NCBI RefSeq assembly: GCF_045037415.1 | Contig: NZ_CP173438.1 | Direction: 5' to 3' (one strand) | Length of the DNA stretch: 64,000 bases | DNA from: Escherichia coli | GTDB lineage: Bacteria > Pseudomonadota > Gammaproteobacteria > Enterobacterales > Enterobacteriaceae | In this document: piece by piece, positions 1 through 64,000 of the stretch | Layout of the letters: every line of letters starts with the position of its first letter | Numbering within the stretch: position 1 is the first letter of the stretch | The notes under the pieces: generated by a model | The model's database searches: none | The model's input: only the letters and a program-made list of their open reading frames with translations | What the model was told of the DNA's origin: nothing | Position numbers and translations under genes: made by a program

Positions 1-695
1 ATTACCGCCGCTTCCAGCGGATCGACATTGCGCGACACAATGCTTTGTAATGCGGTGGTGATATGTGCGGCAACCAGCACTGGATCGATGGCTTTGTGCG
101 GGATCGCACCGTGTCCGCCACAACCACGAACCGTAATATGGAACTGATCCATTGACGCCATCAGCGCCCCAGGCTGGAAGAAAAACTTGCCGACCGGCAA
201 ACCCGGCATGTTGTGCATCCCGAAAATGACATCGCAGGGGAAACGATCAAAAAGCCCCTCTTTAACCATGATCTCACCGCCGTTAATCATCTCTTCCGCT
301 GGCTGGAAGATAAGGCGTAACGTGCCGTTAAAACGGCGGGTTTCGGCAAAATAACGCGCGGCCCCCAGCAGTATGGTGGTATGCCCGTCATGCCCGCAGG
401 CGTGCATTAAACCAGGATGTTTACTGGCCCAGGGCTTGCCACTATTTTCATAAATCGGCAACGCATCCATATCCGCCCGCAGGCCAATACTTTTCTCTCC
501 GTCGCCCACTTTTAACGTGGCTACCACGCCGGTTGTCGCCAGCCCTTGCTCAACCTCATAGCCCCACTGGCGCAGCTTTTCCGCAACCAAAGCACTGGTT
601 TTAAATTCTTGTAATCCCAGCTCCGGGTTTTCGTGGATCTGATGGCGGATCTCGCGAAGTTCTTCCTCAAACCCACGAATATAGTGTTCGATCAT
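1..695 (-). CDS. M20D-family amidohydrolase (hippurate hydrolase/aminoacylase-like), N-terminal ~231 codons; 3' end lies beyond window start
   Basis: Manual reverse-strand translation from ATG at 693-695 gives MIEHYIRGFEEELREIRHQIHENPELGLQEFKTSALVAEKLRQWGYEVEQGLATTGVVATLKVGDGEKSIGL...; metal-binding signature MHACGHDGH encoded at 381..407. Absent from the ORF track because no stop lies inside the window. Confidence 0.7.
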   Translation of the reverse strand, partial: MIEHYIRGFEEELREIRHQIHENPELGLQEFKTSALVAEKLRQWGYEVEQGLATTGVVATLKVGDGEKSIGLRADMDALPIYENSGKPWASKHPGLMHACGHDGHTTILLGAARYFAETRRFNGTLRLIFQPAEEMINGGEIMVKEGLFDRFPCDVIFGMHNMPGLPVGKFFFQPGALMASMDQFHITVRGCGGHGAIPHKAIDPVLVAAHITTALQSIVSRNVDPLEAAV

Positions 696-1024
696 CGGCT
701 ATTCCTTTATTCACTTATAAACAGGCTAATTAACGGATTTTATTGATGGTATAAATACAAATAACCCATCAATATAAAATATTTATACATTTGTTTTATA
801 AGAAGATTTCATAAAGACAATAACAAAAAAGCACGCTTCGGCAAGATAAAACTATCAGCCATAAGAAAAAGCGATTAATAGTGAATAAATAAAATAAGAA
901 GGAGGAAGACAAAGCAAAGGCCGCTCACGATATAGCCAGATAAATGACGGGGATCAATTGGCTTACCCGCGATAAAATGTTACCATTCTGTTGCTTTTAT
1001 GTATAAGAACAGGTAAGCCCTACC

Positions 1025-2425
1025 ATGCCACATTCCTACGATTACGATGCCATAGTAATAGGTTCCGGCCCCGGCGGCGAAGGCGCTGCGATGGGCCTGG
1101 TTAAGCAAGGTGCGCGCGTCGCAGTTATCGAGCGTTATCAAAATGTTGGCGGCGGTTGCACCCACTGGGGCACCATCCCGTCGAAAGCTCTCCGTCACGC
1201 CGTCAGCCGCATTATAGAATTCAATCAAAACCCACTATACAGCGACCATTCCCGACTGCTCCGCTCTTCTTTTGCCGATATCCTTAACCATGCCGATAAC
1301 GTGATTAATCAACAAACGCGCATGCGTCAGGGATTTTACGAACGTAATCACTGTGAAATATTGCAGGGGAACGCTCGCTTTGTTGATGAGCATACGTTGG
1401 CGCTGGATTGCCCGGACGGCAGCGTCGAAACACTAACTGCTGAAAAATTTGTTATTGCCTGCGGTTCTCGTCCATATCATCCAACAGATGTTGATTTCAC
1501 CCATCCACGCATTTATGACAGCGACTCAATTCTTAGCATGCACCACGAACCGCGCCATGTACTTATTTACGGTGCTGGAGTGATCGGCTGTGAATATGCG
1601 TCGATCTTCCGCGGTATGGATGTAAAAGTGGATCTGATCAACACCCGCGATCGCCTGCTGGCATTTCTCGATCAAGAGATGTCAGATTCTCTCTCCTATC
1701 ACTTCTGGAACAGTGGCGTAGTGATTCGTCACAACGAAGAGTACGAGAAGATCGAAGGCTGTGATGACGGTGTGATCATGCATCTGAAGTCGGGTAAAAA
1801 ACTGAAAGCTGACTGTCTGCTCTATGCCAACGGTCGCACCGGTAATACCGATTCGCTGGCGTTACAGAACATTGGGCTGGAAACTGACAGTCGCGGACAG
1901 CTGAAGGTCAACAGCATGTATCAGACCGCACAGCCGCACGTTTACGCGGTGGGCGACGTGATTGGTTATCCGAGCCTGGCGTCGGCAGCCTATGACCAGG
2001 GGCGCATTGCCGCGCAGGCGCTGGTGAAAGGTGAAGCCACCGCACATCTGATTGAAGATATCCCTACCGGCATTTACACCATCCCGGAAATCAGCTCTGT
2101 AGGCAAAACCGAACAGCAGCTGACCGCGATGAAAGTGCCATATGAAGTAGGCCGCGCCCAGTTTAAACATCTGGCACGTGCACAAATCGTCGGCATGAAC
2201 GTGGGCACGCTGAAAATTTTGTTCCATCGGGAAACAAAAGAGATTCTGGGTATTCACTGCTTTGGCGAGCGCGCTGCCGAAATTATTCATATCGGTCAGG
2301 CGATTATGGAACAGAAAGGTGGCGGCAACACTATTGAGTACTTCGTCAACACCACCTTTAACTACCCGACGATGGCGGAAGCCTATCGGGTAGCTGCGCT
2401 AAATGGCTTAAACCGCCTGTTTTAA
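1025..2425 (+). CDS. sthA: soluble pyridine nucleotide transhydrogenase
   Basis: 466-aa [28 protein letters not shown]-binding N-terminus, matches remembered E. coli SthA length and sequence. Confidence 0.95.
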
Positions 2426-3325
2426 CACTTTATCGAAATGGCCATCCATTCTTGCGCGGATGGCCTCTGCCAGCTGCTCATAGCGGCTGCGCAGCGGTGA
2501 GCCAGGACGATAAACCAGGCCAATAGTGCGGCGTGGTTCCGGCTTAATGCACGGCAGATAAACAACCCCATCGCGTTTGCGTTCCGGCGGCACAGCCAGC
2601 GCAGGCAGTAAAGTGATCCCGCTACCTGCCGCCACCATGTTGCGCAGAGTTTCCAGGCTGGTCGCGCGGAAGTGTGTATCTTCATCCGCCCCGGCTTCAA
2701 AACAGAAACCCATTGCCTGATCGCGCAAACAGTGACCATCTTCCAGCATCAGCAGTTTTTCCCCTGCCAGATCGGCCATCGGTACGCATTCGCGGTTCGC
2801 CCACGGGTGGTCTTCATAGATAGCCAGCAACATTGGCTCATCAAACAACGGCACTTCAATGAATGCTTCGCTCTCTTTCACCAGCGCGAGGATCACGCAA
2901 TCGAGTTTGCCGCTGTCCAGTTGCGCCAGTAACTGGTGGGTCTGTGCTTCATGCAGATACATTTCCAGCTTTGGAAAGGTCTGGTGCAGCATCGGGATAA
3001 TATGCGGTAGCAGGTACGGTCCAACCGTGGGAATCAAACCAATATGCAGCGGTCCGGACATCGTCTCGCCCTGCTGGCTTGCCATCTCTTTAAGGACTTT
3101 CACCTCACGCAGCACGGTACGCGCCTGATCCACCAGCAGCATTCCCGCCTGGGTGAATAACACTTTACGGCTGGTCCGCTCCAGCAACATCACGCCCAGC
3201 TCATCTTCCAGCTTACGAATTTGCCCGCTAAGCGTCGGCTGGCTAACGTGGCAGGAATCTGCCGCACGCCGAAAATGGCGGTGTTCAGCCAATGCCACCA
3301 GGTACTCAAGATCACGAATATTCAT
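2408..3325 (-). CDS. oxyR: LysR-family oxidative stress regulator OxyR
   Basis: Track ORF 2408..3355; start trimmed to [40 protein letters not shown] (305 aa); 3' end overlaps sthA 3' end by 18 bp. Confidence 0.95.
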
Positions 3326-3339
3326 TATCCATCCTCCAT

Positions 3340-3420
3340 CGCCACGATAGTTCATGGCGATAGGTAGAATAGCAATGAACGATTATCCCTATCAAGCATT
3401 CTGACTGATAATTGCTCACA
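3340..3420. promoter_or_regulatory. oxyR/oxyS divergent promoter region with OxyR operator
   Basis: AT-rich dyad-containing sequence atagcaatgaacgattatccctatcaagcattctgactgataattgctcaca between the oxyR start and the oxyS 5' end; known arrangement in E. coli. Confidence 0.5.
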
Positions 3421-3535
3421 GAAACGGAGCGGCACCTCTTTTAACCCTTGAAGTCACAGCCCGTTTCGAGAGTTTCTCAGCTCGAATAACTAAAGCCAAC
3501 GTGAACTTTTGCGGATCTCCAGGATCCGCTTTTTT
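3421..3535 (+). ncRNA. oxyS: OxyS small regulatory RNA
   Basis: Sequence begins gaaacggagcggcacctcttttaacccttgaagtca and ends with hairpin gcggatctccaggatccgc plus T-tract (3511..3537); divergent from oxyR. Confidence 0.85.
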
Positions 3536-3591
3536 TTGCCATAAAAAAGCCCAGCGATAAGCCAGGCTCAAATTTATACATATAAATGTTC

Positions 3592-4965
3592 TTACCCCAA
3601 CCGCGCCTGCGCAAAAGCAATCGCCTGCGCCACCTGTTGCGGTGAGACACCGCCTTTTGCCGCACGCTTGTCGAGGCACGATTGCAGCGACAGAATCGGA
3701 TAGACATCTTCGCCAATCACCAGGCTGAATTTCTGCAACTCACTGAGTGGCAGATCTTCCAGCGGTTTGCCCTGACGAATGGCTTCCACCACCGCTTCAC
3801 CCACAATATGGTGCGCCTCGCGGAACGGTACGCCTTTCGCCACCAGATAATCCGCCAGTTCAGTAGCGTTGGAGTAACCCTGCTGCGCCGCTTCCTGGCA
3901 ACGCGGACGTTTCACCTGAATGCCGTCCAGCACCAGCGCCGCCATATGCAGGCAGTCCAGCCAGGTATCGAGCGCGTCGAACAGACCTTCTTTGTCTTCC
4001 TGCATATCTTTGTTGTAAGCCAGCGGCAAACCTTTCAGCGTCATCATCATGCCGGTTAACGCCCCCTGCACCCGACCGCATTTACCGCGAATCAGCTCCA
4101 GCGCATCCGGGTTTTTCTTCTGCGGCATTAATGATGAACCGGAAGTCACACGGTCAGAAAGCTCCACAAACCCCGCTTCGCCGGTGTTAAAGAAAATCAG
4201 ATCTTCAGCAAAACGCGACAGATGCACCATGCCGATAGCGGCAGCAGAAAGCAGTTCCAACACATGGTCACGGTCAGAAACGCTGTCGAGACTGTTACGG
4301 GTCGCCGAAGCAAAGCCCAGCCAACCTGCTAACTGTTCACGGTCGATTTCATAGGCCGTTCCTGCCAGTGCGCCACAGCCTAGCGGGCTGACATCCAGAC
4401 GCTTAAGCGCATCCTGCAAACGGCTTTCATCACGCGCCAGCATCTCAACGTAGGCCAGGCACCAGTGCGCGAACGTCACCGGCTGGGCGCGTTGCAGGTG
4501 GGTGTAACCCGGCATCACCGCGTCCTGATTGTTCTGCGCGGTCTCGACCAGAGCGGATTGTAACTGCCGGTTAGCCGTCAGCAACTCGCTAACGGTATCT
4601 TTGCACCACAGTTTCAGGTCAGTTGCTACCTGATCATTACGGCTACGCCCGGTATGCAATTTTTTGCCTAACTGACCCACTTTGTCGATCAGTTTGCCTT
4701 CCACCCAGCTATGGATATCTTCGGCGTCGCTTTCAAGGATTTGTTGTGGCCTGGCGCGAACATCTTCCAGCAGCACGTTCAGCGCCTCTTCCAGTTGCGC
4801 CTGCTCTTCTGCGGTTAACACGCCGACCGTTACCAGGGCTTTGGACCAGGCCACAGAGCCAACAATATCCTGCTCCGCCAGACGGTAATCAAAGCGCAGT
4901 GAGTCGTTGAATTGTTTGAACCGTTGATCTGCTGCCTGGGTAAAACGCCCGCCCCAAAGTGCCAT
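3592..4965 (-). CDS. argH: argininosuccinate lyase
   Basis: 457-aa ORF starting [34 protein letters not shown]; position in argCBH operon. Confidence 0.95.
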
Positions 4966-5025
4966 AACTCTGTTTCCTTATTTTGAAATTCAATGCCGGA
5001 AAGCTGCGCCTCCGGCCAACAAAAC

Positions 5026-5802
5026 TTAAGCTAAAATCCGCGTCCCCATCGGCATACCGTTAAACAGTGCCGGAAGCTGTTCCGCATGACGCCAGGAGGC
5101 GATATCTACCGGACGGCCCAACGTGCGCGCAGCATCCAGCGCCGCGTTCACTTTCACAATCATGCCGTCAGTAATAATGCCCTGCTCAATCAGTTGTTCT
5201 GCTTTCGCGGCGGTCATTTCGGCAATACGTTGCCCTTTGCCGTCGAGAATGCCGCTGACGTCAGAGAGCAAAATCAGATCCGCGCCCAGCGTTGCCGCCA
5301 GCGCCGTCGCCGCCTGGTCGGCATTGACGTTCATCAGTTGCCCTTCGTCTGTTACGCCAATGGAGCTGACCACCGGCAGATAACCGTTCTCCAGCAAACT
5401 GTTGATAAGCTTAGGCGAACCTGGCTGCGCCAGTCCAACATGGCCTAACTCTTCATCAAGCTGGGTCACTTTGATGCTGTCGCCGTCACCGAGAAACAAA
5501 CCTACGGCCGCAATCTGATGTTTCTTCGCCCATGCCAGCAGGGTTTTATTTGCCGTTCCCGCCAGTGCTCCGGTGATAATGTCTATCTGATCCGCAGGCG
5601 TCACCCGCAGGCCATTTTTCTTTTTCACCGGCAGATTCAGCCCTTTCATCAGCTCATCCACCACACAACCGCCGCCGTGCACAATCACCAGCGGACGCTG
5701 ATGTGACTCGCGATAATTCACCAGTGCGCTAAACAGACGTTCCAGCGCCTCTTCACTATCCAGCAGTACGCCACCCAGTTTGATAATTAATGGATTCATC
5801 AT
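5026..5802 (-). CDS. argB: acetylglutamate kinase
   Basis: Track ORF trimmed to [24 protein letters not shown] (258 aa). Confidence 0.93.
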
Positions 5803-5809
5803 TGCACCC

Positions 5810-6814
5810 TTAAATAAGAGACTGCGTTTCCGCATAGCCGAAACGAATATTGGCGCACTGCACCGCTTGTGCCGCCGCGCCTTTCAGTAAGTTGTCTTCG
5901 GTCGCCACAATAATCAGATGCTCGCCCTGAACGGCAAAACCGATATCGCAGAATGGCAGTCCAACGACATTTTTCAGCGCCGGAACGCCTTTGTCATACA
6001 GCCGCACCAGTGGTTTATGGGCATACGCCTGCTGTAACGCTTGCGCCACTTGCACCTGGCTCACACCCGGTTTCAGGCGGCAGGTAATGGTTTCGAGAAT
6101 GCCGCGCGGGAAATTGCCCAGATGCGGGGTGAAGATAACGTCAGCACCGAGGTGTGTGGCGATCTCTGGTTGATGGCGATGGGTAAAGACGCCATACGGT
6201 TGCAGGCTAACTTCACAAAAACTATTTGAAATCGCTGCCTTACGTCCTGCACCGCTCACGCCGCTGGTGGCGTTGATCACCGGCCACTGATTGAGGTCAA
6301 GAAGATCGGCATCAATCAACGGTTTCAGCGCCAGCTGTGCTGCCGTCGGATAACAGCCTGGCACGGCAATCAAGTTCGCTTCTTTTAATTTATTACCGCA
6401 CCACTCCGCCAGACCGTAGGCTGCCTGTTCCAGCAGTTCCGGGTATTGATGGGTAAAGCCGTAATATTTTTCATAGAAGGCGACATCGTTAACACGAAAC
6501 GCGCCGGAAAGGTCGAACACCACACAGCCTGCTTCAAGAAATTGCGGCGCTAAATCGTGGCTGACTTCATGGGCGGTGGCGAGAAACACCACGTCCACCC
6601 CTGGGCTAAACTCGCCGATATCCGACATCGGCTGCAACGGCAGATCAACGATGCCTTTTAGCTGCGGATGCAAATCGGAGATTAACTTTCCCGCATCATT
6701 GCTTTGCGCTGAAACAGTCAAAGCGGTTATGTTCATATGCGGATGGCGATTTACATAGGTCACTAGCTCTGCGCCAGCGTAGCCACTGGCACCCACAATC
6801 AGCGTATTCAACAT
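5810..6814 (-). CDS. argC: N-acetyl-gamma-glutamyl-phosphate reductase
   Basis: 334-aa [21 protein letters not shown]... Confidence 0.95.
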
Positions 6815-6904
6815 CGGGGCTATTCACCTTCTTATGTCTGGTTGCCAGGTTAAACGTAAAACATTCACCTTACGGCTGGTGGGTTTTATTACGCTCAACG
6901 TTAG

Positions 6905-6945
6905 TGTATTTTTATTCATAAATACTGCATGAATATTGATACTAT
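6905..6945. promoter_or_regulatory. ARG-box operator region of divergent argE/argCBH promoters
   Basis: tttattcataaatactgcatgaatattgatact contains tandem TGAAT/ATTCA ARG-box-like half sites between the argC and argE starts. Confidence 0.45.
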
Positions 6946-6967
6946 CATGACCAGAGGTGTGTCAACA

Positions 6968-8119
6968 ATGAAAAACAAATTACCGCCATTTATCGAGATT
7001 TACCGTGCTCTGATTGCCACACCTTCAATAAGCGCCACGGAAGAGGCACTCGATCAAAGCAATGCAGATTTAATCACTCTGCTGGCGGACTGGTTTAAGG
7101 ATTTAGGCTTCAATGTGGAAGTGCAGTCTGTGCCAGGAACTCGCAACAAATTTAATATGCTGGCCAGTTGCGGACAGGGGGCTGGCGGTTTGTTGCTGGC
7201 GGGGCATACCGATACGGTGCCATTTGATGACGGACGCTGGACGCGCGATCCATTTACGTTGACGGAGCATGACGGCAAGCTTTACGGCTTAGGCACCGCC
7301 GACATGAAAGGCTTTTTTGCGTTTATCCTTGATGCGCTACGCGATGTCGACGTCACGAAGCTTGCAAAACCGCTCTACATTCTGGCGACTGCCGATGAAG
7401 AAACCAGTATGGCCGGAGCGCGTTATTTTGCCGAAACTACCGCCCTGCGCCCGGATTGCGCCATCATTGGCGAGCCAACGTCGCTGCAACCGGTACGCGC
7501 ACATAAAGGCCACATCTCAAATGCCATTCGAATTATGGGTCAGTCGGGCCACTCCAGCGATCCGTCGCGCGGGGTTAACGCTATCGAACTGATGCACGAC
7601 GCCATCGGCCATATTTTGCAATTGCGCGATAACCTGAAAGAACGCTATCACTATGAAGCGTTTACCGTGCCATACCCCACACTCAACCTCGGGCATATTC
7701 ACGGCGGCGACGCCTCTAACCGTATTTGCGCTTGTTGTGAGTTGCATATGGATATTCGTCCGCTGCCAGGCATGACACTCAATGAACTTAATGGTTTGCT
7801 CAACGATGCATTGGCTCCAGTGAGCGAACGCTGGCCGGGTCGTCTGACGGTCGACGAGCTGCACCCGCCGATCCCTGGCTATGAATGCCCACCGAATCAT
7901 AAACTGGTTGAAGTGGTTGAGAAATTGCTCGGAGCAAAGACCGAAGTGGTGAATTACTGTACCGAAGCGCCGTTTATTCAAACGTTATGCCCGACGCTGG
8001 TTCTGGGGCCTGGCTCAATTAATCAGGCTCATCAGCCTGATGAATATCTGGAGACGAGGTTTATCAAGCCCACCCGCGAACTGATCACCCAGGTGATTCA
8101 CCATTTTTGCTGGCATTAA
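6968..8119 (+). CDS. argE: acetylornithine deacetylase
   Basis: Track ORF 6929..8119 trimmed to [26 protein letters not shown] (383 aa). Confidence 0.93.
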
Positions 8120-8136
8120 AACGTAGGCCAAACAAT

Positions 8137-8174
8137 GTCGGATGCGATGCTTGCGCATCTTATCCGACCTACAC
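8137..8174. repeat. REP element
   Basis: gtcggatgcgatgcttgcgcatcttatccgacctaca, REP-type palindrome downstream of argE. Confidence 0.7.
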
Positions 8175-8420
8175 CTTTGGTGTTACTCGAGGCGATTTTT
8201 TAACATTCCCATAAGTTACGCTTATTTAAAGCGTCGTGAATTTAATGGCGTAAATTCCTGCTATTTATTCGTTTGCTGAAGCGATTTCGCAGCATTTGAC
8301 GTCACCGCTTTTACGTGGCTTTATAAAAGACGACGAAAAGCAAAGCCCGAGCATATTCGCGCCAATGCGACGTGAAGGATACAGGGCTATCAAACGATAA
8401 GATGGGGTGTCTGGGGTAAT

Positions 8421-11072
8421 ATGAACGAACAATATTCCGCATTGCGTAGTAATGTCAGTATGCTCGGCAAAGTGCTGGGAGAAACCATCAAGGATGCGTT
8501 GGGAGAACACATTCTTGAACGCGTAGAAACTATCCGTAAGTTGTCCAAATCTTCACGCGCTGGCAATGATGCTAACCGCCAGGAGTTGCTCACCACCTTA
8601 CAAAATTTGTCGAACGACGAGCTGCTGCCCGTTGCGCGTGCGTTTAGTCAGTTTCTGAACCTGGCCAACACCGCTGAGCAATACCACAGCATTTCGCCGA
8701 AAGGCGAAGCTGCCAGCAACCCGGAAGTGATCGCCCGCACCCTGCGTAAACTGAAAAACCAGCCGGAACTGAGCGAAGACACCATCAAAAAAGCAGTGGA
8801 ATCGCTGTCGCTGGAACTGGTCCTCACGGCTCACCCAACCGAAATTACCCGTCGTACACTGATCCACAAAATGGTGGAAGTGAACGCCTGTTTAAAACAG
8901 CTCGATAACAAAGATATCGCCGACTACGAACACAACCAGCTGATGCGCCGCCTGCGCCAGTTGATCGCCCAGTCATGGCATACCGATGAAATCCGTAAAC
9001 TGCGCCCAAGCCCGGTAGATGAAGCCAAATGGGGCTTTGCCGTAGTAGAAAACAGCCTGTGGCAAGGCGTACCGAATTACCTGCGCGAACTGAACGAACA
9101 ACTGGAAGAGAACCTCGGCTACAAACTGCCCGTCGAATTTGTTCCGGTACGTTTTACCTCGTGGATGGGCGGTGACCGCGACGGCAATCCGAACGTCACT
9201 GCCGATATCACCCGCCACGTCCTGCTACTCAGCCGCTGGAAAGCCACCGATTTGTTCCTGAAAGATATTCAGGTTCTGGTTTCTGAACTGTCGATGGTTG
9301 AAGCCACCCCTGAACTGCTGGCACTGGTTGGCGAAGAGGGTGCCGCAGAACCGTATCGCTATCTGATGAAAAACCTGCGTTCTCGCCTGATGGCGACACA
9401 GGCATGGCTGGAAGCGCGCCTGAAAGGCGAAGAACTGCCAAAACCAGAAGGTCTGCTGACACAAAACGAAGAACTGTGGGAACCGCTCTACGCTTGCTAC
9501 CAGTCACTTCAGGCGTGTGGCATGGGTATTATCGCCAATGGCGATCTGCTCGACACCCTGCGCCGCGTGAAATGTTTCGGCGTACCGCTGGTGCGTATTG
9601 ATATCCGTCAGGAGAGCACCCGCCATACCGAAGCGCTGGGCGAGCTGACCCGCTACCTCGGTATCGGCGACTACGAGAGCTGGTCAGAAGCCGACAAACA
9701 GGCGTTCCTGATCCGCGAACTGAACTCCAAACGTCCGCTTCTACCGCGCAACTGGCAACCAAGCGCCGAAACGCGCGAAGTGCTCGATACCTGCCAGGTG
9801 ATTGCCGAAGCGCCGCAAGGCTCCATTGCCGCCTACGTGATCTCGATGGCGAAAACGCCGTCCGACGTGCTGGCTGTCCACCTGCTGCTGAAAGAAGCGG
9901 GTATCGGGTTTGCGATGCCGGTTGCTCCGCTGTTTGAAACCCTCGATGACCTGAACAACGCCAACGATGTCATGACCCAGCTGCTGAATATCGACTGGTA
10001 TCGCGGCCTGATTCAGGGCAAACAGATGGTGATGATTGGCTATTCCGACTCAGCAAAAGATGCGGGCGTGATGGCAGCTTCCTGGGCGCAATATCAGGCA
10101 CAGGATGCATTAATCAAAACCTGCGAAAAAGCGGGTATTGAGCTGACGTTGTTCCACGGTCGCGGCGGTTCCATTGGTCGCGGCGGCGCACCTGCCCATG
10201 CGGCGCTGCTGTCACAACCGCCAGGAAGCCTGAAAGGTGGCCTGCGCGTGACCGAACAGGGCGAGATGATCCGCTTTAAATATGGTCTGCCAGAAATCAC
10301 CGTCAGCAGCCTGTCGCTGTACACCGGGGCGATTCTGGAAGCCAACCTGCTGCCACCGCCTGAGCCGAAAGAGAGCTGGCGTCGCATTATGGATGAACTG
10401 TCAGTCATCTCCTGCGATCTCTACCGTGGCTACGTACGTGAAAACAAAGATTTTGTGCCTTACTTCCGCTCCGCTACGCCGGAACAAGAATTGGGTAAAC
10501 TGCCGTTGGGTTCACGTCCGGCGAAACGTCGCCCGACCGGCGGCGTCGAGTCGCTGCGCGCCATTCCGTGGATTTTTGCCTGGACGCAAAACCGCCTGAT
10601 GCTCCCCGCCTGGCTGGGTGCAGGTACGGCGCTGCAAAAAGTGGTCGAAGATGGCAAACAGAGCGAGCTGGAAGCCATGTGCCGCGATTGGCCATTCTTC
10701 TCGACGCGTCTCGGCATGCTGGAGATGGTCTTCGCCAAAGCAGACCTGTGGCTGGCAGAATACTATGACCAACGCCTGGTCGACAAAGCACTGTGGCCGT
10801 TAGGTAAAGAGTTACGCAATCTGCAAGAAGAAGACATCAAAGTGGTGCTGGCGATTGCCAACGATTCTCACCTGATGGCCGATCTGCCGTGGATTGCAGA
10901 GTCTATTCAGCTACGGAATATTTACACCGACCCGCTGAACGTATTGCAGGCCGAGTTGCTGCACCGCTCCCGCCAGGCAGAAAAAGAAGGCCATGAACCG
11001 GATCCTCGCGTCGAGCAGGCGTTAATGGTCACTATTGCCGGGATTGCGGCAGGTATGCGTAATACCGGCTAA
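8421..11072 (+). CDS. ppc: phosphoenolpyruvate carboxylase
   Basis: 883-aa [28 protein letters not shown]..., ends GMRNTG. Confidence 0.97.
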
Positions 11073-11254
11073 TCTTCCTCTCCTGCAAACCCTCGTGCTT
11101 TTGCGCGAGGGTTTTCTGAAATACTGCTGTTCTAACACCCTCGTTTTCAATATATTTCTGTCTGCATTTTATTCAAAATCTGGATATCCCTTCAGATATC
11201 CTTAAGGAATTGTCGTTACATTCGGCGATATTTTTTTCAAGACAGGTTCTTACT

Positions 11255-12988
11255 ATGCATTCCACAGAAGTCCAGGCTAAACCCCTTTTTAGCTGGAAAG
11301 CCCTGGGTTGGGCACTGCTCTACTTTTGGTTTTTCTCTACTCTGCTACAGGCCATTATTTACATCAGTGGTTATAGTGGCACTAACGGCATTCGCGACTC
11401 GCTGTTATTCAGTTCGCTGTGGTTGATCCCGGTATTCCTCTTTCCGAAGCGGATTAAAATTATTGCCGCAGTGATCGGCGTGGTGCTATGGGCGGCCTCT
11501 CTGGCGGCGCTGTGCTATTACGTCATCTACGGTCAGGAGTTCTCGCAGAGCGTTCTGTTTGTGATGTTCGAAACCAACACCAACGAAGCCAGCGAGTATT
11601 TAAGCCAGTATTTCAGCCTGAAAATTGTGCTTATCGCGCTGGCCTATACGGCGGTGGCAGTTCTGCTGTGGACACGCCTGCGCCCGGTCTATATTCCAAA
11701 GCCGTGGCGTTATGTTGTCTCTTTTGCCCTACTTTATGGCTTGATTCTGCATCCGATCGCCATGAATACGTTTATCAAAAACAAGCCGTTTGAGAAAACG
11801 TTGGATAACCTGGCATCGCGTATGGAGCCTGCCGCACCGTGGCAATTCCTGACCGGCTATTATCAGTATCGTCAGCAACTAAACTCGCTAACAAAGCTAC
11901 TGAATGAAAATAATGCATTGCCGCCGCTGGCTAATTTCAAAGATGAATCGGGTAACGAACCGCGCACCTTAGTGCTGGTAATTGGCGAATCGACCCAGCG
12001 TGGACGCATGAGCCTGTACGGTTATCCGCGTGAAACCACGCCGGAGCTGGATGCGCTGCATAAAACCGATCCGAATCTGACCGTGTTTAATAACGTGGTT
12101 ACGTCTCGTCCGTACACCATTGAAATCCTGCAACAGGCGCTGACCTTTGCCAATGAAAAGAACCCGGATCTGTATCTGACGCAGCCGTCGCTGATGAACA
12201 TGATGAAACAGGCGGGTTATAAAACCTTCTGGATCACCAACCAGCAGACAATGACCGCCCGCAATACGATGCTGACGGTATTTTCGCGCCAGACCGACAA
12301 GCAGTACTACATGAACCAGCAACGTACGCAGAGTGCGCGTGAATACGACACCAACGTGCTGAAGCCGTTCCAGGAAGTGCTGAAGGACCCTGCGCCGAAG
12401 AAACTGATCATCGTTCATCTGCTGGGTACGCATATCAAGTACAAGTACCGTTATCCGGAAGATCAGGGCAAATTTGACGGTAATACAGAGCATGTTCCAC
12501 CGGGATTAAACGCAGAAGAGCTGGAGTCATATAATGATTATGACAATGCTAACCTGTACAACGATCACGTGGTTGCCAGCCTGATTAAAGACTTTAAAGC
12601 GACCGATCCGAACGGTTTCCTGGTTTATTTCTCTGACCACGGTGAAGAGGTTTACGACACGCCGCCGCACAAAACTCAGGGGCGTAATGAAGACAATCCG
12701 ACGCGTCATATGTACACCATTCCGTTCCTGCTGTGGACGTCAGAAAAATGGCAAGCGACTCATCCGCGTGATTTCTCACAGGATGTTGATCGTAAATACA
12801 GCCTGGCGGAACTGATCCACACCTGGTCAGATTTGGCGGGCTTATCTTACGACGGTTACGATCCAACCCGTTCAGTGGTGAATCCGCAGTTCAAAGAAAC
12901 TACCCGCTGGATTGGTAACCCGTATAAGAAAAACGCACTGATCGATTACGACACTCTGCCGTATGGCGATCAGGTGGGTAATCAGTAA
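11255..12988 (+). CDS. eptC: phosphoethanolamine transferase (LPS core modification)
   Basis: Track ORF trimmed to MHSTEVQAKPLFSWKALGWALLYFWFF (577 aa); membrane N-terminus plus sulfatase-like domain. Confidence 0.9.
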   Translation: MHSTEVQAKPLFSWKALGWALLYFWFFSTLLQAIIYISGYSGTNGIRDSLLFSSLWLIPVFLFPKRIKIIAAVIGVVLWAASLAALCYYVIYGQEFSQSVLFVMFETNTNEASEYLSQYFSLKIVLIALAYTAVAVLLWTRLRPVYIPKPWRYVVSFALLYGLILHPIAMNTFIKNKPFEKTLDNLASRMEPAAPWQFLTGYYQYRQQLNSLTKLLNENNALPPLANFKDESGNEPRTLVLVIGESTQRGRMSLYGYPRETTPELDALHKTDPNLTVFNNVVTSRPYTIEILQQALTFANEKNPDLYLTQPSLMNMMKQAGYKTFWITNQQTMTARNTMLTVFSRQTDKQYYMNQQRTQSAREYDTNVLKPFQEVLKDPAPKKLIIVHLLGTHIKYKYRYPEDQGKFDGNTEHVPPGLNAEELESYNDYDNANLYNDHVVASLIKDFKATDPNGFLVYFSDHGEEVYDTPPHKTQGRNEDNPTRHMYTIPFLLWTSEKWQATHPRDFSQDVDRKYSLAELIHTWSDLAGLSYDGYDPTRSVVNPQFKETTRWIGNPYKKNALIDYDTLPYGDQVGNQ

Positions 12989-13008
12989 TTATCAGCCAGA
13001 TGTTATTT

Positions 13009-13092
<84 letters not shown>

Positions 13093-13213
13093 TACAAGTC
13101 GACTGAAACTGCCGCAATGTTTACATCTCACTCCCATCAGGCCACACTTTTCAGGTGGCCTTTTTTCATAATGCCAGTTACTGTTTTCCCGTCTACATAC
13201 CTAAGGGAATAAC

Positions 13214-14065
13214 ATGTATCACGACGTCAGCTATCTGCTCTCCCGCCTGATCAACGGCCCGCTGTCCCTGCGCCAGATTTACTTTGCCAGCAGCAACGGC
13301 CCGGTGCCCGATCTTGCGTATCAGGTCGATTTTCCACGTCTGGAAATTGTGCTGGAAGGTGAGTTTATTGATACCGGCGCTGGAGCAGCGTTAGTTCCCG
13401 GCGATGTGCTGTACGTCCCTGCTGGTGGCTGGAATTTTCCACAATGGCAAGCCCCCGCCACGACCTTTAGCGTGCTATTTGGCAAACAGCAACTCGGCTT
13501 CAGCGTCGTGCAATGGGATGGCAAACAATATCAAAATCTGGCGAAGCAACACGTCGCCCGACGCGGCCCACGCATTGGTTCTTTTCTGCTACAAACGCTC
13601 AATGAAATGCAAATGCAGTCGCAGGAGCAGCAAACGGCCAGACTTATCGTCGCCAGCCTGCTTAGCCACTGCCGCGATTTGCTCGGCAGCCAAATACAGA
13701 CCGCCTCACGCAGCCAGGCTCTATTCGAAGCTATTCGTGATTATATCGACGAACGCTATGCCTCCGCACTTACCCGCGAATCTGTCGCACAGGCGTTCTA
13801 TATTTCGCCAAATTACCTCTCGCACCTGTTTCAAAAAACGGGGGCCATTGGTTTTAACGAATACCTGAATCACACGCGACTGGAGCACGCTAAGACATTA
13901 TTGAAAGGCTATGACCTGAAGGTAAAAGAAGTGGCGCACGCCTGCGGCTTTGTCGACAGCAACTACTTCTGCCGTCTGTTTCGTAAAAATACCGAACGCT
14001 CGCCGTCGGAATATCGTCGGCAGTACCACAGCCAACTGACAGAAAAACCGACTACTCCAGAATAA
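13214..14065 (+). CDS. yijO: AraC-family transcriptional regulator
   Basis: 283-aa ORF with C-terminal AraC-type HTH; K-12 synteny between eptC and frwD. Confidence 0.85.
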   Translation: MYHDVSYLLSRLINGPLSLRQIYFASSNGPVPDLAYQVDFPRLEIVLEGEFIDTGAGAALVPGDVLYVPAGGWNFPQWQAPATTFSVLFGKQQLGFSVVQWDGKQYQNLAKQHVARRGPRIGSFLLQTLNEMQMQSQEQQTARLIVASLLSHCRDLLGSQIQTASRSQALFEAIRDYIDERYASALTRESVAQAFYISPNYLSHLFQKTGAIGFNEYLNHTRLEHAKTLLKGYDLKVKEVAHACGFVDSNYFCRLFRKNTERSPSEYRRQYHSQLTEKPTTPE

Positions 14066-14393
14066 GATGGGTTTGCTGCGGCGCAGAAAGCACTTTGCGC
14101 ACTGCGCTCATCACCCTCTGCGGCTCACGCAGGAAAGCGTAGATGCTGCATTGCACGTAGCGACAATGTTCAAATCGCTCAGCACCGGCAAGCTCGATAT
14201 CCGTAATTAACAGCGCAACATCCGCCCGGCGGATATCCTCGTCCGCTAAACGATTCTCCGTTCCCAACGCGCCCTGAGTTTCAATGCTGACGCCCCACTT
14301 CTCTAACTGGCACAACTTTTCCAGCCGTTCCGCCGCCATATAAGTATGCGCCACGCCGCTTACGCAGGCGGTTACTGCCACCAGATATGCCAT
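14052..14393 (-). CDS. frwD: fructose-like PTS enzyme IIB component
   Basis: Track ORF trimmed to MAYLVAVTACVSGVAHTYMAAERLE (113 aa); PTS IIB motif CxSGxAHTYMAAE. Confidence 0.85.
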   Translation of the reverse strand: MAYLVAVTACVSGVAHTYMAAERLEKLCQLEKWGVSIETQGALGTENRLADEDIRRADVALLITDIELAGAERFEHCRYVQCSIYAFLREPQRVMSAVRKVLSAPQQTHLILE

Positions 14394-14394
14394 T

Positions 14395-15273
14395 TTAACC
14401 TCCCACGGTAACCTGAAATCCGGCCCGTTCTGCCATTTCACGCATCGTTGCCACATCGGCTGACGACGGCGCAGCAACCTCTTTCATCGACCATGTTTTC
14501 CCCAGCAGGCGGTATTTCGGCTCGCCGTACTGATGAAACGGTAACAGATGGATCTGCTTGATATTCAGCGGGATCAGCACGTCCAGCGCCTGCTGCATAT
14601 TCTCCCGGCTGAGCGTGAAACCAGGGATCAGCGGTAAACGCGGGATCACGTTGACACCCTCACTCACCAGCAAACGCAGATTCTCCAGCACGCGTTGCAG
14701 GTTCATCTTCACCACATCCCGCGCCTGAGCCGCATCCATAATTTTTAAATCGAACAACACTTCATCGCACAATTTCGCCAGCGGTAACAGCTTGCTGGCT
14801 GGCGCGTCTCCGGCAGTTTCGATGGCGCATGACACACCCCATAGCCGCAGTCGCTGTAAAAAACGGGTCGCAAACTCCGCCTGCATTAACACTTCGCCGC
14901 CAGAAAGCGTGACGCCGCCGCCGGACGTGCGAAAGAAAATGTCATCTTTCATCACTTCCCGTTCCAGCGCGTCAAGGCTGATATCGCGGCCAATCCGTTC
15001 AAATGCCCCGGAGGGGCATTCATCCGCATCACGCAAACATTTCGCGCAGTGCAGACATTTCGCCTCTCTGCGCACCGTCTGGATTTTGCCGGAGATCGAC
15101 TCCGGATTAGCACACCATGGGCAAAGATGCGGACAGCCTTTAAAAAAGACCACCGTACGAATGCCCTCGCCGTCATTCAGTGAATAACGCTGAATGTTGA
15201 AAATGCGCGCCACATCATCGCGGCGCGTTTCCACAACGTTACAGCTGATGCGCTGTCCGGCGGATGATGTCAT
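14395..15273 (-). CDS. pflC: glycyl-radical enzyme activating protein (PFL activase-like)
   Basis: Track ORF trimmed to MTSSAGQRISCNV...; radical-SAM CPHLCPWCANPE motif (292 aa). Confidence 0.9.
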   Translation of the reverse strand: MTSSAGQRISCNVVETRRDDVARIFNIQRYSLNDGEGIRTVVFFKGCPHLCPWCANPESISGKIQTVRREAKCLHCAKCLRDADECPSGAFERIGRDISLDALEREVMKDDIFFRTSGGGVTLSGGEVLMQAEFATRFLQRLRLWGVSCAIETAGDAPASKLLPLAKLCDEVLFDLKIMDAAQARDVVKMNLQRVLENLRLLVSEGVNVIPRLPLIPGFTLSRENMQQALDVLIPLNIKQIHLLPFHQYGEPKYRLLGKTWSMKEVAAPSSADVATMREMAERAGFQVTVGG

Positions 15274-17536
15274 CCTGGATCTCCTTCGACAGTTCGACAA
15301 AGAAGGCGCTGTATCCGGCAACGCGCACCACCAGCCCGGCATAATCTTGTGGGCGCTGTTGCGCTTCCCGTAACGTGTCGGCGTTCACCACGTTAAACTG
15401 AATATGCTGCAACTTAAGCTGGGTAAACGCCCGTAAGAAGTCGGCCAGTTTGCGTAATCCCGCTTCACCTTCGAGGGTCGCCGGAGTGAATTTCACGTTC
15501 AGCAATGTACCGTTAGAAAGCAGTGTGTTATCGAGCTTACTGACTGATTTCAGTACCGCCGTTGGTCCTTGTGCGTCCTGACCCAGCATGGGTGACAAGC
15601 CACCGTCTGCCAGTTGCTCTCCGGCAAAGCGACCGTCTGGCGTCGCGCCAACCACCGCTCCCAACGGGACATGAGCAGAAACGGTATACGATCCCGGCGT
15701 GAAGTAGCCGCCGCGCGGGTTCTGGTATTTTTCCACTTCTTTGCAGTAGTGGCGTAACAGTTCGGCGCTAATGTTATCCACCTCGTCGATATCGTTACCG
15801 TATTTCTCGAAGCGGTTAATTAAGCGAGCGCGGACTTTTTCGCCTTCTGGCGTGGCGAAGTTGGCTTTTAATACCGACAGCAATTCGTCAAAACTTAAAC
15901 GCTGTTGATCAAAAATCATCCCTTTCAACGCATGGAGAGAATCGCTCAGGTTGGCGATACCGATCCCCTGTACGCCGGAGAAGTTATAACGCGCGCCGCC
16001 ATCGGTAATATCGCGACCTTTTTCCAGACAATCGCTGATAAAAGACGAGAGTAGCGGTACAGGTGCCCAGTCGCGATGGCCGATATCACAAATATTGCTG
16101 CCCTCAACCATCAGGGTGATGTAGTGGCTGATCTTGGCGCGGATCTGTTCCAGTAAACCTTCATAAGTCAGCGCAGCGTTGCCTTCATTTTCATGCAGGC
16201 AGATTTCCATCACTTTCAGCAGGTTAAACATCGCGATGTCATGCAAGCCGTAGGTTCTGCCGGGAATAGATAATTCCACACAGCCCACTACGGAATAGTC
16301 GCGCGCATCTTCCAGCAAAACGCCACGGTTGAGGAACGCTGGCACTACCACTTCATCGTTAAAGATTTGCGGAATACCGGTGCCGAGGCGAATGGTTTCT
16401 GCGGTTTTCATCAGGAACGGCGTGTCGATCAAGGCGTTAGTGCGCACGCCGAGGTTCGGTTGCGGTAATTGCACGCTTTGATAAGCGTCAAGGCAAAGGA
16501 ACGAAAGCACGTTCACCGCGCTACGTCCGTTCTCGGTTAACCCGCCGAGCAGTGCGGTATAGCCGGTAGGGAAACCGGCGAAATAACGCGCGCTACTGGT
16601 GGAGCGCAACAGCACGATGTCGTTGCATTTCACCCATAAAGATTCGAGCAGTTCTTTCAGGAATGCCGGATCTTCGCCCTGGGTTAATGATGTCTGATAG
16701 AACGGCAACATATACTGGTCGAAGCGCCCCAACGATAGCGAACTGGCGTTGGATTCGTATTGCAGAATGATGTTCATGTACCAGAATAACTGGCACGCCT
16801 GCCAGAACGTCTGCGGCTTATGTTCGGCGTTATGGCGGGAGATCTCCGCAATAGTCAGCAATTCTTCGCGACGCGGGCCATCAGTGCAGCTTGCCGCCAT
16901 CGTTTCCGCCAGTTCGGCGTAACGCAAAATATGTTTCTGCGAGGCTTCCAGCAGTAACAGCGCTGCCTGATAAAAGTGATTCTCCGGCTGTTGCTGACAA
17001 TGTTGCTGCATCTGTGCCACCAGCTCCCCCAGCCCGTGATTCAGCAGGCGCGGGTAATCAATAATAATGTGCCCCTGGCCTTTATCCGTCTGGTTGATGC
17101 TGAAAATCTGCGTGCTGGTCGCGGCTTTTACTTCATCCGTCATCTGCCCGTTGATGAAATCTTTCATCGAACGTTTTTCCCAGTACGGGAACAACTCTTC
17201 GCGGTAGATACGTTTATCTTCTTCGCTGATAGCAAAGCGGTCCTGCGGACGCGTCGGGAATTGATCCAGTTCTTTCAGCAGCCAGTAAGGGTCCATTTCC
17301 GGCGACATAATCCCGGCGCGTGGTTTTACGGTGCGGTTACCGGCAATCAGTTCTTCATCACGAATCGAAATTTCAACGTGTTCAAGGATATACGCTGTTG
17401 CTTTCGCCCGACGCATTATCACCGGCTCCCCTTCGGTTTGCCGATGGCTGGCGGTATAAAGCAACGCCCGCTCCAGCGAGATTTCACGGGTATTGGCAAA
17501 CAGTGCAGTTTTGAGGCGAGAGATACGATTCGTCAT
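15239..17536 (-). CDS. pflD: glycyl-radical enzyme (pyruvate formate-lyase-like)
   Basis: 765-aa ORF; C-terminal RVAGYSAFF glycyl-radical motif. Confidence 0.92.
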   Translation of the reverse strand: MTNRISRLKTALFANTREISLERALLYTASHRQTEGEPVIMRRAKATAYILEHVEISIRDEELIAGNRTVKPRAGIMSPEMDPYWLLKELDQFPTRPQDRFAISEEDKRIYREELFPYWEKRSMKDFINGQMTDEVKAATSTQIFSINQTDKGQGHIIIDYPRLLNHGLGELVAQMQQHCQQQPENHFYQAALLLLEASQKHILRYAELAETMAASCTDGPRREELLTIAEISRHNAEHKPQTFWQACQLFWYMNIILQYESNASSLSLGRFDQYMLPFYQTSLTQGEDPAFLKELLESLWVKCNDIVLLRSTSSARYFAGFPTGYTALLGGLTENGRSAVNVLSFLCLDAYQSVQLPQPNLGVRTNALIDTPFLMKTAETIRLGTGIPQIFNDEVVVPAFLNRGVLLEDARDYSVVGCVELSIPGRTYGLHDIAMFNLLKVMEICLHENEGNAALTYEGLLEQIRAKISHYITLMVEGSNICDIGHRDWAPVPLLSSFISDCLEKGRDITDGGARYNFSGVQGIGIANLSDSLHALKGMIFDQQRLSFDELLSVLKANFATPEGEKVRARLINRFEKYGNDIDEVDNISAELLRHYCKEVEKYQNPRGGYFTPGSYTVSAHVPLGAVVGATPDGRFAGEQLADGGLSPMLGQDAQGPTAVLKSVSKLDNTLLSNGTLLNVKFTPATLEGEAGLRKLADFLRAFTQLKLQHIQFNVVNADTLREAQQRPQDYAGLVVRVAGYSAFFVELSKEIQDDIIRRTAHQL

Positions 17537-17586
17537 GAGGAACTCCTGTGGGAAAGCGAACCCGCCCTTGCGGGCGGGATAAGAAC

Positions 17587-17907
17587 TTAAGCGGTTTGTG
17601 CCAGGTGAGCTTCAATTTTGCTCATAATGGCGTCAGCACGCTTTACCGCGTCGCTGATGTTGACACGCACGATAGTCTTGCCAGCAAAACGCTCTTCAAA
17701 TTTGATGCCGATATCTTTGGTCAAAATCACCATATCGGCGCTTGCCACGTCTTCCGCAGTCAGTTCATTTTCCAGACCAATCGACCCCTGGGTTTCTACT
17801 TTTACTTCCCAGCCTTTCGCTTTCGCGGCGCTTTCCAGCGCCTCTGCCGCCATATAAGTATGGGCAACACCTGAAGGACATGCGGTTACTGCGATAATTT
17901 TCGTCAT
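17587..17907 (-). CDS. frwB: fructose-like PTS enzyme IIB component
   Basis: 106-aa ORF MTKIIAVTACPSGVAHTYMAAEALE. Confidence 0.9.
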   Translation of the reverse strand: MTKIIAVTACPSGVAHTYMAAEALESAAKAKGWEVKVETQGSIGLENELTAEDVASADMVILTKDIGIKFEERFAGKTIVRVNISDAVKRADAIMSKIEAHLAQTA

Positions 17908-17921
17908 GGCTCGTTCCTCAA

Positions 17922-19001
17922 TTAATTAATTTCAAAATCCAGATCCAGGTCGTCTTCCTTCTCTTCAGTTGAAGACCCATTTTTACGCGCCAGACTTTTC
18001 AGCACGTTCACGCAGACTGCCGTCACAACCGCCCCGACAGCCACTGCCGCGATGTAACCCAACTTACCTTCAACCACCGGCAGCACAATCAGACCACCCC
18101 AGCCTGCATAGCACTGCGCACCGACCAGCGCCGCAGTTACCGCACCACAAACTGAACCGACCATGATGGAAGGAATGACACGCAGCGGATCGGCAGCGGC
18201 GAAAGGAATCGCCCCTTCAGTAACGCCAACACAGCCCATCACCAGTGCCGCCTTGCCGGTTTCGCGCTCTTCTGCGGAGAAATTTTTACGACCAATCAGC
18301 GTCGCCAGCCCCATCCCCAGCGGTGGAACACAAATCCCAACAGCGGCAATAGCCACCACGGTATAAACACCCTGAGCAACGCAAATCAGCATGAAGGCAT
18401 AGGCCACTTTGTTAACCGGGCCGCCCATATCGAACGCCAGCATCAGACCCATGATCACCGCCAGCATAACAATGCTGCCCTGCTGCATCCCCTGAAGCCA
18501 CTGGGTCAGGCTGTTGGTCAACGCCCCCACCGGCTCGCCCAGCCCCCACATCATGACGCCAGCGGTAATCAGTGTGCCGACGATTGGAATGATGAAGATT
18601 GGCATTACCGAGCGCAGAACTTTATGCACTGGAATTTTCTTCAGGTAATGCACCACGATGCCGCCGATAATCCCGGCGATCAGCGCACCAAAGAAGCCCG
18701 CGCCAAAGCTGTTACCAACCCAGGCACCGATAGCGCATGGAGCCAGCGCAGAACGTTCTGCAATGGAATAACCGATGTAAGCGGCGAGGAAAGGCACCAT
18801 CAGCGTCAAACCTGCAACGCCGATATCAAACAGTTTTTTCAGATTCGGATCGGCTACGGCATCCGGCACTGCGCCTTTGCCATACAACATGACGGAAACC
18901 GCCAGCAAAATACCGCCCGATACCACGAAGGGAATCATGTGTGAAACGCCCGTCATTAAATGCTGACGGGTATTTTTCAGGATCTGCACCAACTCATTCA
19001 T
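17922..19001 (-). CDS. frwC: fructose-like PTS enzyme IIC component
   Basis: 359-aa polytopic membrane ORF; synteny. Confidence 0.9.
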   Translation of the reverse strand: MNELVQILKNTRQHLMTGVSHMIPFVVSGGILLAVSVMLYGKGAVPDAVADPNLKKLFDIGVAGLTLMVPFLAAYIGYSIAERSALAPCAIGAWVGNSFGAGFFGALIAGIIGGIVVHYLKKIPVHKVLRSVMPIFIIPIVGTLITAGVMMWGLGEPVGALTNSLTQWLQGMQQGSIVMLAVIMGLMLAFDMGGPVNKVAYAFMLICVAQGVYTVVAIAAVGICVPPLGMGLATLIGRKNFSAEERETGKAALVMGCVGVTEGAIPFAAADPLRVIPSIMVGSVCGAVTAALVGAQCYAGWGGLIVLPVVEGKLGYIAAVAVGAVVTAVCVNVLKSLARKNGSSTEEKEDDLDLDFEIN

Positions 19002-19309
19002 AAGCTGCTCCCGGGCTTGCGAAAGCCCATGTCCATATTTTTGATGGAAGAAACAATAGGCAATCGCAGGCGGAGCAAACAGTGGATAAAAAGGCCATTT
19101 ACTGGACTTTTGTAATATCAGTACAAAAATGCGATCCGCCTCATAACTTGCGATAATCCGGAAGTACGCCGCAAAACGGCGTCTTGTGAGACGCGTCGCA
19201 AATTGACGGTTACATTACATTTGTCCAGCTTTTGGCAGATTTGTCACATGGCAGGCCGTTGCCGTGCGCTCTTATCCTGTAAACAGAAAACCGTACCGGG
19301 AGAAAGGCA

Positions 19310-21811
19310 ATGGCCCTGATTGTGGAATTTATTTGTGAGCTACCTAACGGCGTCCATGCGCGTCCGGCAAGCCACGTTGAAACGCTGTGTAATACTTTTT
19401 CATCACAAATTGAGTGGCATAACCTGCGCACTGACCGCAAGGGCAACGCCAAAAGCGCCCTTGCGCTGATTGGCACCGATACGCTGGTGGGCGATAACTG
19501 CCAGTTACTGATTTCCGGGGCCGACGAACAGGAAGCGCACCAGCGTTTAAGCCAATGGCTGCGCGATGAATTCCCCCACTGCGACGCACCGCTGGCGGAA
19601 GTAAAATCTGACGAACTGGAACCACTGCCGGTTTCACTGACCAATCTGAATCCGCAAATTATCCGCGCTCGCACCGTGTGCAGCGGTAGCGCAGGCGGCA
19701 TTCTGACGCCGATCTCTTCTTTAGATCTCAATGCGCTGGGTAATCTTCCCGCAGCCAAAGGCGTTGACGCCGAACAATCCGCACTGGAAAACGGTCTGAC
19801 GCTGGTACTGAAAAACATAGAGTTTCGTCTGCTGGATAGCGACGGTGCTACCAGCGCGATTCTGGAAGCGCACCGATCCCTGGCTGGCGATACTTCCCTG
19901 CGCGAACATTTACTGGCAGGTGTCAGCGCCGGATTAAGCTGCGCCGAAGCGATTGTTGCCAGTGCGAATCACTTTTGCGAAGAGTTCGCCCGTTCCAGCA
20001 GCAGTTACCTGCAAGAACGTGCCCTGGACGTACGCGACGTCTGCTTCCAGTTACTCCAGCAAATCTACGGTGAGCAACGCTTCCCGGCACCGGGCAAACT
20101 GACGCAGCCCGCCATTTGTATGGCTGATGAACTGACCCCCAGCCAGTTCCTCGAACTGGATAAAAATCATCTCAAAGGTCTGTTACTGAAAAGTGGCGGC
20201 ACCACATCACATACGGTGATCCTTGCCCGTTCGTTCAACATTCCGACGCTGGTAGGTGTGGATATTGATGCCCTTACTCCGTGGCAGCATCAGACGATTT
20301 ATATCGACGGCAACGCAGGGGCGATTGTGGTTGAGCCAGGGGAATCCGTGGCCCGTTATTATCAGCAAGAAGCCCGCGTACAGGACGCTCTGCGTGAGCA
20401 ACAGCGTGTCTGGCTGACCCAGCAAGCGCGTACCGCTGACGGTATCCGCATTGAAATTGCCGCTAACATCGCTCACTCCGTGGAAGCGCAGGCCGCATTC
20501 GGCAATGGTGCGGAAGGCGTTGGTTTGTTCCGCACTGAAATGCTCTATATGGATCGCACCAGTGCACCGGGTGAAAGCGAGCTGTACAACATCTTTTGTC
20601 AGGCGCTGGAGTCTGCCAACGGACGCAGCATTATTGTGCGCACTATGGACATTGGTGGTGACAAACCCGTTGATTATCTGAACATTCCCGCAGAAGCTAA
20701 CCCGTTCCTCGGTTATCGCGCGGTGCGTATTTATGAAGAATACGCGTCGTTGTTTACCACACAACTACGATCGATCCTGCGCGCCTCTGCTCACGGCAGC
20801 CTGAAAATCATGATCCCGATGATCTCCTCAATGGAAGAGATCTTATGGGTGAAAGAAAAACTGGCGGAAGCCAAACAGCAACTGCGTAACGAACACATTC
20901 CGTTTGATGAGAAGATCCAGCTCGGCATCATGCTGGAAGTGCCGTCGGTGATGTTCATCATCGATCAATGCTGCGAAGAGATTGATTTCTTTAGTATTGG
21001 TAGTAATGACCTGACGCAATATCTACTGGCAGTGGATCGCGATAACGCTAAGGTGACTCGTCACTACAACAGCCTGAATCCGGCCTTCTTGCGGGCGCTC
21101 GATTACGCCGTGCAGGCGGTGCATCGCCAGGGCAAATGGATTGGTCTGTGCGGTGAACTGGGAGCGAAAGGTTCCGTGCTGCCGTTGCTGGTCGGTTTAG
21201 GGCTGGATGAACTCAGCATGAGCGCACCATCAATTCCGGCGGCGAAAGCGCGGATGGCGCAACTTGATAGCCGTGAGTGCCGCCAGTTGCTCAACCAGGC
21301 AATGGCCTGCCGTACTTCGCTGGAAGTGGAACACCTGCTGGCGCAATTCCGCATGACCCAACAGGACGCACCGCTGGTCACCGCCGAGTGCATCACACTG
21401 GAAAGCGACTGGCGCAGCAAAGAAGAAGTGCTCAAAGGCATGACCGATAACCTGCTGCTGGCGGGCCGCTGCCGCTATCCGCGTAAACTGGAAGCCGACT
21501 TGTGGGCGCGCGAGGCCGTTTTCTCTACCGGACTGGGCTTTAGTTTCGCCATTCCCCACAGTAAATCGGAACACATTGAGCAATCCACCATCAGCGTAGC
21601 GCGTCTGCAAGCGCCAGTGCGCTGGGGCGATGATGAAGCGCAATTCATCATTATGTTAACCCTGAACAAACACGCCGCGGGCGATCAACATATGCGCATT
21701 TTCTCGCGCCTCGCTCGTCGCATCATGCACGAAGAATTCCGTAATGCGCTGGTTAACGCCGCCTCTGCCGACGCTATCGCCAGCCTGCTGCAACATGAAC
21801 TGGAACTGTAA
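19310..21811 (+). CDS. ptsA: multidomain PTS protein (HPr-EI-IIA fusion)
   Basis: 833-aa [27 protein letters not shown] (HPr-like N-terminus), central enzyme I domain, C-terminal IIA. Confidence 0.92.
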
Positions 21812-21822
21812 AAGGAAACATC

Positions 21823-22485
21823 ATGGAACTGTATCTGGACACCGCTAACGTCGCAGAAGTCGAACGTCTGGCACGCATATTCCCGATTGCCGGGGTGACA
21901 ACTAACCCGAGCATTATCGCTGCCAGCAAGGAGTCCATCTGGGAAGTGCTGCCGCGCCTGCAAAAAGCGATCGGTGATGAGGGCATTCTGTTTGCTCAGA
22001 CCATGAGCCGCGACGCGCAGGGTATGGTGAAAGAAGCGAAACGCCTGCGCGACGCTATTCCGGGCATTGTGGTGAAAATTCCGGTAACCTCTGAAGGTCT
22101 GGCAGCAATTAAAATGCTGAAGAAAGAAGGCATTACTACGCTGGGAACCGCAGTGTACAGCGCCGCGCAAGGATTACTGGCGGCGCTGGCTGGAGCCAAA
22201 TACGTTGCTCCATACGTTAACCGCGTAGATGCCCAGGGCGGTGACGGCATTCGTACTGTACAGGAGTTGCAAGCGTTACTGGAAATGCATGCGCCAGAAA
22301 GCATGGTGCTGGCTGCCAGCTTTAAAACACCACGTCAGGCGCTGGATTGTTTGCTGGCAGGATGTGAATCCATCACACTGCCCTTAGATGTAGCGCAACA
22401 AATGCTTAACACCCCTGCGGTAGAGTCAGCTATAGAGAAGTTCGAGCACGACTGGAATGCCGCATTTGGCACTACTCATCTCTAA
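21823..22485 (+). CDS. fsaB: fructose-6-phosphate aldolase 2
   Basis: 220-aa [35 protein letters not shown]. Confidence 0.93.
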
Positions 22486-22495
22486 AGGAGTAATT

Positions 22496-23599
22496 ATGGA
22501 CCGCATTATTCAATCACCAGGTAAATACATCCAGGGCGCAGATGTAATTAATCGTCTGGGCGAGTACCTGAAGCCACTGGCGGAACGCTGGTTAGTGGTG
22601 GGTGACAAATTTGTTTTAGGTTTTGCTCAATCCACTGTCGAGAAAAGCTTTAAAGATGCTGGACTGGTAGTAGAAATTGCGCCGTTTGGCGGTGAATGTT
22701 CGCAAAATGAGATCGACCGTCTGCGTGGCATCGCGGAGACTGCGCAGTGTGGCGCAATTCTCGGTATTGGTGGCGGAAAAACCCTCGATACTGCCAAAGC
22801 ACTGGCACATTTCATGGGTGTTCCGGTAGCGATCGCACCGACTATCGCTTCTACCGACGCACCGTGCAGCGCATTGTCTGTTATCTACACCGATGAGGGT
22901 GAGTTTGACCGCTATCTGCTGTTGCCAAATAACCCGAATATGGTCATTGTCGACACCAAAATCGTCGCTGGCGCGCCCGCGCGTCTGTTAGCGGCGGGTA
23001 TTGGCGATGCGCTGGCAACCTGGTTTGAAGCGCGTGCCTGTTCCCGTAGCGGCGCGACCACCATGGCGGGTGGCAAGTGCACTCAGGCAGCGCTGGCACT
23101 GGCTGAACTGTGCTACAACACCCTGCTGGAAGAAGGCGAAAAAGCGATGCTTGCCGCCGAACAGCATGTAGTGACTCCGGCGCTGGAGCGCGTGATTGAA
23201 GCGAACACCTATTTGAGTGGCGTTGGTTTTGAAAGCGGCGGGCTGGCGGCGGCACACGCGGTACATAACGGCCTGACCGCTATCCCGGACGCGCATCACT
23301 ATTATCATGGTGAAAAAGTGGCATTCGGTACGCTGACGCAGCTGGTTCTGGAAAACGCGCCGGTGGAGGAAATCGAAACCGTAGCTGCGCTTAGCCATGC
23401 GGTAGGTTTGCCAATAACTCTCGCTCAACTGGATATTAAAGAAGATGTCCCGGCAAAAATGCGAATTGTGGCAGAAGCGGCATGTGCAGAAGGTGAAACC
23501 ATCCACAACATGCCTGGCGGCGCGACGCCAGATCAGGTTTACGCCGCACTGCTGGTAGCCGACCAGTATGGTCAGCGTTTCCTGCAAGAGTGGGAATAA
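22496..23599 (+). CDS. gldA: glycerol dehydrogenase
   Basis: Track ORF trimmed to [25 protein letters not shown] (367 aa). Confidence 0.93.
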
Positions 23600-23610
23600 T
23601 CTACTCCAAA

Positions 23611-23633
23611 CTCCCGGCTTGTCCGGGAGTTTG
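23611..23633 (+). terminator. hairpin terminator after gldA
   Basis: ctcccggcttgtccgggag followed by ttt. Confidence 0.5.
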
Positions 23634-23644
23634 AACGCAAAATT

Positions 23645-23743
23645 GCCTGATGCGCTACGCTTATCAGGCCTACGCAATCTCTGCAATATAGTAAATTTAC
23701 GTACTTTTGTAGACCGGATAAGGCGTTCACGCCGCATCCGGCA
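23645..23743. repeat. REP pair (BIME)
   Basis: gcctgatgcgctacgcttatcaggcctac and gtagaccggataaggcgttcacgccgcatccggca. Confidence 0.8.
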
Positions 23744-23874
23744 CGCTGTGCCAGTAATCTGAAACTTCCACGTTGTTCGGGTGTTTTTTTATCCGCTTCT
23801 GGACATTTTCTCCACAGAACAATCGTTAGCCCGGAAGGTCGAATCTGTGACTCTTATTTTCACGGACGAAACAG

Positions 23875-24492
23875 ATGAAAGCTTCACTGGCGTTATTCAG
23901 TCTTCTGACGGTATTTACCAGTTACTCCTTAAAATCTCCCGCCGTTCCACCAACCGTGGTACAAATCCAGGCCAACACCAATCTTGCCATCGCAGACGGC
24001 GCCAGACAGCAAATCGGCAGCACGCTATTTTACGATCCGGCGTATGTGCAGCTTACCTATCCTGGCGGTGATGTCCCGCAAGAACGCGGCGTATGTTCCG
24101 ATGTGGTGATCCGTGCATTGCGCAGCCAGAAGGTCGATTTGCAGAAACTGGTGCACGAAGATATGGCGAAGAATTTTGCTGCGTACCCGCAAAAATGGCA
24201 GTTAAAGCGCCCGGACAGCAACATCGATCACCGTCGGGTGCCTAATCTGGAAACCTGGTTTACCCGCCACGATAAAACACGCCCCACCAGCAAGAACCCC
24301 AGTGACTATCAAGCGGGCGATATTGTCTCCTGGCGATTAGATAACGGGCTGGCACATATTGGGGTGGTGTCAGATGGCTTCGCCCGCGACGGTACGCCGC
24401 TGGTGATACATAACATTGGCGCAGGCGCGCAGGAAGAAGATGTACTGTTTAGCTGGCGGATGGTGGGGCACTATCGGTATTTTGCTAAATAA
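23875..24492 (+). CDS. yijF: DUF1287-family secreted protein
   Basis: 205-aa ORF with signal peptide MKASLALFSLLTVFTSYS; K-12 synteny. Confidence 0.85.
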   Translation: MKASLALFSLLTVFTSYSLKSPAVPPTVVQIQANTNLAIADGARQQIGSTLFYDPAYVQLTYPGGDVPQERGVCSDVVIRALRSQKVDLQKLVHEDMAKNFAAYPQKWQLKRPDSNIDHRRVPNLETWFTRHDKTRPTSKNPSDYQAGDIVSWRLDNGLAHIGVVSDGFARDGTPLVIHNIGAGAQEEDVLFSWRMVGHYRYFAK

Positions 24493-24518
24493 GAGATCTC
24501 CCCACATGAAGAAAAAAT

Positions 24519-25424
24519 TCAGATCCTTTTTACACTGACGGCTTCTTTTTTCTTACGGCTCACCAGCGCCAGTGCCAGTACAATCAGCACAATACCGCTA
24601 CCTTCAACTGCCCCCGGATTCTCACCGAGCAGCCACCAGGAAAAGAGTACGCCGCAAACGGGAACGGCCAGTGTGCTTAAGCTGGCAATACTGGCAGGCA
24701 AGTTTTTCAATACAAACAACCATAAGCTCCACGCCAGCGCTGTCGCCAGAATCGCACTGTAGGCCAGCGCCCAGAACACGGTGGGTTGCCAGTCAATTTC
24801 ACGTTGCGGCACCAGTAAAGCGACCACGCTCATCACCAGCGCCGCATACAGCATCTGCCAGGATGTTAGCGACAATAAATCCACGCGCGGATGGCGGGCA
24901 TACAGACGTTTAGCAACAATCGCGCTCGCCCCCCAACTCACACCGGAGAGGATTGCCAGCATGGCACTTTTCATCGAAGAGAAATCGAGTTGCCACGGCT
25001 GCAACACCAAAAATAAGCCGAAAGCGGCAATCAGTATCGCGAAATATTGCCCACGTCGCAGGCGTTCACCGAGAAACAACGCGGCGAAAATCACCACCCA
25101 GAACGGCATGGTATAGCTCAGGATTGCCACCTTCCCCGCTCCGCCGCTGACCAGCGCCCACTGTGCCAGGCCAACCATCCCGCAGGTTTGTAACAGGGCA
25201 ATGGCTAAGGTGTATTTAAACGGCGTCGGGCGCATTCCGCGACCACGTAATAAAAGAACGATGAATAAAACGAGAGCGCCGAAAATGCAGCGTAAGGCGG
25301 TGAAGTCGAAGGCACCGATGTAGCTGGTGACTTGCTTCATGAAAATCCAGCTATAACTCCAGATAAGTGTGAGCACAACCAGGCCACTGATTGCCAGTGG
25401 GTTGCTCTTTCCTGCGGCAGACAT
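24519..25424 (-). CDS. yijE: EamA/DMT-family transporter (cystine exporter)
   Basis: Track ORF trimmed to [28 protein letters not shown] (301 aa), about 10 TM segments. Confidence 0.85.
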
Positions 25425-25517
25425 GAGAGATCCAGTGTGTAGTTTTCCTGTGGACACTATACGCCGGTAAAGAAACTTCAGCGACTGCATGAAAGGCAGT
25501 CGCTGAAGAAGGTCAGA

Positions 25518-27752
<2,235 letters not shown>

Positions 27753-28026
27753 TTATAATTGAATTAATCCACGGATGCGATAGTTGAGATCTTACATATT
27801 GTTGGTTAAAGAGATGTAGATCAAATTGATCGTAATTAAGACTTTTTGATTATGTCCGATTTAGGACAAATGCTTTATAAAAAAGGGTTTTAGATTTGTA
27901 TCCTTCAAGTAATGAGGGAGAAAACAAGGCTGATAACCTTATTTTCCCGCCCTCATTTCGAGGCAGCATTTTGTGCTCTGTTTAAAATTTGTGAACACTG
28001 TGTGATTTTCACAAAAGGCACAATAC

Positions 28027-28920
<894 letters not shown>

Positions 28921-28969
28921 TTACCTCATCAATCGCTTATCGTTATATGTTGTGTTGTGCACATCTATC

Positions 28970-28995
28970 CGTTTAGACGTCCAGATGTAAAGATG
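28970..28995. promoter_or_regulatory. MetJ operator (met boxes) of metF promoter
   Basis: tttagacgtccagatgtaaag contains AGACGTC met-box repeats upstream of the metF start. Confidence 0.6.
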
Positions 28996-29216
28996 AAGGA
29001 AAAGCCGAAGGGCGTCAACCGAAAAATAACCAATGATGGTGAGGAAAAATCAGGGAAGATGAAAAAAACTCATCTTAATTAGAGGCGATAAAAGATTTCT
29101 CTATAGCGCAATCCACCTCGCACGTTTTGACTCATATTCTGACAACACAGCGACACCTGGGCTAATTCGAAAAACAACGTCCTGCCACCGGATGGTGATG
29201 TTAAGGCATCTGATTC

Positions 29217-29238
29217 GGCCTGCGCCCTCGCGTAGGCC
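29217..29238 (-). terminator. imperfect hairpin downstream of the nucleotidase-like gene
   Basis: ggcctgcgccctcgcgtaggcc, 8-bp stem with one mismatch, about 60 bp beyond the minus-strand stop at 29299; no clear U-tract. Confidence 0.3.
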
Positions 29239-29298
29239 GAATACAGGATCTGCGCAATCAACGGGTAACAAACAGTTGAGTCAATTCAGTGCGCACTT

Positions 29299-30852
29299 TT
29301 ATTTGATATCCTTCACGCGCATACCGTTGAGCTGTTCATCCGTAATGGTGTTGCCCGCTTTGAAGTAATCAACCACCGCGTGATAAACGTAATAACCGCC
29401 CGTTGTGTTACGCGCTTTCCCTTCGGTAAAGGCGGTAAAACCATCTCCACCATCAGCAAGGAAACTCTGAGTAGCAATGTGATAAACCGTCGCATCTTCA
29501 ATGGGTTTGCCATTCAAAGTCAGTGTGATTACCCGCTGACCAACCGGCCTGTTGCTGTCGTACTTCATTTCCAGGCCTTTCGATACCTGTAAAACGCCAT
29601 TGCTTAAACTTGCGCCGTGTTCCATCAGACTGCGTAATTGTTTACCCATGAGTTCCATCGTCACCAGTTCGTTGGGGAACGGAAACGTACTGATGACGCC
29701 GCCCATCGTGATCGCCCCTGCGGGGATCTCATTGCGGATACCACCAGAGTTTGTTAACGCCAGTTGGGTGTTTTTACCCGCCGCTACCAATAAAGCGTCA
29801 GCCGCCAGGTTCCCGAGGGAAGCCGATTCACCATAGGCACGTTTTAATTCAACCGGCGATTGCGCCACCGTTTGTTGCACCACTTCATCAAGCTTTTTAT
29901 TCCAGCCGTCGATCACCTGTTTCGTTTGCGGATCGGGCTTCCACTCGTCAGCGTAAATGGTTTTAAGCTCGAAGTTTTTCACCGTAAAATTATGCGGCTT
30001 CTCTTTGTAGTCGAGAACCAGTTTGCCCACATCAATCCCGCCGCTGTCAGTGGAGAGGATGAGCGTATTGCCGACTTTAATCGGTTCCGGCGTACCCACA
30101 TGTGCATGTCCGGTGATCAAAATATCCAGCCCTTTCACCTGACTTGCCGTCTGAATATCTTTATCCAACGCGCGACGCACATCTGTGCCTCCCATACTGG
30201 ACTGGCGGGCTGGAACACCTTCGTGGATCAGGGCGACGGTCAAATCAACCTTGCCTTTGAGTTCATCGATATAACGTTGTAGCCATTTAATTTCATCGCG
30301 CGCTTCAATACCCACGCGCGTGGCAGCAGATACCGTATCATTAAAGGCAAATACTCCGTGCAAACCAATAACGCCTATTTTCACACCGTCTTTTTCGATG
30401 ATGGTATAGGGCTTATCCCAGAATGATTTACTGCTGTTCTGATAAAAAATATTGCCCTGCACAATAGGGAATTTTGCCTGGCTCAACTGTAATAATGTGT
30501 TGTCCCAGCCGTGGTCAAATTCATGGTTGCCTATTGTGACGGCATCAAACGGCATAGTATTCATAATATCGATAATAGCCTTACCTTTGGTCAGGCTGCT
30601 GATATATGGCCCGGTAAAATAGTCGCCCGCATCAAAAAACCATGTCGCTTTATTTTTTGCTTTTTCTTGCTTAACCAGCGTAGTGATATTTGCCCAGCCG
30701 CCAATATCCCGTTTACCGTCAGCGATCCACGGCACTTTATAAGGCTCGACATGTGCATGGAGGTCGTTGGTATAAATGATGGTGACATCTTTAGCGCAAG
30801 CCCAGAATGGCAGTGTTAATGCGATACCCGCAGCAAGTATTTTAATTTTCAT
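29299..30852 (-). CDS. secreted bifunctional metallophosphoesterase / 5'-nucleotidase-family protein (UshA/CpdB-like); not in K-12 at this position
   Basis: 517-aa ORF with signal peptide [20 protein letters not shown]; calcineurin-like motifs [38 protein letters not shown]; C-terminal half consistent with 5'-nucleotidase substrate-binding domain. Confidence 0.8.
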
Positions 30853-30984
30853 AAACAGTCCCTTTCAGTGAGATAAAGGATTGCTACATTACGTTCTGAA
30901 AGACTTATTTATGTGAGAGTAATCACATCCGCAGGGGATAGTTGCCGGACAAAATCAACGACCTTGTGAAATCGTTGGTGATAT

Positions 30985-32115
30985 ATGTCGACTCTGTTTA
31001 CGATTAATGCCTGTAAGTCGTTTGGTTGCCGTAATTTAGGGCAGCCAACATCGACAGATTATAGCTGGCCCGACTATCGACTGGGTTATCCGGCACTGCA
31101 CTGTCGGGCATGTGGCAGTTACCCGCCGTTGTTTGACGAGCAACAATTTCGTGACTGGTTGACAGTTCACTTATCTACTTTTGCAACAGAGAAAGGCCAT
31201 TTTTGCCCGGTATGTTATGGCACAGAGACGATTTGTTATGGTCACAATCCACAGGGTTCGCAACGCATTCAATGCCGTAACTGCAAAAAAGTATGGACAC
31301 CCAAACAATATCAGAAAGAAATAACGACTCCCGAAATAATCGAAACGGTTGCTTTGCTCGTGCCATTTCAGGGAGTCAGCAGCGGGCAGAAACTGTATGT
31401 TTTAATCAGTTTTGATGCTCTTCGCGGTAATATTCTTCATCTTTCTACTAATTACACGCAGCATCAGGCTGGAGAAAGTCTGCATTATCGATACAGAGGA
31501 AATGCAGAACCAGAGTTACACGACAATAATATTGTACAACGCGTTGATATGCGCGAAGCACAATTTCTACGCCGCAGTCAGTTTGATGAAATTCAGTATG
31601 GCAGCGCAGCGCTCAAGCGCAATGCCAAAGGCGCTATTCTGCGTCCGGTTATCACTGCACACGGGCATTTCAGAGTACTGAATATTTTATTCCCTACAGT
31701 AAAAACACATGTAATTTCACACGAGTGTTTTTTAAGAGGTGCCATTATTACGGCCTGGGCTGATCTGTTTCGCCAACAGCAAGGTGAAATTTGGTTTATT
31801 GAAGAGGAAATAGCTGACGATACCGATAATATGCCCTGGCGTTTTCAGGGAAAAACTTATCACGGCTGGTGGAAAAATCAGTGGCAACTCTGGGTTCAGG
31901 GAAAAAATCGTAAAATGGTATGTGCATTAACGGGCGGAAAGAGTAGCAAAGCAGAAATGCTCTCTTTAGCAACCAGCAGACATTTTATCGACTGGCTACA
32001 TAAACAAGCAGTATTTACTCACAGCGCCCCGCTTTCCGCAGGGCGCGTTACGCAAATACTGCTTTCTCTGGCTCAGGATTACAACAACTGCGCCAGTCGG
32101 TTAATATCCGACTGA
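30985..32115 (+). CDS. cysteine-rich zinc-ribbon protein, transposase-like N-terminus (IS1 InsA / IS1595-type zinc finger), C-terminal domain of unknown function
   Basis: 376-aa ORF; CxxC pairs at C10/C15, C40/C43, C74/C77, C97/C100; CPVCYGTETICYGHNPQGSQRIQCRNCKKVW parallels the IS1 InsA CPxC...QRYxCxxCxKxW pattern; hand-estimated GC near 42 percent; last 37 nt overlap the antisense metL 3' end. Confidence 0.65.
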   Translation: MSTLFTINACKSFGCRNLGQPTSTDYSWPDYRLGYPALHCRACGSYPPLFDEQQFRDWLTVHLSTFATEKGHFCPVCYGTETICYGHNPQGSQRIQCRNCKKVWTPKQYQKEITTPEIIETVALLVPFQGVSSGQKLYVLISFDALRGNILHLSTNYTQHQAGESLHYRYRGNAEPELHDNNIVQRVDMREAQFLRRSQFDEIQYGSAALKRNAKGAILRPVITAHGHFRVLNILFPTVKTHVISHECFLRGAIITAWADLFRQQQGEIWFIEEEIADDTDNMPWRFQGKTYHGWWKNQWQLWVQGKNRKMVCALTGGKSSKAEMLSLATSRHFIDWLHKQAVFTHSAPLSAGRVTQILLSLAQDYNNCASRLISD

Positions 32116-34511
32116 ATCGCCCCGGCGGTGACGTCGCGCCCTGCACCTGGCCCGCGGATCACCAGCGGGTTGTCGCGATACCAGCGGCTTTCGATGGCAA
32201 AGACGTTATCGCATGGCAGTAGTGATGCCAGCGGATGGTCTTCACGCACCGCTTCCACGCCCACACGCGCTTTGCCATTGGCATCGAAACGCGCCACGTA
32301 GCGCAGCACCAGCCCCATTTCGCGGGCCGCTTCCAGTCGTTGCACCATCTGCTCGTTAAGTTCATCGCCATTTTCAAAGAAATGGTCGATGCTGCCGCCT
32401 TCGCAATGGGCAGGCACCAGTGATTCAACACGTACCTGGTCCGGTTCAATGTTGTAACCCGCTTCACGCGCCAGAATCACCAGCTTGCGCATTACGTCTT
32501 TGCCGGAAAGGTCATCACGCGGGTCAGGTTCGGTTAAGCCTTGCTGCCACGCCTGATCCACCAGTTCGGTAAACGGCACGCTACCGTCGAATTGCAGGAA
32601 CAGCCAGGAGAGCGTGCCGGAGAAGATCCCACTGATCGACAAAATGGTATCGCCGCTGTCGATCAGATCGCGCACGGTATGGTTGATCGGCAAACCCGCA
32701 CCGACGGTGGCGTTGTACAGCCAGTGACGCCCGGTTTTTTCGAAGGCGTCGTGGATCTGGCGATATTTATTGCTGTCGCTTGCTCCTGCCAGTTTGTTGG
32801 CACTGATGACGTGGAAACCGTGGCTGGCGAAATCAAGATACTGGTCAGCGAGCTGCTGGCTGGCGGTAACGTCCAGCACCACTAAATCATCATACGGATG
32901 GGCGCGCATCCACAGGAACAGCGACTCTTCATCCTGCTCGACCGCTTCATCGTTGAAGAAGGCTAACGCGCGGCTGGCGTCCAGACCGTCATAGCTCAAC
33001 AGGCTACGGCGGCTGTCCACCACGCCTGCCAGCACAAATTCAAAGCCGGTACGTGCCGAAAGCGTACTCTGCTCACGGGCGAACAGTTCCAGCCAGCGGG
33101 AACCGATATTGCCCTTGCCGAACAATACCAGGCCGATGCGTTTTTCCGCGCGGAAGACGGACTGATGCAGCCCCTGAATCAGGCTTTCGGTCGGGCCGGT
33201 GCGCAGTACTGCCACCAGGCTGATGCCGTCATCGGACTGCCAGGTAAATTCGACCGGCTGGCCTTTCAGTTGCTGCCAGAAGCGGTGGCAATGCAGCGGG
33301 TTACGGGTGACGCCCGCCCCAACCATCGCCACCAGCGCCAGCCCCTGACGCAGGCGCAGTTCGCCAGGTAATCCCGCTTCGTCGAGGATTTTCAGCGCAC
33401 TGTCGGCCACTTCTGAGGTGTAGCAAAATTGCAGCAACTGGCGATCGTTATGCACGCCAACCGCCAGTGGACGTACCTGAGCACGTTTCAGGATCTGGTC
33501 GATCTCTTTATGCGCCAGTTTGAAATCCTGGCTGGCGGGCACCTGAAACTCAATCAAGCAGACATCATCATGGCTGGTGACAATACGCGCACCAGTACCG
33601 GAGGCCAGCACGCGTTCAATGCGCGTGGAACCTTGATCCGGCGTGTAGCTACAGCGCAGTTGCAGGTCGATTTCGCTGCCAGAAACGGGCTGTAAAGTAC
33701 GGGCATGAAGAACGGGAGCCGCCAGACGCGCCAGTTCGCTGGCTTCATCCAGACGCAGCAACGGCAGCAGGCAGGCATCTTTCACTTTACGCGGGTCGGC
33801 GCTATATACCCCGGCGACGTCGCTCCAGATGGTTACGCGAGAAACACCCGCCAGCGCACCGATTTGTGTCGCGGAATAGTCGGAACCGTTACGCCCCAGC
33901 AGCACCGTTTCACCGGCGTTGTTACGGCTGATAAACCCGGTCACCACCAGACGTTTGCCCGGATGTTGTACCAGTAGCTGTTGCAGCAACGGGTAAGAAA
34001 GCCCTTCATCAACCTGCGGTTGCGCAGCGCGTTCAGCGCGTAAAAACTCGCGGGCATCAAGCCAGGCCGATGGCAGCCCTTGTTGATTAAGCACCGCAGA
34101 CATCAGGCGCGCCGACCACACTTCACCGTGGCCCACCACTTCCGCATACACCGCATCGTTAATACCGCTGTCGAGCAACGCCGCCAGGCGCTCAAGATCG
34201 CTGACAAAAGCGCTAATGAGGTTATCGGCTTCTTCGGCGGGTAGCAGGCCGCTAATCAGATCGCACTGATAACGACGTAATGTTTGTTGAACCTGATGCG
34301 CAGAGAGACGATCGGTCTGGCTTAGTTTCAACCAGTTAATCAACTGGTTAGTGGTGCTACCGGCGGCGGAAACCACCATCATATCGTCAGGCTGAGAGTA
34401 CTCCGCCATAATGCCCGCGACACGCAAATAACACTTCACATCAGCCAGACTACTGCCACCAAATTTATGCAGTTGACGACCTTTCGCCCCTGCCTGCGCA
34501 ATCACACTCAT
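32079..34511 (-). CDS. metL: bifunctional aspartokinase II / homoserine dehydrogenase II
   Basis: 810-aa ORF MSVIAQAGAKGRQLHKFGGSSLADVKCY... ending DINRLAQLL. Confidence 0.97.
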   Translation of the reverse strand: MSVIAQAGAKGRQLHKFGGSSLADVKCYLRVAGIMAEYSQPDDMMVVSAAGSTTNQLINWLKLSQTDRLSAHQVQQTLRRYQCDLISGLLPAEEADNLISAFVSDLERLAALLDSGINDAVYAEVVGHGEVWSARLMSAVLNQQGLPSAWLDAREFLRAERAAQPQVDEGLSYPLLQQLLVQHPGKRLVVTGFISRNNAGETVLLGRNGSDYSATQIGALAGVSRVTIWSDVAGVYSADPRKVKDACLLPLLRLDEASELARLAAPVLHARTLQPVSGSEIDLQLRCSYTPDQGSTRIERVLASGTGARIVTSHDDVCLIEFQVPASQDFKLAHKEIDQILKRAQVRPLAVGVHNDRQLLQFCYTSEVADSALKILDEAGLPGELRLRQGLALVAMVGAGVTRNPLHCHRFWQQLKGQPVEFTWQSDDGISLVAVLRTGPTESLIQGLHQSVFRAEKRIGLVLFGKGNIGSRWLELFAREQSTLSARTGFEFVLAGVVDSRRSLLSYDGLDASRALAFFNDEAVEQDEESLFLWMRAHPYDDLVVLDVTASQQLADQYLDFASHGFHVISANKLAGASDSNKYRQIHDAFEKTGRHWLYNATVGAGLPINHTVRDLIDSGDTILSISGIFSGTLSWLFLQFDGSVPFTELVDQAWQQGLTEPDPRDDLSGKDVMRKLVILAREAGYNIEPDQVRVESLVPAHCEGGSIDHFFENGDELNEQMVQRLEAAREMGLVLRYVARFDANGKARVGVEAVREDHPLASLLPCDNVFAIESRWYRDNPLVIRGPGAGRDVTAGAIQSDINRLAQLL

Positions 34512-34513
34512 TT

Positions 34514-35674
34514 TTACCCCTTGTTTGCAGCCCGGAAGCCATTTTCCAGGTCGGCAATTAAATCTTCGCCATCTTCAATACCGGTGGAGATACGCAGCAG
34601 CGTCTCGGAGATCCCGGCGGCAGCACGCGCTTCTGGTGCCATGCCTGCATGTGTCATGGTTGCGGCGTGAGAGATTAAACTTTCCACTCCCCCTAATGAT
34701 TCCGCCAGCGTAAACAACGACAGCCCGCCCAGGAAACGACGCAGCGTCTGCTCATCGCCATCCAGTTCAAAACTCAACATTGCGCCAAAGCCTTTTTGCT
34801 GGCGCGCGGCAATTTCATGCCCCTGATTTTCCGGCAGCGACGGGTGATACAGTTTCTTCACCAACGGCTGGGTTTGCAGATATTTCACAATCGCCTGCGC
34901 GTTGCGCTGCGCCAGCTCCATACGCGGCACCAGCGTTCGCAACCCGCGCAGCAGCAGATAGCTGTCAAACGCGCCGCCCGTCACGCCAATATTGTTTGCC
35001 CACCAGGCAAGTTCAGTGACAACGTCCGGGTCTTTAGCAATCACTACGCCTGCCACCACGTCAGAGTGACCGTTCAGATATTTCGTGCATGAATGCAACA
35101 CCAGATCGGCACCTAATGCCAGTGGATTTTGTAATGCCGGGCTTAAGAAGGTGTTATCCACCACGCTCACCGCCCCGACTTCCCTTGCCAGATGGCAAAT
35201 TTTCGCAATATCCACGACGCGTAACAATGGATTACTTGGGCTTTCTACCAGTACCAGTTTGGGTTTTTCTGCCAGCGCTGCCCGTAATGCCTGTTCATCG
35301 CTTTGATCAACAAACAACACGCGATAGCAACCGCGTTTCGCCAGGCTGTCGAACAGGCGATAGCTACCGCCGTAGCAGTCGTGCGGCGCAACCAGCAGAT
35401 CGCCAGGTTTCAAAAAGACGGTCGTTACCAGGTGAATCGCGGACATGCCGGTATTAGTAAGTACGGCACCGGCACCGCCTTCCAGTTCTGCCAGCGCACG
35501 CTGAACCACATCGCGCGTTGGGTTGCCGCGACGCGAGTAATCATGCGCACGTGGTTCATTAAATCCGGTAAAGTTATAGGTACTGGAAAGATGGATGGGA
35601 GGGACAACGCAACCATACTGTTCGTCGTCATTTAACCCGCTACGCACTGCGATGGTGGCCTGTTTACGCGTCAT
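34514..35674 (-). CDS. metB: cystathionine gamma-synthase
   Basis: Track ORF trimmed to MTRKQATIAVRSGLNDDEQYGCVVPPIHLSSTYNF (386 aa); 2-bp gap to metL. Confidence 0.95.
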   Translation of the reverse strand: MTRKQATIAVRSGLNDDEQYGCVVPPIHLSSTYNFTGFNEPRAHDYSRRGNPTRDVVQRALAELEGGAGAVLTNTGMSAIHLVTTVFLKPGDLLVAPHDCYGGSYRLFDSLAKRGCYRVLFVDQSDEQALRAALAEKPKLVLVESPSNPLLRVVDIAKICHLAREVGAVSVVDNTFLSPALQNPLALGADLVLHSCTKYLNGHSDVVAGVVIAKDPDVVTELAWWANNIGVTGGAFDSYLLLRGLRTLVPRMELAQRNAQAIVKYLQTQPLVKKLYHPSLPENQGHEIAARQQKGFGAMLSFELDGDEQTLRRFLGGLSLFTLAESLGGVESLISHAATMTHAGMAPEARAAAGISETLLRISTGIEDGEDLIADLENGFRAANKG

Positions 35675-35734
35675 GTGATGAAGTTCCCTGGGCTTTGTCG
35701 GTGAAATGTCAGGCACCAGAGTAAACATTGTGTT

Positions 35735-35768
35735 AATGGACGTCAATACATCTGGACATCTAAACTTC
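35735..35768. promoter_or_regulatory. MetJ operator (met boxes) in divergent metB/metJ promoter region
   Basis: atggacgtcaatacatctggacatctaaac, tandem AGACGTCT-like repeats. Confidence 0.65.
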
Positions 35769-35950
35769 TTTGCGTATAGATTGAGCAAATCCCAAATAGC
35801 CGTTAAAATTATATGCATTATCACGCCGACAGGTGCATTACACGATGTCACGGTAACGCCTGTACGGTAAACTATGCGGGTTTACGGTCAGTACCCACAT
35901 TAACTGTGTGGTCTGGTCTCAATTTATTGACGAAGAGGATTAAGTATCTC

Positions 35951-36268
35951 ATGGCTGAATGGAGCGGCGAATATATCAGCCCATACGCTGAGCACGGCAA
36001 GAAGAGTGAACAAGTCAAAAAGATTACGGTTTCCATTCCTCTTAAGGTGTTAAAAATCCTCACCGATGAACGCACGCGTCGTCAGGTGAACAACCTGCGT
36101 CACGCTACCAACAGCGAGCTGCTGTGCGAAGCGTTTCTGCATGCCTTTACCGGGCAACCTTTGCCGGATGATGCCGATCTGCGTAAAGAGCGCAGCGACG
36201 AAATTCCGGAGGCGGCAAAAGAGATCATGCGTGAGATGGGGATTAACCCGGAGACGTGGGAATACTAA
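35951..36268 (+). CDS. metJ: methionine repressor
   Basis: Track ORF trimmed to [66 protein letters not shown] (105 aa). Confidence 0.97.
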
Positions 36269-36327
36269 AGCGGAAAAGAGCGGCGCGGAGTTAACCAGCC
36301 GCTTTTTTCATACATGGACGTTTAACG

Positions 36328-36936
36328 ATGAAAATCAGGCTACTGATCCCCGGCCTGCTGGTTTCTGTGCCTGCATTTGCCTGGCAACCACAAACCGGCG
36401 ACATCATCTTTCAGATCTCTCGCTCATCGCAAAGTAAAGCGATCCAACTGGCGACCCATTCCGATTACAGCCACACCGGTATGCTGGTGATACGCAACAA
36501 AAAGCCCTACGTCTTTGAAGCCGTCGGCCCGGTAAAATATACCCCGCTGAAACAGTGGATCGCCCACGGTGAAGATAGCAAGTACATCGTGCGTCGCGTT
36601 AAAGGCGAGCTAAATGCCGAACAACAGCAAAAACTGGCGCAAACGGCAAAACGTTATCTCGGTAAACCGTATGACTCCAGCTTCTCGTGGAGCGACGATC
36701 GCCAGTACTGTTCGGAAGTGGTGTGGAAGGTCTACCAGAATGCGCTGGGAATGCGTGTGGGCGAGCAGCAGAAGCTGAAAGAGTTCGATCTTAGTAACCC
36801 GCTAGTTCAGGCAAAGCTCAAAGAACGCTACGGCAAAAATATTCCGCTTGAGGAAACGGTAGTTTCACCACAAGCCGTTTTCGACGCGCCACAACTCACC
36901 ACGGTCGCCAAAGAATGGCCGCTGTTTTCCTGGTAA
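36328..36936 (+). CDS. yiiX: DUF830 / putative lipid-binding hydrolase family protein
   Basis: 202-aa ORF with signal peptide; K-12 synteny between metJ and rpmE. Confidence 0.85.
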   Translation: MKIRLLIPGLLVSVPAFAWQPQTGDIIFQISRSSQSKAIQLATHSDYSHTGMLVIRNKKPYVFEAVGPVKYTPLKQWIAHGEDSKYIVRRVKGELNAEQQQKLAQTAKRYLGKPYDSSFSWSDDRQYCSEVVWKVYQNALGMRVGEQQKLKEFDLSNPLVQAKLKERYGKNIPLEETVVSPQAVFDAPQLTTVAKEWPLFSW

Positions 36937-36957
36937 TACGACCAAAATTCAGGCACA

Positions 36958-36984
36958 AAAAAAGCGCCGTGCGGCGCTTTTTTC
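36958..36984. terminator. bidirectional rho-independent terminator (yiiX / rpmE convergent)
   Basis: aaaaagcgccgtgcggcgcttttttc, GC hairpin flanked by A-tract and T-tract. Confidence 0.75.
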
Positions 36985-36996
36985 GGAAATCCGGTC

Positions 36997-37248
<252 letters not shown>

Positions 37249-37252
37249 CTAA

Positions 37253-39610
<2,358 letters not shown>

Positions 39611-39765
39611 ACCGCTCACGATGCGAGGCGGATCGAAAAATTCAATATTCATCACACTTTTCATGAAAATTCTGTAACCGTTTTCACGCGCTATCTGCTA
39701 AAAATGTTGCCGATGTGAAGTAAACATGGATGTAGTACGCCTGACGTGCCAGGCGAGGAGTGAGT

Positions 39766-40791
39766 GTGAAAGCGAAGAAGCAGGAAACTGCCGCGACCAT
39801 GAAAGACGTTGCCCTCAAGGCAAAAGTCTCTACAGCGACTGTCTCCCGAGCATTAATGAATCCCGATAAAGTCTCCCAGGCCACCCGTAATCGGGTTGAA
39901 AAAGCGGCCCGGGAAGTGGGTTATTTACCGCAGCCTATGGGGCGCAACGTCAAGCGTAATGAATCCCGCACCATTCTGGTGATTGTCCCGGATATCTGCG
40001 ACCCTTTCTTTAGCGAAATTATTCGCGGTATCGAAGTTACGGCGGCAAATCACGGATATCTGGTGCTGATTGGCGACTGTGCGCATCAAAATCAGCAGGA
40101 AAAAACCTTTATCGATTTGATCATCACCAAGCAAATTGATGGCATGTTGTTGCTGGGTTCAAGGCTGCCGTTTGATGCCAGCATTGAGGAACAGCGTAAT
40201 CTGCCGCCGATGGTGATGGCGAACGAATTTGCACCGGAACTGGAGCTGCCTACCGTTCATATCGACAATCTGACCGCCGCATTTGATGCAGTAAATTATT
40301 TATATGAGCAAGGGCATAAACGGATTGGCTGTATAGCCGGTCCCGAAGAGATGCCGCTGTGTCACTACCGCCTGCAAGGCTATGTTCAGGCGCTGCGTCG
40401 CTGCGGCATTATGGTTGATCCGCAATACATCGCCCGTGGCGACTTCACCTTCGAAGCCGGAAGCAGAGCAATGCAACAGCTGCTTGATCTTCCACAACCG
40501 CCTACTGCTGTCTTCTGCCATAGCGATGTGATGGCGCTCGGCGCACTTTCTCAGGCAAAACGTCAGGGGCTGAAAGTCCCGGAAGACCTTTCCATAATCG
40601 GTTTTGATAACATCGACCTGACGCAATTTTGTGATCCGCCGCTGACAACCATCGCGCAGCCGCGTTACGAAATCGGTCGGGAAGCTATGCTGTTATTGCT
40701 TGATCAAATGCAGGGGCAACACGTTGGCAGTGGCTCTCGTTTAATGGACTGCGAACTTATCATCCGGGGATCAACACGCGCGTTACCTTAA
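39766..40791 (+). CDS. cytR: LacI-family repressor CytR
   Basis: GTG-initiated ORF VKAKKQETAATMKDVALKAKVSTATVSRAL (341 aa). Confidence 0.9.
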   Translation: MKAKKQETAATMKDVALKAKVSTATVSRALMNPDKVSQATRNRVEKAAREVGYLPQPMGRNVKRNESRTILVIVPDICDPFFSEIIRGIEVTAANHGYLVLIGDCAHQNQQEKTFIDLIITKQIDGMLLLGSRLPFDASIEEQRNLPPMVMANEFAPELELPTVHIDNLTAAFDAVNYLYEQGHKRIGCIAGPEEMPLCHYRLQGYVQALRRCGIMVDPQYIARGDFTFEAGSRAMQQLLDLPQPPTAVFCHSDVMALGALSQAKRQGLKVPEDLSIIGFDNIDLTQFCDPPLTTIAQPRYEIGREAMLLLLDQMQGQHVGSGSRLMDCELIIRGSTRALP

Positions 40792-40882
40792 AGTAAACCT
40801 TTAAGACTGCCGTGACTGGTCAAAGGCCCGCCGCTTAAGTAACATGGCGGGCTGACGAACGAATAAATACAGCGAAACGATA

Positions 40883-41842
40883 GTGGCACAACGAGATTAT
40901 GTACGCCGCAGCCAACCGGCACCTTCGCGGCGAAAAAAGAGCACCTCACGGAAAAAGCAACGAAATCTGCCTGCGGTTTCTCCCGCTATGGTCGCTATTG
41001 CTGCCGCCGTTCTTGTGACCTTTATCGGTGGTCTGTACTTCATTACGCATCACAAGAAAGAAGAGTCCGAGACGCTGCAAAGCCAGAAAGTGACCGGAAA
41101 CGGACTACCACCAAAACCAGAAGAACGCTGGCGCTACATTAAAGAGCTGGAAAGTCGCCAGCCGGGTGTGCGTGCGCCCACAGAACCTTCTGCCGGTGGT
41201 GAAGTGAAAACGCCGGAGCAACTGACACCAGAACAACGCCAGCTTCTTGAACAAATGCAGGCCGATATGCGCCAGCAGCCAACGCAGCTGGTTGAAGTTC
41301 CGTGGAATGAGCAGACGCCGGAACAGCGTCAGCAAACGCTACAGCGCCAGCGTCAGGCGCAGCAATTAGCGGAGCAGCAACGCCTGGCTCAGCAGTCGCG
41401 TACGACTGAACAAAGCTGGCAGCAGCAGACGCGTACGTCGCAAGCCGCGCCGGTACAGGCGCAACCGCGCCAGTCTAAACCGGCTTCTACTCAGCAGCCG
41501 TACCAGGATCTGCTGCAAACCCCTGCGCACACGACCGCGCAGTCGAAGCCGCAGCAAGCTGCGCCGGTTGCTCGTGCCGCTGACGCGCCAAAACCGACGG
41601 CGGAGAAAAAAGACGAACGCCGCTGGATGGTGCAGTGCGGTTCGTTCAGAGGCGCGGAACAGGCAGAGACGGTACGTGCTCAGCTGGCGTTCGAAGGCTT
41701 TGACTCAAAAATTACCACCAACAATGGCTGGAATCGTGTGGTGATTGGCCCGGTGAAAGGCAAAGAGAACGCAGACAGCACCCTCAATCGCTTGAAGATG
41801 GCGGGTCATACAAACTGCATTCGGCTCGCCGCCGGGGGTTGA
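40883..41842 (+). CDS. ftsN: cell division protein FtsN
   Basis: 319-aa ORF, Q/P-rich linker and C-terminal SPOR domain (RWMVQCGSFRGAEQAETVRAQLAFEGF). Confidence 0.93.
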   Translation: MAQRDYVRRSQPAPSRRKKSTSRKKQRNLPAVSPAMVAIAAAVLVTFIGGLYFITHHKKEESETLQSQKVTGNGLPPKPEERWRYIKELESRQPGVRAPTEPSAGGEVKTPEQLTPEQRQLLEQMQADMRQQPTQLVEVPWNEQTPEQRQQTLQRQRQAQQLAEQQRLAQQSRTTEQSWQQQTRTSQAAPVQAQPRQSKPASTQQPYQDLLQTPAHTTAQSKPQQAAPVARAADAPKPTAEKKDERRWMVQCGSFRGAEQAETVRAQLAFEGFDSKITTNNGWNRVVIGPVKGKENADSTLNRLKMAGHTNCIRLAAGG

Positions 41843-41870
41843 AACCCTCAAAATCCCCCCCATCTATAAT
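41839..41870 (+). promoter_or_regulatory. sigma32 heat-shock promoter of hslVU
   Basis: ttgaaa (-35) ... ccccccatctataat (-10-like CCCCATNT) about 65 bp upstream of the hslV start. Confidence 0.65.
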
Positions 41871-41934
41871 TGCATTATGCCCCGTACTTTTGTACGGGGT
41901 TTGTACTCTGTATTCGTAACCAAGGGGTCAGCTC

Positions 41935-42465
41935 GTGACAACTATAGTAAGCGTACGCCGTAACGGCCATGTGGTCATCGCTGGTGATGGTCAGGCCACG
42001 TTGGGCAATACCGTAATGAAAGGCAACGTGAAAAAGGTCCGCCGTCTGTACAACGACAAAGTCATCGCGGGCTTTGCGGGCGGTACTGCGGATGCTTTTA
42101 CGCTGTTCGAACTGTTTGAACGTAAACTGGAAATGCATCAGGGCCATCTGGTCAAAGCCGCCGTTGAGCTGGCGAAAGACTGGCGTACCGATCGCATGCT
42201 GCGCAAACTTGAAGCACTGCTGGCAGTCGCGGATGAAACTGCATCGCTTATCATCACCGGTAACGGTGACGTGGTGCAGCCAGAAAACGATCTTATTGCT
42301 ATCGGCTCCGGCGGCCCTTACGCCCAGGCTGCGGCGCGCGCGCTGTTAGAAAACACTGAACTTAGCGCCCGTGAAATTGCTGAAAAGGCGTTGGATATTG
42401 CAGGCGACATTTGCATCTATACCAACCATTTCCACACCATCGAAGAATTAAGCTACAAAGCGTAA
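41935..42465 (+). CDS. hslV: ATP-dependent protease subunit HslV
   Basis: 176-aa [27 protein letters not shown]. Confidence 0.97.
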
Positions 42466-42474
42466 GGATCTCCC

Positions 42475-43806
42475 ATGTCTGAAATGACCCCACGCGAAAT
42501 CGTCAGCGAACTGGATAAGCACATCATCGGCCAGGACAACGCCAAGCGTTCCGTGGCGATTGCTCTGCGTAACCGCTGGCGTCGCATGCAGCTCAACGAA
42601 GAGCTGCGCCATGAAGTGACCCCGAAAAATATCCTGATGATCGGCCCGACCGGTGTCGGTAAAACTGAAATCGCCCGTCGTCTGGCTAAGCTGGCGAATG
42701 CGCCGTTCATCAAAGTTGAAGCGACCAAATTCACCGAAGTGGGCTATGTCGGTAAGGAAGTGGATTCTATTATTCGCGATCTGACCGATGCCGCCGTGAA
42801 AATGGTACGCGTCCAGGCTATCGAGAAAAACCGTTATCGCGCTGAAGAACTGGCAGAAGAACGTATTCTCGACGTACTGATCCCACCGGCTAAAAATAAC
42901 TGGGGACAGACCGAACAGCAGCAGGAGCCGTCCGCTGCTCGTCAGGCATTCCGCAAAAAACTGCGTGAAGGCCAGCTTGATGACAAAGAAATTGAGATCG
43001 ATCTTGCCGCAGCACCGATGGGCGTTGAAATTATGGCTCCTCCGGGCATGGAAGAGATGACCAGCCAGCTGCAGTCCATGTTCCAGAACCTGGGCGGTCA
43101 GAAGCAAAAGGCGCGTAAGCTGAAAATCAAAGACGCCATGAAGCTGCTGATTGAAGAAGAAGCGGCGAAACTGGTGAACCCGGAAGAGCTGAAGCAAGAT
43201 GCTATCGACGCTGTTGAGCAGCACGGGATCGTGTTTATCGACGAAATCGACAAAATCTGTAAGCGCGGCGAGTCTTCCGGTCCGGATGTTTCTCGTGAAG
43301 GCGTTCAGCGTGACCTGCTGCCGCTGGTAGAAGGTTGCACTGTTTCCACCAAACACGGGATGGTCAAAACTGACCACATTCTGTTTATCGCTTCTGGCGC
43401 GTTCCAGATTGCGAAACCGTCTGACCTGATCCCGGAACTGCAAGGTCGTCTGCCAATCCGCGTTGAGCTGCAGGCACTGACCACCAGCGACTTTGAGCGT
43501 ATTTTGACCGAGCCGAATGCCTCTATCACCGTGCAGTACAAAGCACTGATGGCAACTGAGGGCGTAAATATCGAGTTTACCGACTCCGGTATTAAGCGCA
43601 TCGCGGAAGCGGCATGGCAGGTGAACGAATCTACCGAAAACATCGGTGCTCGTCGTTTACATACCGTTCTGGAGCGTTTAATGGAAGAGATTTCCTACGA
43701 CGCCAGCGATTTAAGCGGTCAAACTATCACTATTGACGCAGATTATGTGAGCAAACATCTGGATGCGTTGGTGGCAGATGAAGATCTGAGCCGTTTTATC
43801 CTATAA
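42475..43806 (+). CDS. hslU: ATP-dependent protease ATPase subunit HslU
   Basis: 443-aa [28 protein letters not shown]; Walker A GPTGVGKT. Confidence 0.97.
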
Positions 43807-43836
43807 TCGCGTTCAATCATTTTCATCATTGTTTGA

Positions 43837-43860
43837 TGGGGCTGAAAGGCCCCATTTTTA
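43837..43860 (+). terminator. rho-independent terminator after hslU
   Basis: ggggctgaaaggcccc followed by atttttatt. Confidence 0.7.
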
Positions 43861-43872
43861 TTGGCGCGTATT

Positions 43873-44799
43873 ATGACTGAACAACAAATTAGCCGAACTC
43901 AGGCGTGGCTGGAAAGTTTACGACCTAAAACCCTCCCCCTCGCCTTTGCTGCAATTATCGTCGGGACGGCGCTGGCATGGTGGCAAGGTCACTTCGATCC
44001 ACTGGTCGCCCTGCTGGCATTGATTACCGCCGGGCTATTACAGATCCTTTCTAACCTCGCCAATGATTACGGCGATGCGGTAAAAGGCAGCGATAAACCT
44101 GACCGCATTGGGCCGCTACGCGGCATGCAAAAAGGGGTCATTACCCAGCAAGAGATGAAACGGGCGCTCATTATTACCGTCGTGCTCATCTGTCTCTCCG
44201 GGCTGGCACTGGTTGCAGTGGCGTGCCATACGCTGGCCGATTTTGTCGGTTTCCTGATTCTTGGCGGGTTGTCGATCATTGCCGCTATCACCTACACCGT
44301 GGGCAATCGTCCTTATGGTTATATCGGTTTGGGTGATATTTCCGTACTGGTTTTCTTTGGCTGGTTGAGCGTCATGGGGAGCTGGTATTTACAGGCTCAT
44401 ACATTGATTCCGGCACTGATCCTTCCGGCAACCGCATGCGGCCTGCTGGCAACGGCAGTACTGAACATTAATAACCTGCGTGATATCAATAGCGACCGCG
44501 AAAACGGCAAAAACACGCTGGTGGTGCGCTTAGGTGCAGTAAACGCGCGTCGTTATCATGCCTGCCTGCTGATGGGCTCACTGGTGTGTCTAGCGCTGTT
44601 TAATCTCTTTTCGCTGCATAGCCTGTGGGGCTGGCTGTTCCTGCTGGCGGCACCGTTGCTGGTGAAGCAAGCTCGTTATGTGATGCGCGAAATGGACCCG
44701 GTGGCGATGCGACCAATGCTGGAACGCACTGTCAAAGGAGCGTTACTGACTAACCTGCTGTTTGTTTTAGGGATATTCCTAAGCCAGTGGGCAGCATAA
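43873..44799 (+). CDS. menA: 1,4-dihydroxy-2-naphthoate octaprenyltransferase
   Basis: Track ORF trimmed to MTEQQISRTQAWLESLRPKTLPLAFAAIIVG (308 aa). Confidence 0.93.
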   Translation: MTEQQISRTQAWLESLRPKTLPLAFAAIIVGTALAWWQGHFDPLVALLALITAGLLQILSNLANDYGDAVKGSDKPDRIGPLRGMQKGVITQQEMKRALIITVVLICLSGLALVAVACHTLADFVGFLILGGLSIIAAITYTVGNRPYGYIGLGDISVLVFFGWLSVMGSWYLQAHTLIPALILPATACGLLATAVLNINNLRDINSDRENGKNTLVVRLGAVNARRYHACLLMGSLVCLALFNLFSLHSLWGWLFLLAAPLLVKQARYVMREMDPVAMRPMLERTVKGALLTNLLFVLGIFLSQWAA

Positions 44800-44891
44800 C
44801 TGACAAATATCAATTAACAATTGATGATTTTGCCAACAGCCCACATAGCGCGATATACTGAAAATTCTCGCAGCAACTGAATGTTAAGCCT

Positions 44892-45377
44892 ATGAAATAC
44901 GATACTTCCGAGCTTTGTGACATCTATCAAGAAGATGTTAACGTCGTGGAACCGCTGTTCTCCAACTTTGGCGGACGGGCGTCGTTTGGCGGACAAATAA
45001 TCACGGTAAAATGTTTCGAGGACAACGGGTTGCTGTACGATCTGCTCGAACAGAATGGCCGTGGTCGTGTTCTTGTCGTCGATGGCGGAGGTTCTGTTCG
45101 CCGCGCACTGGTCGATGCTGAACTGGCGCGTCTGGCAGTACAAAATGAATGGGAAGGCCTGGTCATTTACGGCGCGGTGCGTCAGGTAGATGACCTGGAA
45201 GAGTTGGATATCGGCATCCAGGCGATGGCGGCAATTCCGGTTGGTGCCGCTGGCGAAGGCATTGGCGAAAGCGATGTCCGCGTCAATTTTGGCGGTGTCA
45301 CCTTCTTCTCCGGCGACCATCTTTATGCCGACAATACCGGGATTATTCTTTCAGAAGATCCGCTGGATATTGAATGA
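44892..45377 (+). CDS. rraA: RNase E regulator RraA
   Basis: 161-aa [31 protein letters not shown]. Confidence 0.95.
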
Positions 45378-45380
45378 TAA

Positions 45381-45407
45381 AAAAGGCACCGCAAGGTGCC
45401 TTTTTTC
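45381..45407. terminator. bidirectional rho-independent terminator (rraA / zapB convergent)
   Basis: aaaaaggcaccgcaaggtgccttttttc. Confidence 0.75.
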
Positions 45408-45461
45408 TGCGTTACCTGTTGGCCTACACAGTAAAGAAATTACGCGAAAGATGAAGTGTAA

Positions 45462-45755
<294 letters not shown>

Positions 45756-46131
45756 TTACCGGTGACGCCTTAATAAATACGAGCGCACTTTAGTTAGCTC
45801 CGATTGTATGAAGCCGCGCCATCGCTGTCCAGCGGCACGCCTTGCAGATTACGGTTTGCCACACTTTTCATCCTTCTCCTGGTGACATAATCCACATCAA
45901 TCGAAAATGTTAATAAATTTGTTGCGCGAATGATCTAACAAACATGCATCATGTACAATCAGATGGAATAAATGGCGCGATAACGCTCATTTTATGACGG
46001 AGCACACACATTTTAAGTTCGATATTTCTCGTTTTTGCTCGTTAACGATAAGTTTACAGCATGCCTACAAGCATCGTGGAGGTCCGTGACTTTCACGCAT
46101 ACAACAAACATTAACTCTTCAGGATCCGATT

Positions 46132-48508
<2,377 letters not shown>

Positions 48509-48516
48509 TAATGATT

Positions 48517-48552
48517 GCCTGATGCGACGCTTGCGCGTCTTATCAGGCCTAC
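48517..48552. repeat. REP element
   Basis: gcctgatgcgacgcttgcgcgtcttatcaggcctac. Confidence 0.8.
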
Positions 48553-48678
48553 GAGTCGGATACACATCCGGCATCACGCAGACTCTGAAACCGTGCGGGG
48601 GCAACCCCGCACACATCAATAATCCCGCCCTTCCCCTGTGCTACACTTCGCGCCATTCCTTACTGCTTAGAGTTTGCT

Positions 48679-49689
48679 ATGAGACGAGAACTTGCCATCG
48701 AATTTTCCCGCGTCACCGAATCAGCGGCGCTGGCTGGCTACAAATGGTTAGGACGCGGCGATAAAAACACCGCGGACGGCGCGGCGGTAAACGCCATGCG
48801 TATTATGCTCAACCAGGTCAACATTGACGGCACCATCGTCATTGGTGAAGGTGAAATCGACGAAGCACCGATGCTCTACATTGGTGAAAAAGTCGGTACT
48901 GGTCGCGGCGACGCGGTAGATATTGCTGTTGATCCGATTGAAGGCACGCGCATGACGGCGATGGGCCAGGCTAACGCGCTGGCGGTGCTGGCAGTAGGCG
49001 ATAAAGGCTGTTTCCTCAACGCGCCAGATATGTATATGGAGAAGCTGATCGTCGGACCGGGAGCCAAAGGCACCATTGATCTGAACCTGCCGCTGGCGGA
49101 TAACCTGCGCAATGTTGCGGCGGCGCTCGGCAAACCGTTGAGCGAACTGACGGTAACGATTCTGGCAAAACCGCGCCACGATGCCGTTATCGCTGAAATG
49201 CAACAACTCGGCGTACGCGTATTTGCTATTCCGGACGGCGACGTTGCAGCCTCAATTCTCACCTGTATGCCGGACAGTGAAGTCGATGTGCTGTACGGCA
49301 TTGGCGGCGCGCCGGAAGGCGTGGTTTCTGCGGCGGTGATCCGCGCATTAGATGGCGACATGAATGGTCGTCTGCTGGCACGTCATGACGTCAAAGGCGA
49401 CAACGAAGAGAATCGTCGCATTGGCGAGCAGGAGCTGGCACGCTGCAAAGCGATGGGCATCGAAGCCGGTAAAGTATTGCGTTTGGGCGATATGGCGCGC
49501 AGCGACAACGTCATCTTCTCTGCCACCGGTATTACCAAAGGCGATCTGCTGGAAGGCATTAGCCGCAAAGGCAATATCGCCACCACCGAAACGCTGCTGA
49601 TCCGTGGTAAATCACGCACCATTCGTCGCATTCAGTCCATCCACTATCTGGATCGTAAAGACCCGGAAATGCAGGTGCACATTCTCTGA
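48679..49689 (+). CDS. glpX: fructose-1,6-bisphosphatase class II
   Basis: 336-aa ORF MRRELAIEFSRVTESAALAGYKWLGRGDKN. Confidence 0.97.
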   Translation: MRRELAIEFSRVTESAALAGYKWLGRGDKNTADGAAVNAMRIMLNQVNIDGTIVIGEGEIDEAPMLYIGEKVGTGRGDAVDIAVDPIEGTRMTAMGQANALAVLAVGDKGCFLNAPDMYMEKLIVGPGAKGTIDLNLPLADNLRNVAAALGKPLSELTVTILAKPRHDAVIAEMQQLGVRVFAIPDGDVAASILTCMPDSEVDVLYGIGGAPEGVVSAAVIRALDGDMNGRLLARHDVKGDNEENRRIGEQELARCKAMGIEAGKVLRLGDMARSDNVIFSATGITKGDLLEGISRKGNIATTETLLIRGKSRTIRRIQSIHYLDRKDPEMQVHIL

Positions 49690-49711
49690 GTGATTTGATC
49701 GATTGAGCCTT

Positions 49712-49738
49712 CCAGTCCTTCGGGACTGGAATTTTTTT
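49712..49738 (+). terminator. rho-independent terminator after glpX
   Basis: ccagtccttcgggactgg followed by aattttttt. Confidence 0.8.
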
Positions 49739-49785
49739 GTTCGGAGAACGAAGATAAGGCAAGTCAATCAAAACAGGAGAAAAAC

Positions 49786-50532
49786 ATGGCTGATTGGGTA
49801 ACAGGCAAAGTCACTAAAGTGCAGAACTGGACCGACGCCCTGTTTAGTCTCACCGTTCACGCTCCCGTGCTTCCGTTTACCGCCGGGCAATTCACCAAAC
49901 TTGGCCTTGAAATTGAAGGCGAACGCGTTCAGCGTGCCTACTCTTACGTTAACTCGCCCGACAATCCCGATCTGGAGTTTTACCTGGTCACCGTCCCCGA
50001 TGGCAAATTAAGCCCGCGACTGGCGGCGCTAAAACCGGGTGATGAAGTGCAAGTGGTTAGTGAGGCGGCAGGCTTCTTTGTGCTGGATGAAGTCCCTGAC
50101 TGCGAAACACTGTGGATGCTGGCGACTGGTACGGCGATTGGCCCTTATTTATCGATTCTGCAATTGGGCAAAGATTTAGAACGCTTCAAAAACATGGTGC
50201 TGGTTCACGCCGCACGATATGCCGCCGACTTAAGCTATCTACCTCTGATGCAGGAACTGGAAAAACGCTACGAGGGGAAACTGCGCATTCAGACGGTGGT
50301 CAGTCGGGAAACGGCTGCGGGTTCGCTCACTGGGCGGATACCGGCGTTAATTGAAAGTGGTGAACTGGAAAGCGCGGTTGGCCTGCCGATGAATAAAGAA
50401 ACCAGCCATGTGATGCTGTGCGGCAATCCACAGATGGTGCGCGATACACAACAGTTGCTGAAAGAGACCCGGCAGATGACGAAACATTTACGTCGCCGAC
50501 CGGGCCATATGACAGCGGAGCATTACTGGTAA
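49786..50532 (+). CDS. fpr: ferredoxin/flavodoxin-NADP+ reductase
   Basis: 248-aa ORF MADWVTGKVTKVQNWTDALFSLTVHAP. Confidence 0.95.
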   Translation: MADWVTGKVTKVQNWTDALFSLTVHAPVLPFTAGQFTKLGLEIEGERVQRAYSYVNSPDNPDLEFYLVTVPDGKLSPRLAALKPGDEVQVVSEAAGFFVLDEVPDCETLWMLATGTAIGPYLSILQLGKDLERFKNMVLVHAARYAADLSYLPLMQELEKRYEGKLRIQTVVSRETAAGSLTGRIPALIESGELESAVGLPMNKETSHVMLCGNPQMVRDTQQLLKETRQMTKHLRRRPGHMTAEHYW

Positions 50533-50536
50533 GCGG

Positions 50537-50965
50537 TTACTTGTCGATAAACGGCACGATCAAGAGATCCGCACTCAACTTATTGATCATCCCGCGATAT
50601 GCCGGCATCAAACGGTTGATAAATGAGTGGTGATGACCACAGACAAGGAGGTCGCACTGCTCTTTTTGCATAATTTCCAGCAGTGTTTCCGGCATTTCTC
50701 CGCGTTCAATACGCAGTTTTGTCTTCGGCCATTGAATATTTTTCGTCAGTTTATACAGCTTGTTATCCGACTTATTCTTCAACAATTGAAGAATATCTTC
50801 TGTTGCAGGGAAGTAGATACCCGGATACAACTCGCTTAAGCCATCATCAATATGAATTAACGTCAGGTGAGCGTCATTATGTCTGGCGAGCTCCAGGGCT
50901 TTATTCACCAGTAAGGCATCTTCTTCATTCCCGGAAATTGCCACGCCAATGTGTTTATAAGCCAT
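50537..50965 (-). CDS. uspD: universal stress protein D
   Basis: 142-aa [30 protein letters not shown]; Usp fold; synteny. Confidence 0.9.
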
Positions 50966-50991
50966 GTTTAACTCCTTCTAAAGCAACTCCA

Positions 50992-51291
50992 TCAAGCTAA
51001 CGAACGCAGTGATAACTCAAAAATAATCATCTCGGCCTGGCATGAGAAGGTGAAGGCCGCATCAAGCTCAACTTGCCCTTCCAGATCTTTAATCTTATAG
51101 GCCACGCTGGCCCCTTCATCTGCAGAGGATGCAGCGGCGGCAAGCTCTTTCAGTTTGGTCATAAAGGACTCTGCTTCTTCGCGGGTGGCAAAAAAGCGCG
51201 AAAACTTACTGGTACAGTTGTCGTTATCAATCACCGTACCGATATCAATCGCACATCCTTTAGTACTGCATTTATCTACGACATCTTTCAT
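50992..51291 (-). CDS. yiiS: DUF406-family protein
   Basis: 99-aa ORF; K-12 synteny. Confidence 0.8.
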
Positions 51292-51502
51292 AGGGCACCT
51301 CTGTATATTCGCCTCTCTGTCGATTACGACTTAAGAATAATGCGCCGTTAAAGGAAGAACAAACAAGTAATGATCTTATGGATTACCATTTTTTTTGATA
51401 TTGCTTAAGGTGAAGAGTTCAGAAGGATTTTCCGGGCATTGTCACTTGCATCGTGGAAATAACAATCCCGGAAAAAAATAGCGATAAGAGATATATTAAA
51501 GG

Positions 51503-51943
51503 TTAATTACTTGATTTATTGTCGGCTTTATACTTCACATCCTGGGTATCTTTACCATATTTATTTTCGCCTTGTGTGCCAACAAACGCACCAAGATCGA
51601 TAAGCATCATCACCAGAATCAGTGTTGGGATAAAACGCCCCACCGCCCATTGCCATACCCCCGGCAAAATTGCCCAGTTACCCGCCAGCAGCATCCACGC
51701 CACAATCATCAGAAATGCCCATGCGCCGGAACGCCCGCGATCATGCAAGCGCTTAACGGTTACTGCCGCTGTTGGCCAAAGCAAGCACACAAGGCAAAAC
51801 GCCGCGGTCTGAATATCGAGTAAATTTTTACCCGCCAGTGAGAAAAGCACCAGCATGCCTGCGAACCACAGGCCTATCCAAATCCAGAAATCACGGCGTC
51901 CAATACGCCCTTTAAATGAGAATAACCATTGCTGTATGGTCAT
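51503..51943 (-). CDS. yiiR: DUF805-family inner membrane protein
   Basis: 146-aa ORF with hydrophobic segments; synteny. Confidence 0.8.
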   Translation of the reverse strand: MTIQQWLFSFKGRIGRRDFWIWIGLWFAGMLVLFSLAGKNLLDIQTAAFCLVCLLWPTAAVTVKRLHDRGRSGAWAFLMIVAWMLLAGNWAILPGVWQWAVGRFIPTLILVMMLIDLGAFVGTQGENKYGKDTQDVKYKADNKSSN

Positions 51944-52043
51944 GTAAGTTCCTTGATGGTTGTCTTTTCCAGGATTCTACCCTTTTGACAAGGGCGACAG
52001 ATATCGTTTTAATCGGAGCCAGTCATAACAAAAGGTACTGTCA

Positions 52044-52643
52044 ATGAAGCCAGGGTGTACGCTGTTTATTCTCTTATGTTCTGCATTAACCGTTACAACA
52101 ACGGCGCATGCACAAACACCAGATACGGCAACGACCGCGCCTTATCTGCTGGCTGGAGCCCCTACTTTCGATCTCTCCATCAGCCAGTTTCGAGAAGACT
52201 TTAACAGCCAGAATCCCAGCCTGCCACTGAACGAATTTCGTGCCATCGACAGCAGTCCCGACAAAGCCAATCTCACTCGTGCAGCAAGTAAAATTAACGA
52301 GAACTTGTATGCTTCTACTGCGCTGGAGCGCGGTACCTTAAAAATCAAAAGCATTCAAATAACCTGGCTACCCATCCAGGGGCCAGAGCAAAAAGCCGCG
52401 AAAGCGAAAGCTCAGGCATACATGGCAGCGGTGATCCGCACACTCACCCCATTAATGACCAAAACTCAAAGCCAGAAAAAACTGCAGTCGCTACTAACGG
52501 CGGGGAAAAACAAACGTTATTACACCGAGACAGAAGGTGCACTGCGTTATGTTGTCGCGGACAACGGCGAAAAGGGGCTGACCTTCGCTGTTGAACCGAT
52601 TAAGCTGGCGCTATCTGAATCGCTTGAAGGTTTGAATAAATGA
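52044..52643 (+). CDS. yiiQ: DUF1454-family secreted protein
   Basis: 199-aa ORF with signal peptide MKPGCTLFILLCSALTVTTTAHA; synteny. Confidence 0.8.
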   Translation: MKPGCTLFILLCSALTVTTTAHAQTPDTATTAPYLLAGAPTFDLSISQFREDFNSQNPSLPLNEFRAIDSSPDKANLTRAASKINENLYASTALERGTLKIKSIQITWLPIQGPEQKAAKAKAQAYMAAVIRTLTPLMTKTQSQKKLQSLLTAGKNKRYYTETEGALRYVVADNGEKGLTFAVEPIKLALSESLEGLNK

Positions 52644-52750
52644 CAAAAAGCAAAGCCTTTGTGCCGATGAATCTCTATACTGTTTCACAGACCTGCTGCC
52701 CTGCGGGGCGGCCATCTTCCTTTATTCGCTTATAAGCGTGGAGAATTAAA

Positions 52751-53518
52751 ATGCGACATCCTTTAGTGATGGGTAACTGGAAACTGAACGGCAGCCGCCA
52801 CATGGTTCACGAGCTGGTTTCTAACCTGCGTAAAGAGCTGGCAGGTGTTGCTGGCTGTGCGGTTGCAATCGCACCACCGGAAATGTACATCGATATGGCG
52901 AAGCGTGAAGCTGAAGGCAGCCACATCATGCTGGGTGCGCAAAACGTGGACCTGAACCTGTCCGGCGCATTCACCGGTGAAACCTCTGCTGCTATGCTGA
53001 AAGACATCGGCGCACAGTACATCATCATCGGCCACTCTGAACGTCGTACTTACCACAAAGAATCTGACGAACTGATCGCGAAAAAATTCGCGGTGCTGAA
53101 AGAGCAGGGTCTAACTCCGGTTCTGTGCATCGGTGAAACCGAAGCGGAAAACGAAGCGGGCAAAACTGAAGAAGTTTGTGCACGTCAGATCGACGCGGTA
53201 CTGAAAACCCAGGGTGCTGCGGCATTCGAAGGTGCGGTTATCGCTTACGAACCTGTATGGGCAATCGGTACTGGCAAATCTGCAACTCCGGCTCAGGCAC
53301 AGGCTGTTCACAAATTCATCCGTGACCACATTGCTAAAGTTGACGCTAACATCGCTGAACAAGTGATCATTCAGTACGGCGGCTCTGTAAACGCGTCTAA
53401 CGCTGCAGAACTGTTTGCTCAGCCAGACATCGACGGCGCGCTGGTTGGCGGTGCTTCTCTGAAAGCTGACGCTTTCGCCGTGATCGTTAAAGCTGCAGAA
53501 GCGGCTAAACAGGCTTAA
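52751..53518 (+). CDS. tpiA: triosephosphate isomerase
   Basis: 255-aa [26 protein letters not shown]; active-site [11 protein letters not shown]. Confidence 0.97.
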
Positions 53519-53572
53519 GTCTGACAGGTGCCGGATTTCATATCCGGCACTTACTTTCCTAAACTCCTCGCC

Positions 53573-54328
53573 TTAACGCAAAATCTCACACTGATGATCC
53601 TGGATTTCTTCGGCTGAAGCACGGTTCAGCGTCAGTAGATTTCGTTGTGTCGCCAGCAATACAAATGAGTTATCACTCTGCCGTACCATCGCCAGCCCGT
53701 AGCTTCCCATATGTTCCCGCGCCTCAGGCACTTCTTCCGCCAGCATCATAAATGGGCTGCGTTGTACCAGTTCGCTTTCCGTTACCCGACGCGCCAGGTA
53801 CTCATGCCCACGCAAACCACCTGGCAGTGGCAACCAGCGGCTACTGATGTTCGCCAGATTGTTATCCAGCTGTTCGCGCACATCAGGACGAATACAAGAA
53901 ATATGAATATGAAAATGGTTTTGCGTACGCCCGGTGCGGGAGTTGATCGCCAGAGATACCGCGCGATCGGGAACAGGCTGGCCGTATTTTTGGCTCATAA
54001 AATCACGCGCCTGCCAGGCTAACCAGAAAAAATTAGGCGTTGACGGATCGGTCAACAATGGGCTTTCAGTACCGTTAATACGGTACGTTGGCATTAACAG
54101 ATATTGCAGTGGGCCATGACGATCTTTTAAAACCACGTATCCGGCGTTGGGTTTGACTTCCGCACATGGCGACGGGTTTTGGTTTTCCTGCTGGTTGGGC
54201 AAACATTGCTCAAGAACTATCTTACGTAACGTGTCTGACTCTTCACCGGTTAATTTCCAGTAACCAATACCGGCAGTCACAACGGCGATAACTATCATCA
54301 CCAAAAAAAGAAGACCCGCTTTTTTCAT
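53573..54328 (-). CDS. cdh: CDP-diacylglycerol pyrophosphatase
   Basis: Track ORF trimmed to [24 protein letters not shown] (251 aa); HFHIHIS HIT-like motif. Confidence 0.9.
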
Positions 54329-54434
54329 CTTTTTTTCCCTGTACCTCAAAGAGATGCAAGGGTAACGCAAAATCGTGACAAATAAAAAACCCAGTGGCGA
54401 GAAACCACCGGGCTTGATAATTATCCTGGGGAAA

Positions 54435-55424
54435 TCAGCGTTTGCTGATCTGATCGAACGTACCGCCGTTAGCAAAATGCTCTTTTTGCGCTTTCGTCCA
54501 GCCGCCGAACTCTTCATCAATGGTGAATAACTTCAATTTTGGAAACGCATTTTCGTACTTTTTCGCTACCTCAGCGTCGCGCGGACGGTAGTAGTTTTTC
54601 GCTGCAATTTCCTGACCTTCTGGCGAGTAGAGATATTTCAGGTAGGCTTCCGCCACCTCTTTGGTGCCTTTTTTCTCGACCACTTTATCGACCACCGACA
54701 CGGTTGGCTCTGCGAGGATAGACTCACTCGGCGTGACGATTTCGAATTTATCTTTCCCCAGTTCATTCGCTGCCAGCAGAGCTTCGTTTTCCCAGGCAAT
54801 CAGTACATCGCCAATTCCGCGCTCGACAAAAGTGTTAGTGGATCCACGCGCGCCAGAATCCAGAACTTCGACGTTTTTATACAGTGCCCGAACAAAATCC
54901 TGTGCTTTTGCCTGATCGTTGTTGTTGTGATGAAGCGCGTAGCCCCAGGCTGCCAGGTAATTCCAGCGCGCGCCACCAGAGCTTTTCGGATTAGGCGTGA
55001 TCACCGAAACACCCGGTTTAATCAGATCGTTCCAGTCATGGATCTGCTTCGGATTACCCTTACGTACCAGGAAAACAATGGTGGAAGTGTACGGTGCGGA
55101 GTTATCCGGCAGACGTTTGATCCACTCTTTATCAATCCGCCCGCGTTCCGCAATTGCGTCCACGTCATAGGCCAGAGCCAGCGTGACAACATCAGCTTCA
55201 ATACCGTTGATTACCGACGTCGCTTGTTTGCCTGAACCACCGTGTGACTGACGAATCACCACGTTATCGCCAGTTTGCTGTTTCCAGTGGGCGCTGAATG
55301 CCTTGTTGTACTGTTCGTACAATTCGCGCGTTGGATCATATGAAACGTTAAGAAGCTGAATATCCTTTGCCATAACGCTGGTTGCCACCAGCAAAAATGT
55401 TAACCCTACGCCCCACTTTTTCAT
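54435..55424 (-). CDS. sbp: periplasmic sulfate-binding protein
   Basis: 329-aa ORF with signal peptide [19 protein letters not shown]. Confidence 0.95.
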
Positions 55425-55589
55425 CGCCCGACTCTCTTATGTTGTGTTGTGATGAGCAAAGCGTGCCAGAAGGTTGACCAAACATTAAAGAATAAAAAAA
55501 GATTGGCTATAACTTGCGAGTATATGTTGGGGGATTAAAAAGGCGGAAGAAATCCGCCTCATATTGCTGACAAAGTGCGCTTTGTCCAT

Positions 55590-55687
55590 GCCGGATGCGG
55601 CACAAACGCCTTATCCGGCCTACAAAAGTTTGCAAATTCAATAGATTACAGAATTCATGTAGGCCTGATAAGCGAAGCGCATCAGGC
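55590..55687. repeat. REP pair (BIME)
   Basis: gccggatgcggcacaaacgccttatccggcctaca and gtaggcctgataagcgaagcgcatcaggc. Confidence 0.8.
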
Positions 55688-55743
55688 CTTTTTGCTTCTG
55701 TCATCGGTTTCAGGCTAAAGGAATCTGCCTTTTTCCGAAATCA

Positions 55744-56706
55744 TTAATACAGTTTTTTCGCGCAGTCCAGCCAGTCGCCTTTGAACGGACGCTTCATGTT
55801 TTCGATAGCGTCGATGATGTCGTGGTGAACCAGCTGTTCGTTCTGGATACCTACGCAACGACCACCGTAACCTGCCAGCAGCAGATCGATAGCGTAAGCG
55901 CCCATACGGGAAGCCAGAATACGGTCGTAAGGCACCGGAGAACCACCGCGCTGGATGTGGCCCAGCACAGTTGCGCGGGTTTCACGACCGGTTTCTTTCT
56001 CGATGAAATGCGCCAGTTCGTCAACATCACACATATGTTCGGTAATCGCCACGATCGCGTGTTTTTTACCTTTCGCGATACCCGCTTTGATTTCGTTTAC
56101 CAGGTCTTCACGGCTGAATTCAACTTCCGGAACCACAACGAATTCACAGCCACCGGCAATGGCCGCAGCCAACGTCAGATCGCCACAATAACGGCCCATC
56201 ACTTCCACCACGGAAATACGCTGGTGAGAAGAAGAGGTGTCACGCAGACGGTCGATCGCTTCTACAACGGTGCTCAGCGCAGTGAAGAAACCGATAGTGT
56301 AGTCAGTGCCTTTGATGTCGTTGTCGATAGTGCCCGGCAGGCCGATGCACGGGAAGCCCATTTCGGTCAGACGCATTGCACCCATGTAGGAACCGTCACC
56401 GCCGATAACCACCAGCGCGTCGATCCCACGTTTTTTCAGGTTTTCGATAGCCACGGCGCGGATGTTCTCGTCGCGGAATTCCGGGAAACGCGCAGAACCG
56501 AGGAACGTACCGCCACGGTTGATCATGTCAGAAACGCTGTAACGGTCTAGCTGTACCATACGGTCTTCATACAGACCCAGATAGCCGTCATAAATGCCCA
56601 TTACTTCCAGACCTTCTGTCAGCGCAGAACGAACAACCCCGCGAATTGCGGCGTTCATGCCTGGCGCATCACCGCCGCTTGTCAACACACCGATTTTCTT
56701 AATCAT
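55744..56706 (-). CDS. pfkA: 6-phosphofructokinase I
   Basis: Track ORF trimmed to [28 protein letters not shown] (320 aa). Confidence 0.97.
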
Positions 56707-56886
56707 GACTACCTCTGAACTTTGGAATGCAAAATGAAATCTGTTGCCGGAAGTCTTCTTGCACATCGAAGTGATCCAACGAATGTGCAAATAGTATAAC
56801 AATCACTTCCTGCTGAATTGATTCAGGTCAGGCCAAATGGCGGTATTTTATACACAAAATGCGGGTCTGGCTCTCTTTTATACTGA

Positions 56887-57789
56887 TTATGAAAGCATAG
56901 ACCGTTTACCCTCCCTGGGTACGACGGAACAGGGGTCCTGATGGATAATCACATCCGATCCCGGAAAACGCCGTAAAATAGCCTGCTCTACCTGATCCGC
57001 CACCATATGTGCCTGAACCAAAGGCAGAGAGTCTTCCATTTCCAAATGAATCTGAATAAAGCGGGTCGGCCCTGACTGCCGCGTGCGAAGATCGTGAGCG
57101 CCGCTAACACCCGGCCAGGAAGTCACGATATCAATAATTTCTTGCCGTTCCTCATCAGGCAATGCGCGATCCAGTAATGACTGTACCGCCTCATATCCCA
57201 TGCGTAACGCGCTATATAAAATATAGATGCCGATCCCCAATGCAAACAGAGCATCGGCGCGATGCCAGCCGTACCAGGACAACCCCAGCGCCAGCAGAAT
57301 TGCGCCGTTCATCATAACATCAGACTGGTAATGTAGCATATCAGCCCGCACCGCCTGGCTTTGCGTCCGGCGCACCACCCAACGCTGAAACGAGACAAGG
57401 ATAATCGTACAAATTAGCGCCACAATTGTCACGATAACCCCGACGCCTGGATCTGTCATCGGTGTTGGAGATACCAGATGTTGAATACCCGTCAAAAACA
57501 GGAATAGTGCCGAACCGGAGATAAACATACTTTGCGCCAGCGCCGCGAGGGACTCAGCTTTACCGTGACCAAACGAGTGATTATCGTCGGCAGGTTGCAG
57601 GGAATATCGCACCACCAGTAAATTCGTCAACGACGCACCGATATCCACCAGCGAATCCACCAGCGCGGCGAGAATACTCACCGACCCGGTATACCACCAT
57701 GCAAAAATTTTAATCAGCAATAGCAGCGAAGCCATCGCCGTCGCAGCAATCGCCGCCCGACTGACCAGCCGTCCATAAGATTGATTCAT
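56887..57789 (-). CDS. fieF: cation diffusion facilitator Zn/Fe efflux transporter
   Basis: Track ORF trimmed to [25 protein letters not shown] (300 aa). Confidence 0.93.
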
Positions 57790-57870
57790 AAATACTCCCG
57801 CTATCAACTGACGGTAGTATAACGGAAGCAAATCATCTGCAATGCATTAAGCAGCAGGCAAATTGAGGAT

Positions 57871-57937
57871 AAAAAAAACCCCCACATCATGTGGGGGAAG
57901 ACAGGGATGGTGTCTATGGCAAGGAAAACAGGGTTTA
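57871..57937 (-). ncRNA. cpxQ: probable CpxQ sRNA (processed cpxP 3'UTR) with rho-independent terminator
   Basis: Region immediately downstream of the cpxP stop ends in hairpin ccccacatgatgtggggg plus T-tract on the minus strand (plus-strand 57871..57897); exact 5' end not determinable from sequence. Confidence 0.45.
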
Positions 57938-58438
57938 CTACTGGGAACGTGAGTTGCTACTACTCAATAGCTTCAACGATGAACTTTTTTGCCATTGCGT
58001 CACGTCGCGCAACTGCTCCATTCGTTGTTGATGTTTCTCGTTTAAAACCGCTTGCTGCTCCGGCGTTAACAGGCGATACATTTGGTTGCGGACTTTTGCC
58101 ATCTCAACCTGACGAGCAATTTGCTCATTCGCCATTTTTTCTGCCTGTGCGCGCACAGCGTTTTCATCAAAATTTTCTGCGGTGACAAGGCGATGCATTG
58201 TCTCCAGTTCGCTAACATTAACAGGAGGCTGTTCGTGCCGGGCCTGTTGCATAAGATCTCGCATCTGCTGACGCTGATGTTCGGTTAAACTTATGCCGTC
58301 GAACATATGGCTCTGCGTACTGCGCTGCGTAAGTTCTTCACCCGGATGCCAGTTATCGCCTGAACCGACTTCAGCAGCGTGGCTTAATGAACTGACTGCC
58401 AGCGTTGAGGCCATGACGGCAGCGGTAACTATGCGCAT
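57938..58438 (-). CDS. cpxP: periplasmic Cpx pathway inhibitor/adaptor CpxP
   Basis: Track ORF trimmed to [39 protein letters not shown] (166 aa). Confidence 0.95.
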
Positions 58439-58517
58439 CATTTGCTCCCAAAATCTTTCTGTCGCGATTCAACGATAGAGAGTTTACGATTCAGGCTGCA
58501 AACATGCGTCAGGGGGT

Positions 58518-58532
58518 GTAAAACAACGTAAA
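58518..58532. promoter_or_regulatory. CpxR-P binding site in divergent cpxP/cpxRA promoter region
   Basis: gtaaaacaacgtaaa matches the GTAAA-N5-GTAAA CpxR consensus. Confidence 0.7.
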
Positions 58533-58587
58533 GTCATGGATTAGCGACGTCTGATGACGTAATTTCTGCCTCGGAGGTATTTAAACA

Positions 58588-59286
58588 ATGAATAAAATCC
58601 TGTTAGTTGATGATGACCGAGAGCTGACTTCCCTATTAAAGGAGCTGCTCGAGATGGAAGGCTTCAACGTGATTGTTGCCCACGATGGGGAACAGGCGCT
58701 TGATCTTCTGGACGACAGCATTGATTTACTTTTGCTTGATGTAATGATGCCGAAGAAAAATGGTATCGACACATTAAAAGCACTTCGCCAGACACACCAG
58801 ACGCCTGTCATTATGTTGACGGCGCGCGGCAGTGAACTTGATCGCGTTCTCGGCCTTGAGCTGGGCGCAGATGACTATCTCCCGAAACCGTTTAATGATC
58901 GTGAGCTGGTGGCACGTATTCGCGCGATCCTGCGCCGTTCGCACTGGAGCGAACAACAGCAAAACAACGACAACGGTTCACCGACACTGGAAGTTGATGC
59001 CTTAAGTCTCAATCCTGGTCGCCAGGAAGCCACCTTCGACGGGCAAACGCTGGAGTTAACCGGTACGGAGTTTACCCTGCTCTATTTGCTGGCACAGCAT
59101 CTGGGTCAGGTGGTTTCCCGTGAGCATTTAAGCCAGGAAGTGCTGGGCAAGCGCCTGACGCCTTTCGACCGCGCTATCGATATGCACATTTCCAACCTGC
59201 GTCGTAAACTGCCGGATCGTAAAGATGGTCACCCGTGGTTTAAAACCTTGCGTGGTCGCGGCTATCTGATGGTTTCTGCTTCATGA
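58588..59286 (+). CDS. cpxR: envelope stress response regulator CpxR
   Basis: 232-aa ORF MNKILLVDDDRELTSLLKELLEMEGF (OmpR family). Confidence 0.97.
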   Translation: MNKILLVDDDRELTSLLKELLEMEGFNVIVAHDGEQALDLLDDSIDLLLLDVMMPKKNGIDTLKALRQTHQTPVIMLTARGSELDRVLGLELGADDYLPKPFNDRELVARIRAILRRSHWSEQQQNNDNGSPTLEVDALSLNPGRQEATFDGQTLELTGTEFTLLYLLAQHLGQVVSREHLSQEVLGKRLTPFDRAIDMHISNLRRKLPDRKDGHPWFKTLRGRGYLMVSAS

Positions 59287-60656
59287 TAGGCAGCTTAACC
59301 GCGCGCATCTTCGCCATCTTCTGGCTGACGCTGGCGCTGGTGTTGATGTTGGTTTTGATGTTACCCAAGCTCGATTCACGCCAGATGACCGAGCTTCTGG
59401 ATAGCGAACAGCGTCAGGGTCTGATGATTGAGCAGCATGTCGAAGCGGAGCTGGCGAACGATCCGCCCAACGATTTAATGTGGTGGCGGCGTCTGTTCCG
59501 GGCGATTGATAAGTGGGCACCGCCAGGACAGCGTTTGTTACTGGTGACCACCGAAGGCCGCGTGATCGGCGCTGAACGCAGCGAAATGCAGATCATTCGT
59601 AACTTTATTGGTCAGGCCGATAACGCCGATCATCCGCAGAAGAAAAAGTATGGCCGCGTGGAACTGGTCGGTCCGTTCTCCGTGCGTGATGGCGAAGATA
59701 ATTACCAACTTTATCTGATTCGTCCGGCCAGCAGTTCTCAATCCGATTTCATAAACTTACTGTTTGACCGCCCGCTATTACTGCTGATTGTCACCATGCT
59801 GGTCAGTACGCCGCTGCTGTTGTGGTTGGCCTGGAGTCTGGCAAAACCGGCGCGTAAGCTGAAAAACGCTGCCGATGAAGTTGCCCAGGGAAACTTACGC
59901 CAGCACCCGGAACTGGAAGCGGGGCCACAGGAATTCCTTGCCGCCGGTGCCAGTTTTAACCAGATGGTCACCGCGCTGGAGCGCATGATGACCTCTCAGC
60001 AGCGTCTACTTTCTGATATCTCTCACGAACTGCGCACCCCGCTGACGCGTCTGCAACTGGGTACGGCGTTACTGCGCCGTCGTAGCGGTGAAAGCAAGGA
60101 ACTGGAGCGTATTGAAACCGAAGCGCAACGTCTGGACAGCATGATCAACGATCTGTTGGTGATGTCACGTAATCAGCAGAAAAATGCGCTGGTTAGCGAG
60201 ACCATCAAAGCCAACCAGTTGTGGAGTGAAGTGCTGGATAACGCGGCGTTCGAAGCCGAGCAAATGGGCAAGTCGTTGACGGTTAACTTCCCACCTGGGC
60301 CGTGGCCGCTGTACGGCAACCCGAACGCCCTGGAAAGTGCGCTGGAAAACATTGTTCGTAATGCTCTGCGTTATTCCCATACGAAGATTGAAGTGGGCTT
60401 TGCGGTAGATAAAGACGGTATCACCATTACGGTGGACGACGATGGTCCTGGCGTTAGCCCGGAAGATCGCGAACAGATTTTCCGTCCGTTCTATCGGACC
60501 GATGAAGCACGCGATCGTGAATCTGGCGGTACAGGTTTGGGGCTGGCGATTGTTGAAACCGCCATTCAGCAGCATCGTGGCTGGGTGAAGGCAGAAGACA
60601 GCCCGCTGGGCGGTTTACGGCTGGTGATTTGGTTGCCGCTGTATAAGCGGTCATAA
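59283..60656 (+). CDS. cpxA: envelope stress sensor histidine kinase CpxA
   Basis: 457-aa ORF; H-box SHELRTPLTRL; 4-bp overlap with cpxR. Confidence 0.97.
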   Translation: MIGSLTARIFAIFWLTLALVLMLVLMLPKLDSRQMTELLDSEQRQGLMIEQHVEAELANDPPNDLMWWRRLFRAIDKWAPPGQRLLLVTTEGRVIGAERSEMQIIRNFIGQADNADHPQKKKYGRVELVGPFSVRDGEDNYQLYLIRPASSSQSDFINLLFDRPLLLLIVTMLVSTPLLLWLAWSLAKPARKLKNAADEVAQGNLRQHPELEAGPQEFLAAGASFNQMVTALERMMTSQQRLLSDISHELRTPLTRLQLGTALLRRRSGESKELERIETEAQRLDSMINDLLVMSRNQQKNALVSETIKANQLWSEVLDNAAFEAEQMGKSLTVNFPPGPWPLYGNPNALESALENIVRNALRYSHTKIEVGFAVDKDGITITVDDDGPGVSPEDREQIFRPFYRTDEARDRESGGTGLGLAIVETAIQQHRGWVKAEDSPLGGLRLVIWLPLYKRS

Positions 60657-60679
60657 CGTCAACCTTCAGGTAAAAAAAT

Positions 60680-60816
60680 GCCTGATGCACTACGCTTATC
60701 AGGCCTACAAAACCTGTTGAATTTATGGGTTTTGTAGGCTGGATAAGGCGTTTACGCCGCATCCGGCATTTGAGCAGGATGCCTGATGCGACGCTGATAG
60801 CGTCTTATCAGGCCTA
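60680..60816. repeat. BIME cluster of three REP elements
   Basis: gcctgatgcactacgcttatcaggcctac; gtaggctggataaggcgtttacgccgcatccggca; gcctgatgcgacgctgatagcgtcttatcaggcctac. Confidence 0.85.
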
Positions 60817-60826
60817 CACTCCGGGG

Positions 60827-61501
60827 TTATTTTCCCCACAAACGGCGGGAAAAATCTTCGATCTTGCCGCTCAGTCGGCGCTTTTGCATCGTTCGCGTCC
60901 AGCTTTTCGATAACCCTGCAACGGAGAGTAAACGGTGATACTGATCGTCATCAAACGGCATATGCCATGCGATGGCGGCAGCCTCCTGCACGGTCACATC
61001 GCTGACACGGGAAACCAACTCCAGTGGCGCATCAGCAGATACCAACCCTGGTGCAATTACGCTATACAACCACCCCACTTTACCCGTGTTTTGCATCAAC
61101 TGCGCTATATCGCTGATATCAAAATGGTAATTGAGTTTATAGCAAGGTGAGCGTGGCTGGCTGACCTGAATTAATGCCTCTCCCCAGCGGAAAATATCAC
61201 CAATATAAACATTACTTTCCGTCAGACCGTCGGTTGAGAGATTTTCGCCAAACGCAGGCGCAACAAACAGCTCCGCCTGTTCCGGAAATTCCCGCGCCCA
61301 GTAGAGATAATGCTCACGAGGATAATGACACAGCGCTCTGTCTGGCCCGCCGTGGATCTTTTTCTCCGCCTGTTCGTCACCTTCCAGCCCCAGGTCCGTC
61401 AGCATCAACTCACCATCAACCTGGATTTTGGCAATTGCGCTGGGTTTGCCTTCGGGATAAGCCTGAATCTTGCCTGTGTATACATCAACCGGATATCGCA
61501 T
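60827..61501 (-). CDS. yiiM: MOSC-domain protein (N-hydroxylated base analog detoxification)
   Basis: Track ORF trimmed to MRYPVDVYTGKIQAYPEG (224 aa); synteny. Confidence 0.85.
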   Translation of the reverse strand: MRYPVDVYTGKIQAYPEGKPSAIAKIQVDGELMLTDLGLEGDEQAEKKIHGGPDRALCHYPREHYLYWAREFPEQAELFVAPAFGENLSTDGLTESNVYIGDIFRWGEALIQVSQPRSPCYKLNYHFDISDIAQLMQNTGKVGWLYSVIAPGLVSADAPLELVSRVSDVTVQEAAAIAWHMPFDDDQYHRLLSVAGLSKSWTRTMQKRRLSGKIEDFSRRLWGK

Positions 61502-61649
61502 CTGTTCCCTCTCCACGAGAAATTTCCCCATTAGACCATATTTATTTTATGTCAGGCGTGCTGTTTTCGCGGTAAGTATCCAGGCAGAAACGCAATTGAA
61601 AACCGGACGAACGTTAGTTCATCCGGCTGTGGGGATTAAGGAAGCTGGT

Positions 61650-62633
61650 TTATTTCACCGTACCTAAAATTTCGATTTTCGCCGCTCTGGCTTTGACTTT
61701 ACGTGACCAGATAGAGGTAAGAATTGGCACCAGAATCGAAGTCACAATGACCGCCGTCGCTACCAGCGAAGTTGCTGCCGGAGCCATAGGTTTAAACGCA
61801 GGCACCATTTCTGCAATCAGCACAGGTGTCGCTACCGCGGCCCCAGCGGAACTGGAAGCGGCAATTCCGGCAGTGCCATCGCCACCGCCAATCAATTTAT
61901 CGGCGATAATCAACGGAATACCGGTCACGATAATTACTGCCACACCCAACAGGATCCCCAGCAAACCTGTCTGGGCAATTACAGTCAAATCAATGGTATT
62001 GCCCAGTGCGAAGGCAAAGAATGGAATCAGCGTCTGCACCGCTTTGCTGAAAAATTCTCGTAACTCAGGGTCAAGGTTCCCCAGGGCAAAGCCCACCAGG
62101 AACGGCAATACTGCGCCGACGAAAACATGCGGTTCAAACGAGGCAATCCCGGCAGTGCCCAGAATAATCATCGTCATGAGCGGCCCGGACTCCAACGACA
62201 TCAACACAAATGCCCCAGCTTCTTCTTTTGTGCCGTACTGCTGCATGATGGAAGCGTAAAGTCCGCCGTTGGTCATATCCATCGCCGCCACCAGCGCCAA
62301 CGTTGAAAGTCCGGCAAAAAATCCAACTTCAACACCATGTTCCGGAATAATGCGCGAGGCAATTGCCGCAACCACCCACGCGACGGCAATTTTAGTTACC
62401 ACCAGCGTACCGGATTTACGCAGTACCGTTCCCGTCGCGCTTAATTTTATTGACGCCCCCATGCAAAAAAACCACACCGCCAGAATGGGCACCGTACCGG
62501 TAATCATCCCGTTGGTGAATGATCCAAAATATTTCCCCGCCCCCGGCGAGAAGGTGTGGCACAGTGCGCCAAGGAATAGCGGGACGAGCATCATCCCCCC
62601 CGGGATTTTCTCAATCGAGCGTTTTATCTGCAT
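61650..62633 (-). CDS. kdgT: 2-keto-3-deoxygluconate permease
   Basis: Track ORF trimmed to [23 protein letters not shown] (327 aa). Confidence 0.9.
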
Positions 62634-62752
62634 TTCCATCACCTGTCGGCATATTTTTAAGGGCTGATGCGTCATTCCTCAACGGAGCATCAGTGTTGAT
62701 GGAAACGAAGATAAACATTCATTTGATCAATAAAAGTGATCAAAACCACATC

Positions 62753-62773
62753 AATTGAAACGATGTTTTATTT
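62753..62773. promoter_or_regulatory. candidate KdgR operator upstream of kdgT
   Basis: aattgaaacgatgttttattt, imperfect dyad about 120 bp upstream of the kdgT start. Confidence 0.35.
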
Positions 62774-62807
62774 TTATCGGATCGTTGTTTTTATTTTGAA
62801 AGTGATC

Positions 62808-62880
62808 ACAAAAAAACCACCGCCGTTGGCGATGGTTCATTTTTTAAGCTGCAATGCGGCGTAAACGCCTCATTGCAGCA
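62808..62880 (-). terminator. sodA terminator region (two hairpins)
   Basis: On the minus strand: gctgcaatgaggcgtttacgccgcattgcagc, then accatcgccaacggcggtggt followed by ttttttt. Confidence 0.6.
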
Positions 62881-62892
62881 GGCGTCAAATGA

Positions 62893-63513
62893 TTATTTTT
62901 TCGCCGCGAAACGTGCCGCTGCTTCGTCCCAGTTCACCACGTTCCAGAACTCTTTAATGTAGTCCGGACGGCGGTTCTGGAATTTCAGGTAGTAAGCATG
63001 TTCCCACACATCCAGGCCCACAATCGGGAAGCCGGAAGCGCCAGAAATGGCTTCGCCCATCAGCGGAGAGTCCTGGTTAGCAGTAGAAACCACCGCCAGT
63101 TTATCGCCTTTTTGCACCAGCCATGCCCAGCCGGAACCAAAGCGGGAAGCTGCCGCTTTTTCAAATTCTGCTTTGAAATTATCAACGGAACCGAAATCAC
63201 GTTCGATAGCCGCTTTCAGGTCGCCCTGCAGGGTGGTGCCTTTTTTCAGACCTTTCCAGAACAGACTGTGGTTAGCGTGACCGCCAGCGTTATTGCGCAG
63301 TACGGTTTTCTTGTCTGCTGGCAGCTGGTCCAGTTTGGTGATCAGCTCTTCAACCGGCAGGTTAGCGAATTCTGGCAGGCTTTCCAGCGCCGCATTGGCG
63401 TTGTTAACGTAGGCCTGATGGTGTTTGGTGTGGTGGATTTCCATGGTCTGCTTATCGAAGTGCGGTTCCAGGGCATCGTAAGCATACGGCAGGGATGGCA
63501 GGGTATAACTCAT
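62893..63513 (-). CDS. sodA: manganese superoxide dismutase
   Basis: Track ORF trimmed to [33 protein letters not shown] (206 aa). Confidence 0.97.
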
Positions 63514-63584
63514 ATTCATCTCCAGTGTGGTCGGGCGGCCGATTGTTAATGCCGCGTAAGCAGTTGGTTCATTATAGTTAATTA

Positions 63585-63610
63585 AATGATATTGAAAATG
63601 ATTATCAATG
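63585..63610. promoter_or_regulatory. Fur box in sodA promoter region
   Basis: Minus-strand cattgataatcattttcaatatcatt resembles the GATAATGATAATCATTATC Fur consensus. Confidence 0.5.
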
Positions 63611-63797
63611 CCGTACTTTTCATAAGGGTATGGTTTTGCAGGAAAATGCCCAAGATGTGAAGCAAATCACCCACTTAATGCCGTGATTGCCAGTAAATCG
63701 GCAGCGGCGGCAACAGGCGAAAGGTTAATCGACAGCTCAATTTTTACACTCATCTCGTCGGAGATGTGACGCGACGAAAAATGATGAGGATAAGAAG

Positions 63798-64000
63798 ATG
63801 AGTAACGCGATTACGATGGGGATATTTTGGCATTTGATCGGCGCGGCCAGTGCAGCCTGTTTTTACGCGCCGTTCAAAAAAGTAAAAAAGTGGTCATGGG
63901 AAACCATGTGGTCAGTCGGTGGGATTGTTTCGTGGATTATCCTGCCGTGGGCCATCAGCGCCCTGTTACTACCGAATTTCTGGGCGTATTACAGCTCATT
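63798..64000 (+). CDS. rhaT: L-rhamnose-proton symporter, 5' portion (continues past window end)
   Basis: ATG at 63798; [38 protein letters not shown]; divergent from sodA as in K-12. Confidence 0.85.

Follow-up and report, generated by a model that had tools for sequence, protein, structure and literature searches.

In E. coli K-12, the abgR-abgABT genes mediate the uptake of p-aminobenzoyl-glutamate and its cleavage by M20-family subunits, and they form a cryptic, poorly expressed operon. The import of an N-acylated amino acid and its cleavage by an M20 amidohydrolase would also be the logic of a two-gene islet located between fabR and sthA in other E. coli strains; the abg system differs from it in having the AbgT transporter, which is not an MFS protein, a two-subunit hydrolase and a LysR regulator. 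The relation is distant, with the solved Abg-type structure 3io1 scoring 125 bits against 218-244 bits for full-length alignments of the islet hydrolase to four other solved M20D enzymes: B. subtilis YxeP (1ysj), Arabidopsis ILL2 (1xmb), the Corynebacterium N-alpha-acyl-glutamine aminoacylase (6slf), and an S. aureus M20 peptidase (4ewt). These four share its motifs and dimerisation domain, and all cleave N-acyl amino acids or related amides; to our knowledge, none of them is encoded beside a transporter of the metabolite:H+ symporter (MHS) type. By gene content, the islet can be likened to the hippurate cluster of P. putida KT2440, comprising LysR PP_2701, MFS PP_2703 and HipO PP_2704, for which hippurate hydrolysis has been measured, the promoter responds to hippurate via LysR, and HipO also weakly cleaves N-acetyl-L-alanine (bioRxiv 10.64898/2025.12.09.693157). 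In both cases an M20D-type hydrolase adjoins an MFS transporter, whereas in P. putida the MFS gene precedes hipO and a LysR gene is present that Escherichia lacks.

The locus itself has already been described, as c4924-c4925 in CFT073 and ECs4892-ECs4893 in Sakai (locus tags derived from oxyR = c4922 and murI = ECs4898). In CFT073 it consists of an M20 aminoacylase (C_RS23275) and a 'citrate-proton symporter' between sthA and fabR. The gene c4924 has been listed as a 'putative hippuricase' within the set SAC14 (SAC no. 14, c4924-c4926), which is labelled 'citrate metabolism' and scored as present in F11, 536, UTI89, and E2348, and as absent from K-12 and 14 other strains (PMC2831201). That paper scores O157:H7 as without the set, but O157:H7 genomes carry both genes. 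A literature search returned no paper characterising the islet enzyme or transporter, no hippurate hydrolysis assay of the enzyme, and, in the papers found, no mention of the K-12 deletion scar or of the E. albertii copy described below.

The DNA analysed here, referred to as the window, is a 64,000-nucleotide stretch of an ST131-like E. coli strain. From sthA (soluble pyridine nucleotide transhydrogenase, positions 1025-2425, plus strand), which neighbours the islet and lies outside it, the window follows the K-12 gene order proposed in the earlier note, with oxyR, argH, argB, argC, argE, and ppc all present. That note had described fabR as lying divergently about 280 bp from sthA in K-12, which agrees with the annotated MG1655 distance of 276 bp, and had placed a divergent M20D amidohydrolase carrying MHACGHDGH upstream of sthA here, an assignment that translation, TIGR01891 and Pfam all confirm. 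The complete locus, read from genome SK1144 (100% identical to positions 1-1100 of the window), runs fabR, MFS gene, M20D gene, AT-rich spacer, sthA, with both islet reading frames intact and a gap of 42 bp between the M20D gene and the MFS gene. The putative island that had been thought to continue beyond the window start thus ends after two genes, where fabR follows. The islet (MFS gene, M20D gene and a 211-bp spacer) spans 2702 bp and occupies the place of 74 unrelated bases in K-12, the alignment to K-12 breaking at positions 10204/10205 and 12906/12907 of locus L001. Its allele is of the ST131 type, with 98.6% identity to UTI89-type B2 alleles (2.8-kb islet query) and about 94% to the O157 allele. 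The islet segment has a GC content of 51%, which is not deviant; no integrase, mobility gene or tRNA is annotated between fabR and sthA, and no flanking repeats were seen at the junction sequences as read. On that annotation and those junction sequences, none of the marks of a mobile genomic island (an integrase or transposase, a tRNA target, direct repeats, a deviant composition) was seen.

The M20D gene is the first of the two-gene operon, and its 5' part (codons 1-231 of 388) occupies positions 1-695 on the minus strand; the remaining codons and the MFS gene lie before the window start. Translation of the minus strand from 695 to 3 gives 231 residues without a stop, beginning MIEHYIRGF, which are identical to the N-terminal part of a 388-residue 'M20 aminoacylase family protein' in genomes 100% identical to the window. 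A Shine-Dalgarno-like AAGGAA can be read at 702-707 (minus strand), 6 nt before the ATG at 695-693. The gene is the orthologue of CFT073 c4924 (C_RS23275), which adjoins sthA there, and, by gene order, of Sakai ECs4892. The full protein scores 358.3 bits on TIGR01891 'amidohydrolase' (cut-off 153.75; model positions 1-363 of 366) and matches PF01546 Peptidase_M20 (8e-44, residues 72-384) and PF07687 M20_dimer (1.7e-12, residues 184-279), so that, on these profile matches, its assignment to subfamily D of M20 is solid. The MHACGHDGH motif (positions 378-407, minus strand) aligns residue for residue with the MHACGHD of solved M20D structures, and MHACGHD, QPAEE, GMH, and the C-terminal H-x-P are all conserved in the alignments to 1ysj, 1xmb, 6slf, and 4ewt. 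The Cys and His of MHACGHD are presumably metal ligands, a role we carry over from M20D structures. The protein falls under the cut-off of every specific NCBIfam equivalog, including CpsA carboxypeptidase (336 bits; cut-off 500) and DoeB2 deacetylase (322 bits; cut-off 550), and the names attached to it ('hippurate hydrolase', 'putative hippuricase', KEGG K01451) are transferred. Its best solved relatives differ in substrate (YxeP, an IAA-amino acid hydrolase, an acyl-glutamine aminoacylase) and, since none stands out as the closest, the substrate of the islet enzyme cannot be read from them.

The MFS gene encodes a transporter whose best match is the metabolite/H+ symporter model TIGR00883, with 324.2 bits over positions 1-392 of 400, under the cut-off of 443.45. 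It resembles the MHS type on this score, although the curated threshold is not reached, and its membership of the MFS superfamily is backed by Pfam Sugar_tr and MFS_1 recorded for the product. The citrate functions implied by the RefSeq name 'citrate-proton symporter' and by the label 'citrate metabolism' are rejected on the NCBIfam cut-offs: the TcuC subfamily model NF011656 gives the protein 287 bits where 445 are required, and the citrate name is thus a product of annotation transfer.

Among the matches listed, the homologues of the hydrolase include E. coli sequences of at least 99% identity, and the closest outside Escherichia are 63% identical and belong to Betaproteobacteria. The nearest relatives outside Escherichia among these matches are found in Betaproteobacteria and Pseudomonas. 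Of 78 non-Escherichia loci, 9 have the pair in this order, M20D gene first and MFS gene second. Several Burkholderia-type loci carry a divergent LysR gene upstream, which Escherichia lacks; the Pseudomonas loci that were read (hydrolase 52-53% identical, transporter 36%) have other neighbours. The conservation of this coupling of hydrolase and transporter in several phyla argues that the two proteins share a single substrate. By proton symport, the transporter would bring in an anionic N-acylated amino acid, whose amide bond the cytoplasmic, metal-dependent M20D enzyme would then cleave; the free amino acid and the carboxylic acid so released could be used for nitrogen or carbon. The islet probably serves to take up and hydrolyse an N-acyl amino acid, and hippurate (N-benzoylglycine) is possibly the substrate, being the leading single candidate.

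A different substrate is conceivable and in our judgement unlikely: the pair could combine citrate or tricarboxylate uptake with an unrelated peptidase, or act as a dipeptide/carboxypeptidase system or as a deacetylase, for example of N-acetyl-diaminobutyrate. The RefSeq product name and the published label for c4924-c4926 point this way, CpsA and DoeB2 are the next-best NCBIfam matches after the general family, and M20D enzymes are promiscuous, as the activity of HipO on a second amide illustrates. Against these points, the TcuC score of the transporter and the CpsA and DoeB2 scores of the hydrolase all lie far under their cut-offs, citrate use needs no hydrolase, and the tight coupling across phyla favours one substrate for both proteins. 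Hydrolysis of an imported N-acyl amino acid remains the preferred reading.

The operon would be controlled from the AT-rich region at positions 696-906, which separates its start codon from K-12-like DNA beginning at the 906/907 boundary and is absent from K-12. The earlier note had described 696-960 as strongly AT-rich, and this interval is so (31% GC); only 696-906 belongs to the islet, while 907-960 is K-12-like with 43% GC. The GC content of 696-906 is 27.0%, against 52.3% for the whole window, making it the lowest 211-bp stretch in the 64 kb; segments of this length at or below 27.5% GC make up 0.05% of the total, and every one of them overlaps 696-906. The spacer is 95-97% identical among E. 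coli lineages, Escherichia sp. E4694 and E. albertii, and is thus more conserved than the synonymous sites of the neighbouring genes. An inverted repeat at 738-777 (TTTTATTGATGG / CCATCAATATAA), with 12-nt arms that are 92% complementary and 16 nt between them, is kept in all six aligned lineages except for one base of the right arm, and is a candidate protein-binding site. An AT-rich 29-nt motif, reported upstream of c4924 with a value of 78 among genes responsive to TosR overexpression (PMC5956150 supplement), has a copy with 1 mismatch at 774-802 on the minus strand, with 78 nt separating it from the start codon at 695.

Other searches of this region gave little. The H-NS high-affinity motif TCGATAAATT has one match with 2 mismatches in the spacer and is not enriched; a strict sigma-70 scan found no promoter within the spacer, its sole match being TTCACA-17-TATGTT before fabR, in DNA common to K-12. 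Rfam returned nothing on the islet and spacer at E-values up to 1, and across the window only OxyS and four unrelated elements. No cognate regulator gene is annotated at the Escherichia islet, and blastx against M20D, MFS, and LysR proteins detected no remnant of a LysR regulator in the Escherichia spacer. From position 907 the sequence is 99% identical to K-12, so that K-12-like sequence, whose resumption the earlier note had proposed to locate by alignment, starts again 118 bp before sthA. This upstream region (907-1024, plus strand) presumably carries the sthA promoter; its final 88 bp are invariant across all aligned Escherichia lineages, and its proximal part is also kept in Salmonella and C. 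koseri.

Expression data are available for two strains. In CFT073, c4924 rises by a log2FC of 6.6 (about 100-fold) on overexpression of tosR (PMC5956150), an induction that may be indirect, and in Sakai, ECs4893, listed as O157-specific, rises 2.09-fold at a growth transition (PMC2241611). Lacking a cognate regulator, the operon is probably kept close to silent through this AT-rich DNA by H-NS or other nucleoid proteins; regulators that bind AT tracts, such as the PapB-family TosR in CFT073, would de-repress it.

The islet could instead be read as a silent, decaying and functionless relic, whose AT-rich spacer would matter only as the upstream region of sthA: the cognate regulator is absent, so large a rise on TosR overexpression points to low basal expression, the islet is gone from about 72% of E. 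coli at no obvious cost, IS elements interrupt some copies sporadically, and in the E. albertii type strain a stop comes three codons early. We consider this very improbable. The dN/dS ratio is 0.02-0.05 in both islet genes, up to a dS of 0.65; the reading frames are intact in all five translated sequences (B2, O157, WP4, E4694, and E. albertii); the transporter query is matched over at least 80% of its length, in single copy, in all 1507 islet carriers; and the transcript responds to conditions in both strains.

These carriers are 1507 of 5426 complete E. coli genomes (27.8%), comprising B2, O157:H7/E, and others, so most E. coli do not share the hydrolase. The islet always occupies the fabR-sthA site in E. 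coli, E. albertii and the unclassified Escherichia sp. E4694. A scar is borne by 3918 genomes of the K-12 type (about 72%), and scar and islet together account for 5425 of the 5426 genomes. The scar consists of the final 37 bp of the transporter gene and the 74-bp filler; the stump encodes MFS residues 428-438 exactly (11 codons) plus the stop codon, in alignments its tail YVKEPAKELQ* falls on the native C-termini of Burkholderia-type homologues, and the junction is identical in three divergent K-12-type alleles. The filler itself has no counterpart in Salmonella or C. koseri, its local alignments to the islet of four lineages (both strands, shuffled controls) score within the shuffle range, and blastx against M20D, MFS, and LysR proteins recovers only the 11-residue MFS tail.

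The comparison within Escherichia covered E. coli, E. albertii and E4694, and outgroups were reached via cluster members and exact-protein look-ups. Among the listed complete E. albertii genomes, the M20D gene is found at the fabR-sthA site in 10 of 10 and the transporter gene is called in 9; collinearity extends over 13 kb. The dS from E. coli to E. albertii is 0.21-0.65 for the islet and 0.28-0.52 for fabR/sthA. Within E. coli, synonymous divergence is 2-5 times higher between islet alleles than in the flanks, an excess for which simple vertical descent alone does not account. In Salmonella and Citrobacter koseri the islet is absent, the fabR-sthA distance is 198 bp, and about 135 bp kept in the K-12 form are missing.

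Because K-12-type genomes keep the 37-bp stump, the insertion in an Escherichia ancestor came first and the deletion in the K-12 lineage later. Comparison shows that the islet entered the short fabR-sthA spacer in an ancestor of E. coli, cryptic Escherichia and E. albertii, once Salmonella and Citrobacter had branched off; it was then inherited vertically under strong purifying selection and was removed by a deletion with one shared junction, giving the allele now present in about 72% of E. coli, K-12 included. The insertion or replacement that had been suggested at the sthA-fabR boundary therefore holds in that the DNA is absent from K-12 and is a true insertion relative to Salmonella and C. 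koseri; it is neither recent nor strain-specific, and K-12 represents the derived state. That the source strain instead acquired an island of unspecified extent recently, the K-12 arrangement being ancestral, is hardly credible. In its favour, K-12 (sthA-fabR 276 bp) and the Salmonella and C. koseri outgroups lack the islet DNA, the spacer has the strong AT-richness common in foreign DNA, and the nearest non-Escherichia homologues among the matches listed are just 63% identical and betaproteobacterial, but the reading is contradicted by the retained transporter end in K-12 and by the E. albertii comparison (the islet sits between fabR and sthA in E. albertii and E4694 too, and its synonymous divergence resembles that of the flanks), and K-12 also keeps the 135 bp missing from the outgroups, while the unit is two genes followed directly by fabR, with no annotated mobility genes, no junction repeats and an unremarkable GC content. 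Taken jointly, an old two-gene catabolic islet, inserted in an ancestor and lost in the K-12 lineage, which would take up and hydrolyse an N-acyl amino acid and be silenced through its AT-rich region, is the account that we hold to be probable, with good confidence.

The islet is thus a two-gene accessory unit, annotated in about 1500 complete genomes, rather than an unexplored island, and nothing in the finding challenges current understanding; it is ordinary in that respect. Two features are possibly new: the deletion scar in K-12 with its 37-bp transporter stump, which makes the 'reference' arrangement the derived one, and an AT-rich non-coding spacer whose conservation across the genus far exceeds that of the surrounding synonymous sites. 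The islet is found in association with B2 and uropathogenic strains, and urine is rich in hippurate. A more speculative proposal, to which we give little weight, is that the islet serves the scavenging of hippurate or other N-acyl amino acids in host-adapted Escherichia (B2 extraintestinal strains, O157:H7, and E. albertii), with the conserved AT-rich region acting as a nucleoid-protein switch that is opened by PapB-family adhesin regulators such as TosR. If this were true, nutrient scavenging in urine or the gut would be tied to adhesin expression, and the K-12-type deletion would set commensal laboratory strains truly apart from pathogenic E. coli in their metabolism.

The start of the window carries a 231-codon open frame on the minus strand (3-695, beginning MIEHYIRGF), and many ST131-type (O25:H4) genomes match bases 1-1100 at 100% identity. 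In one of these, SK1144, the frame encodes the N-terminal part of a 388-aa product annotated as 'M20 aminoacylase family protein'. The earlier note's assignment of this gene to the M20D family is borne out by a score of 358 bits against the TIGR01891 amidohydrolase model (cut-off 153.75), by the Pfam domains Peptidase_M20 and M20_dimer, and by alignments of 218-244 bits to four solved M20D enzymes, in which the MHACGHD, QPAEE, GMH and C-terminal His motifs are kept (MHACGHDGH, the signature already named, lies at 378-407). The copy in NBRC 107761, the E. albertii type strain, stops three codons early (LVEA-stop-LQ-stop; L003, its locus, 7156-7158), unlike the other E. albertii genomes shown, which encode the full 388 aa.

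In SK1144 the gene order is sthA (+), a 211-bp AT-rich spacer, the M20D gene (-), an MFS transporter gene (-; 438 aa, before the window start), fabR-yijD (-) and trmA, with gaps of 42 bp between the two islet genes and 103 bp between the transporter gene and fabR. The putative island of unseen extent thus shrinks to two genes followed by fabR-yijD and trmA, no further gene being annotated between fabR and sthA in this genome; its islet annotation holds no integrase or tRNA gene, and the 2702-bp islet segment has a GC content of 51%. The transporter scores highest against the models for the metabolite/H+ symporter family (324 bits) and, next, the TcuC subfamily (287 bits), reaching the curated cut-off of neither, and the RefSeq name 'citrate-proton symporter' is therefore unsupported as a specific function.

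As stated in the earlier note, sthA and fabR are divergent in K-12 MG1655, 276 bp apart. The alignment to MG1655 breaks at two points, between which 2702 bp (the bulk of the MFS gene plus the M20D gene and the spacer) stand in place of 74 unrelated K-12 bases; K-12-like sequence, whose point of resumption the earlier note had left to be located, restarts at window 907, 118 bp ahead of the sthA start codon. On its K-12 side, the left junction is formed by the final 35-37 bases of the transporter gene, stop codon included. The encoded tail, YVKEPAKELQ-stop, lines up with the native C-terminal ends of Burkholderia-type homologues, whose shared pattern is [KE]-E-[TP]..[KR].L. before a stop at the same end position, and blastx of the K-12 spacer matches MFS residues 428-438 precisely and recovers no other hit. 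Judged from its sequence, the K-12 arrangement is a deletion scar, since the stump encodes the transporter's native C-terminal tail. The junction is identical in three divergent K-12-type alleles, and in all K-12-type genomes a filler of 74-75 bp separates the stump from AGACAAAGC (K-12 locus L002, 2910-2983, reverse strand), at a site corresponding to the window 906/907 junction; neither the islet nor related proteins nor the Salmonella and C. koseri spacers contain a match to the filler.

Of 5426 complete E. coli genomes, the scar is present in 3918 and a single copy of the islet in 1507; one matches neither. Classified by identity of the transporter gene to the ST131 allele, the carriers comprise 560 at 99% or above (ST131-like), 524 at 95-99% (other B2, e.g. 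Nissle 1917, BEN2908 and an O18 strain) and 423 at 90-95% (O157:H7, O145 and others). Two of the 1507 copies lie on plasmid-labelled records, which could reflect either wrong labelling of the replicon or genuine transfer, and an IS1 element lies inside the matched islet region of one ST131 genome, E. coli CU568-3.

Over 13 kb the E. albertii type strain and the window's genome are collinear, with the islet in the same place in both; the M20D gene is at this site in all ten complete E. albertii genomes shown, with the transporter gene called in nine, and the islet is intact in Escherichia sp. E4694, whose flanks have a dS to E. coli (0.11-0.19) intermediate between within-E. coli and E. albertii values. 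Between E. coli and E. albertii, dS is similar for the islet (0.21-0.65) and fabR/sthA (0.28-0.52), and both islet genes have a dN/dS of 0.02-0.05. In Salmonella enterica and Citrobacter koseri the fabR-sthA distance is 198 bp, and both lack the ~135 bp (stump, filler and short flanks) kept by K-12-type genomes. From the scar, the carriage and dS in E. albertii and E4694, and the outgroup spacers, the order of events was therefore insertion of the islet in an Escherichia ancestor, vertical inheritance under purifying selection, and a deletion with a single common junction, yielding the allele now in most E. coli. The 'insertion' originally proposed at this boundary accordingly holds relative to other genera, which lack the islet, but not relative to K-12, where the transporter stump marks a deletion.

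Within E. coli (B2, O157:H7 and WP4; SK1144 locus L001, 10170-12695, against L082 and L083), islet dS is 0.16-0.37, or 2-5 times that of the flanking fabR and sthA (0.04-0.08), which suggests that the allele lineages are old or that recombination has homogenised the islet less. Disruption of the locus is seen now and then: a transposase (rve) gene adjoins the M20D gene at the usual position of sthA in two E. albertii genomes (L099:1-1050, L104:1-1050), and in a third the transporter gene is not called (L100:2532-4000).

The AT-rich spacer noticed earlier is confirmed at window 696-906, where GC drops to 27% (52% for the window), the lowest value for any 211-bp stretch in the 64 kb; the only other stretch below 32% GC is 27732-27946 (minimum 31.8% over 211 bp). 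The spacer is 95-97% identical across ST131, CFT073, O157:H7, WP4, E4694 and E. albertii, with only ~7 differing positions between B2 and E. albertii, far less divergence than the synonymous sites of its neighbouring genes show (dS 0.2-0.6), and its apparent constraint is much above what a simple promoter would need. It contains a conserved inverted repeat (738-749/766-777), and the 88 bp ahead of the sthA ATG show no variation in the aligned lineages. Within the spacer, no enrichment of the H-NS high-affinity motif, no sigma-70 promoter by strict scan and no Rfam match were found. In CFT073, c4924 ('putative hippuricase') rises by log2 6.6 on tosR overexpression (PMC5956150), and the AT-rich motif listed for it, with a value of 78, in the supplement of that study matches window 774-802 with a single mismatch, leaving 78 nt to the start codon. 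Together, the conservation, the inverted repeat, the TosR-associated motif and the invariant 88 bp point to a dense regulatory function of the spacer and the sthA-proximal segment, and we infer from base composition and the TosR result that H-NS may silence the islet.

Near the islet, the sole site that passes a strict sigma-70 scan is TTCACA-17-TATGTT; it lies, like two weak hairpins, in the 103-bp gap from the transporter stop to fabR (L001:10095-10144, before the window start), in DNA that K-12 also has. Because no convincing terminator in this gap separates the operon from fabR, read-through into fabR-yijD on operon induction is conceivable.

In CFT073, where oxyR is c4922, the M20 gene adjoining sthA is C_RS23275, formerly c4924 (PMC5956150). 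The genes c4924-c4926 have been catalogued as 'SAC 14, citrate metabolism', present in the B2 strains F11, 536, UTI89 and E2348 and absent from 15 other strains (PMC2831201); the negative reported there for O157:H7 is contradicted by our genome searches, in which O157:H7 genomes match the islet. In addition, ECs4893 has been listed among O157-specific genes, with a 2.09-fold rise at a growth transition (PMC2241611), and 'hipO' (K01451) has been linked to a uropathogenic clade (PMC4819403); no enzymological or transport study of the islet proteins was found in the literature searched. Between argH and oxyR, CFT073 (L109:30451-33015) and some other E. coli (L086, L088, L089) have another two-gene islet that varies between strains, made up of manD (D-mannonate dehydratase) and an MFS transporter gene; the window lacks it, and its argH-oxyR spacer (3356-3591) holds only OxyS (3421-3530).

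Among the matches listed, the closest hydrolases outside Escherichia are 63% identical (Silvimonas) and the others 47-58% (Burkholderiales, Pseudomonas, Rhizobiales); at 9 of 78 such loci a transporter homologue (36-45% identical) comes directly after the hydrolase gene, and several of these have a divergent upstream LysR-type regulator. Such a regulator is absent from the Escherichia locus, where no remnant was found. A characterised analogue is the P. putida KT2440 cluster (LysR PP_2701, MFS PP_2703, HipO PP_2704), for which hippurate hydrolysis was measured, N-acetyl-L-alanine activity was weak and the promoter responds to hippurate (bioRxiv 10.64898/2025.12.09.693157).

Evidence bearing on the mechanism comes from the genes present and their operon-like spacing, from intact catalytic motifs, from purifying selection and from the induction seen in CFT073. 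The MFS protein would import an anionic N-acyl amino acid by proton coupling, and the M20D enzyme would cleave it in the cytoplasm, releasing an amino acid together with a carboxylic acid; basal expression would be kept low through the AT-rich region and de-repressed by AT-tract-binding regulators. The putative substrate is somewhat more probably than otherwise an N-acyl amino acid of some kind, and hippurate, the single most likely compound, is a tentative candidate that we consider rather improbable taken by itself. The feature is real: the earlier note observed it correctly and interpreted it partly correctly. The islet is an ordinary, already catalogued one, with a putative biochemical function.

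Follow-up and report, generated by a model that had tools for sequence, protein, structure and literature searches.

The convergent sthA-oxyR overlap of Escherichia coli: 18 shared coding bases, predicted 3'-end hairpins in the partner gene and a sense/antisense duplex

Convergent genes that terminate inside each other raise the question of where, and by what means, their transcripts end when no intergenic space is left for a terminator, and whether the overlapping messages affect each other. In Escherichia coli, sthA, encoding the soluble pyridine nucleotide transhydrogenase, and oxyR form such a pair. Here, we report a computational analysis of their junction in a 64,000-nucleotide stretch of E. 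coli DNA (the window, to which positions refer unless K-12 or other coordinates are given), in which published maps of RNA ends, Rho-dependent termination and double-stranded RNA (dsRNA) are read together with a comparison of the locus among Enterobacterales. The explanation that we consider probable is that of an ancient convergent pair with Rho termination and protective hairpins situated in the codons of the partner, the tail of SthA dictating the 18 shared bases. The features of the junction are collected in Table 1.

Table 1. Features of the sthA-oxyR junction, with window positions unless stated otherwise
Feature	Position	Strand	Description	Basis
sthA coding sequence	1025-2425	+	466 aa, soluble pyridine nucleotide transhydrogenase; stop TAA 2423-2425	ORF list, RefSeq (SA186, K-12)
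oxyR coding sequence	2408-3325	-	305 aa, start MNIRDLEYL at 3325; stop TAA is the reverse complement of TTA 2408-2410	ORF list, annotation
Shared coding segment TTAAACCGCCTGTTTTAA	2408-2425	both	18 bp	sequence
Predicted hairpin H_s, sthA 3' UTR	2440-2465	+	GGCCAUCC-N10-GGAUGGCC, 8 bp, no U-tract; in oxyR codons 288-297	inverted repeat, fold
Predicted hairpin A, oxyR 3' UTR	2362-2393	-	CUACCCGA-N16-UCGGGUAG; 15 nt past oxyR stop; in sthA codons 446-457	fold
Predicted hairpin B, oxyR 3' UTR	2315-2359	-	AAAGGUGGUG.UGACG-loop-UGUUG.CGCCACCUUU, about 15 bp; in sthA codons 431-445	fold, RNAalifold
3' end of mature sthA mRNA	2470 (K-12 4159345, minus strand)	+	5 nt after H_s, 45 nt after stop	Adams et al. 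2021 (PMC7815308), TRS (PMC10687069)
3' end of mature oxyR mRNA	2311 (K-12 about 4159504, range 4159500-4159510)	-	foot of hairpin B; 3' UTR of about 97-100 nt	TRS Supplementary Data 2 and 4 (PMC10687069)
Rho termination region, peak, sthA read-through antisense to oxyR	2800 (K-12 4159015, minus strand)	+	Rho score 5.8 (5.81), p=6e-31	PMC7815308 Supplementary file 2
Rho termination region, peak, oxyR side	K-12 4159509 (+)	- in window	Rho score 5.1 (5.10), p=3e-16	PMC7815308 Supplementary file 2
Fully complementary stretch of the two mature mRNAs	2311-2470	both	160 nt	mapped 3' ends
p19-captured, RNase III-generated dsRNA cluster 'oxyR sthA 3' Convergent'	2360-2704 (old 4157134-4157478)	both		Huang et al. 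2020 Table S1 (PMC7373196)

The overlap and its range among Enterobacterales

The overlap of the convergent 3' ends, which a sequence-only reading of this DNA had reported, is real, conserved and already known. It occupies 2408-2425 in the sequence and in the list of open reading frames, in which the annotated oxyR start, MNIRDLEYL, is internal to the listed frame; the same 18 bp are shared in the PGAP annotation of the identical strain SA186 and in that of K-12 MG1655 (oxyR, 4158490-4159407; sthA, 4159390-4160790). The segment TTAAACCGCCTGTTTTAA is read as L-N-R-L-F-stop in SthA and as L-K-Q-A-V-stop in OxyR, and because of the antisense register of the two frames, the stop codon of either gene is a rare TTA leucine codon of the partner. 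Reannotation of either stop codon is not realistic. The E. coli OxyR crystal constructs (PDB 1I69/1I6A) span residues 87-305, the structure of a distant SthA homologue in the PDB can be aligned to residue 466, and both C-termini are credible as annotated.

Convergent pairs account for 75 of the 663 overlapping adjacent gene pairs of E. coli (PMC4161906). Like other convergent overlapping pairs of bacteria, sthA and oxyR are two real genes on opposite strands with common 3' coding ends, their overlap arises and varies via movement of a stop codon (here that of oxyR, giving 18, 27 or 43 bp), and their junction is conserved above the level of a typical intergenic one. There is no essential difference from other such pairs, 18 bp being a mid-sized overlap; what is unusual is that 3'-end maps have been published for both partners.

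Across 2.6 kb around the overlap, the window is 100% identical to several sequenced E. coli strains, and all but one of the 5426 complete genomes contain the locus. For comparison between species, one genome per species was searched with SthA, yielding 80 loci, all from Enterobacteriaceae, which together with two E. coli records make a sample of 82. Both genes are present in 81 loci and convergent in every one, with an overlap of 18 bp in 79 and of 27 bp in two. The longer form, found at loci L011 and L075 and probably at the truncated locus L023, which has the same codon variant, goes with CTG instead of TTA or CTA as the codon for Leu462 of sthA; through this change, the oxyR stop is lost and oxyR becomes three codons longer. 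Outside Enterobacteriaceae, look-ups of single proteins gave seven loci, all from Enterobacterales, Brenneria not being among them. Five of the seven have the 18-bp overlap (Pantoea and Tatumella of Erwiniaceae, Hafnia and Edwardsiella of Hafniaceae, and Serratia of Yersiniaceae), one has an overlap of 43 bp, and one has none. These counts agree with the description of the overlap as a conserved feature of the locus rather than a novelty.

The 43-bp overlap, the longest seen, belongs to Pectobacterium zantedeschiae (L087, 3865-3907), where OxyR is called at 314 aa and ends in LSPFNAATR, a tail with no relation to LKQAV, suggesting that oxyR has changed frame or lost its stop. The locus without overlap is that of Dickeya dianthicola (L084, 3894-4023), with an AT-rich spacer of 116 bp instead, in which 15 nt of the shared segment are duplicated in tandem and followed by an 18-nt repeat in about 3.3 copies; a consensus scan of this spacer found no terminator. 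In Kluyvera genomosp. 3 YDC799 (L082, 2501-3897), the match to sthA lacks one base and the frame is disrupted close to the N-terminus, reflecting either a frameshifted gene or a sequencing error in a complete genome.

The two proteins differ in how they read the shared bases. In 84 of the 87 overlapping loci, the reading in SthA is LNRLF-stop, against ten different OxyR readings of the same 18-mer; the SthA tail, NGLNRLF, is near-invariant, and distant OxyR structures are alignable only to about residue 290. Together, these observations suggest that SthA dictates the shared sequence and that the OxyR tail is a labile extension, consistent with the standard origin of convergent overlaps by stop-codon movement. 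The asymmetry that the aligned sequences point to is an addition of the present comparison to the published record.

The surroundings of the pair vary. In this strain, genes for an M20 aminoacylase and a citrate-proton symporter lie between sthA and fabR (window 1-906 and past the left edge); in K-12, fabR is the immediate upstream neighbor of sthA. Of 5426 E. coli genomes, 1507 match over all of 1-1024 and the others match only from about 907, so that the region upstream of sthA beyond about -118 differs between strains. On the far side of oxyR, a gene for a peroxiredoxin-glutaredoxin hybrid (AhpC-TSA and Glutaredoxin domains) is divergent from oxyR in Pantoea (L083), Hafnia (L085), Serratia (L086), Edwardsiella (L088) and Tatumella (L089), at about 4930-5700 of these loci, which is the position of oxyS in E. 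coli.

Published mRNA ends and the predicted hairpins next to them

Mapping of both transcripts by Term-seq or a similar method, which the sequence-only reading had proposed, has already been published, and with ends at 2470 for sthA and about 2311 for oxyR, convergent transcription does overlap at this junction. The curated Term-seq list classes the sthA end, 4159345 (-), as 'primary sthA, antisense oxyR' (PMC7815308, Supplementary file 1), with read counts of 78427.8 and 54987.4 under two of the three tabulated conditions, a level similar to that of the oxyS terminator, and TRS gives it as 'Primary sthA' at 4159340-4159349 (PMC10687069, Supplementary Data 2). The oxyR end is missing from one curated Term-seq list (PMC7815308) and is weaker in TRS (PMC10687069). 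Rho termination regions, that is, bicyclomycin-sensitive ones, are present on both strands of sthA/oxyR (PMC7815308); in the published tables, the sthA-side region lies about 330 nt downstream of the mapped sthA end.

In the junction (2300-2480), a consensus scan found no canonical terminator, with a GC-rich hairpin and a U-tract, on the relevant strand. A consensus match at 2261-2281 (+) lies inside sthA, is not conserved, and was rejected as a terminator. An Rfam search placed no family at the junction and returned OxyS only. The mapped ends fall 5 nt (sthA) and 0-4 nt (oxyR) past the hairpins predicted here. At the DNA level, H_s is a perfect 8-bp inverted repeat, GGCCATCC-N10-GGATGGCC, 15 nt past the sthA stop, with a predicted folding energy of -15.1 kcal/mol. 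The RNA past the oxyR stop, which would form hairpins A and B, has a minimum free energy of -43.1 kcal/mol (z=-3.2), equalled in stability by one of 200 shuffles, and hairpin B can be extended to 2311-2365. The tails past the hairpins are UCUGCCAGC and CUGUUCCAU, and no U-tract follows any hairpin. Downstream of the two ends, the bias of C over G that a rut region would show is mild (C/G of 142/116 and 128/114 overall, with a local peak of about 2 at 2670-2770 on the + strand). The earlier statement that the pair leaves no room for separate terminators holds for intergenic space only and is otherwise misleading, each gene having its own 3'-end hairpin inside the coding sequence of the partner.

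About 1 kb from this junction, another convergent pair is formed by oxyS (Rfam OxyS, 132 bits, 3421-3530, +) and argH (stop at 3592, -). In contrast to sthA and oxyR, their short spacer contains canonical terminators, hairpin plus T-tract, at 3511-3529 (+) and 3569-3547 (-).

Dar and Sorek (2018, PMC6061677) described a class of Rho-terminated transcripts whose steady-state end lies immediately past a stem-loop that has no U-tract, in some cases within downstream coding regions. The sthA and oxyR transcripts are similar to this class in that their precise ends lie a few nucleotides past a stable hairpin without a U-tract, inside the neighboring gene, and in that Rho-sensitive read-through occurs farther downstream. 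They differ in being reciprocal, with both convergent members behaving in this way, and exonuclease trimming is proposed here by analogy. Given this reciprocity, every hairpin has to double as coding sequence for a part of the partner protein. A likeness also exists to bidirectional intrinsic terminators between convergent genes, since both directions end within a common short region; however, no single hairpin flanked by an A-tract and a U-tract was found at the sthA/oxyR junction, which instead has separate predicted hairpins for the two strands, about 50-125 nt apart and without A- or U-tracts, along with probable Rho dependence.

Conservation of the embedded hairpins

The predicted stem of H_s shows two-sided compensatory changes in three of its eight pairs across the 82 loci. 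Where one side only has changed, the result is a G.U pair on the + strand in seven of seven loci, whereas A and C would be mismatched on the - strand. In the hypervariable loop, 56 different sequences occur among the 82 loci. One of the compensations links a silent change in oxyR, D295 GAT to GAC, with the non-synonymous I290V: the two co-occur in a table of 8, 0 versus 2, 63 (Fisher p=3e-9, uncorrected for phylogeny).

Synonymous sites point in the same direction. The oxyR codons A289 (GCC) and G296 (GGC) have the second-lowest synonymous entropy among 59 Ala and 54 Gly columns, respectively, and the synonymous entropy of I290 is low as well. The four-fold sites of these two oxyR codons and of sthA T443 and T444 are nearly frozen, and the same amino acids vary in codon usage elsewhere. 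In each of the two genes, the window of lowest synonymous entropy coincides with the hairpins; in sthA, this window comprises codons 437-453.

For hairpins A and B, RNAalifold finds 99.4% of cells paired, and all of the 10-11 variable pairs are wobble-compatible on the - strand, with true two-sided covariation in one pair only. As the changes are almost all one-sided wobble changes, a column-shuffle control for covariation is uninformative. A ranking was used as the control instead, comprising all stems of at least 7 bp predicted from the E. coli sequence in both genes and on both strands. Among these 92 stems, in which a mean of 84% of cells are paired, hairpin B, H_s and hairpin A are the top three by conservation, with B ranking first.

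In all three cases, pairing is better preserved on the strand that carries the mapped 3' end: hairpin B is fully paired in 96% of species on the - strand and in 56% on the + strand; hairpin A, with 97% of cells paired, in 76% on the - strand and in 52% on the + strand; and H_s in 94% on the + strand and in 85-89% on the - strand. The comparative counts come from related species, are uncorrected for phylogeny, and concern stems picked from one aligned sequence, that of E. coli. The non-conserved inverted repeat at 2261-2282 (I1) served as the negative control for an unconstrained coding background. The pairing of H_s itself is lost in Pseudocitrobacter and one Enterobacter sp. and, in part, in Mangrovibacter. 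Beyond Enterobacteriaceae, the H_s sequence gives way to different hairpins, such as GCTCGCGGA-N5-TCCGCGAGC in Hafnia and Edwardsiella, and the hairpin B region persists.

For hairpins A and B, the case for selection consists of the wobble asymmetry, the synonymous constraint and the rank against other stems of the same E. coli sequence. The comparison across species indicates that the embedded hairpins are probably under RNA-level selection, atop the coding constraint of the host gene, and this, too, is an addition of the present work.

Duplex formation, rival explanations and significance

With the ends mapped at 2470 (+) and 2311 (-), the mature sthA and oxyR mRNAs share 160 nt of complementarity. 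That sense and antisense RNA pair in vivo is documented by the dsRNA cluster captured with p19 after RNase III cleavage, which also indicates that sthA transcripts extend well past H_s. The cluster is entered twice, as nos. 268 and 345, along with an operon overlap of 379 nt taken from an earlier operon map in which sthA ends near window position 2677 (PMC7373196); we take the two entries to represent the exponential- and stationary-phase lists. The shift of +1977 applied to the old coordinates of these tables was derived from the oxyR coordinates given there.

The p19 data contain another cluster, at the 5' end of sthA (window about 1012-1215; old 4158623-4158826), with an antisense start noted at 4158793 (+). 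This 5' cluster, with the start noted for it, implies that antisense transcription passes over the start codon of sthA. A mechanically called ORF of 82 aa, 980-1228 (-), is located at the same cluster.

The pair is explicitly listed among the 165 convergent pairs of the E. coli excludome (ExcludonFinder, PMC12288877). The likeness to excludons lies in the overlapping convergent transcripts and the RNase III-processed dsRNA; the mutually exclusive expression that defines the class is hypothetical for sthA and oxyR. A literature search for direct study of antisense coupling between these genes returned ExcludonFinder only, the rest being irrelevant (for example, Salmonella sth fimbrial genes). 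The suggestion of the sequence-only reading that convergent transcription could couple these redox-related genes is accordingly possible but unproven. Compared with the classical excludons of Listeria, the sthA/oxyR overlap is short.

The explanation that we prefer would operate as follows. With no spacer present, the 3' UTR and the 3'-end-forming hairpin of each gene would lie within the coding sequence of the other. Transcription would pass the gene's own stop codon, enter the partner gene and be halted there by Rho, as the published genome-wide bicyclomycin data suggest; the RNA would then be trimmed back to, or in part stopped at, a stem-loop without a U-tract, trimming being proposed by analogy with the Dar and Sorek class. 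The stem-loops would be H_s for sthA and hairpins A and B (2315-2393) for oxyR, and the outcome would be the precise mature ends that have been published. Comparative evidence suggests that the hairpins are maintained by RNA-level selection on top of the coding constraint of the host gene. In the shared 18 bases, the SthA C-terminus, LNRLF, would dictate the sequence and the non-conserved OxyR tail would change freely. The sense/antisense duplex of at least 160 nt, whose cleavage by RNase III is published, would be a by-product, any regulatory effect of it being hypothetical. Both Rho dependence and exonuclease trimming are read here from genome-wide tables, as opposed to locus-specific ones.

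Several of the same observations could be read in other ways. The overlap might exist, or be retained, because convergent transcription and RNase III make sthA and oxyR antagonistic, linking the NADPH/NADH balance to the peroxide response. The place of the pair in the excludome, the dsRNA cluster, apparently in both growth phases, the complementarity of the mature mRNAs and the conservation of the arrangement across five families would all fit such coupling. However, overlapping coding sequences always yield overlapping transcripts, which makes the listing as an excludon automatic; dsRNA read density in 3' convergent overlaps is, on average, 37.9-fold below that in 5' divergent overlaps (PMC7373196); and in Dickeya, the two genes stand 116 bp apart and neither has been lost. 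We therefore consider coupling of this type unlikely as the explanation of the overlap. OxyR is, moreover, regulated mainly post-translationally and by autorepression. A related notion is that of a selected reciprocal module, in which the hairpins in the partner's codons and the duplex of at least 160 nt would allow OxyR to be tuned against SthA by RNase III and by convergent polymerase traffic; this strikes us as quite unlikely. If it were true, inducing sthA would reduce oxyR mRNA and vice versa, and NADPH supply would be linked to the peroxide response throughout Enterobacterales.

The hairpins could also be non-canonical intrinsic terminators, or bidirectional ones assisted by collision, at which polymerases pause and meet head-on, Rho only clearing the read-through. 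Their symmetry about the junction, each starting 15 nt past a stop codon, and the precision and abundance of the 3' ends, with a sthA read count about that of the oxyS terminator, speak for such an arrangement, and a 2022 bioRxiv study reportedly proposed collision-driven bidirectional termination for convergent genes of E. coli. Yet the hairpins lack U-tracts and the consensus scan gave no terminator at the junction, transcripts run past H_s (the dsRNA cluster reaches 2704 and the operon-map end of sthA is at about 2677), and the bicyclomycin-sensitive region lies about 330 nt farther downstream, all of which makes intrinsic or collision-assisted termination at the hairpins improbable to a high degree. 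We find it just as improbable that overlap and hairpins are functionless, the former a product of neutral stop-codon drift and the conservation of the stems a side effect of protein or codon-usage constraint. Such drift would account for the poor conservation of the OxyR tail, its changes of length by stop loss (the 27-bp overlaps of L011, L075 and probably L023, and the 43-bp overlap of Pectobacterium) and the end of alignable distant OxyR structures near residue 290, and it sits well with the frequency of convergent overlaps, 75 in E. coli, and with the single two-sided covariation in hairpins A and B. It does not readily account for the two-sided changes in three pairs of H_s, including I290V tied to the silent change in D295, for a strand-specific wobble asymmetry that agrees, in each of the three hairpins, with the strand on which the 3' end is mapped, or for four-fold sites near-frozen at oxyR A289 and G296 and sthA T443 and T444 and variable elsewhere; the non-conserved repeat I1 illustrates how unconstrained coding sequence behaves.

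Everything essential in this picture is already public, namely, the overlap in annotations, both 3' ends, the Rho regions, the dsRNA cluster and the 'excludon' label, and the locus is of little importance as a discovery. It serves better as a teaching case, of how, without intergenic space, 3' UTRs and RNA-stabilizing hairpins come to sit in the codons of a neighbor, and of how one partner, SthA, fixes a shared sequence while the tail of the other drifts. Because the hairpins lie inside the partner gene, deleting or recoding either 3' end removes the 3' UTR hairpin of the other gene, and knock-outs of oxyR or sthA that reach the stop codon may be polar on the neighbor.

Follow-up and report, generated by a model that had tools for sequence, protein, structure and literature searches.

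The oxyS small RNA gene between oxyR and argH of an Escherichia coli genome belongs to a minority two-base haplotype

The segment at 3421-3537 on the plus strand of the window, by which we mean the whole stretch of 64,000 nucleotides of Escherichia coli DNA analysed here, is almost certainly oxyS, the gene encoding the small regulatory RNA OxyS (probability about 97%, judged from the sequence). OxyS is among the earliest bacterial regulatory RNAs to have been characterised. When the whole window was scanned against Rfam 15 with cmscan, a single OxyS match was returned, namely to family RF00035 at 3421-3530 (+), with a score of 132.2 bits (E 2.9e-27) that is nearly double the gathering score of 75. 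The match is untruncated and spans model positions 1-110 of 110. Likewise, the curated ncRNA gene oxyS of K-12 MG1655 (b4458; 117 nt) aligns to 3421-3537, and on the basis of both comparisons the gene begins at the transcription start and includes the whole U-run of the terminator. Its 5' end is probably G3421, as suggested by the K-12 annotation and by model position 1. A previous sequence-only reading had recognised an OxyS-like sequence at 3421-3535 and had proposed that it be checked with Infernal against the OxyS model of Rfam; the full-length match and the K-12 alignment confirm that reading, and the end that it gave lies inside the terminal T-run, within 2 nt of position 3537.

The window copy and oxyS of K-12 MG1655 have the same length, the same three hairpins and the same position between oxyR and argH. 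The loops that pair with fhlA, the linker and the terminator are identical in the two, and so are the 121 bp upstream of the oxyS +1 position, which include the operator and the -10 element. Within the RNA the alignment contains two differences, which are discussed below. All defining features of the OxyS family that can be assessed in a sequence are present. Of 5426 complete E. coli genomes, 5425 contain the locus. Among the 5426 places that matched oxyS, two belong to records with a plasmid label, and a single genome carries two copies.

The gene order sthA-oxyR-oxyS-argH is that of K-12, read in reverse. Protein-family matches identify sthA at 1025-2425 (+) and argH, encoding argininosuccinate lyase, at 3592-4965 (-), i.e., downstream of oxyS. 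The open reading frame at 2408-3325 (-) matches the NCBIfam OxyR equivalog NF008361 over residues 1-305 of 305 with 632.9 bits (cut-off 329) and is annotated as oxyR in K-12 and in SA186. It is thus assigned to oxyR, the gene of the H2O2-sensing LysR-type activator of oxyS. The proposed divergent arrangement of the two genes is borne out by this match on the opposite strand, with 95 bp separating G3421 from the oxyR start codon at 3325. Taken together, the family match, the divergent oxyR gene, the shared operator, the terminator and the downstream argH gene, all as in the curated K-12 locus, support the identification as OxyS.

The expectation that such a gene escapes ORF-based annotation proved correct. 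In searches with the 117-nt queries, none of the 55 RefSeq records listed carries a feature under the match, and SA186, in which a stretch of 301 nt is identical to the window, has no annotated feature between oxyR and argH. Unlike the automatic RefSeq annotation of the genomes listed, the curated K-12 record does carry the oxyS ncRNA. A reader relying on ORFs would therefore see an apparently empty gap of 266 bp between oxyR and argH. The short spacer that separates the oxyS terminator from the stop codon of argH (3538-3591) is an insertion hot spot: similarity to the window stops right after the oxyS U-run in 1870 of 5425 complete E. coli genomes, or about one third. In strain 2017.04.02CC an MFS transporter gene and manD are inserted as a pair after oxyS (4239-7339 of the retrieved locus), and several kilobases lie between oxyS and argH in Escherichia whittamii, in Escherichia sp. 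E1V33 and in two Citrobacter genomes. In the window the spacer is in the empty, K-12-like state.

Upstream of oxyS the sequence-only reading had pointed to an OxyR operator, and this was substantiated by motif searches. The core ATAG-N7-CNAT-N7-ATAG-N7-CNAT, consisting of four elements spaced 11 bp apart, has a single match in the 64 kb, at 3347-3383 (+), which corresponds to positions -74 to -38 relative to the oxyS +1; none was expected from 100 shuffles. With the CTAT form of the four-element core this is again the sole match, with 2 mismatches in 16 positions and 0.06 matches expected. The four-tetranucleotide core was used in place of the strict 20-position Toledano consensus (ATAGnTnnnAnCTAT-N7-ATAGnTnnnAnCTAT), which has no match at up to 3 mismatches and from which the site deviates at 4 of 20 positions. 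A summary of the footprinting literature locates three ATAG-N7-CTAT repeats at positions -66, -44 and -35 relative to the start of oxyS (PMC5002191); here the element centres are at -67, -45 and -36, a constant offset of one base. Judged by sequence, the 64 kb contain no near-consensus OxyR site other than the oxyS/oxyR operator. The window also contains katG, a member of the OxyR regulon, at about 25504-27684 (-) according to coordinates mapped from K-12, and the region upstream of katG has no match to the four-ATAG core at up to 3 mismatches.

The oxyS promoter has a -10 element, GATAAT, at 3407-3412 (+), 8 nt before the +1, and it has no good -35 element. In a consensus promoter scan no full sigma-70 match was found on the plus strand, and two were found on the minus strand. 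The lack of a plus-strand consensus fits an activator-dependent promoter and is not positive evidence for one. On the minus strand, the combination TTGATA-18-TATTCT at 3395-3366 is plausibly the oxyR promoter. Across 40 distinct sequences the oxyR-oxyS intergenic block hardly varies, AACGATTATCCCTATCAAG included, and the four operator elements and the ATAAT of the -10 element are invariant; comparison across genera indicates that the conserved operator block runs to about 3396. A similar design is known from the gcvA-gcvB locus, where the gene of a LysR-type activator and a divergent gene for an Hfq-dependent small RNA are likewise served by a single operator in the intervening DNA (PMC5002191). 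That system has its own regulator, signal, RNA family and targets, and the comparison is one of architecture only.

The RNA has the three-hairpin structure of the family, with all stems aligning to RF00035 and one non-canonical pair, G11.A38. According to the Rfam consensus structure, SL1 (nt 1-47) is located at 3421-3467 and SL2 (nt 50-63), which lies within the nusG-pairing region, at 3470-3483; the assignment of nt 1-47 to SL1 agrees with NMR data (PMC10578473). They are followed by a linker (nt 64-90; 3484-3510) identical to that of K-12. The Hfq-contact motifs described in the literature are an A-rich stretch at nt 65-74 and a U-rich stretch at nt 87-90, and a further hairpin, SL4 (nt 72-89), forms in NMR experiments (PMC10578473). 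Motifs A65-A74 and U87-U90 as well as the U8 tail are all present and identical to K-12. The proposed intrinsic terminator is evident as SL3 (3511-3537): the stem-loop at 3511-3529 consists of 8 pairs, 5 of them G-C, and a loop of 3, and it is followed by TTTTTTTT, with the eight U residues at 3530-3537. argH has a separate terminator on the minus strand at 3569-3547.

Comparative data argue for conservation of this structure. When 44 aligned sequences were examined, standard pairs were present in 76.8% of the cells of the Rfam structure, as compared with 29-48% (at most 47.5%) when the pairing partners were slid, and 13 pairs showed changes on both sides. In the lower and middle stem of SL1, both-side changes were counted at 8 of 11 pairs. 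The counts were made on a noisy MAFFT alignment of these 44 sequences, in which scores are low for SL2 and for the outermost pairs of SL1. From the same raw alignment RNAalifold recovered the terminator helix alone, because indels blur the columns of SL1 and SL2; at one position of that helix the pair types are CG in 38 and UA in 6 sequences. Folding of the single sequence was modestly better than that of shuffled controls (z = -2.09). The minimum free energy structure of the window allele reproduced SL1 and SL3, and in place of SL2 it contained an alternative fold of nt 48-90. This weak single-sequence result is no evidence against membership in the OxyS family.

Homologues were collected by searching a single genome of each species for the core of the linker (nt 67-86), which yielded 43 loci from at least 11 enterobacterial genera, i.e., Escherichia, Citrobacter, Salmonella, Klebsiella, Raoultella, Enterobacter, Trabulsiella, Siccibacter, Franconibacter, Yokenella and Pseudocitrobacter. 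Invariance of nt 67-86 in all 43 loci is not independent evidence of conservation, given that this segment served as the search pattern, and the same applies to SL4 (nt 72-89). A divergent oxyR gene is located upstream in 42 of the 43 loci, the exception having just 66 nt of upstream sequence available, and argH is located downstream in 36. The window copy and the OxyS genes of other Enterobacteriaceae have in common a divergently oriented oxyR, a terminator hairpin, and an operator, -10 element and linker core that are invariant. By contrast, the RNAs from other genera are far more variable, and the window copy is of the Escherichia type. Five Citrobacter copies lack SL2, the hairpin that pairs with nusG in E. 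coli, and in six copies from Klebsiella and Raoultella SL1 is of another kind and lacks the UAACCCUUG loop that pairs with fhlA. No such variation affects the linker core, the terminator, the operator or the -10 element.

Both loops that are known to contact fhlA are present in the window copy. The SL3 loop UCCAGGA (3518-3524) is an exact 7-nt complement of positions -15 to -9 of fhlA and covers the ribosome-binding site, while the SL1 loop UAACCCUUG (nt 22-30; 3442-3450) forms a 9-pair match with a site in the coding region at +33 to +41. For the latter loop, a duplex with fhlA +33 to +48 of -13.1 kcal/mol is predicted. Two fhlA pairing sites have been published (PMC10578473), and the loops in the window copy agree with them. 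On the target side, identity in the 5' region of fhlA reaches at least 99% in 5421 of 5423 E. coli records. A second predicted duplex, of -24.5 kcal/mol for both the window and the K-12 alleles, joins nt 49-88 of OxyS with positions -42 to +13 of nusG, in agreement with the experimentally mapped nusG site at -20 to +13 (PMC5793797). In SA186, which carries the same oxyS allele, the nusG region from -60 to +40 is identical.

Taking into account these data and the published work on the OxyS mechanism (PMC10578473, PMC5793797, PMC11572966), we propose that the window gene would operate as follows. H2O2 would oxidise OxyR, and oxidised OxyR would then occupy the four ATAG-type elements at 3347-3383, beside the weak -35 region, and elicit transcription from the -10 element at 3407-3412 with G3421 as the start. 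This operator also overlaps the promoter of the divergent oxyR gene, and its occupation would lead to oxyR autorepression as well. Transcription would end at the hairpin and U8 tract (3511-3537), leaving an RNA of about 110 nt with SL1, SL2 and SL3. The A-rich and U-rich motifs of its linker would bind Hfq, as would the 3' U-tail, the site for the proximal face of Hfq, and OxyS would act in trans through base pairing. A two-site kissing complex with fhlA would block translation, whereas pairing of SL2 and the linker with the nusG ribosome-binding region would lower NusG and, in strains that carry kilR, cause a transient cell-cycle arrest. In addition, OxyS would activate translation of iscR. 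Induction by H2O2 via oxidised OxyR is inferred here from a promoter and an operator identical to those of K-12, while Hfq binding and the regulatory outcomes are presumed from the literature on the near-identical K-12 gene. There, repression of nusG by OxyS was found to act via KilR and to result in transient division arrest and fewer mutations (PMC5793797), and activation of iscR translation by OxyS was found to affect aminoglycoside entry (PMC11572966).

The two differences from K-12 are located in SL1 and SL2. At nt 38 (3458) the window has A in place of U, which converts the G11-U38 pair to a G.A mismatch flagged as non-canonical by cmscan, and at nt 60 (3480) it has G in place of A, which converts U53-A60 to a U53.G60 wobble. 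The other Escherichia homologues retrieved, from E. albertii, E. whittamii, two Escherichia sp. and a further E. coli, all have U38 and A60, and this indicates that the A38/G60 state of the window is the derived one. Among the 5426 complete E. coli genomes, a query of the window type (A38/G60) found 548 records at 99% identity or more and a query of the K-12 type (U38/A60) found 4879. Their sum of 5427 for 5425 records implies that U38A and A60G are almost completely linked and that there are two haplotypes, A38/G60 being the minority one with about 10% of the complete genomes. Over its first 25 kb the window shows 100% identity to human isolates, among them the O25:H4 strain CU568-3, JJ2434 and H105. 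The ST131 clone has the serotype O25:H4.

Most likely, U38A and A60G affect the function of the RNA little or not at all. It is conceivable, though unlikely, that the RNA is OxyS with an altered function, in terms of stability, Hfq loading or choice of targets. U38A abolishes a pair that is standard in 38 of the 44 sequences (GU in 23, GC in 10, AU in 5, other combinations in 6), and the predicted pairing probability of positions 11 and 38 drops from 0.98 to 0.00. For A60G, folding in silico predicts a competing helix between nt 48-55 and nt 83-90, with the probability of SL2 falling from 0.49 to 0.06; moreover, the two changes travel together, almost perfectly linked, in some 548 genomes. On the other hand, ViennaRNA assigns nearly the same energy to the Rfam structure of the window and the K-12 alleles (-30.1 versus -30.5 kcal/mol), and A60G retains its pair as a wobble. 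Both fhlA loops and the Hfq motifs are untouched by the two changes, and the terminator is that of K-12. Nucleotide 60 is outside the pairs of the predicted nusG duplex, whose energy does not change with A60G, and neutral drift would be sufficient to give two linked changes in one clonal lineage. A specific model, to which we attach still less weight, holds that the haplotype is non-neutral: an opened middle of the SL1 stem together with an alternative fold of SL2 and linker might change the stability of the RNA, its Hfq loading and the strength of nusG and iscR regulation.

That the match reflects merely a conserved oxyR regulatory and argH terminator region, as opposed to an independently transcribed gene, is barely tenable. 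In favour of this idea, the intergenic block is better conserved than the 5' half of the RNA, and, as noted above, the plus strand lacks a full sigma-70 consensus. However, the covariance-model match covers all three hairpins and lies outside the operator, the stems contain compensatory changes, and the plus-strand terminator is distinct from that of argH. OxyS furthermore stays beside oxyR even where several kilobases have been inserted before argH, and the OxyS RNA of K-12 has been characterised experimentally (PMC10578473, PMC5793797, PMC11572966).

A small protein encoded instead of, or besides, the regulatory RNA has next to no likelihood: a frame of 13 codons (TTG to TAA; nt 28-69, frame 0) and an 87-aa ORF starting with GTG and spanning the locus on the opposite strand (3416-3679) do exist, but the former lacks a Shine-Dalgarno sequence and is interrupted by indels in Salmonella as well as in several SL2-less Citrobacter homologues, the latter has no NCBIfam family match and crosses the argH terminator into the argH coding region, and conservation across species tracks loops and stems and no reading frame. 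Both candidates were rejected, the sense frame for want of conservation across species and the antisense ORF for want of a family match.

Several other features of the window differ from K-12 or are non-coding. Positions 1-906 have no counterpart in the sthA-fabR region of K-12, and SA186 has an M20 aminoacylase gene and a citrate-proton symporter gene between sthA and fabR, which suggests that the window starts inside a small accessory islet. In the neighbourhood of oxyS, an accessory gene pair beyond sthA sets the window lineage apart from K-12. Another 3 kb or so (29068-32077), located between metF and metL, are absent from K-12; the ORFs there are one of 517 aa at 29299-30852 (-), annotated in SA186 as 'bifunctional metallophosphatase/5'-nucleotidase', and one of 376 aa at 30985-32115 (+), annotated as 'hypothetical protein'. 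Small intergenic differences from K-12 are located at 8129-8134, 36291-36295, 48509-48587 and 60650-60731. The window lacks some 300 bp that K-12 has between ppc and argE (4153385-4153686) as well as some 130 bp near yiiX and metJ, and two other short intergenic stretches are replaced. We suspect that the small intergenic differences represent variable clusters of REP-type repeats.

The CpxQ small RNA, which derives from the cpxP 3' UTR, is located at 57871-57928 (-) and is identical to K-12 in 57 of 58 bases. It was not reported by the Rfam scan of the window at gathering thresholds and is a further non-coding element that ORF-based annotation would miss. The same scan of Rfam families identified the REP-derived element naRNA4 at 60737-60814 (+; 82 bits), the ClpQY (hslVU) promoter element at 41880-41937 (+; 63.6 bits), the L31 ribosomal-protein leader upstream of rpmE at 37216-37268 (-; 60.1 bits) and, as a borderline case, ES036 at 55625-55666 (+; 37.9 versus 37.6 bits).

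The window copy is a textbook example of OxyS and adds little new biology: the gene is already known, and the description of the haplotype is the only new detail. Its practical value is a point of annotation, since oxyS is unannotated in every genome listed except for the curated K-12 record. Of some interest is the existence of two discrete oxyS haplotypes in E. coli, with the window representing the minority type in which a conserved stem pair is broken. If the haplotypes did differ in function, A38/G60 would entail an altered peroxide response, and possibly an altered aminoglycoside tolerance, in a clinically important lineage.

Follow-up and report, generated by a model that had tools for sequence, protein, structure and literature searches.

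A divergent frw/pflDC/ptsA-fsaB-gldA locus of Escherichia coli as a probable pathway for anaerobic 1,5-anhydro-D-mannitol use

The window analysed here, a 64-kb stretch of Escherichia coli chromosome, contains the frw/pflDC/ptsA-fsaB-gldA locus, which very probably encodes the anaerobic use of 1,5-anhydro-D-mannitol through two divergent operons and an adjacent AraC-family gene (a probability of about 0.88 for the explanation as a whole). In the proposed pathway, phosphate from PEP would pass through the fused HPr-EI-EIIA protein PtsA to EIIB (FrwB and perhaps FrwD as well), and 1,5-anhydromannitol would be imported by FrwC and phosphorylated at O6 during transport. Gene linkage is what suggests the Frw and PtsA proteins for these two steps. 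The radical-SAM activase PflC would install a radical on Gly741 of the glycyl-radical enzyme PflD, and Cys419 and the general base Glu421 of PflD would then break the ring C-O bond to give 1-deoxyfructose-6-phosphate. FsaB is expected to split this compound into glyceraldehyde-3-phosphate and hydroxyacetone, and GldA to reduce the hydroxyacetone to 1,2-propanediol, reoxidising NADH. These last two steps fit known enzyme activities and the synteny described below, and an aldolase split of 1-deoxyfructose-6-phosphate followed by hydroxyacetone reduction to 1,2-propanediol is reportedly what Ma et al. describe.

Locus organization and distribution

The minus strand carries frwD, pflC, pflD, frwB and frwC, and the plus strand yijO, ptsA, fsaB and gldA. 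A sequence-only reading of this DNA had identified the genes and their divergent operon layout correctly, as the location of each gene at or beside the place it gave and the NCBIfam and Pfam matches confirm. Each module protein scores above the curated cut-off of an NCBIfam equivalog or subfamily model (PtsA by way of an EI-domain model), and all except FrwC match Pfam domains. The span given in that reading ends with ptsA, yet its text also names fsaB and gldA (to 23599); it leaves out the convergent yijO, which always accompanies the module.

This is the ordinary, near-universal E. coli locus. A 7760-bp query (14052-21811) has a match in 5425 of 5426 complete E. coli genomes, and at least 80% of its length is covered in 5393 of those 5425. 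Positions 13024-64000 of the window are identical to strain SK1144, in which an IS element adjoins yijO; that element is absent from the window strain. Gene order is also identical to that of E. coli K-12, in which PflD and PflC are b3951 and b3952, making this the same locus in another strain. Relative to K-12, substitutions number 12 of 765 residues in PflD, 5 of 292 in PflC, 3 in FrwC, 1 in FrwD, 5 in PtsA, 3 in FsaB and 3 in YijO, with none in FrwB or GldA, and 302 of the 308 positions of the frwC-ptsA intergenic region are the same. The Cys and Gly loops of PflD and the cluster motifs of the activase are free of substitutions, and the two loci have no functionally notable difference.

The glycyl-radical enzyme PflD

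The pflD gene (15239-17536, minus strand) encodes a glycyl-radical enzyme of 765 residues with Pfam PFL-like and Gly_radical domains. Its substrate is already known from work published in 2024: according to the available text of a review (PMC12441222), Ma et al. (JACS 2024, 146:26187, doi 10.1021/jacs.4c07718) assigned to PflD the ring opening of 1,5-anhydromannitol-6-phosphate to 1-deoxyfructose-6-phosphate, and to its paralogue YbiW the conversion of 1,5-anhydroglucitol-6-phosphate to the same product. The sequence-only reading had held that neither the substrate of PflD nor the sugar of the Frw phosphotransferase system (PTS) was firmly established. The first half of that statement is overtaken by this assignment. 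The Frw half is not clearly refuted; in the available text of the review, the PflD substrate is formed by phosphorylation "via a phosphotransferase system", and Frw is not named. A crystal structure, deposited as "Probable dehydratase PflD" (PDB 8yjo), is 98.4% identical to the window protein, with 12 of 765 residues differing and none of these within the Cys or Gly loops. Other solved structures are those of YbiW (8id7 and 8yjn) and of a PflD homologue from Streptococcus dysgalactiae (8id0).

The product name given by PGAP and RefSeq implies a different activity, that of a second pyruvate (or 2-ketobutyrate) formate-lyase, "formate C-acetyltransferase 2", which would yield acyl-CoA and formate and have PflC as its activase. 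The NCBIfam equivalog NF007437 ("formate C-acetyltransferase") matches at 1718 bits, and all source-named public homologues among the matches listed bear PFL-type names. PFL chemistry, however, needs a Cys-Cys pair. The active-site comparison that the sequence-only reading had proposed gives a single-Cys GCVE loop for PflD, as in glycerol dehydratase, rather than the Cys-Cys of PflB: catalytic Cys419 and Glu421 lie within VGCVE, glycerol dehydratase and YbiW likewise have a single Cys and a Glu, and the PflB loop reads ACCVS. The radical Gly741 lies within RVAGY. PflD shares only 24% identity with PflB, compared with 38% with YbiW; the true-PFL model TIGR01255 gives 120 bits against a cut-off of 994; and the nearest solved structures other than those of orthologues are of B12-independent glycerol and diol dehydratases. 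Taken with the different activity reported in the available text of PMC12441222, the loop, the low PflB identity and the TIGR01255 score effectively refute formate-lyase activity for PflD, which is now extremely improbable. The single-Cys GCVE loop and the synteny of Firmicutes homologues agree instead with the published ring-opening assignment. Public annotation of PflD remains "formate C-acetyltransferase".

PflB/PflA (PDB 1h16) does resemble PflD/PflC in its glycyl radical, its RV[AS]GY motif, its barrel fold and its radical-SAM activase. It differs in its Cys418-Cys419 pair without Glu, in being aligned by phmmer over the C-terminal part only (117 bits), and in that PflA lacks the ferredoxin-like insert of PflC. 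Glycerol dehydratase from Clostridium butyricum (PDB 1r8w) shares the fold of PflD and matches it over the full length at 645 bits. The clade of B12-independent glycerol dehydratase, propanediol dehydratase and choline TMA-lyase has the same radical-elimination architecture, including GCVE, with the Glu two residues past the Cys. These enzymes act on small 1,2-diols or amino-alcohols, from which they remove water or an amine, whereas the bond that PflD breaks is, in the available account, a ring ether C-O bond within a phosphorylated analogue of a hexitol (PMC12441222). Their genomic partners are microcompartment or diol-pathway genes, in contrast to the PTS and aldolase that accompany PflD.

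The YbiW/YbiY-FsaA cluster (b0823-b0825) is similar in its paralogous enzyme (Cys loop GC[VI]E, Gly loop RVAGYSAFF), its adjacent activase, its divergent fsa paralogue and, in the published account as available, its product. The YbiW substrate is, by the same account, the C2 epimer of the PflD substrate. The cluster lacks a dedicated PTS, gldA and an AraC-family gene, and has the sugar phosphatase gene ybiV adjacent instead. From their coordinates, ybiY and ybiW are separated by a 5-nt gap, unlike pflD and pflC.

PflC and the pflD/pflC overlap

The pflC gene (14395-15273, minus strand) encodes a radical-SAM activase of 292 residues, which scores 628 bits with NF007483 and 264 bits with TIGR02494, the model for glycyl-radical enzyme activating proteins. 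In an alignment with other activases, it has CX3CX2C at C47/C51/C54 and one auxiliary CX2CX2C at residues 73-79. Its ATG begins at 15273, 35 nt upstream of the end of pflD (stop TAA, 15241-15239), and the resulting 35-nt overlap (15239-15273, minus strand) is exactly that reported by the sequence-only reading. An identical overlap is present in Salmonella, Edwardsiella, Citrobacter, Leclercia and Lelliottia, making six enterobacterial genera in all. A Shine-Dalgarno sequence for pflC, GAAGGAG (15281-15287, minus strand), is located within pflD, 7 nt ahead of the ATG; its AAG GAG codons are invariant in the six genera, while nearby synonymous sites vary. The conserved overlap and Shine-Dalgarno sequence make translational coupling of pflD and pflC plausible.

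The Frw PTS and the ptsA-fsaB-gldA operon

The frwC gene (17922-19001, minus strand) encodes a fructose-family EIIC membrane permease of 359 residues (NF007787, 720 bits; TIGR01427, PTS_IIC_fructo, 301 bits). Two fructose-family EIIB proteins are encoded on the same strand, FrwB (17587-17907; 106 residues; NF007783, 210 bits; TIGR00829, 138 bits) and FrwD (14052-14393; 113 residues; NF007747, 225 bits against a cut-off of 153). On the plus strand, ptsA (19310-21811), labelled "ptsP" by PGAP, encodes a fused HPr-EI-EIIA(Fru) phosphoryl-transfer protein of 833 residues with the Pfam domains PTS-HPr, PEP-utilisers_N, PEP-utilizers, PEP-utilizers_C and PTS_EIIA_2. All phosphoryl-transfer residues are intact: His16, His301 and His750 of PtsA, Cys10 of FrwB (TACPSG, residues 8-13) and Cys10 of FrwD (TACVSG, residues 8-13). 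Also on the plus strand are fsaB (21823-22485), encoding fructose-6-phosphate aldolase 2 (220 residues; NF009296, 384 bits; Lys85 within VVKIP), and gldA (22496-23599), encoding an NAD-dependent L-1,2-propanediol/glycerol dehydrogenase (367 residues; NF047954, 753 bits). The three genes are described as a single, anaerobically activated operon (PMC6643234).

Frw uses the same EIIC, EIIB and EIIA families as the fructose PTS FruA/FruB (TC 4.A.2), and the fusion of phosphocarrier domains in FruB is comparable. Frw differs in having IIC and IIB as separate proteins, with two IIB genes; in having its own Enzyme I, as PtsA combines HPr, EI and IIA in one protein; and in its linkage, which is to a radical enzyme and not to fruK. 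It may be that Frw is a (cryptic) fructose transporter, that the cluster serves anaerobic fructose catabolism and that its linkage to PflD is incidental. FrwC, FrwB, FrwD and the EIIA domain of PtsA are all of the fructose PTS family, and earlier work cited by PMC6643234 placed PtsA in a putative PTS for anaerobic fructose catabolism. However, fructose-type IIA, IIB and IIC genes recur beside PflD homologues in Proteobacteria and several Firmicutes, and this adjacency in differing gene orders argues for a functional link. Both the radical enzyme and the Fsa/GldA branch would be superfluous for fructose-phosphate, and the published pathway, in the text available, begins with PTS phosphorylation of the anhydro-polyol (PMC12441222). 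A fructose system is unlikely on these grounds.

In Firmicutes, homologues of PflD (60–63% identical) have as neighbours an activase, an Fsa aldolase and a PTS of the fructose family, in many cases together with a dehydrogenase of the GldA type. The order is IIA-IIB-IIC-PflD-activase-Fsa-Fe-ADH in S. dysgalactiae, DeoR-IIC-epimerase-IIA-IIB-PflD-activase-Fsa in Bacillus and Exiguobacterium (with HPr-EI next in Bacillus), and DeoR-PflD-activase-Fsa-oxidoreductase in Clostridium; in Enterococcus, a fructose-type PTS lies near DeoR-PflD-activase. Edwardsiella has the entire enterobacterial module in another chromosomal context. Against the anhydromannitol explanation, the Clostridium and Xylocopilactobacillus clusters have no adjacent fructose-type PTS, and the YbiW cluster functions with no dedicated PTS, which shows that linkage to one is dispensable. 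The entry route for 1,5-anhydromannitol might also be a different PTS, for example that for mannose, with Frw serving a related compound.

The main role of the ptsA-fsaB-gldA operon could also lie in dihydroxyacetone/glycerol metabolism (the FSA and GLD pathways), as a module functionally independent of frwCB-pflDC-frwD. GldA and Fsa do act on dihydroxyacetone, but this compound represses gldA and fails to induce fsaB, and PtsA itself is without effect (PMC6643234). Fsa is the immediate neighbour of PflD and its activase in S. dysgalactiae, Clostridium, Bacillus and Exiguobacterium and is nearby in Xylocopilactobacillus, an Fe-ADH follows Fsa in S. dysgalactiae, and the Edwardsiella fsa-ptsA unit has moved together with frw-pflDC, all of which make an independent module very unlikely.

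Regulatory and non-coding elements

The yijO gene (13214-14065, plus strand) encodes an AraC-family transcription factor in which Pfam HTH_18 and HTH_AraC match the C-terminal domain only. It is convergent to frwD and overlaps its 3' end by 14 nt, an arrangement also found in Salmonella, Edwardsiella, Citrobacter, Leclercia and Lelliottia, and it accompanies the Edwardsiella module despite the different chromosomal context there. YijO has been listed as a factor of unknown function (PMC9308461); gene linkage makes it a candidate for the module's regulator.

Between the divergent genes frwC and ptsA lies a control region of 308 nt (19002-19309), which contains a conserved block of approximately 100 nt. 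Of the 22 CRP-like matches in the whole window, three fall here, at 19130-19145, at 19185-19200 (with one mismatch) and at 19233-19248. When this region is aligned with those of Salmonella and Edwardsiella, the 19185 site is conserved in its half-sites and variable in its spacer. A search of the 308 nt for FNR-like sites, allowing up to two mismatches, gave none.

A scan for terminator-like elements detected a G+C-rich hairpin, CCCGCCC-GCAA-GGGCGGG (17561-17578, minus strand), in the 50 nt that separate frwB from pflD. Its fold of -18.5 kcal/mol is not significant against shuffled sequences (z-score -0.83); the hairpin might act as an attenuator within the operon or serve to stabilise the mRNA. 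A perfect hairpin with an 11-bp stem (23607-23633, plus strand), 8 nt past the gldA stop and followed by REP-like sequences at about 23645-23743, is likely the end of the operon.

Locus organization and occurrence

The frw-pflDC locus is divergent, with gene positions that agree between the open reading frame list, the RefSeq annotation and direct translation. The minus strand carries frwC (17922-19001), frwB (17587-17907), pflD (15239-17536), pflC (14395-15273) and frwD (14052-14393), while the plus strand carries ptsA (19310-21811), fsaB (21823-22485) and gldA (22496-23599), as well as the AraC-family gene yijO (13214-14065). The gene names and divergent layout proposed in the sequence-only reading are borne out by these coordinates and by the NCBIfam and Pfam matches, with every product of the locus exceeding a curated NCBIfam cut-off. 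All of the genes it named are present and correctly placed, although its interval (14052-21811) stops at ptsA despite the naming of fsaB and gldA, and yijO was missed.

The window comes from the E. coli chromosome, and the locus is real, typical of the species and already accounted for in published work. The 7760-bp interval is found in 5425 of 5426 complete E. coli genomes, with at least 80% of its length present in 5393. SK1144 matches the window base for base (13024-64000), and the sole difference is a 1432-bp copy of IS1397 (IS3 family), present only in SK1144 between eptC and yijO (11592-13023 in the SK1144 comparison locus); the counterpart gap in the window (12989-13213) contains no insertion sequence. 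In NR2550, ISEc52 is inserted within the frw/pfl interval. These two insertions suggest that the locus is occasionally struck by insertion sequence elements.

PflD is a glycyl-radical eliminase

PflD consists of a PFL-like barrel (PF02901, 698 bits) and a C-terminal glycine-radical domain (PF01228, 108 bits), and scores 1340 bits against TIGR01774, for which the cut-off is 678. Its glycyl-radical motif, RVAGY (residues 738-742, with the radical position at Gly741), fits RVxG[FWY]. The catalytic loop contains GCVE at residues 418-421, with a single catalytic cysteine and a glutamate two residues downstream, and aligns with the GCVEP of the B12-independent glycerol dehydratase from Clostridium butyricum (1r8w), which likewise pairs one cysteine with a glutamate, and with the GCIE of YbiW. 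In a six-way alignment, this loop reads VVGCVELSIPG in PflD, AIGCIETAVGG in YbiW, VGCVE[TLI] in Firmicute homologues and IACCVSPMIVG in PflB. The HMMER ranking for PflD is led by glycerol dehydratase (645 bits), with the choline TMA-lyases (~430-485 bits) and YbiW (479 bits) far ahead of PflB (117 bits). The domains, the RVAGY and GCVE motifs and the adjacent activase thus all place PflD in the dehydratase/eliminase (PFL2/glycerol dehydratase) clade. The comparison of active sites proposed in the sequence-only reading has therefore been made, and it groups PflD with the glycerol dehydratase and YbiW radical eliminases, apart from PflB.

The competing identity, that of a pyruvate formate-lyase (EC 2.3.1.54), is the one that the databases still favor. 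The name "formate C-acetyltransferase" persists for PflD in PGAP and in NCBIfam release 20, the K-12 RefSeq record calls the protein "putative formate acetyltransferase 2", and nearly all named homologues among the 240 matches listed bear the formate C-acetyltransferase name. PflD does match the TIGR01255 model of true pyruvate formate-lyases, but its 120 bits are far below the cut-off of 994 and the match is confined to the C-terminal 190 residues. It lacks the Cys-Cys pair of PflB (C418/C419), with G-C-V-E replacing A-C-C-V-S, while PflB lacks the glutamate that follows the cysteine in PflD. Given the single cysteine and glutamate, the missing Cys-Cys pair and the low TIGR01255 score, the formate C-acetyltransferase name is unsupported by the active site. 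Structures are available in the PDB: 8yjo is titled "Probable dehydratase PflD", 8id7 and 8yjn are YbiW, and the homologue 8id0 was identified as a Streptococcus dysgalactiae protein. Naming problems extend to PtsA, the gene for which PGAP labels "ptsP". Since public names are outdated, any reading from annotation alone will keep marking this locus as unexplained; the practical point of re-examining it is this annotation lag, the science itself being settled.

Published function and pathway

According to the part of PMC12441222 that describes Ma et al. 2024 (doi 10.1021/jacs.4c07718), a PTS phosphorylates 1,5-anhydroglucitol and 1,5-anhydromannitol to their 6-phosphates, and PflD converts 1,5-anhydromannitol-6-phosphate to 1-deoxyfructose-6-phosphate. 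E. coli and many gut bacteria are thereby able to grow on both anhydro compounds, by the same account (PMC12441222). The sequence-only reading had treated the PflD substrate as not established; because a biochemical assignment is in print, at least as relayed in PMC12441222, that claim is overturned, its premise being two years out of date.

Residue by residue, the window PflD is identical to K-12 PflD (8yjo) at 753 of 765 positions, with none of the 12 differences in the catalytic loops, and its gene occupies the same chromosomal locus. By this comparison it is an ortholog of the characterized 1,5-anhydromannitol-6-phosphate lyase, the activity itself being taken from the literature. In the work of Ma and coauthors, either FsaA or FsaB reportedly splits 1-deoxyfructose-6-phosphate into glyceraldehyde-3-phosphate and hydroxyacetone, and GldA is said to reduce the latter to 1,2-propanediol. 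FsaB is well identified in the window (384 bits against NF009296, cut-off 306; 352 bits against TIGR00875), and its Lys85, within VVKIP, is presumably the catalytic Schiff-base residue, as judged from what is known of FsaA. The locus is an anaerobic 1,5-anhydromannitol utilization pathway centered on a glycyl-radical ring-opening lyase. This amounts to a radical-mediated variant of glycolysis with 1,2-propanediol as end product, and the frw-pflDC locus and the paralogous ybiW cluster together provide for 1,5-anhydro-hexitol fermentation in E. coli and many gut anaerobes.

The Frw PTS and its linkage to PflD

The Frw and PtsA proteins include every component of a fructose-family PTS with its own EI and HPr. 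FrwC scores 301 bits against TIGR01427, and FrwB and FrwD score 138 and 88 bits against TIGR00829. PtsA contains PF00359, PF00381 and PF02896, corresponding to fused HPr, EI and EIIA-2 domains. No phosphoryl-transfer residue has been lost in the window, where PtsA retains His16, His301 and His750 and both FrwB and FrwD retain Cys10. FrwC itself has no Pfam match at E <= 1e-5, and precomputed Pfam tables list PF02378 for some of its orthologues and nothing for others; the missing match is a quirk of borderline detection rather than biology.

Full-text searches turned up three papers citing Ma et al. 2024, in which neither the Frw PTS nor its substrate is named, and gene neighborhoods were compared around homologues 60-63% identical to E. 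coli PflD. At 50% identity PflD representatives fall into one cluster, and diversity was drawn instead from a query with the 8id0 sequence. The S. dysgalactiae locus encodes EIIA-2, EIIB, EIIC, PflD, its activase, Fsa and an Fe-ADH. In Bacillus sp. the order is DeoR, EIIC, an epimerase-family gene, EIIA-2, EIIB, PflD, activase, Fsa, HPr and EI, and Exiguobacterium has the same order without HPr-EI. Enterococcus has a PRD regulator, EIIA-2, EIIB and EIIC, followed a few genes on by DeoR, PflD and the activase. Clostridium has DeoR, PflD, activase, Fsa, a GFO/IDH/MocA oxidoreductase and a second glycyl-radical enzyme with its activase, with no adjacent fructose-type PTS, and Xylocopilactobacillus, also without an adjacent PTS, keeps DeoR and Fsa beside an apparently split activase. 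A fructose-family PTS lies beside PflD in seven of the nine loci examined, and Fsa is present in eight of the nine. That the same partners recur in differing gene orders and in two phyla is good evidence for a joint function, in which PTS, radical enzyme and aldolase would act together. The same linkage across phyla suggests that Frw would be a PTS for 1,5-anhydromannitol rather than for fructose. Unlike the Frw locus, the K-12 ybiW-ybiY/fsaA cluster has no PTS of its own, which counts against a strict need for a linked PTS.

In the Bacillus and Exiguobacterium loci, the NAD-dependent epimerase/dehydratase-family gene lies between the EIIC and EIIA genes (6130-7020 and 6190-7095 of the respective comparison loci, L009 and L014), and a GFO/IDH/MocA oxidoreductase gene is found near the PflD cluster (1841-2887 in L009, 2398-3444 in L014). 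It may be that these two proteins supply a precursor such as 1,5-anhydrofructose. The Clostridium and Bacillus GFO/IDH/MocA proteins match Sinorhizobium 1,5-anhydrofructose reductase (2glx, 4koa) in a PDB search with E-values of ~1e-13 to 1e-19, matches that are family-level only and rank beneath many unrelated family members. If these proteins are 1,5-anhydrofructose reductases, 1,5-anhydromannitol would be supplied. The gene for the second Clostridium glycyl-radical enzyme (801 aa) follows directly downstream of the PflD genes and is accompanied by a separate activase, a separate DeoR regulator and a mannose-type PTS next to it (13089-17243 of the comparison locus); this enzyme may be a counterpart of the YbiW (1,5-anhydroglucitol) type.

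The pflD-pflC overlap

PflC, the radical-SAM activase of PflD, has the motif CX3CX2C, at C47-X3-C51-X2-C54, and a TIGR02494 score of 264 bits, and its gene adjoins and overlaps pflD. The pflC ATG begins at 15273 and the pflD TAA occupies 15241-15239, so that the overlap of 35 nt described in the sequence-only reading is exact; the minus-strand sequence across it is GAAGGAGATCCAGGATG. Enterobacterial PflC has ~20 additional N-terminal residues that are absent from Firmicute activases, YbiY and PflA, and the overlap was for this reason checked as a possible annotation artefact, in which the true pflC start would lie further downstream. Comparison of Escherichia, Salmonella, Edwardsiella, Citrobacter, Leclercia and Lelliottia shows that these six genera have only one canonical in-frame pflC start in common, the ATG within pflD, and that Edwardsiella pflC offers no other start ahead of the conserved ARIFNIQRYS core. 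No stop ever arises in the variable spacer, where the single indel is 3 nt and keeps the frame, and the Shine-Dalgarno AAG GAG codons are invariant while nearby synonymous sites vary. An artefact is the less likely explanation on these grounds, and the overlap is most likely real and conserved, as compared across the six genera; translational coupling of pflD and pflC, which the arrangement had been taken to imply, would be consistent with it. Residues 12-21 of the extension (1-21) are highly variable between genera, and the extension may thus serve solely to reach a start codon within pflD.

Regulation and probable mobility

An AraC-family gene converges on frwD with a 14-nt end overlap in six of six enterobacterial genera. 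The E. coli member, YijO, has a divergent N-terminal domain and in 2022 was still listed among the E. coli transcription factors without an assigned function (PMC9308461). Between frwC and ptsA, the 308-nt divergent region contains three of the 22 CRP-like matches in the window, against ~0.1 expected by chance. The best of them, TGTGAGACGCGTCGCA (19185-19200), keeps its half-sites in E. coli, Salmonella and Edwardsiella while its spacer varies, and a block of ~100 nt in this region is nearly invariant in the same three genera. The divergent region contains no FNR-like box at up to two mismatches and no match in a generic sigma-70 scan, for which matches across the locus are not above those in shuffled sequence. 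A search of the control region for AraC-type direct repeats gave a single hit, a weak pair of 12-nt repeats spaced 192 nt apart and probably due to chance. In PMC6643234, ptsA-fsaB-gldA is described as a single operon with anaerobic activation, and dihydroxyacetone is shown not to be an inducer.

One model for this arrangement is that YijO would be a dedicated sensor of 1,5-anhydromannitol or its 6-phosphate and, acting with CRP through the conserved block, would switch on the two divergent operons. FrwD may additionally do something that Firmicute systems with a single IIB do without, such as handling a second substrate or regulatory phosphotransfer. We would give this joint reading roughly two chances in five; no paper testing either the YijO or the FrwD idea was found in the literature.

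The ptsA-fsaB-gldA operon closes with a hairpin whose 11-bp stem is perfect, and REP-like sequences come next. A second hairpin (17561-17578, minus strand), formed by seven G:C pairs around a GCAA loop, occupies part of the 50-nt frwB-pflD gap and could tune the ratio of PTS to enzyme mRNA; its folding energy is no better than that of shuffled controls. Within the locus, an Rfam search gave no match to a known RNA family.

In Edwardsiella tarda, the module is arranged as fsa-ptsA, frwC-frwB-pflD-pflC-frwD and the AraC-family gene (4033-13389 of the comparison locus), with gldA outside it and flanks unrelated to the E. coli context, pgsA on one side and ato genes on the other. The encoded PflD is 90% identical to that of E. 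coli, an identity that looks higher than vertical descent would allow for Edwardsiella and Escherichia, which argues for horizontal transfer; the module has probably moved along with its putative regulator gene.

Other features of the window

Five RNA elements reach their Rfam gathering scores, all outside the frw locus: the OxyS sRNA (3421-3530, plus), the L31 ribosomal-protein leader (37216-37268, minus), the ClpQY (hslVU) promoter element (41880-41937, plus), ES036 (55625-55666, plus) and naRNA4 (60737-60814, plus). The interval between metF and metL, which to our knowledge contains no genes in K-12, here holds a 5'-nucleotidase/metallophosphatase gene (29299-30852, minus) and a divergent gene for a "hypothetical protein" (30985-32115, plus), the 3' end of which overlaps the metL 3' end. 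Between these two genes lies a perfect CRP palindrome, TGTGAGAGTAATCACA (30912-30927), the sole zero-mismatch match in the window.

Follow-up and report, generated by a model that had tools for sequence, protein, structure and literature searches.

The 64,000-nucleotide stretch of Escherichia coli DNA analysed here (the window) contains a gene for what appears to be an extra secreted nucleotidase, and this raises the question of what such an enzyme does in a species that already has UshA and CpdB, and whether it acts alone. A sequence-only reading of the gene had described a 517-aa protein with a signal peptide, the metallophosphoesterase motifs DxH, GD, GNHE and GH, and a C-terminal domain of the 5'-nucleotidase type, and these features all hold. 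The gene, which we term Nt1 (29299..30852, minus strand), is an uninterrupted ORF of 517 aa with an ATG start, neither frameshifted nor truncated, and its annotation as a periplasmic metallophosphatase/5'-nucleotidase is based on the ORF, the Pfam domains, identity to PDB entry 3IVD, the RefSeq name (“bifunctional metallophosphatase/5'-nucleotidase”, WP_000694068-type) and the motifs. Pfam searching, which had been suggested as a check, assigned residues 24-252 to Metallophos (PF00149, 4.8e-12) and residues 334-477 to 5_nucleotid_C (PF02872, 5.4e-38). All of the motifs were located, as D30-x-H32 (NDLHAH), D77 (DAGD) and N109-H110...D113 (GNHEFD), followed by H210 (LIHEG) and H249-x-H251 (GHAH).

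Alignment to CD73 and to the Thermus thermophilus 5'-nucleotidase (2Z1A) shows that the metal ligands D30, H32, D77, N109, H210 and H249 are kept, as is the catalytic His-Asp pair, H110 and D113. In the C-terminal domain, F392, F464, D470, N368 and R373 of Nt1 align with F417, F500, D506, N390 and R395 of CD73, while the counterpart of CD73 R354 is ambiguous (K337 or R338). From the CD73 and UshA structures we take N368 and R373 to be the phosphate-binding Asn and Arg, D470 to be the ribose-binding Asp, and F392 and F464 to be the base-stacking Phe residues. With both Pfam domains, the dimetal ligands and the nucleotide-site residues present, Nt1 is assigned by sequence to the UshA/CD73 superfamily. 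It is under purifying selection, since dN/dS is 0.13 against an allele from the long form of the locus (see below). An Enterobacter orthologue was discarded as a comparator for dN/dS, as the ungapped comparison at 57% nucleotide identity was a misalignment artefact.

The predicted signal peptide is encoded at 30793..30852 (minus strand) and comprises residues 1-20, read from the sequence, with cleavage before K21. By inspection, its n-region is basic and its core hydrophobic, with an A-x-A site for cleavage followed by KDV, and the crystallized construct (3IVD/3IVE) begins at A20, which equals the predicted mature N-terminus. The signal peptides of homologues end in VMA|QD, VFA|QD, ALA|KD and SYA|KD and contain no Cys. 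The signal is therefore predicted to be of the signal peptidase I type rather than a lipobox, because of the A-x-A ends and the lack of a Cys in the homologues. We considered a lipoprotein attached via Cys19 and rejected it, as W at -2 and P at -4 break the lipobox pattern and Cys19 is not conserved among the homologues, whose signal peptides end A|K/Q-D. Inspection of the Nt1 sequence revealed no LPXTG motif, GPI anchor or lipobox.

The suggestion that Nt1 is a third paralogue of UshA and CpdB stands in so far as it is an additional member of the superfamily, although the relationship is distant. E. coli UshA has the same two-domain architecture, compartment, and metal-ligand and catalytic motifs, but it is only 24% identical to Nt1 and is a core gene at another locus. 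CpdB (2',3'-cyclic phosphodiesterase/3'-nucleotidase) shares the superfamily and the compartment, but only its N-domain aligns (25% over 270 residues), and the C-domain of Nt1 has the residues that 5'-nucleotidases use. Nt1 was scored against the curated NCBIfam equivalogs for UshA (NF007109, 151.4 bits against a cut-off of 600), CpdB (NF006938 and TIGR01390, 99.8 and 97.8 bits against 486 and 883, N-domain only), the YfkN type (NF006934-7, 185.7 bits against 1646+, with a match confined to profile positions 629-1097, which form the 5'-nucleotidase module), NadN (TIGR01530, 132.4 bits against 436) and the SoxB thiosulfohydrolase (TIGR04486, 152.8 bits against 550). As no cut-off was reached, specificity cannot be transferred to Nt1 from any of these families. 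Judged on these comparisons Nt1 is neither UshA nor CpdB, and it belongs to a distinct Enterobacterales/Vibrionales subfamily. The best-scoring characterized relatives are the 5'-nucleotidase module of Bacillus subtilis YfkN (186 bits), 2Z1A (161) and the CD73/snake-venom 5'-nucleotidases (116-124), which share the catalytic and nucleotide-binding residues with Nt1 over full-length alignments. T. thermophilus 2Z1A, CD73 and YfkN are nevertheless distant, with gapped HMMER alignments of low identity, and YfkN is a fusion of CpdB-like and 5'-nucleotidase modules whereas Nt1 is a single module with no GPI or LPXTG anchor.

Much closer is the protein in PDB entries 3IVD and 3IVE (“Nucleotidase”), to which Nt1 is 98.8% identical, with six differences over residues 19-517, and which is the same protein, an allelic variant from another strain. 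We take these entries to be structural-genomics depositions, with bound uridine and cytidine, of c4898, a putative 5'-nucleotidase from E. coli CFT073. The searched literature yielded no paper or enzymology for c4898, 3IVD or 3IVE, and no enzyme assay or mutant phenotype for Nt1, its RefSeq accessions included. The gene is thus extra in being additional to UshA and CpdB but it is not new: the structure of Nt1 is solved (3IVD/3IVE) and its island has been described (PMC12928451).

The proposal that the gene occupies an accessory position was borne out. By blastn against K-12 and the long-form loci, it lies in a 3.0-kb insert (29068..32077) that separates metF from metL and takes the place of 197 unrelated bases in K-12. 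Of 5426 complete E. coli genomes, 1843 carry the gene, with a match to at least 80% of its length in 1840 of the 1843, and it is lacking from K-12, BL21 and O157. A long, five-gene form of the island, found in about 660 genomes, adds two further nucleotidases (Nt2 and Nt3, 58% and 65% identical to Nt1) and a Tsx-like porin, while the window has the two-gene short form, consisting of Nt1 and a divergent gene, ORF2. Hence the single gene initially singled out is real but is not alone. The metL..metF island corresponds to “GR 31” of the ExPEC strains BEN2908, UTI89, RS218 and CFT073, in which ORF 431 (1554 bp) is the Nt1 gene and for which a nucleoside degradation/processing and transport system was proposed (PMC12928451). 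GR 31 is the long form, with the Tsx-like gene and three nucleotidases, whereas the window has only Nt1 and ORF2; the entries given for GR 31 in that source are the Tsx-like gene and three ORFs with UshA domains, ORF2 not being among them (PMC12928451).

The relationship between the two forms is not a simple one. The 4.6 kb of the long form that encode Nt2, Nt3 and the Tsx-like protein are absent from the window, and the sequence ceases to match the long form at the stop codon of metL, where the 3' ends of ORF2 and metL overlap convergently by 37 nt (32079..32115). That the short form arose simply by recent deletion from the long one is only partly supported, given that ORF2 is about 78% identical between forms (dS 0.94). 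As Nt1 is 98.8% identical between the same two forms, the ORF2 alleles are old and distinct, and recombination has made the locus a mosaic. An Nt1 allele cut short, so that the metal-binding N-terminus is missing, occurs commonly, with 442 member sequences compared with 3465 of full length, and therefore Nt1 is dispensable in some lineages; in one long-form strain a nucleotidase paralogue is frameshifted. In Klebsiella, Enterobacter, Lelliottia and others, the nucleotidase with ORF2 and without Nt2, Nt3 and Tsx is the standard arrangement, from which we conclude that the pair is a self-sufficient unit.

The new element at the locus is accordingly ORF2 rather than the nucleotidase. ORF2 (30985..32115, plus strand) encodes a 376-aa “cytoplasmic protein” that is the conserved partner of the nucleotidase. 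It has two N-terminal Cys4 zinc ribbons, the second of which resembles that of InsA of IS1, and a transposase-like core with an RNase H fold for which there is no Pfam family, and the InsA-type zinc ribbon together with this core are IS1-family features. The ORF2 family lacks an acidic DDE triad at the catalytic positions, as placed by secondary-structure order, and the position after strand 4, at which the second Asp would be expected, is occupied by R220-P221. The residues that are invariant or nearly so in the family are the Cys residues, R197, H228, H246 and W296/W300, and dN/dS for ORF2 is 0.16. Longer family members share with InsA an HTH segment that E. coli ORF2 does not have, which makes DNA binding by ORF2 less certain. 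Compared with IS1 InsAB' and the InsA repressor, ORF2 thus differs in lacking the DDE triad, in its extra N-terminal zinc ribbon, in the absence of an HTH from the E. coli clade, in its lack of flanking terminal inverted repeats (none around 29068-32077), in being close to single-copy (once per genome in most carrier E. coli, median 1 place) and in its location next to nucleoside and nucleotide genes. In 12 of the 12 contexts sampled, relatives of ORF2 adjoin genes for a nucleotidase, a NupC/NupG-type transporter, a PNP/UDP phosphorylase or DeoB. At two loci they are co-directional with the nucleotidase and directly downstream of it, so that “partner” fits as well as “regulator”. We considered the island as a transposon with a nucleotidase as passenger and rejected it on the lack of terminal inverted repeats and of a DDE triad and on the usual single copy, and the occurrence of ORF2 relatives beside several different nucleoside genes also counters it. 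A defence system was likewise rejected, as PADLOC gave no match to Nt1 or ORF2.

The divergent control region of 132 bp that separates Nt1 from ORF2 (30853..30984) has blocks conserved in E. coli, Enterobacter and Klebsiella. A perfect CRP consensus core, TGTGAGAGTAATCACA (30912..30927), is the sole match in the 64-kb window, where 0.07 would be expected by chance, and the centre of this candidate CRP site would lie some 41-43 bp upstream from plausible start sites of the two divergent genes. Sites resembling TGTGA-N6-TCAC[AG] recur in the matching spacers of distant loci, while in Enterobacter and Klebsiella the TGTGA half is degenerate. CRP control is typical of nucleoside-catabolic genes. 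We propose that a cAMP-CRP-dependent divergent promoter shared by Nt1 and ORF2 probably drives expression. A second block upstream of Nt1, TTACGTTCTGAAAG (30889..30902), is invariant in a four-way alignment of two E. coli forms, Enterobacter and Klebsiella and may serve as a promoter or operator element. The inverted repeat CAACGA-N10-TCGTTG (30956..30977), found as a stem-loop and conserved across genera, lies shortly before the ORF2 start and may be an operator or a hairpin of the 5'-UTR. Beyond the stop codon of Nt1 lies a hairpin with 13-bp arms (ATTCGGCCTGCGC/GCGTAGGCCGAAT, 29213..29242), REP-like or terminator-like with no T-run. A scan for sigma-70 promoters and terminators did not exceed what shuffled sequence would give and was set aside as evidence, and a permissive Rfam search of 28800-32300 gave no riboswitch or sRNA match. 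By eye, the spacers inspected gave nothing convincing as a PurR/CytR-type operator in E. coli, a good AAACGTTT-type palindrome being seen only at locus L015.

We now put forward a mechanism for the locus that, taken as a whole, we consider moderately probable. Nt1 would be exported by the Sec route as a soluble periplasmic dimetal 5'-nucleotidase that most likely strips nucleotides outside the cell or in the periplasm of their 5'-phosphate, and the resulting nucleosides would be taken up and catabolized. The shared divergent promoter would be under cAMP-CRP, and ORF2, as an IS1-derived, catalytically dead, transposase-like protein, would be the dedicated regulator or partner of Nt1. The long form of the island adds Nt2 and Nt3 to this system, along with a Tsx-like channel for nucleosides in the outer membrane. 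The linkage of Nt1 to those paralogues and the channel was counted in support, as was the independent published account of the locus in terms of nucleoside degradation and transport (PMC12928451). Counted against it were the equivalog cut-offs that Nt1 fails to reach, the degenerate TGTGA in Enterobacter and Klebsiella, the HTH-less ORF2, the two loci with a co-directional ORF2 relative and the common truncated Nt1 allele.

Other roles for Nt1 have to be weighed against nucleoside uptake. Its main activity might be hydrolysis of phosphoanhydrides, as a UDP-sugar, CDP-alcohol or NAD pyrophosphatase in the manner of UshA or NadN, which would duplicate or extend the second activity of UshA. Enzymes of this fold are usually promiscuous, as noted in part of the literature (PMC8071527). 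Some sources name the orthologues “bifunctional UDP-sugar hydrolase/5'-nucleotidase”, but these names are automatic, and the matches of Nt1 to the UshA and NadN models, while detectable, fall far under the cut-offs (151/600 and 132/436) with only 24% identity to UshA. The ligands in 3IVD/3IVE, which we take to be the plain nucleosides uridine and cytidine, were also counted against it, and we regard this activity as unlikely to be the main one. A short-form Nt1 left as a decaying remnant, with no current function once Nt2, Nt3 and the Tsx-like channel had been lost, would account for the missing 4.6 kb, the homology that ends at the metL stop codon, the truncated Nt1 alleles and the frameshifted paralogue. 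Against decay are the intact ORF, the coverage of at least 80% in nearly all carriers (1840/1843), the dN/dS values of both genes (0.13 and 0.16) and the two-gene module that is standard in Klebsiella, Enterobacter, Lelliottia and others, and we judge it very improbable.

A host-directed ecto-nucleotidase is the third possibility, in which Nt1 would act on host or bacterial signalling nucleotides and help extraintestinal E. coli to evade innate immunity, either by forming immunosuppressive adenosine from AMP/ATP (as do CD73 and Staphylococcus aureus AdsA) or by degrading cyclic dinucleotides (as do CdnP, SntA and CpdB). The sequence of Nt1 is nearer to CD73-type 5'-nucleotidases than to UshA, such roles are described in part of the literature for Gram-positive family members, and among the matches listed the island is over-represented in strains from extraintestinal sources of human clinical, canine and avian origin. 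In addition, the island is presented as common to ExPEC model strains in the account of GR 31 (PMC12928451), and TosR, a regulator in UPEC, induces the Tsx-like gene that the long form carries (PMC5956150). However, Nt1 is predicted to be periplasmic and not surface-anchored, with no LPXTG or lipobox, its orthologues (87-91% identity) are found in Klebsiella, Enterobacter and Kluyvera of environmental and commensal origin, with relatives in marine Vibrionales, and its genetic partners are genes of nucleoside uptake and catabolism, not virulence. Virulence data for Nt1 were not found in the searched literature. This role is quite unlikely in our view, and we retain the periplasmic 5'-nucleotidase for nucleoside uptake as the favoured explanation.

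For the ORF2 family we offer a more tentative proposal, which we hold to be possible though a little short of an even chance. The family may represent a domesticated IS1-type transposase with a dead core that has become a dedicated, probably nucleoside-sensing regulator or partner and that acts with cAMP-CRP at the elements at 30889-30902 and 30956-30977. With the same reserve, its role may span periplasmic 5'-nucleotidases and the genes of nucleoside uptake and catabolism in both Enterobacterales and Vibrionales.

The essence of the finding for E. coli is that Nt1 explains a common presence/absence polymorphism at metF-metL, the gene being missing from two thirds of the species. As a structurally solved enzyme, Nt1 could aid ExPEC, Klebsiella and Enterobacter in scavenging nucleotides, and possibly in signalling by nucleotides, although the value of the nucleotidase finding itself is modest. 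A lead of greater use is that this nucleotidase subfamily is strictly coupled, in genetic terms, to the uncharacterized, IS1-derived ORF2. Should ORF2 prove to be a regulator, it would provide a clear example, in bacteria, of a transposase domesticated into a transcription factor, and would be a new player in the CytR/DeoR/CRP picture of nucleoside catabolism.

The Nt1 nucleotidase gene (29299..30852, minus strand) runs uninterrupted from an ATG start through 517 codons, and the intact, secreted 517-aa product described in the sequence-only reading is upheld, its signal peptide by inspection. Pfam assigns residues 24-252 to Metallophos (PF00149, 4.8e-12) and residues 334-477 to 5_nucleotid_C (PF02872, 5.4e-38), and all of the metallophosphoesterase motifs were located (D30-x-H32, D77, N109-H110-E-F-D113, H210, and H249-x-H251). 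By inspection, the N-terminus is of the signal peptidase I type with cleavage just before KDV, and the signal peptides of homologues, which terminate in VMA or VFA (followed by QD) or in ALA or SYA (followed by KD), contain no Cys. A lipobox was considered and rejected, as the local FWAC violates the pattern and the homologue signals are Cys-free; for these reasons Nt1 is best read as a soluble periplasmic protein. On the 3' side of the stop codon, within the island (the accessory metF-metL insert), there is a hairpin with 13-bp arms (29213-29242) that lacks a T-run and so looks more like a REP element than an intrinsic terminator.

Compared with UshA and CpdB taken from one K-12 record, Nt1 is 24% identical to the former and 25% identical to the latter (N-domain only). 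The proposal of a third paralogue beside these enzymes thus holds at the level of the superfamily, but their sequences indicate that it is a distant paralogue of both, and it reaches no NCBIfam equivalog cut-off, scoring 151 bits with the UshA model (cut-off 600), 100 with CpdB (486), 132 with NadN (436), 153 with SoxB (550), and 186 with the YfkN-type model, in the 5'-nucleotidase module only (1646). Among PDB chains, 3IVD is followed by the T. thermophilus 5'-nucleotidase (161 bits), the venom and CD73 5'-nucleotidases (116-124), and, further down, NadN (107), UshA (82), and the YfkN and CpdB N-domains (49-61). When aligned over its full length with CD73 and 2Z1A by HMMER, Nt1 retains the metal ligands as well as the catalytic His-Asp pair, and N368, R373, D470, F392, and F464 of the C-domain align with the CD73 ligand-binding residues, which bind phosphate, ribose, and base. 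Judged from sequence, these scores and residues place Nt1 firmly within the 5'-nucleotidase superfamily, as an enzyme that probably works like a 5'-nucleotidase but is distinct from UshA, CpdB, NadN, SoxB, and YfkN.

Much of this was already known. A search of all PDB chains finds two entries named 'Nucleotidase', 3IVD/3IVE, with six differences from Nt1 over residues 19-517, which we take to be CFT073 c4898, deposited by a structural-genomics effort with uridine and cytidine as bound ligands. The RefSeq name is 'bifunctional metallophosphatase/5'-nucleotidase', and no Nt1 enzymology was found in the searched literature. One paper names the metL..metF region of ExPEC strains 'GR 31' and finds in it a Tsx-like channel along with three ORFs with UshA domains, which each share ~28% identity with B. 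subtilis YfkN; its authors propose that the products act together in degrading and transporting nucleosides (PMC12928451). The Tsx-like gene c4894 is among those that TosR overexpression induces in CFT073 (PMC5956150). The Nt1 finding is therefore real and correctly interpreted, but ordinary: the enzyme is already annotated, its crystal structure is solved, and it is published within a known ExPEC genomic region.

The accessory position that had been claimed is confirmed by an insert at 29068-32077 that is absent from K-12 and by the presence of Nt1 in 1843 of the 5426 complete genomes, at one copy each, with two copies plasmid-borne. The metF-metL spacer has three alleles in E. coli: empty (K-12, BL21, O157), short (the window, Nt1 plus the divergent 376-aa ORF2), and long (Nt1, ORF2, Nt2, Nt3, and a Tsx-like porin), the 4.6 kb specific to the long form occurring in ~660/5426 genomes. 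Nt2 (516 aa) and Nt3 (539 aa) are 58% and 65% identical to Nt1, and together with the 286-aa porin they lie co-directional with ORF2 in E. coli UPEC957C (L004 4644-8790), where Nt3 is frameshifted. The empty K-12 allele is not a clean excision: the 197 bp at this site (L002 1669-1865) are related to neither form of the island and include a REP-like palindrome as well as a 44-aa ORF annotated as hypothetical. Between the window and the long-form strain Nt1 is 98.8% identical (dN/dS 0.13) whereas ORF2 is ~78% identical (30985-32072 versus L004 3287-4374; dS 0.94, dN/dS 0.16), which speaks against a simple recent deletion of the long form. Such a sharp step points to allele classes of long standing and to recombination close to the spacer that Nt1 and ORF2 share, and the locus reads as a recombination mosaic carrying two old ORF2 allele classes. 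The match to the long form ends at ~32072; ORF2 and metL overlap convergently by 37 nt (32079-32115), the final 9-12 ORF2 codons being antisense of the metL 3' end precisely where long-form homology ends. In the K-12 record that served as reference (strain NZ_CP047127.1, L008 21418-24107), the annotation marks cpdB as a pseudogene with an internal stop, and an IS1A element lies directly downstream of it.

ORF2 (30985-32115, plus strand), a 'cytoplasmic protein' of 376 aa, combines two zinc ribbons with a transposase-like core of RNase H fold that belongs to no Pfam family. The ORF2 family is a rare one, with 119 clusters at 50% identity among 1.84 billion representatives; it is confined to Enterobacterales and Vibrionales, and is labelled 'cytoplasmic protein' or, automatically, 'IS1 family transposase', 'lactate dehydrogenase', and the like. 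Eight conserved Cys make up the two ribbons, R197 and H228 are invariant, and H246, W296, and W300 nearly so. InsA/IS1 models match the second ribbon weakly, and the family profile aligns with IS1 InsAB' across the zinc ribbon and HTH (probability 96.7%, E 4e-10); unlike InsAB', however, members of the E. coli clade no longer have the HTH segment, and no acidic (DDE) triad is conserved in the family alignment. In the AlphaFold2 model (43-sequence alignment, pLDDT 94.3, pTM 0.93) read with that alignment, R220-P221 comes after strand 4, in the position expected for the second Asp. The island has no flanking terminal inverted repeats, and the locus is usually single per genome (median one place). 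On this evidence ORF2 resembles an IS1-type transposase that has been domesticated and is catalytically dead.

Members of this family adjoin nucleotide or nucleoside genes in 12/12 sampled contexts, with a 515-521-aa Metallophos plus 5_nucleotid_C nucleotidase as neighbour in nine of the 12. The pair is divergent in the window, Klebsiella, Enterobacter, L011, L015, Lelliottia L017, and L018, and co-directional in L019 and L020; other neighbours are a NupC-type transporter with a PNP/UDP phosphorylase (L012/L013), DeoB with a phosphorylase and a NupG-like symporter (L014), and a phosphorylase (L016). Orthologues of Nt1 occur at 87-91% identity in Enterobacter, Kluyvera, and a 6665-member cluster, apparently Klebsiella, at ~70% in Cronobacter, Atlantibacter, and Citrobacter, and at 55-60% in Vibrio and Providencia. 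In Enterobacter and Klebsiella-labelled loci the orthologue occupies another chromosomal site, near amn, adjoining a divergent ORF2 homologue (71-78% identity). Since the sites differ (metF-metL, amn region, clpA region, and others), the nucleotidase-ORF2 pair moves or persists as a unit. A common E. coli allele (P0082) is truncated at the N-terminus: it starts at residue 158 and, without residues 1-157, has no metal ligands; its cluster has 442 member sequences versus 3465 in the full-length cluster.

The 132-bp spacer between Nt1 and ORF2 forms a shared divergent control region. It contains a perfect match to the CRP core, TGTGAGAGTAATCACA (30912-30927), the one match in the 64-kb window versus 0.07 expected. 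Sites resembling TGTGA-N6-TCAC[AG] are also present in the corresponding spacers of L011, L012, L014, and L017, and the Enterobacter and Klebsiella spacers keep only the TCACA half. With candidate -10 elements TAATGT (Nt1) and CAAAAT (ORF2), the centre of the site would fall ~41-43 bp upstream of a plausible start site for each gene. Two blocks whose conservation extends across E. coli, Enterobacter, and Klebsiella are candidate operators: TTACGTTCTGAAAG upstream of Nt1 (30889-30902), and an inverted repeat, CAACGA-N10-TCGTTG (30956-30977), that lies just ahead of ORF2.

We propose, with somewhat better than even confidence, that Nt1 is a cAMP-CRP-controlled periplasmic 5'-nucleotidase feeding nucleoside uptake, with ORF2 as its regulator or partner. 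In this hypothetical mechanism cAMP-CRP would control Nt1 expression, periplasmic Nt1 would convert nucleotides to nucleosides for uptake, ORF2 would serve as regulator or partner, and the long form would add nucleotidase paralogues and an outer-membrane channel. A specificity mainly of the pyrophosphatase type seems unlikely to us, and a role as an immune-modulating ecto-nucleotidase a little less likely still. That Nt1 is a functionless remnant is the least probable reading; purifying selection contradicts it, as does the finding that the two-gene unit of Nt1 and ORF2 is standard in other genera.

It is the coupling of ORF2, which lies outside the coordinates of the sequence-only reading, that merits follow-up: a nucleotidase subfamily in conserved coupling with an apparently IS1-derived, DDE-less, zinc-ribbon protein.

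Follow-up and report, generated by a model that had tools for sequence, protein, structure and literature searches.

The intergenic spacer at positions 30853-30984 of the window (the whole 64-kb stretch of Escherichia coli DNA analyzed here) is organized by a conserved CRP site at its midpoint and not by its AT-richness, and this central element had been missed in the initial annotation. As judged from its sequence, the spacer is a real and functional element, namely, the divergent promoter region of the two genes that flank it, here called nuc and zn. Its design is probably that of a compact activator-dependent bidirectional promoter, in which one CRP dimer would serve two class II promoters and a local factor would add a second layer of control.

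The divergent spacer and its central CRP site

The spacer measures exactly 132 bp between the start codons of nuc, on the minus strand (29299..30852), and zn, on the plus strand (30985..32115), and these open reading frames bear out the coordinates and the divergent arrangement given in the initial annotation. Genes in this region follow the order katG, metF, nuc, zn, metL, metB, and metJ. Gene annotation for the first 50 kb was that of E. coli strain 21AR0275, whose sequence matches the window letter for letter over that span, and RefSeq places no annotated feature under the spacer. The product of nuc, as identified by its open reading frame, Pfam, and RefSeq (WP_000694068.1), is a 517-amino-acid secreted bifunctional metallophosphatase/5′-nucleotidase. 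It matches the Pfam families Metallophos (2.8e-12) and 5_nucleotid_C (2.2e-38), its ATG (30852-30850) is kept among orthologues, and its N terminus (20 residues, then KD) reads as a putative Sec signal peptide. The zn open reading frame encodes a 376-amino-acid cytoplasmic double-Cys4 protein, and it shares its final 37 bp with the 3′ end of metL.

The CRP site, TTATGTGAGAGTAATCACATCC, is 22 bp long and lies at 30909..30930. Its core, TGTGA-N6-TCACA, occupies 30912-30927 with 0 mismatches, and this sequence, TGTGAGAGTAATCACA, is the sole perfect CRP core within the 64 kb, where 0.055 would be expected. The center of the site, at 30919.5, lies 67.5 bp away from the ATG of nuc and 65.5 bp away from that of zn and thus coincides with the midpoint of the spacer. 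Since the second-ranking core match in the spacer carries 4 mismatches, the spacer holds a single CRP site. Elsewhere in the window, the best CRP cores ahead of the CRP-controlled genes cytR and glpF have 2 mismatches each, so that the spacer core is closer to the consensus than either; cytR is listed among CRP targets (PMC3105977).

The conservation of this arrangement was analyzed in a scan of a genome collection, which yielded 36 loci in about 15 genera, with the upstream region present in 35. In all 35, nuc and zn are divergent, and the spacer between them is 131 to 140 bp long. Alignment of the orthologues revealed that indels are confined to the two extreme ends of the spacer, and its internal geometry is therefore fixed. 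Across genera, the spacers share 74% identity, versus 42% at the four-fold degenerate sites of nuc, which are saturated, and this difference shows strong purifying selection on the spacer. Together with the fixed geometry and the central CRP site, it upholds the original proposal that the spacer is a regulatory region shared by both divergent genes.

Within the spacer, a perfect CRP core is found at the same position in 26 of the 35 orthologous spacers, where its N6 takes 12 different forms, and the other orthologous loci keep TCACA with 1 or 2 changes in the left half. Among 26 cross-genus sequences, TCACA is conserved at 100% and TGTGA at 92%, versus 51% for N6. Half-sites that are kept while the N6 varies are the classic footprint of a site for a dimeric factor. 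One observation counts against the CRP reading: paralogous loci of the Enterobacter type have a degenerate left half-site (TGCGA, TGTGC, or TGGGG). On balance, we infer that CRP occupies 30909-30930.

Predicted promoter elements on both sides of the CRP site

A consensus sigma-70 scan detected no promoter for nuc or zn within the spacer, and its sole match has the −10 inside the nuc coding sequence. Likewise, a position weight matrix (PWM) scan found no −35/−10 pair above background, the best spacer scores being equal to or below the median of 240-bp background tiles. Promoter prediction, as suggested in the initial annotation, thus shows no canonical −35/−10 elements; conserved −10-like hexamers are present on both sides. 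Absence of a canonical −35/−10 is what activator-dependent promoters look like.

On the nuc side, the best −10-like hexamer is TAATGT (30886..30891, minus strand; 3.6 bits), which appears as TAAnnT in orthologues. Its 5′ end lies 28.5 bp and its center 31 bp from the CRP center, a distance that is the same in 28 of 29 orthologues. On the zn side, the predicted −10 is CAAAAT (30950..30955, plus strand; 3.8 bits), which is 96% conserved and appears as CAnAAT in orthologues; it lies 30.5 bp from the CRP center (33 bp for the hexamer center) and is the best hexamer there in 27 of 29 orthologues. In the hexamers of both sides, A2 and T6 are conserved. Closer to the genes, AAGGGA (30859..30864, minus strand) reads as the Shine-Dalgarno sequence of nuc, 6 nt ahead of the ATG, and the block around it (30858-30878) is 81% conserved across genera. 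For zn, GGTGAT (30977..30982, plus strand) matches the 3′ part of the extended Shine-Dalgarno sequence UAAGGAGGUGAUC and probably serves as a Shine-Dalgarno-like element; GTTGGTGA is retained upstream of the ATG in the spacer of a zn homologue with 41% identity (locus L045).

[quoted passage not shown] Both sides of the spacer resemble such promoters, e.g., galP1 and the synthetic CC(−41.5), in having CRP predicted over the −35, no recognizable −35 element, and a weak −10 located about 32 bp from the CRP center (PMC2859248). They differ in the predicted position of CRP, which is −40.5 on one side and −41.5/−42.5 on the other, not exactly −41.5. Two features count against the class II reading, as both −10-like hexamers are weak (3.6 to 3.8 bits) and both miss the ideal 32-bp spacing by 1 bp. 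Moreover, the block TACATTA is quasi-palindromic, and a −10 can be read on either of its strands (TACATT on the plus strand, 5.8 bits); for this reason, plus-strand transcription may instead begin ahead of the CRP site and be repressed by CRP.

In the mechanism we favor, a cAMP-CRP dimer centered at 30919.5 would recruit RNA polymerase in either direction in the class II mode. Leftward, the nuc promoter, with its −10 TAATGT at 30891-30886, would start transcription near 30879-30881, which would place CRP at about −40.5. Rightward, the zn promoter, with its −10 CAAAAT at 30950-30955, would start near 30961-30962, with CRP at about −41.5 to −42.5. The predicted leaders of nuc and zn would then be roughly 25 to 30 nt. 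Since a usable −35 is lacking on both sides, each promoter should have little activity in the absence of CRP, and both genes would be turned on under carbon limitation, like other enterobacterial genes for nucleoside/nucleotide scavenging. It is these transcript starts, and activation in both directions, that we infer for the spacer.

One-way control by CRP is a less probable alternative. In that case, only one gene, most plausibly nuc, would be activated, the other would have a weak constitutive or differently regulated promoter, and the central placing of the CRP site would be a by-product of the short spacer. It is established that a CRP dimer in the class II mode can touch only one polymerase at a time, so that it cannot serve both at once on one DNA molecule. 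In addition, zn lies downstream of a nucleotidase gene in the same orientation in five remote lineages, where one upstream control region suffices, and at a further locus (L044), the CRP site is 69.5 bp from a deoB-like gene and 201.5 bp from zn; both arrangements are in line with one-way control. Against it stand the −10-like hexamers with their invariant A2 and T6, which lie at a near-ideal class II distance on both sides in 27 to 28 of 29 orthologues. Furthermore, the same symmetric design recurs in the 130-bp spacer of the 41%-identical homologue, where a CRP-like site sits at the midpoint, its center being 64.5 and 66.5 bp from the two starts.

Control of both genes from one site also has precedents. 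One bound CRP is able to serve divergent promoters in 11 natural E. coli cases (PMC3105977), and the model study of El-Robh and Busby, as cited there, describes a single CRP serving divergent promoters. The cases listed include araBAD-araC, xylAB-xylFGHR, and glpEGR-glpD, in addition to eight others (Shimada et al. 2011, PMC3105977). The nuc-zn spacer shares with them a single CRP site, a short spacer, and back-to-back genes for carbon-source use or scavenging; it is set apart by a perfect core at the exact midpoint and by −10-like hexamers to the left and right of it, each at class II distance. Because the nuc-zn locus is absent from K-12, it appears in none of those CRP lists. Thus, the one-site divergent CRP promoter is a known design, and this locus is a further example of it.

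Further invariant blocks and the zinc-ribbon protein

Conservation of the spacer extends beyond the CRP site and the hexamers, and its block-wise pattern points to sequence-specific factors rather than to base composition. Block B (TACATTACGTTCTGAAAG, 30885..30902), which includes the predicted nuc −10 and TTCTGAAAG, is 91% conserved among the 26 cross-genus sequences, and its positions T37, T38, A39, C40, T42, T43, G46, A47, A48, and A49 are invariant in 30 of 30 sequences. Within this block, TTACGTTCTGAAAG (30889-30902) is invariant or nearly so and is accounted for by neither the CRP box, the −10 hexamers, nor the Shine-Dalgarno sequences. The invariant TTCTGAAAG (30894-30902) would lie across the predicted nuc core promoter and, seen from the zn promoter, also 17 to 20 bp upstream of CRP, where the alpha-CTD contacts DNA; it is a candidate for an operator or for an alpha-CTD contact. 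By eye, block B bears no convincing match to the operators of DeoR, PurR, PhoB, or ExuR/UxuR, a comparison with consensus sequences that carries little weight.

On the zn side, the inverted repeat CAACGA-N10-TCGTTG (30956..30977) would reach from about −5 to +17 relative to the predicted zn start and is a candidate operator. Like TTACGTTCTGAAAG, it has no explanation in the CRP box, the −10 hexamers, or the Shine-Dalgarno sequences. Its left arm is 88%, its loop 69%, and its right arm 100% conserved, and the right arm is contained in an invariant 11-mer, AAATCGTTGGT (30969-30979). An inverted repeat over the zn start would occupy the classical position of a repressor site. Neither the rest of the window nor the longer form of the locus described below contains further copies of the invariant motifs; only 9-mers at chance level were found there.

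Based on these blocks, a second layer of control is proposed, in which TTACGTTCTGAAAG over the nuc core promoter and the inverted repeat over the zn start site and leader would both be bound. The likeliest binder of both would be the divergently encoded zinc-ribbon protein itself, as a local and autoregulating factor. The suggestion in the initial annotation that the spacer holds an operator for this protein is thus plausible, and TTACGTTCTGAAAG and the inverted repeat can now be named as the candidate sequences.

Control at the RNA level is unlikely. The inverted repeats would in that case form 5′ leader hairpins that cover the ribosome-binding sites, by pairing of CAACGA with UCGUUG for zn and of CUUUCAG with CUGAAAG, or UCCUUU with AAAGGA, for nuc, in transcripts starting further upstream. 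In keeping with such a role, both repeats are 94 to 96% pairable in 30 sequences (96% for the zn repeat), each 3′ arm overlaps the Shine-Dalgarno region, and variants of the zn left arm are mostly transitions that retain G-U pairs. However, zero pairs show a compensatory change on both sides, the segments fold no better than shuffled sequences (z = −0.5 to −0.6; −0.49 for the zn repeat), and no Rfam match was obtained at an E value of ≤1 over 28800-32300. If the class II starts are as predicted, the 5′ arms would lie outside the transcripts, which counts further against hairpin formation.

The putative binder of the invariant blocks, the zn protein, carries two Cys4 clusters, C10/C15/C40/C43 and C74/C77/C97/C100, and its second ribbon (residues 74 to 105) resembles the N-terminal zinc-binding domain of InsA/IS1/IS1595. 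The scores of zn itself fall below threshold (PF03811, 14.9 versus 26.1 bits; NF050000, 21.8 versus 28). Since PF03811 is significant in 15 of 55 family members (best E = 4e-08), the domain is probably homologous but divergent in zn. These 55 diverse members were collected in an exhaustive profile search and gave an AlphaFold model with a pLDDT of 94, compared to 41 when only 18 close homologues were supplied. The model predicts an RNase H-like fold of the DDE-transposase type for the C-terminal part and contains no helix-turn-helix. A tentative candidate for the acidic triad consists of D144 (D/E in 42 of the 55 members, otherwise C or L), D201 (D/E in 48 of 55), and E247 (E/D in 55 of 55). 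Neither a PDB sequence search nor PADLOC returned anything for zn. The gene occupies a single place per E. coli genome and lies beside a nucleotidase gene in all 35 loci with the upstream region, which is not the behavior of a multicopy insertion sequence; its single-copy, syntenic state suggests a domesticated transposase instead.

Genomic context provides a clue to the function of the family. Eleven remote zn homologues (20 to 41% identity) could be placed on contigs, and 10 of them are located beside nucleoside/nucleotide genes. Four are divergent from NupC-PNP, DeoB-PNP-NupG, NupC-DeoC-DeoA-DeoB, or a 5′-nucleotidase gene, five lie directly downstream of a 5′-nucleotidase gene in the same orientation, and one lies downstream of a nucleoside phosphorylase gene. 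CRP cores with at most 1 mismatch are present in 6 of the 11 regulatory regions beside these homologues, versus 0.17 expected, and four of the six are 64 to 71 bp from the adjacent start codon. An enrichment analysis of k-mers in 12 regulatory regions beside remote homologues yielded ACGATT (8/12), CGCAAAC (6/12), and ATGTGA (8/12), a suggestive result in which no word is significant after correction for multiple testing. It is very likely that the zn family is functionally linked to nucleoside/nucleotide scavenging, and a role of zn as a local regulator is plausible from the sequence data.

In IS1, the zinc-ribbon protein InsA binds the terminal inverted repeat of the element over its own promoter and represses it. 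The zn locus resembles this system in the InsA/IS1595-type ribbon and in the conserved inverted repeat that covers the predicted start and leader of zn. In contrast, zn is single copy, syntenic across genera, and devoid of mobile-element terminal repeats, its model lacks a helix-turn-helix, and its Pfam and NCBIfam scores are below threshold. By analogy with InsA, zn perhaps keeps a former mode of transposon-end/promoter recognition. More tentatively, zn may represent an undescribed family of domesticated IS1/IS1595-like transposases that were exapted as regulators of nucleoside/nucleotide scavenging operons in the gammaproteobacteria; in this spacer, zn would bind CAACGA-N10-TCGTTG and/or TTACGTTCTGAAAG and act jointly with CRP.

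History, composition, and relatives of the locus

The nuc-zn pair is present in 1,837 to 1,840 of 5,426 complete E. coli genomes and missing from K-12-type strains, which have about 190 bp of unrelated sequence in its place. The left junction of the segment lies near 29068, and its right edge is the metL stop at 32079. The same metF-metL site holds the pair in Citrobacter, Klebsiella, Kosakonia, Phytobacter, and Superficieibacter; in Kluyvera, the pair adjoins metF, and Salmonella arizonae has a degraded form. Compared with those genera, identity at four-fold degenerate sites is 0.35 to 0.48 for nuc and 0.52 to 0.60 for metL, and the pair follows its host in GC content. Given the shared site, a nuc divergence at least as deep as that of metL, and the host-like GC content, an old presence of the pair that was later lost from part of the E. 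coli lineages seems at least as likely as insertion. The original description of the spacer as lying inside inserted DNA fits the variable presence of the pair in E. coli and its absence from K-12 types; it fits poorly with the presence of the pair at this site in five or more other genera and with the deep synonymous divergence.

Some E. coli strains carry a longer version of the locus, in which nuc is followed divergently by zn, nuc2, nuc3, and a Tsx paralogue, such that the long variant adds two nucleotidases and a Tsx nucleoside channel. In CFT073, c4894 is the tsx paralogue of this island. The long island corresponds to genomic region GR31, reported as a putative nucleoside processing and uptake system in a paper that does not discuss zn or regulation (PMC12928451). 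A literature search conducted with guessed CFT073 locus tags (c4890-c4892) found no paper on the regulation of the spacer.

The GC content of the spacer is 40.2%, and its three 60-nt lines have 31.7, 41.7, and 40.0%, in agreement with the 32 to 43% previously counted by hand. Compared with every 132-bp window in the 64 kb, the spacer ranks at the 3.8th percentile, a contrast that is mainly with coding DNA. When the first 50 kb is searched for intergenic regions of at least 40 bp, 27 are obtained, and the spacer ranks sixth lowest, the mean GC content being 45.0% for all 27 regions and 41.9% for the seven divergent spacers in the same 50 kb. Two spacers of the core genome, katG/metF (36.0% GC) and M20/sthA (32.8% GC), are more AT-rich. 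Hence, the label "markedly AT-rich" given in the initial annotation holds relative to coding DNA and fails relative to intergenic DNA, for which the AT-richness of the spacer is ordinary.

These data bear on the earlier view of the spacer as a typical target of H-NS silencing. That it is an AT-rich, horizontally acquired promoter region and mainly such a target is improbable, even though the genes are variably present in E. coli and the GC content of the nuc-zn segment (45 to 48%) is below that of the flanking metF and metL (52 to 58%). The spacer has a GC content typical of the intergenic DNA of the window, and core spacers exceed it in AT-richness. Its longest A/T-only run is 8 bp. TCGATAAATT is the high-affinity nucleation motif of H-NS, and no match to it was found in the spacer at up to 2 mismatches. 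Nor does the locus look recently acquired, since five or more other genera carry the pair at this site and its synonymous divergence is saturated, and conservation in blocks again suggests sequence-specific factors. The H-NS claim therefore finds nothing specific in its favor.

In function, the locus is related to a well-known set of genes. K-12 CRP targets for nucleoside/nucleotide scavenging comprise tsx, cpdB, deo, udp, cdd, nupC, and nupG (PMC3105977). The theme is the same here, as nuc is a periplasmic phosphoesterase of the UshA/CpdB type and the long island carries a Tsx paralogue. The spacer differs from the K-12 genes in lacking a convincing CytR or DeoR operator, and the regulator proposed for it, a transposase-like zinc-ribbon protein, belongs to neither the LacI nor the DeoR family. 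A CytR-type layout as at deoP2, with two CRP sites about 53 bp apart and the CytR repressor between them, is very improbable and was rejected: the nucleoside-related function, a second TGTGA at 30965 (53 bp from the center of the first site), the segment GTTGCCGG-ACA-AAATCAAC (30941-30959), which loosely resembles paired CytR octamers (consensus, GTTGCATT), and the enrichment of CGCAAAC and TGCAAA words near remote zn homologues would fit it, but the second site has mismatches at 4 of 10 core positions and lacks wider conservation, its TGTGA being kept only in the Escherichia/Pseudocitrobacter group of spacers, and the GTTGC segment falls in the least conserved part of the spacer (53%).

Taken together, a divergent promoter region with two-way control by CRP remains our preferred reading of the spacer, and with it, the accessory genome of E. 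coli gains a clean, strongly conserved, predicted CRP target. Its carriers include about one-third of complete E. coli genomes, among them extraintestinal pathogenic (ExPEC) strains and ATCC 25922, whose spacer has 99.2% identity, as well as Klebsiella, Citrobacter, and Enterobacter. The periplasmic nucleotidase module is predicted to be a scavenging system induced by carbon starvation, and the symmetric spacer would provide a natural test bed for the partitioning of one CRP dimer between two class II promoters. The neighboring transposase-derived zn family is a more unusual lead than the spacer itself. If zn does turn out to read the invariant blocks, a DDE transposase would here have become a transcription factor, something rarely seen in bacteria.

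Mosaic structure of zn and its junction with metL

For zn, the gene for the zinc-ribbon protein, window positions 30999-32115 were compared with positions 5086-6215 of the comparison locus L003. Scored per 100-bp block, identity to GU2018_CL13, a strain with a long variant of the island, amounts to 95-100% over nuc, the divergent 5′-nucleotidase gene, and over the spacer between the two genes. Nucleotide identity to this strain falls to 58-84% within zn, starting at about position 31000, and a patch of 95-96% identity is retained at 31100-31300. Within E. coli, zn is mosaic, and the pattern suggests that recombination breakpoints lie just inside the gene.

At its 3′ end, zn overlaps the convergent gene metL by 37 bp (32079-32115), and the final 12 zn codons are therefore the complement of metL coding sequence. 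The end of zn directly abuts core DNA in the short variant of the island.

Long variant, additional loci and CRP cores

The longer variant of GU2018_CL13 (L040, 1433-8623) lies entirely between metF and metL and corresponds to genomic region GR31 (PMC12928451). Its gene order is nuc, divergently oriented zn, two further 5′-nucleotidase genes (nuc2 and nuc3) and a paralogue of the Tsx nucleoside channel. The motifs of the nuc-zn spacer are absent from the 233-bp gap between zn and nuc2. By eye, this gap is very AT-rich.

Two paralogous nuc-zn loci are present in each of three assemblies (L005/L013, L007/L033 and L024/L034), one at metF-metL and the other elsewhere. An additional nucleotidase gene follows nuc in L013 and L034, and one is found further off in L033. 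Some of the loci outside metF-metL, from Enterobacter, Pluralibacter, Rahnella and others and including L034, carry TGCGA, TGTGC or TGGGG as the left CRP half-site. Of the 1840 E. coli genomes with the 132-bp spacer, 2 have it on a plasmid.

Besides the core in the spacer, the window contains three further near-consensus CRP cores with one mismatch each, namely TGTGAGACGCGTCGCA in the divergent frwC/ptsP spacer (19185-19200) and those at 62795-62810 and 63656-63671.

Replacement, probable disruption and apparent degradation of the pair

Strains without the pair have about 190 bp of unrelated filler, in which a 44-aa hypothetical ORF is annotated, as seen in a comparison of a K-12-type strain with the window (L002 1519-1866 versus 29068-32078). 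The two states differ by replacement of one sequence with another rather than by a clean indel.

In strain AVS0456 (NZ_CP124490.1, 4551181-4555258), IS1A is inserted in the segment and the zn product, annotated as "cytoplasmic protein," appears twice, which is consistent with zn having been split by the insertion. The zn match of Salmonella enterica subsp. arizonae (L037) covers residues 126-368 only, and the nuc match of Kluyvera genomosp. 3 (L036) is broken into three pieces, suggestive of frameshifts. The nuc-zn pair thus appears to be degraded in some lineages.
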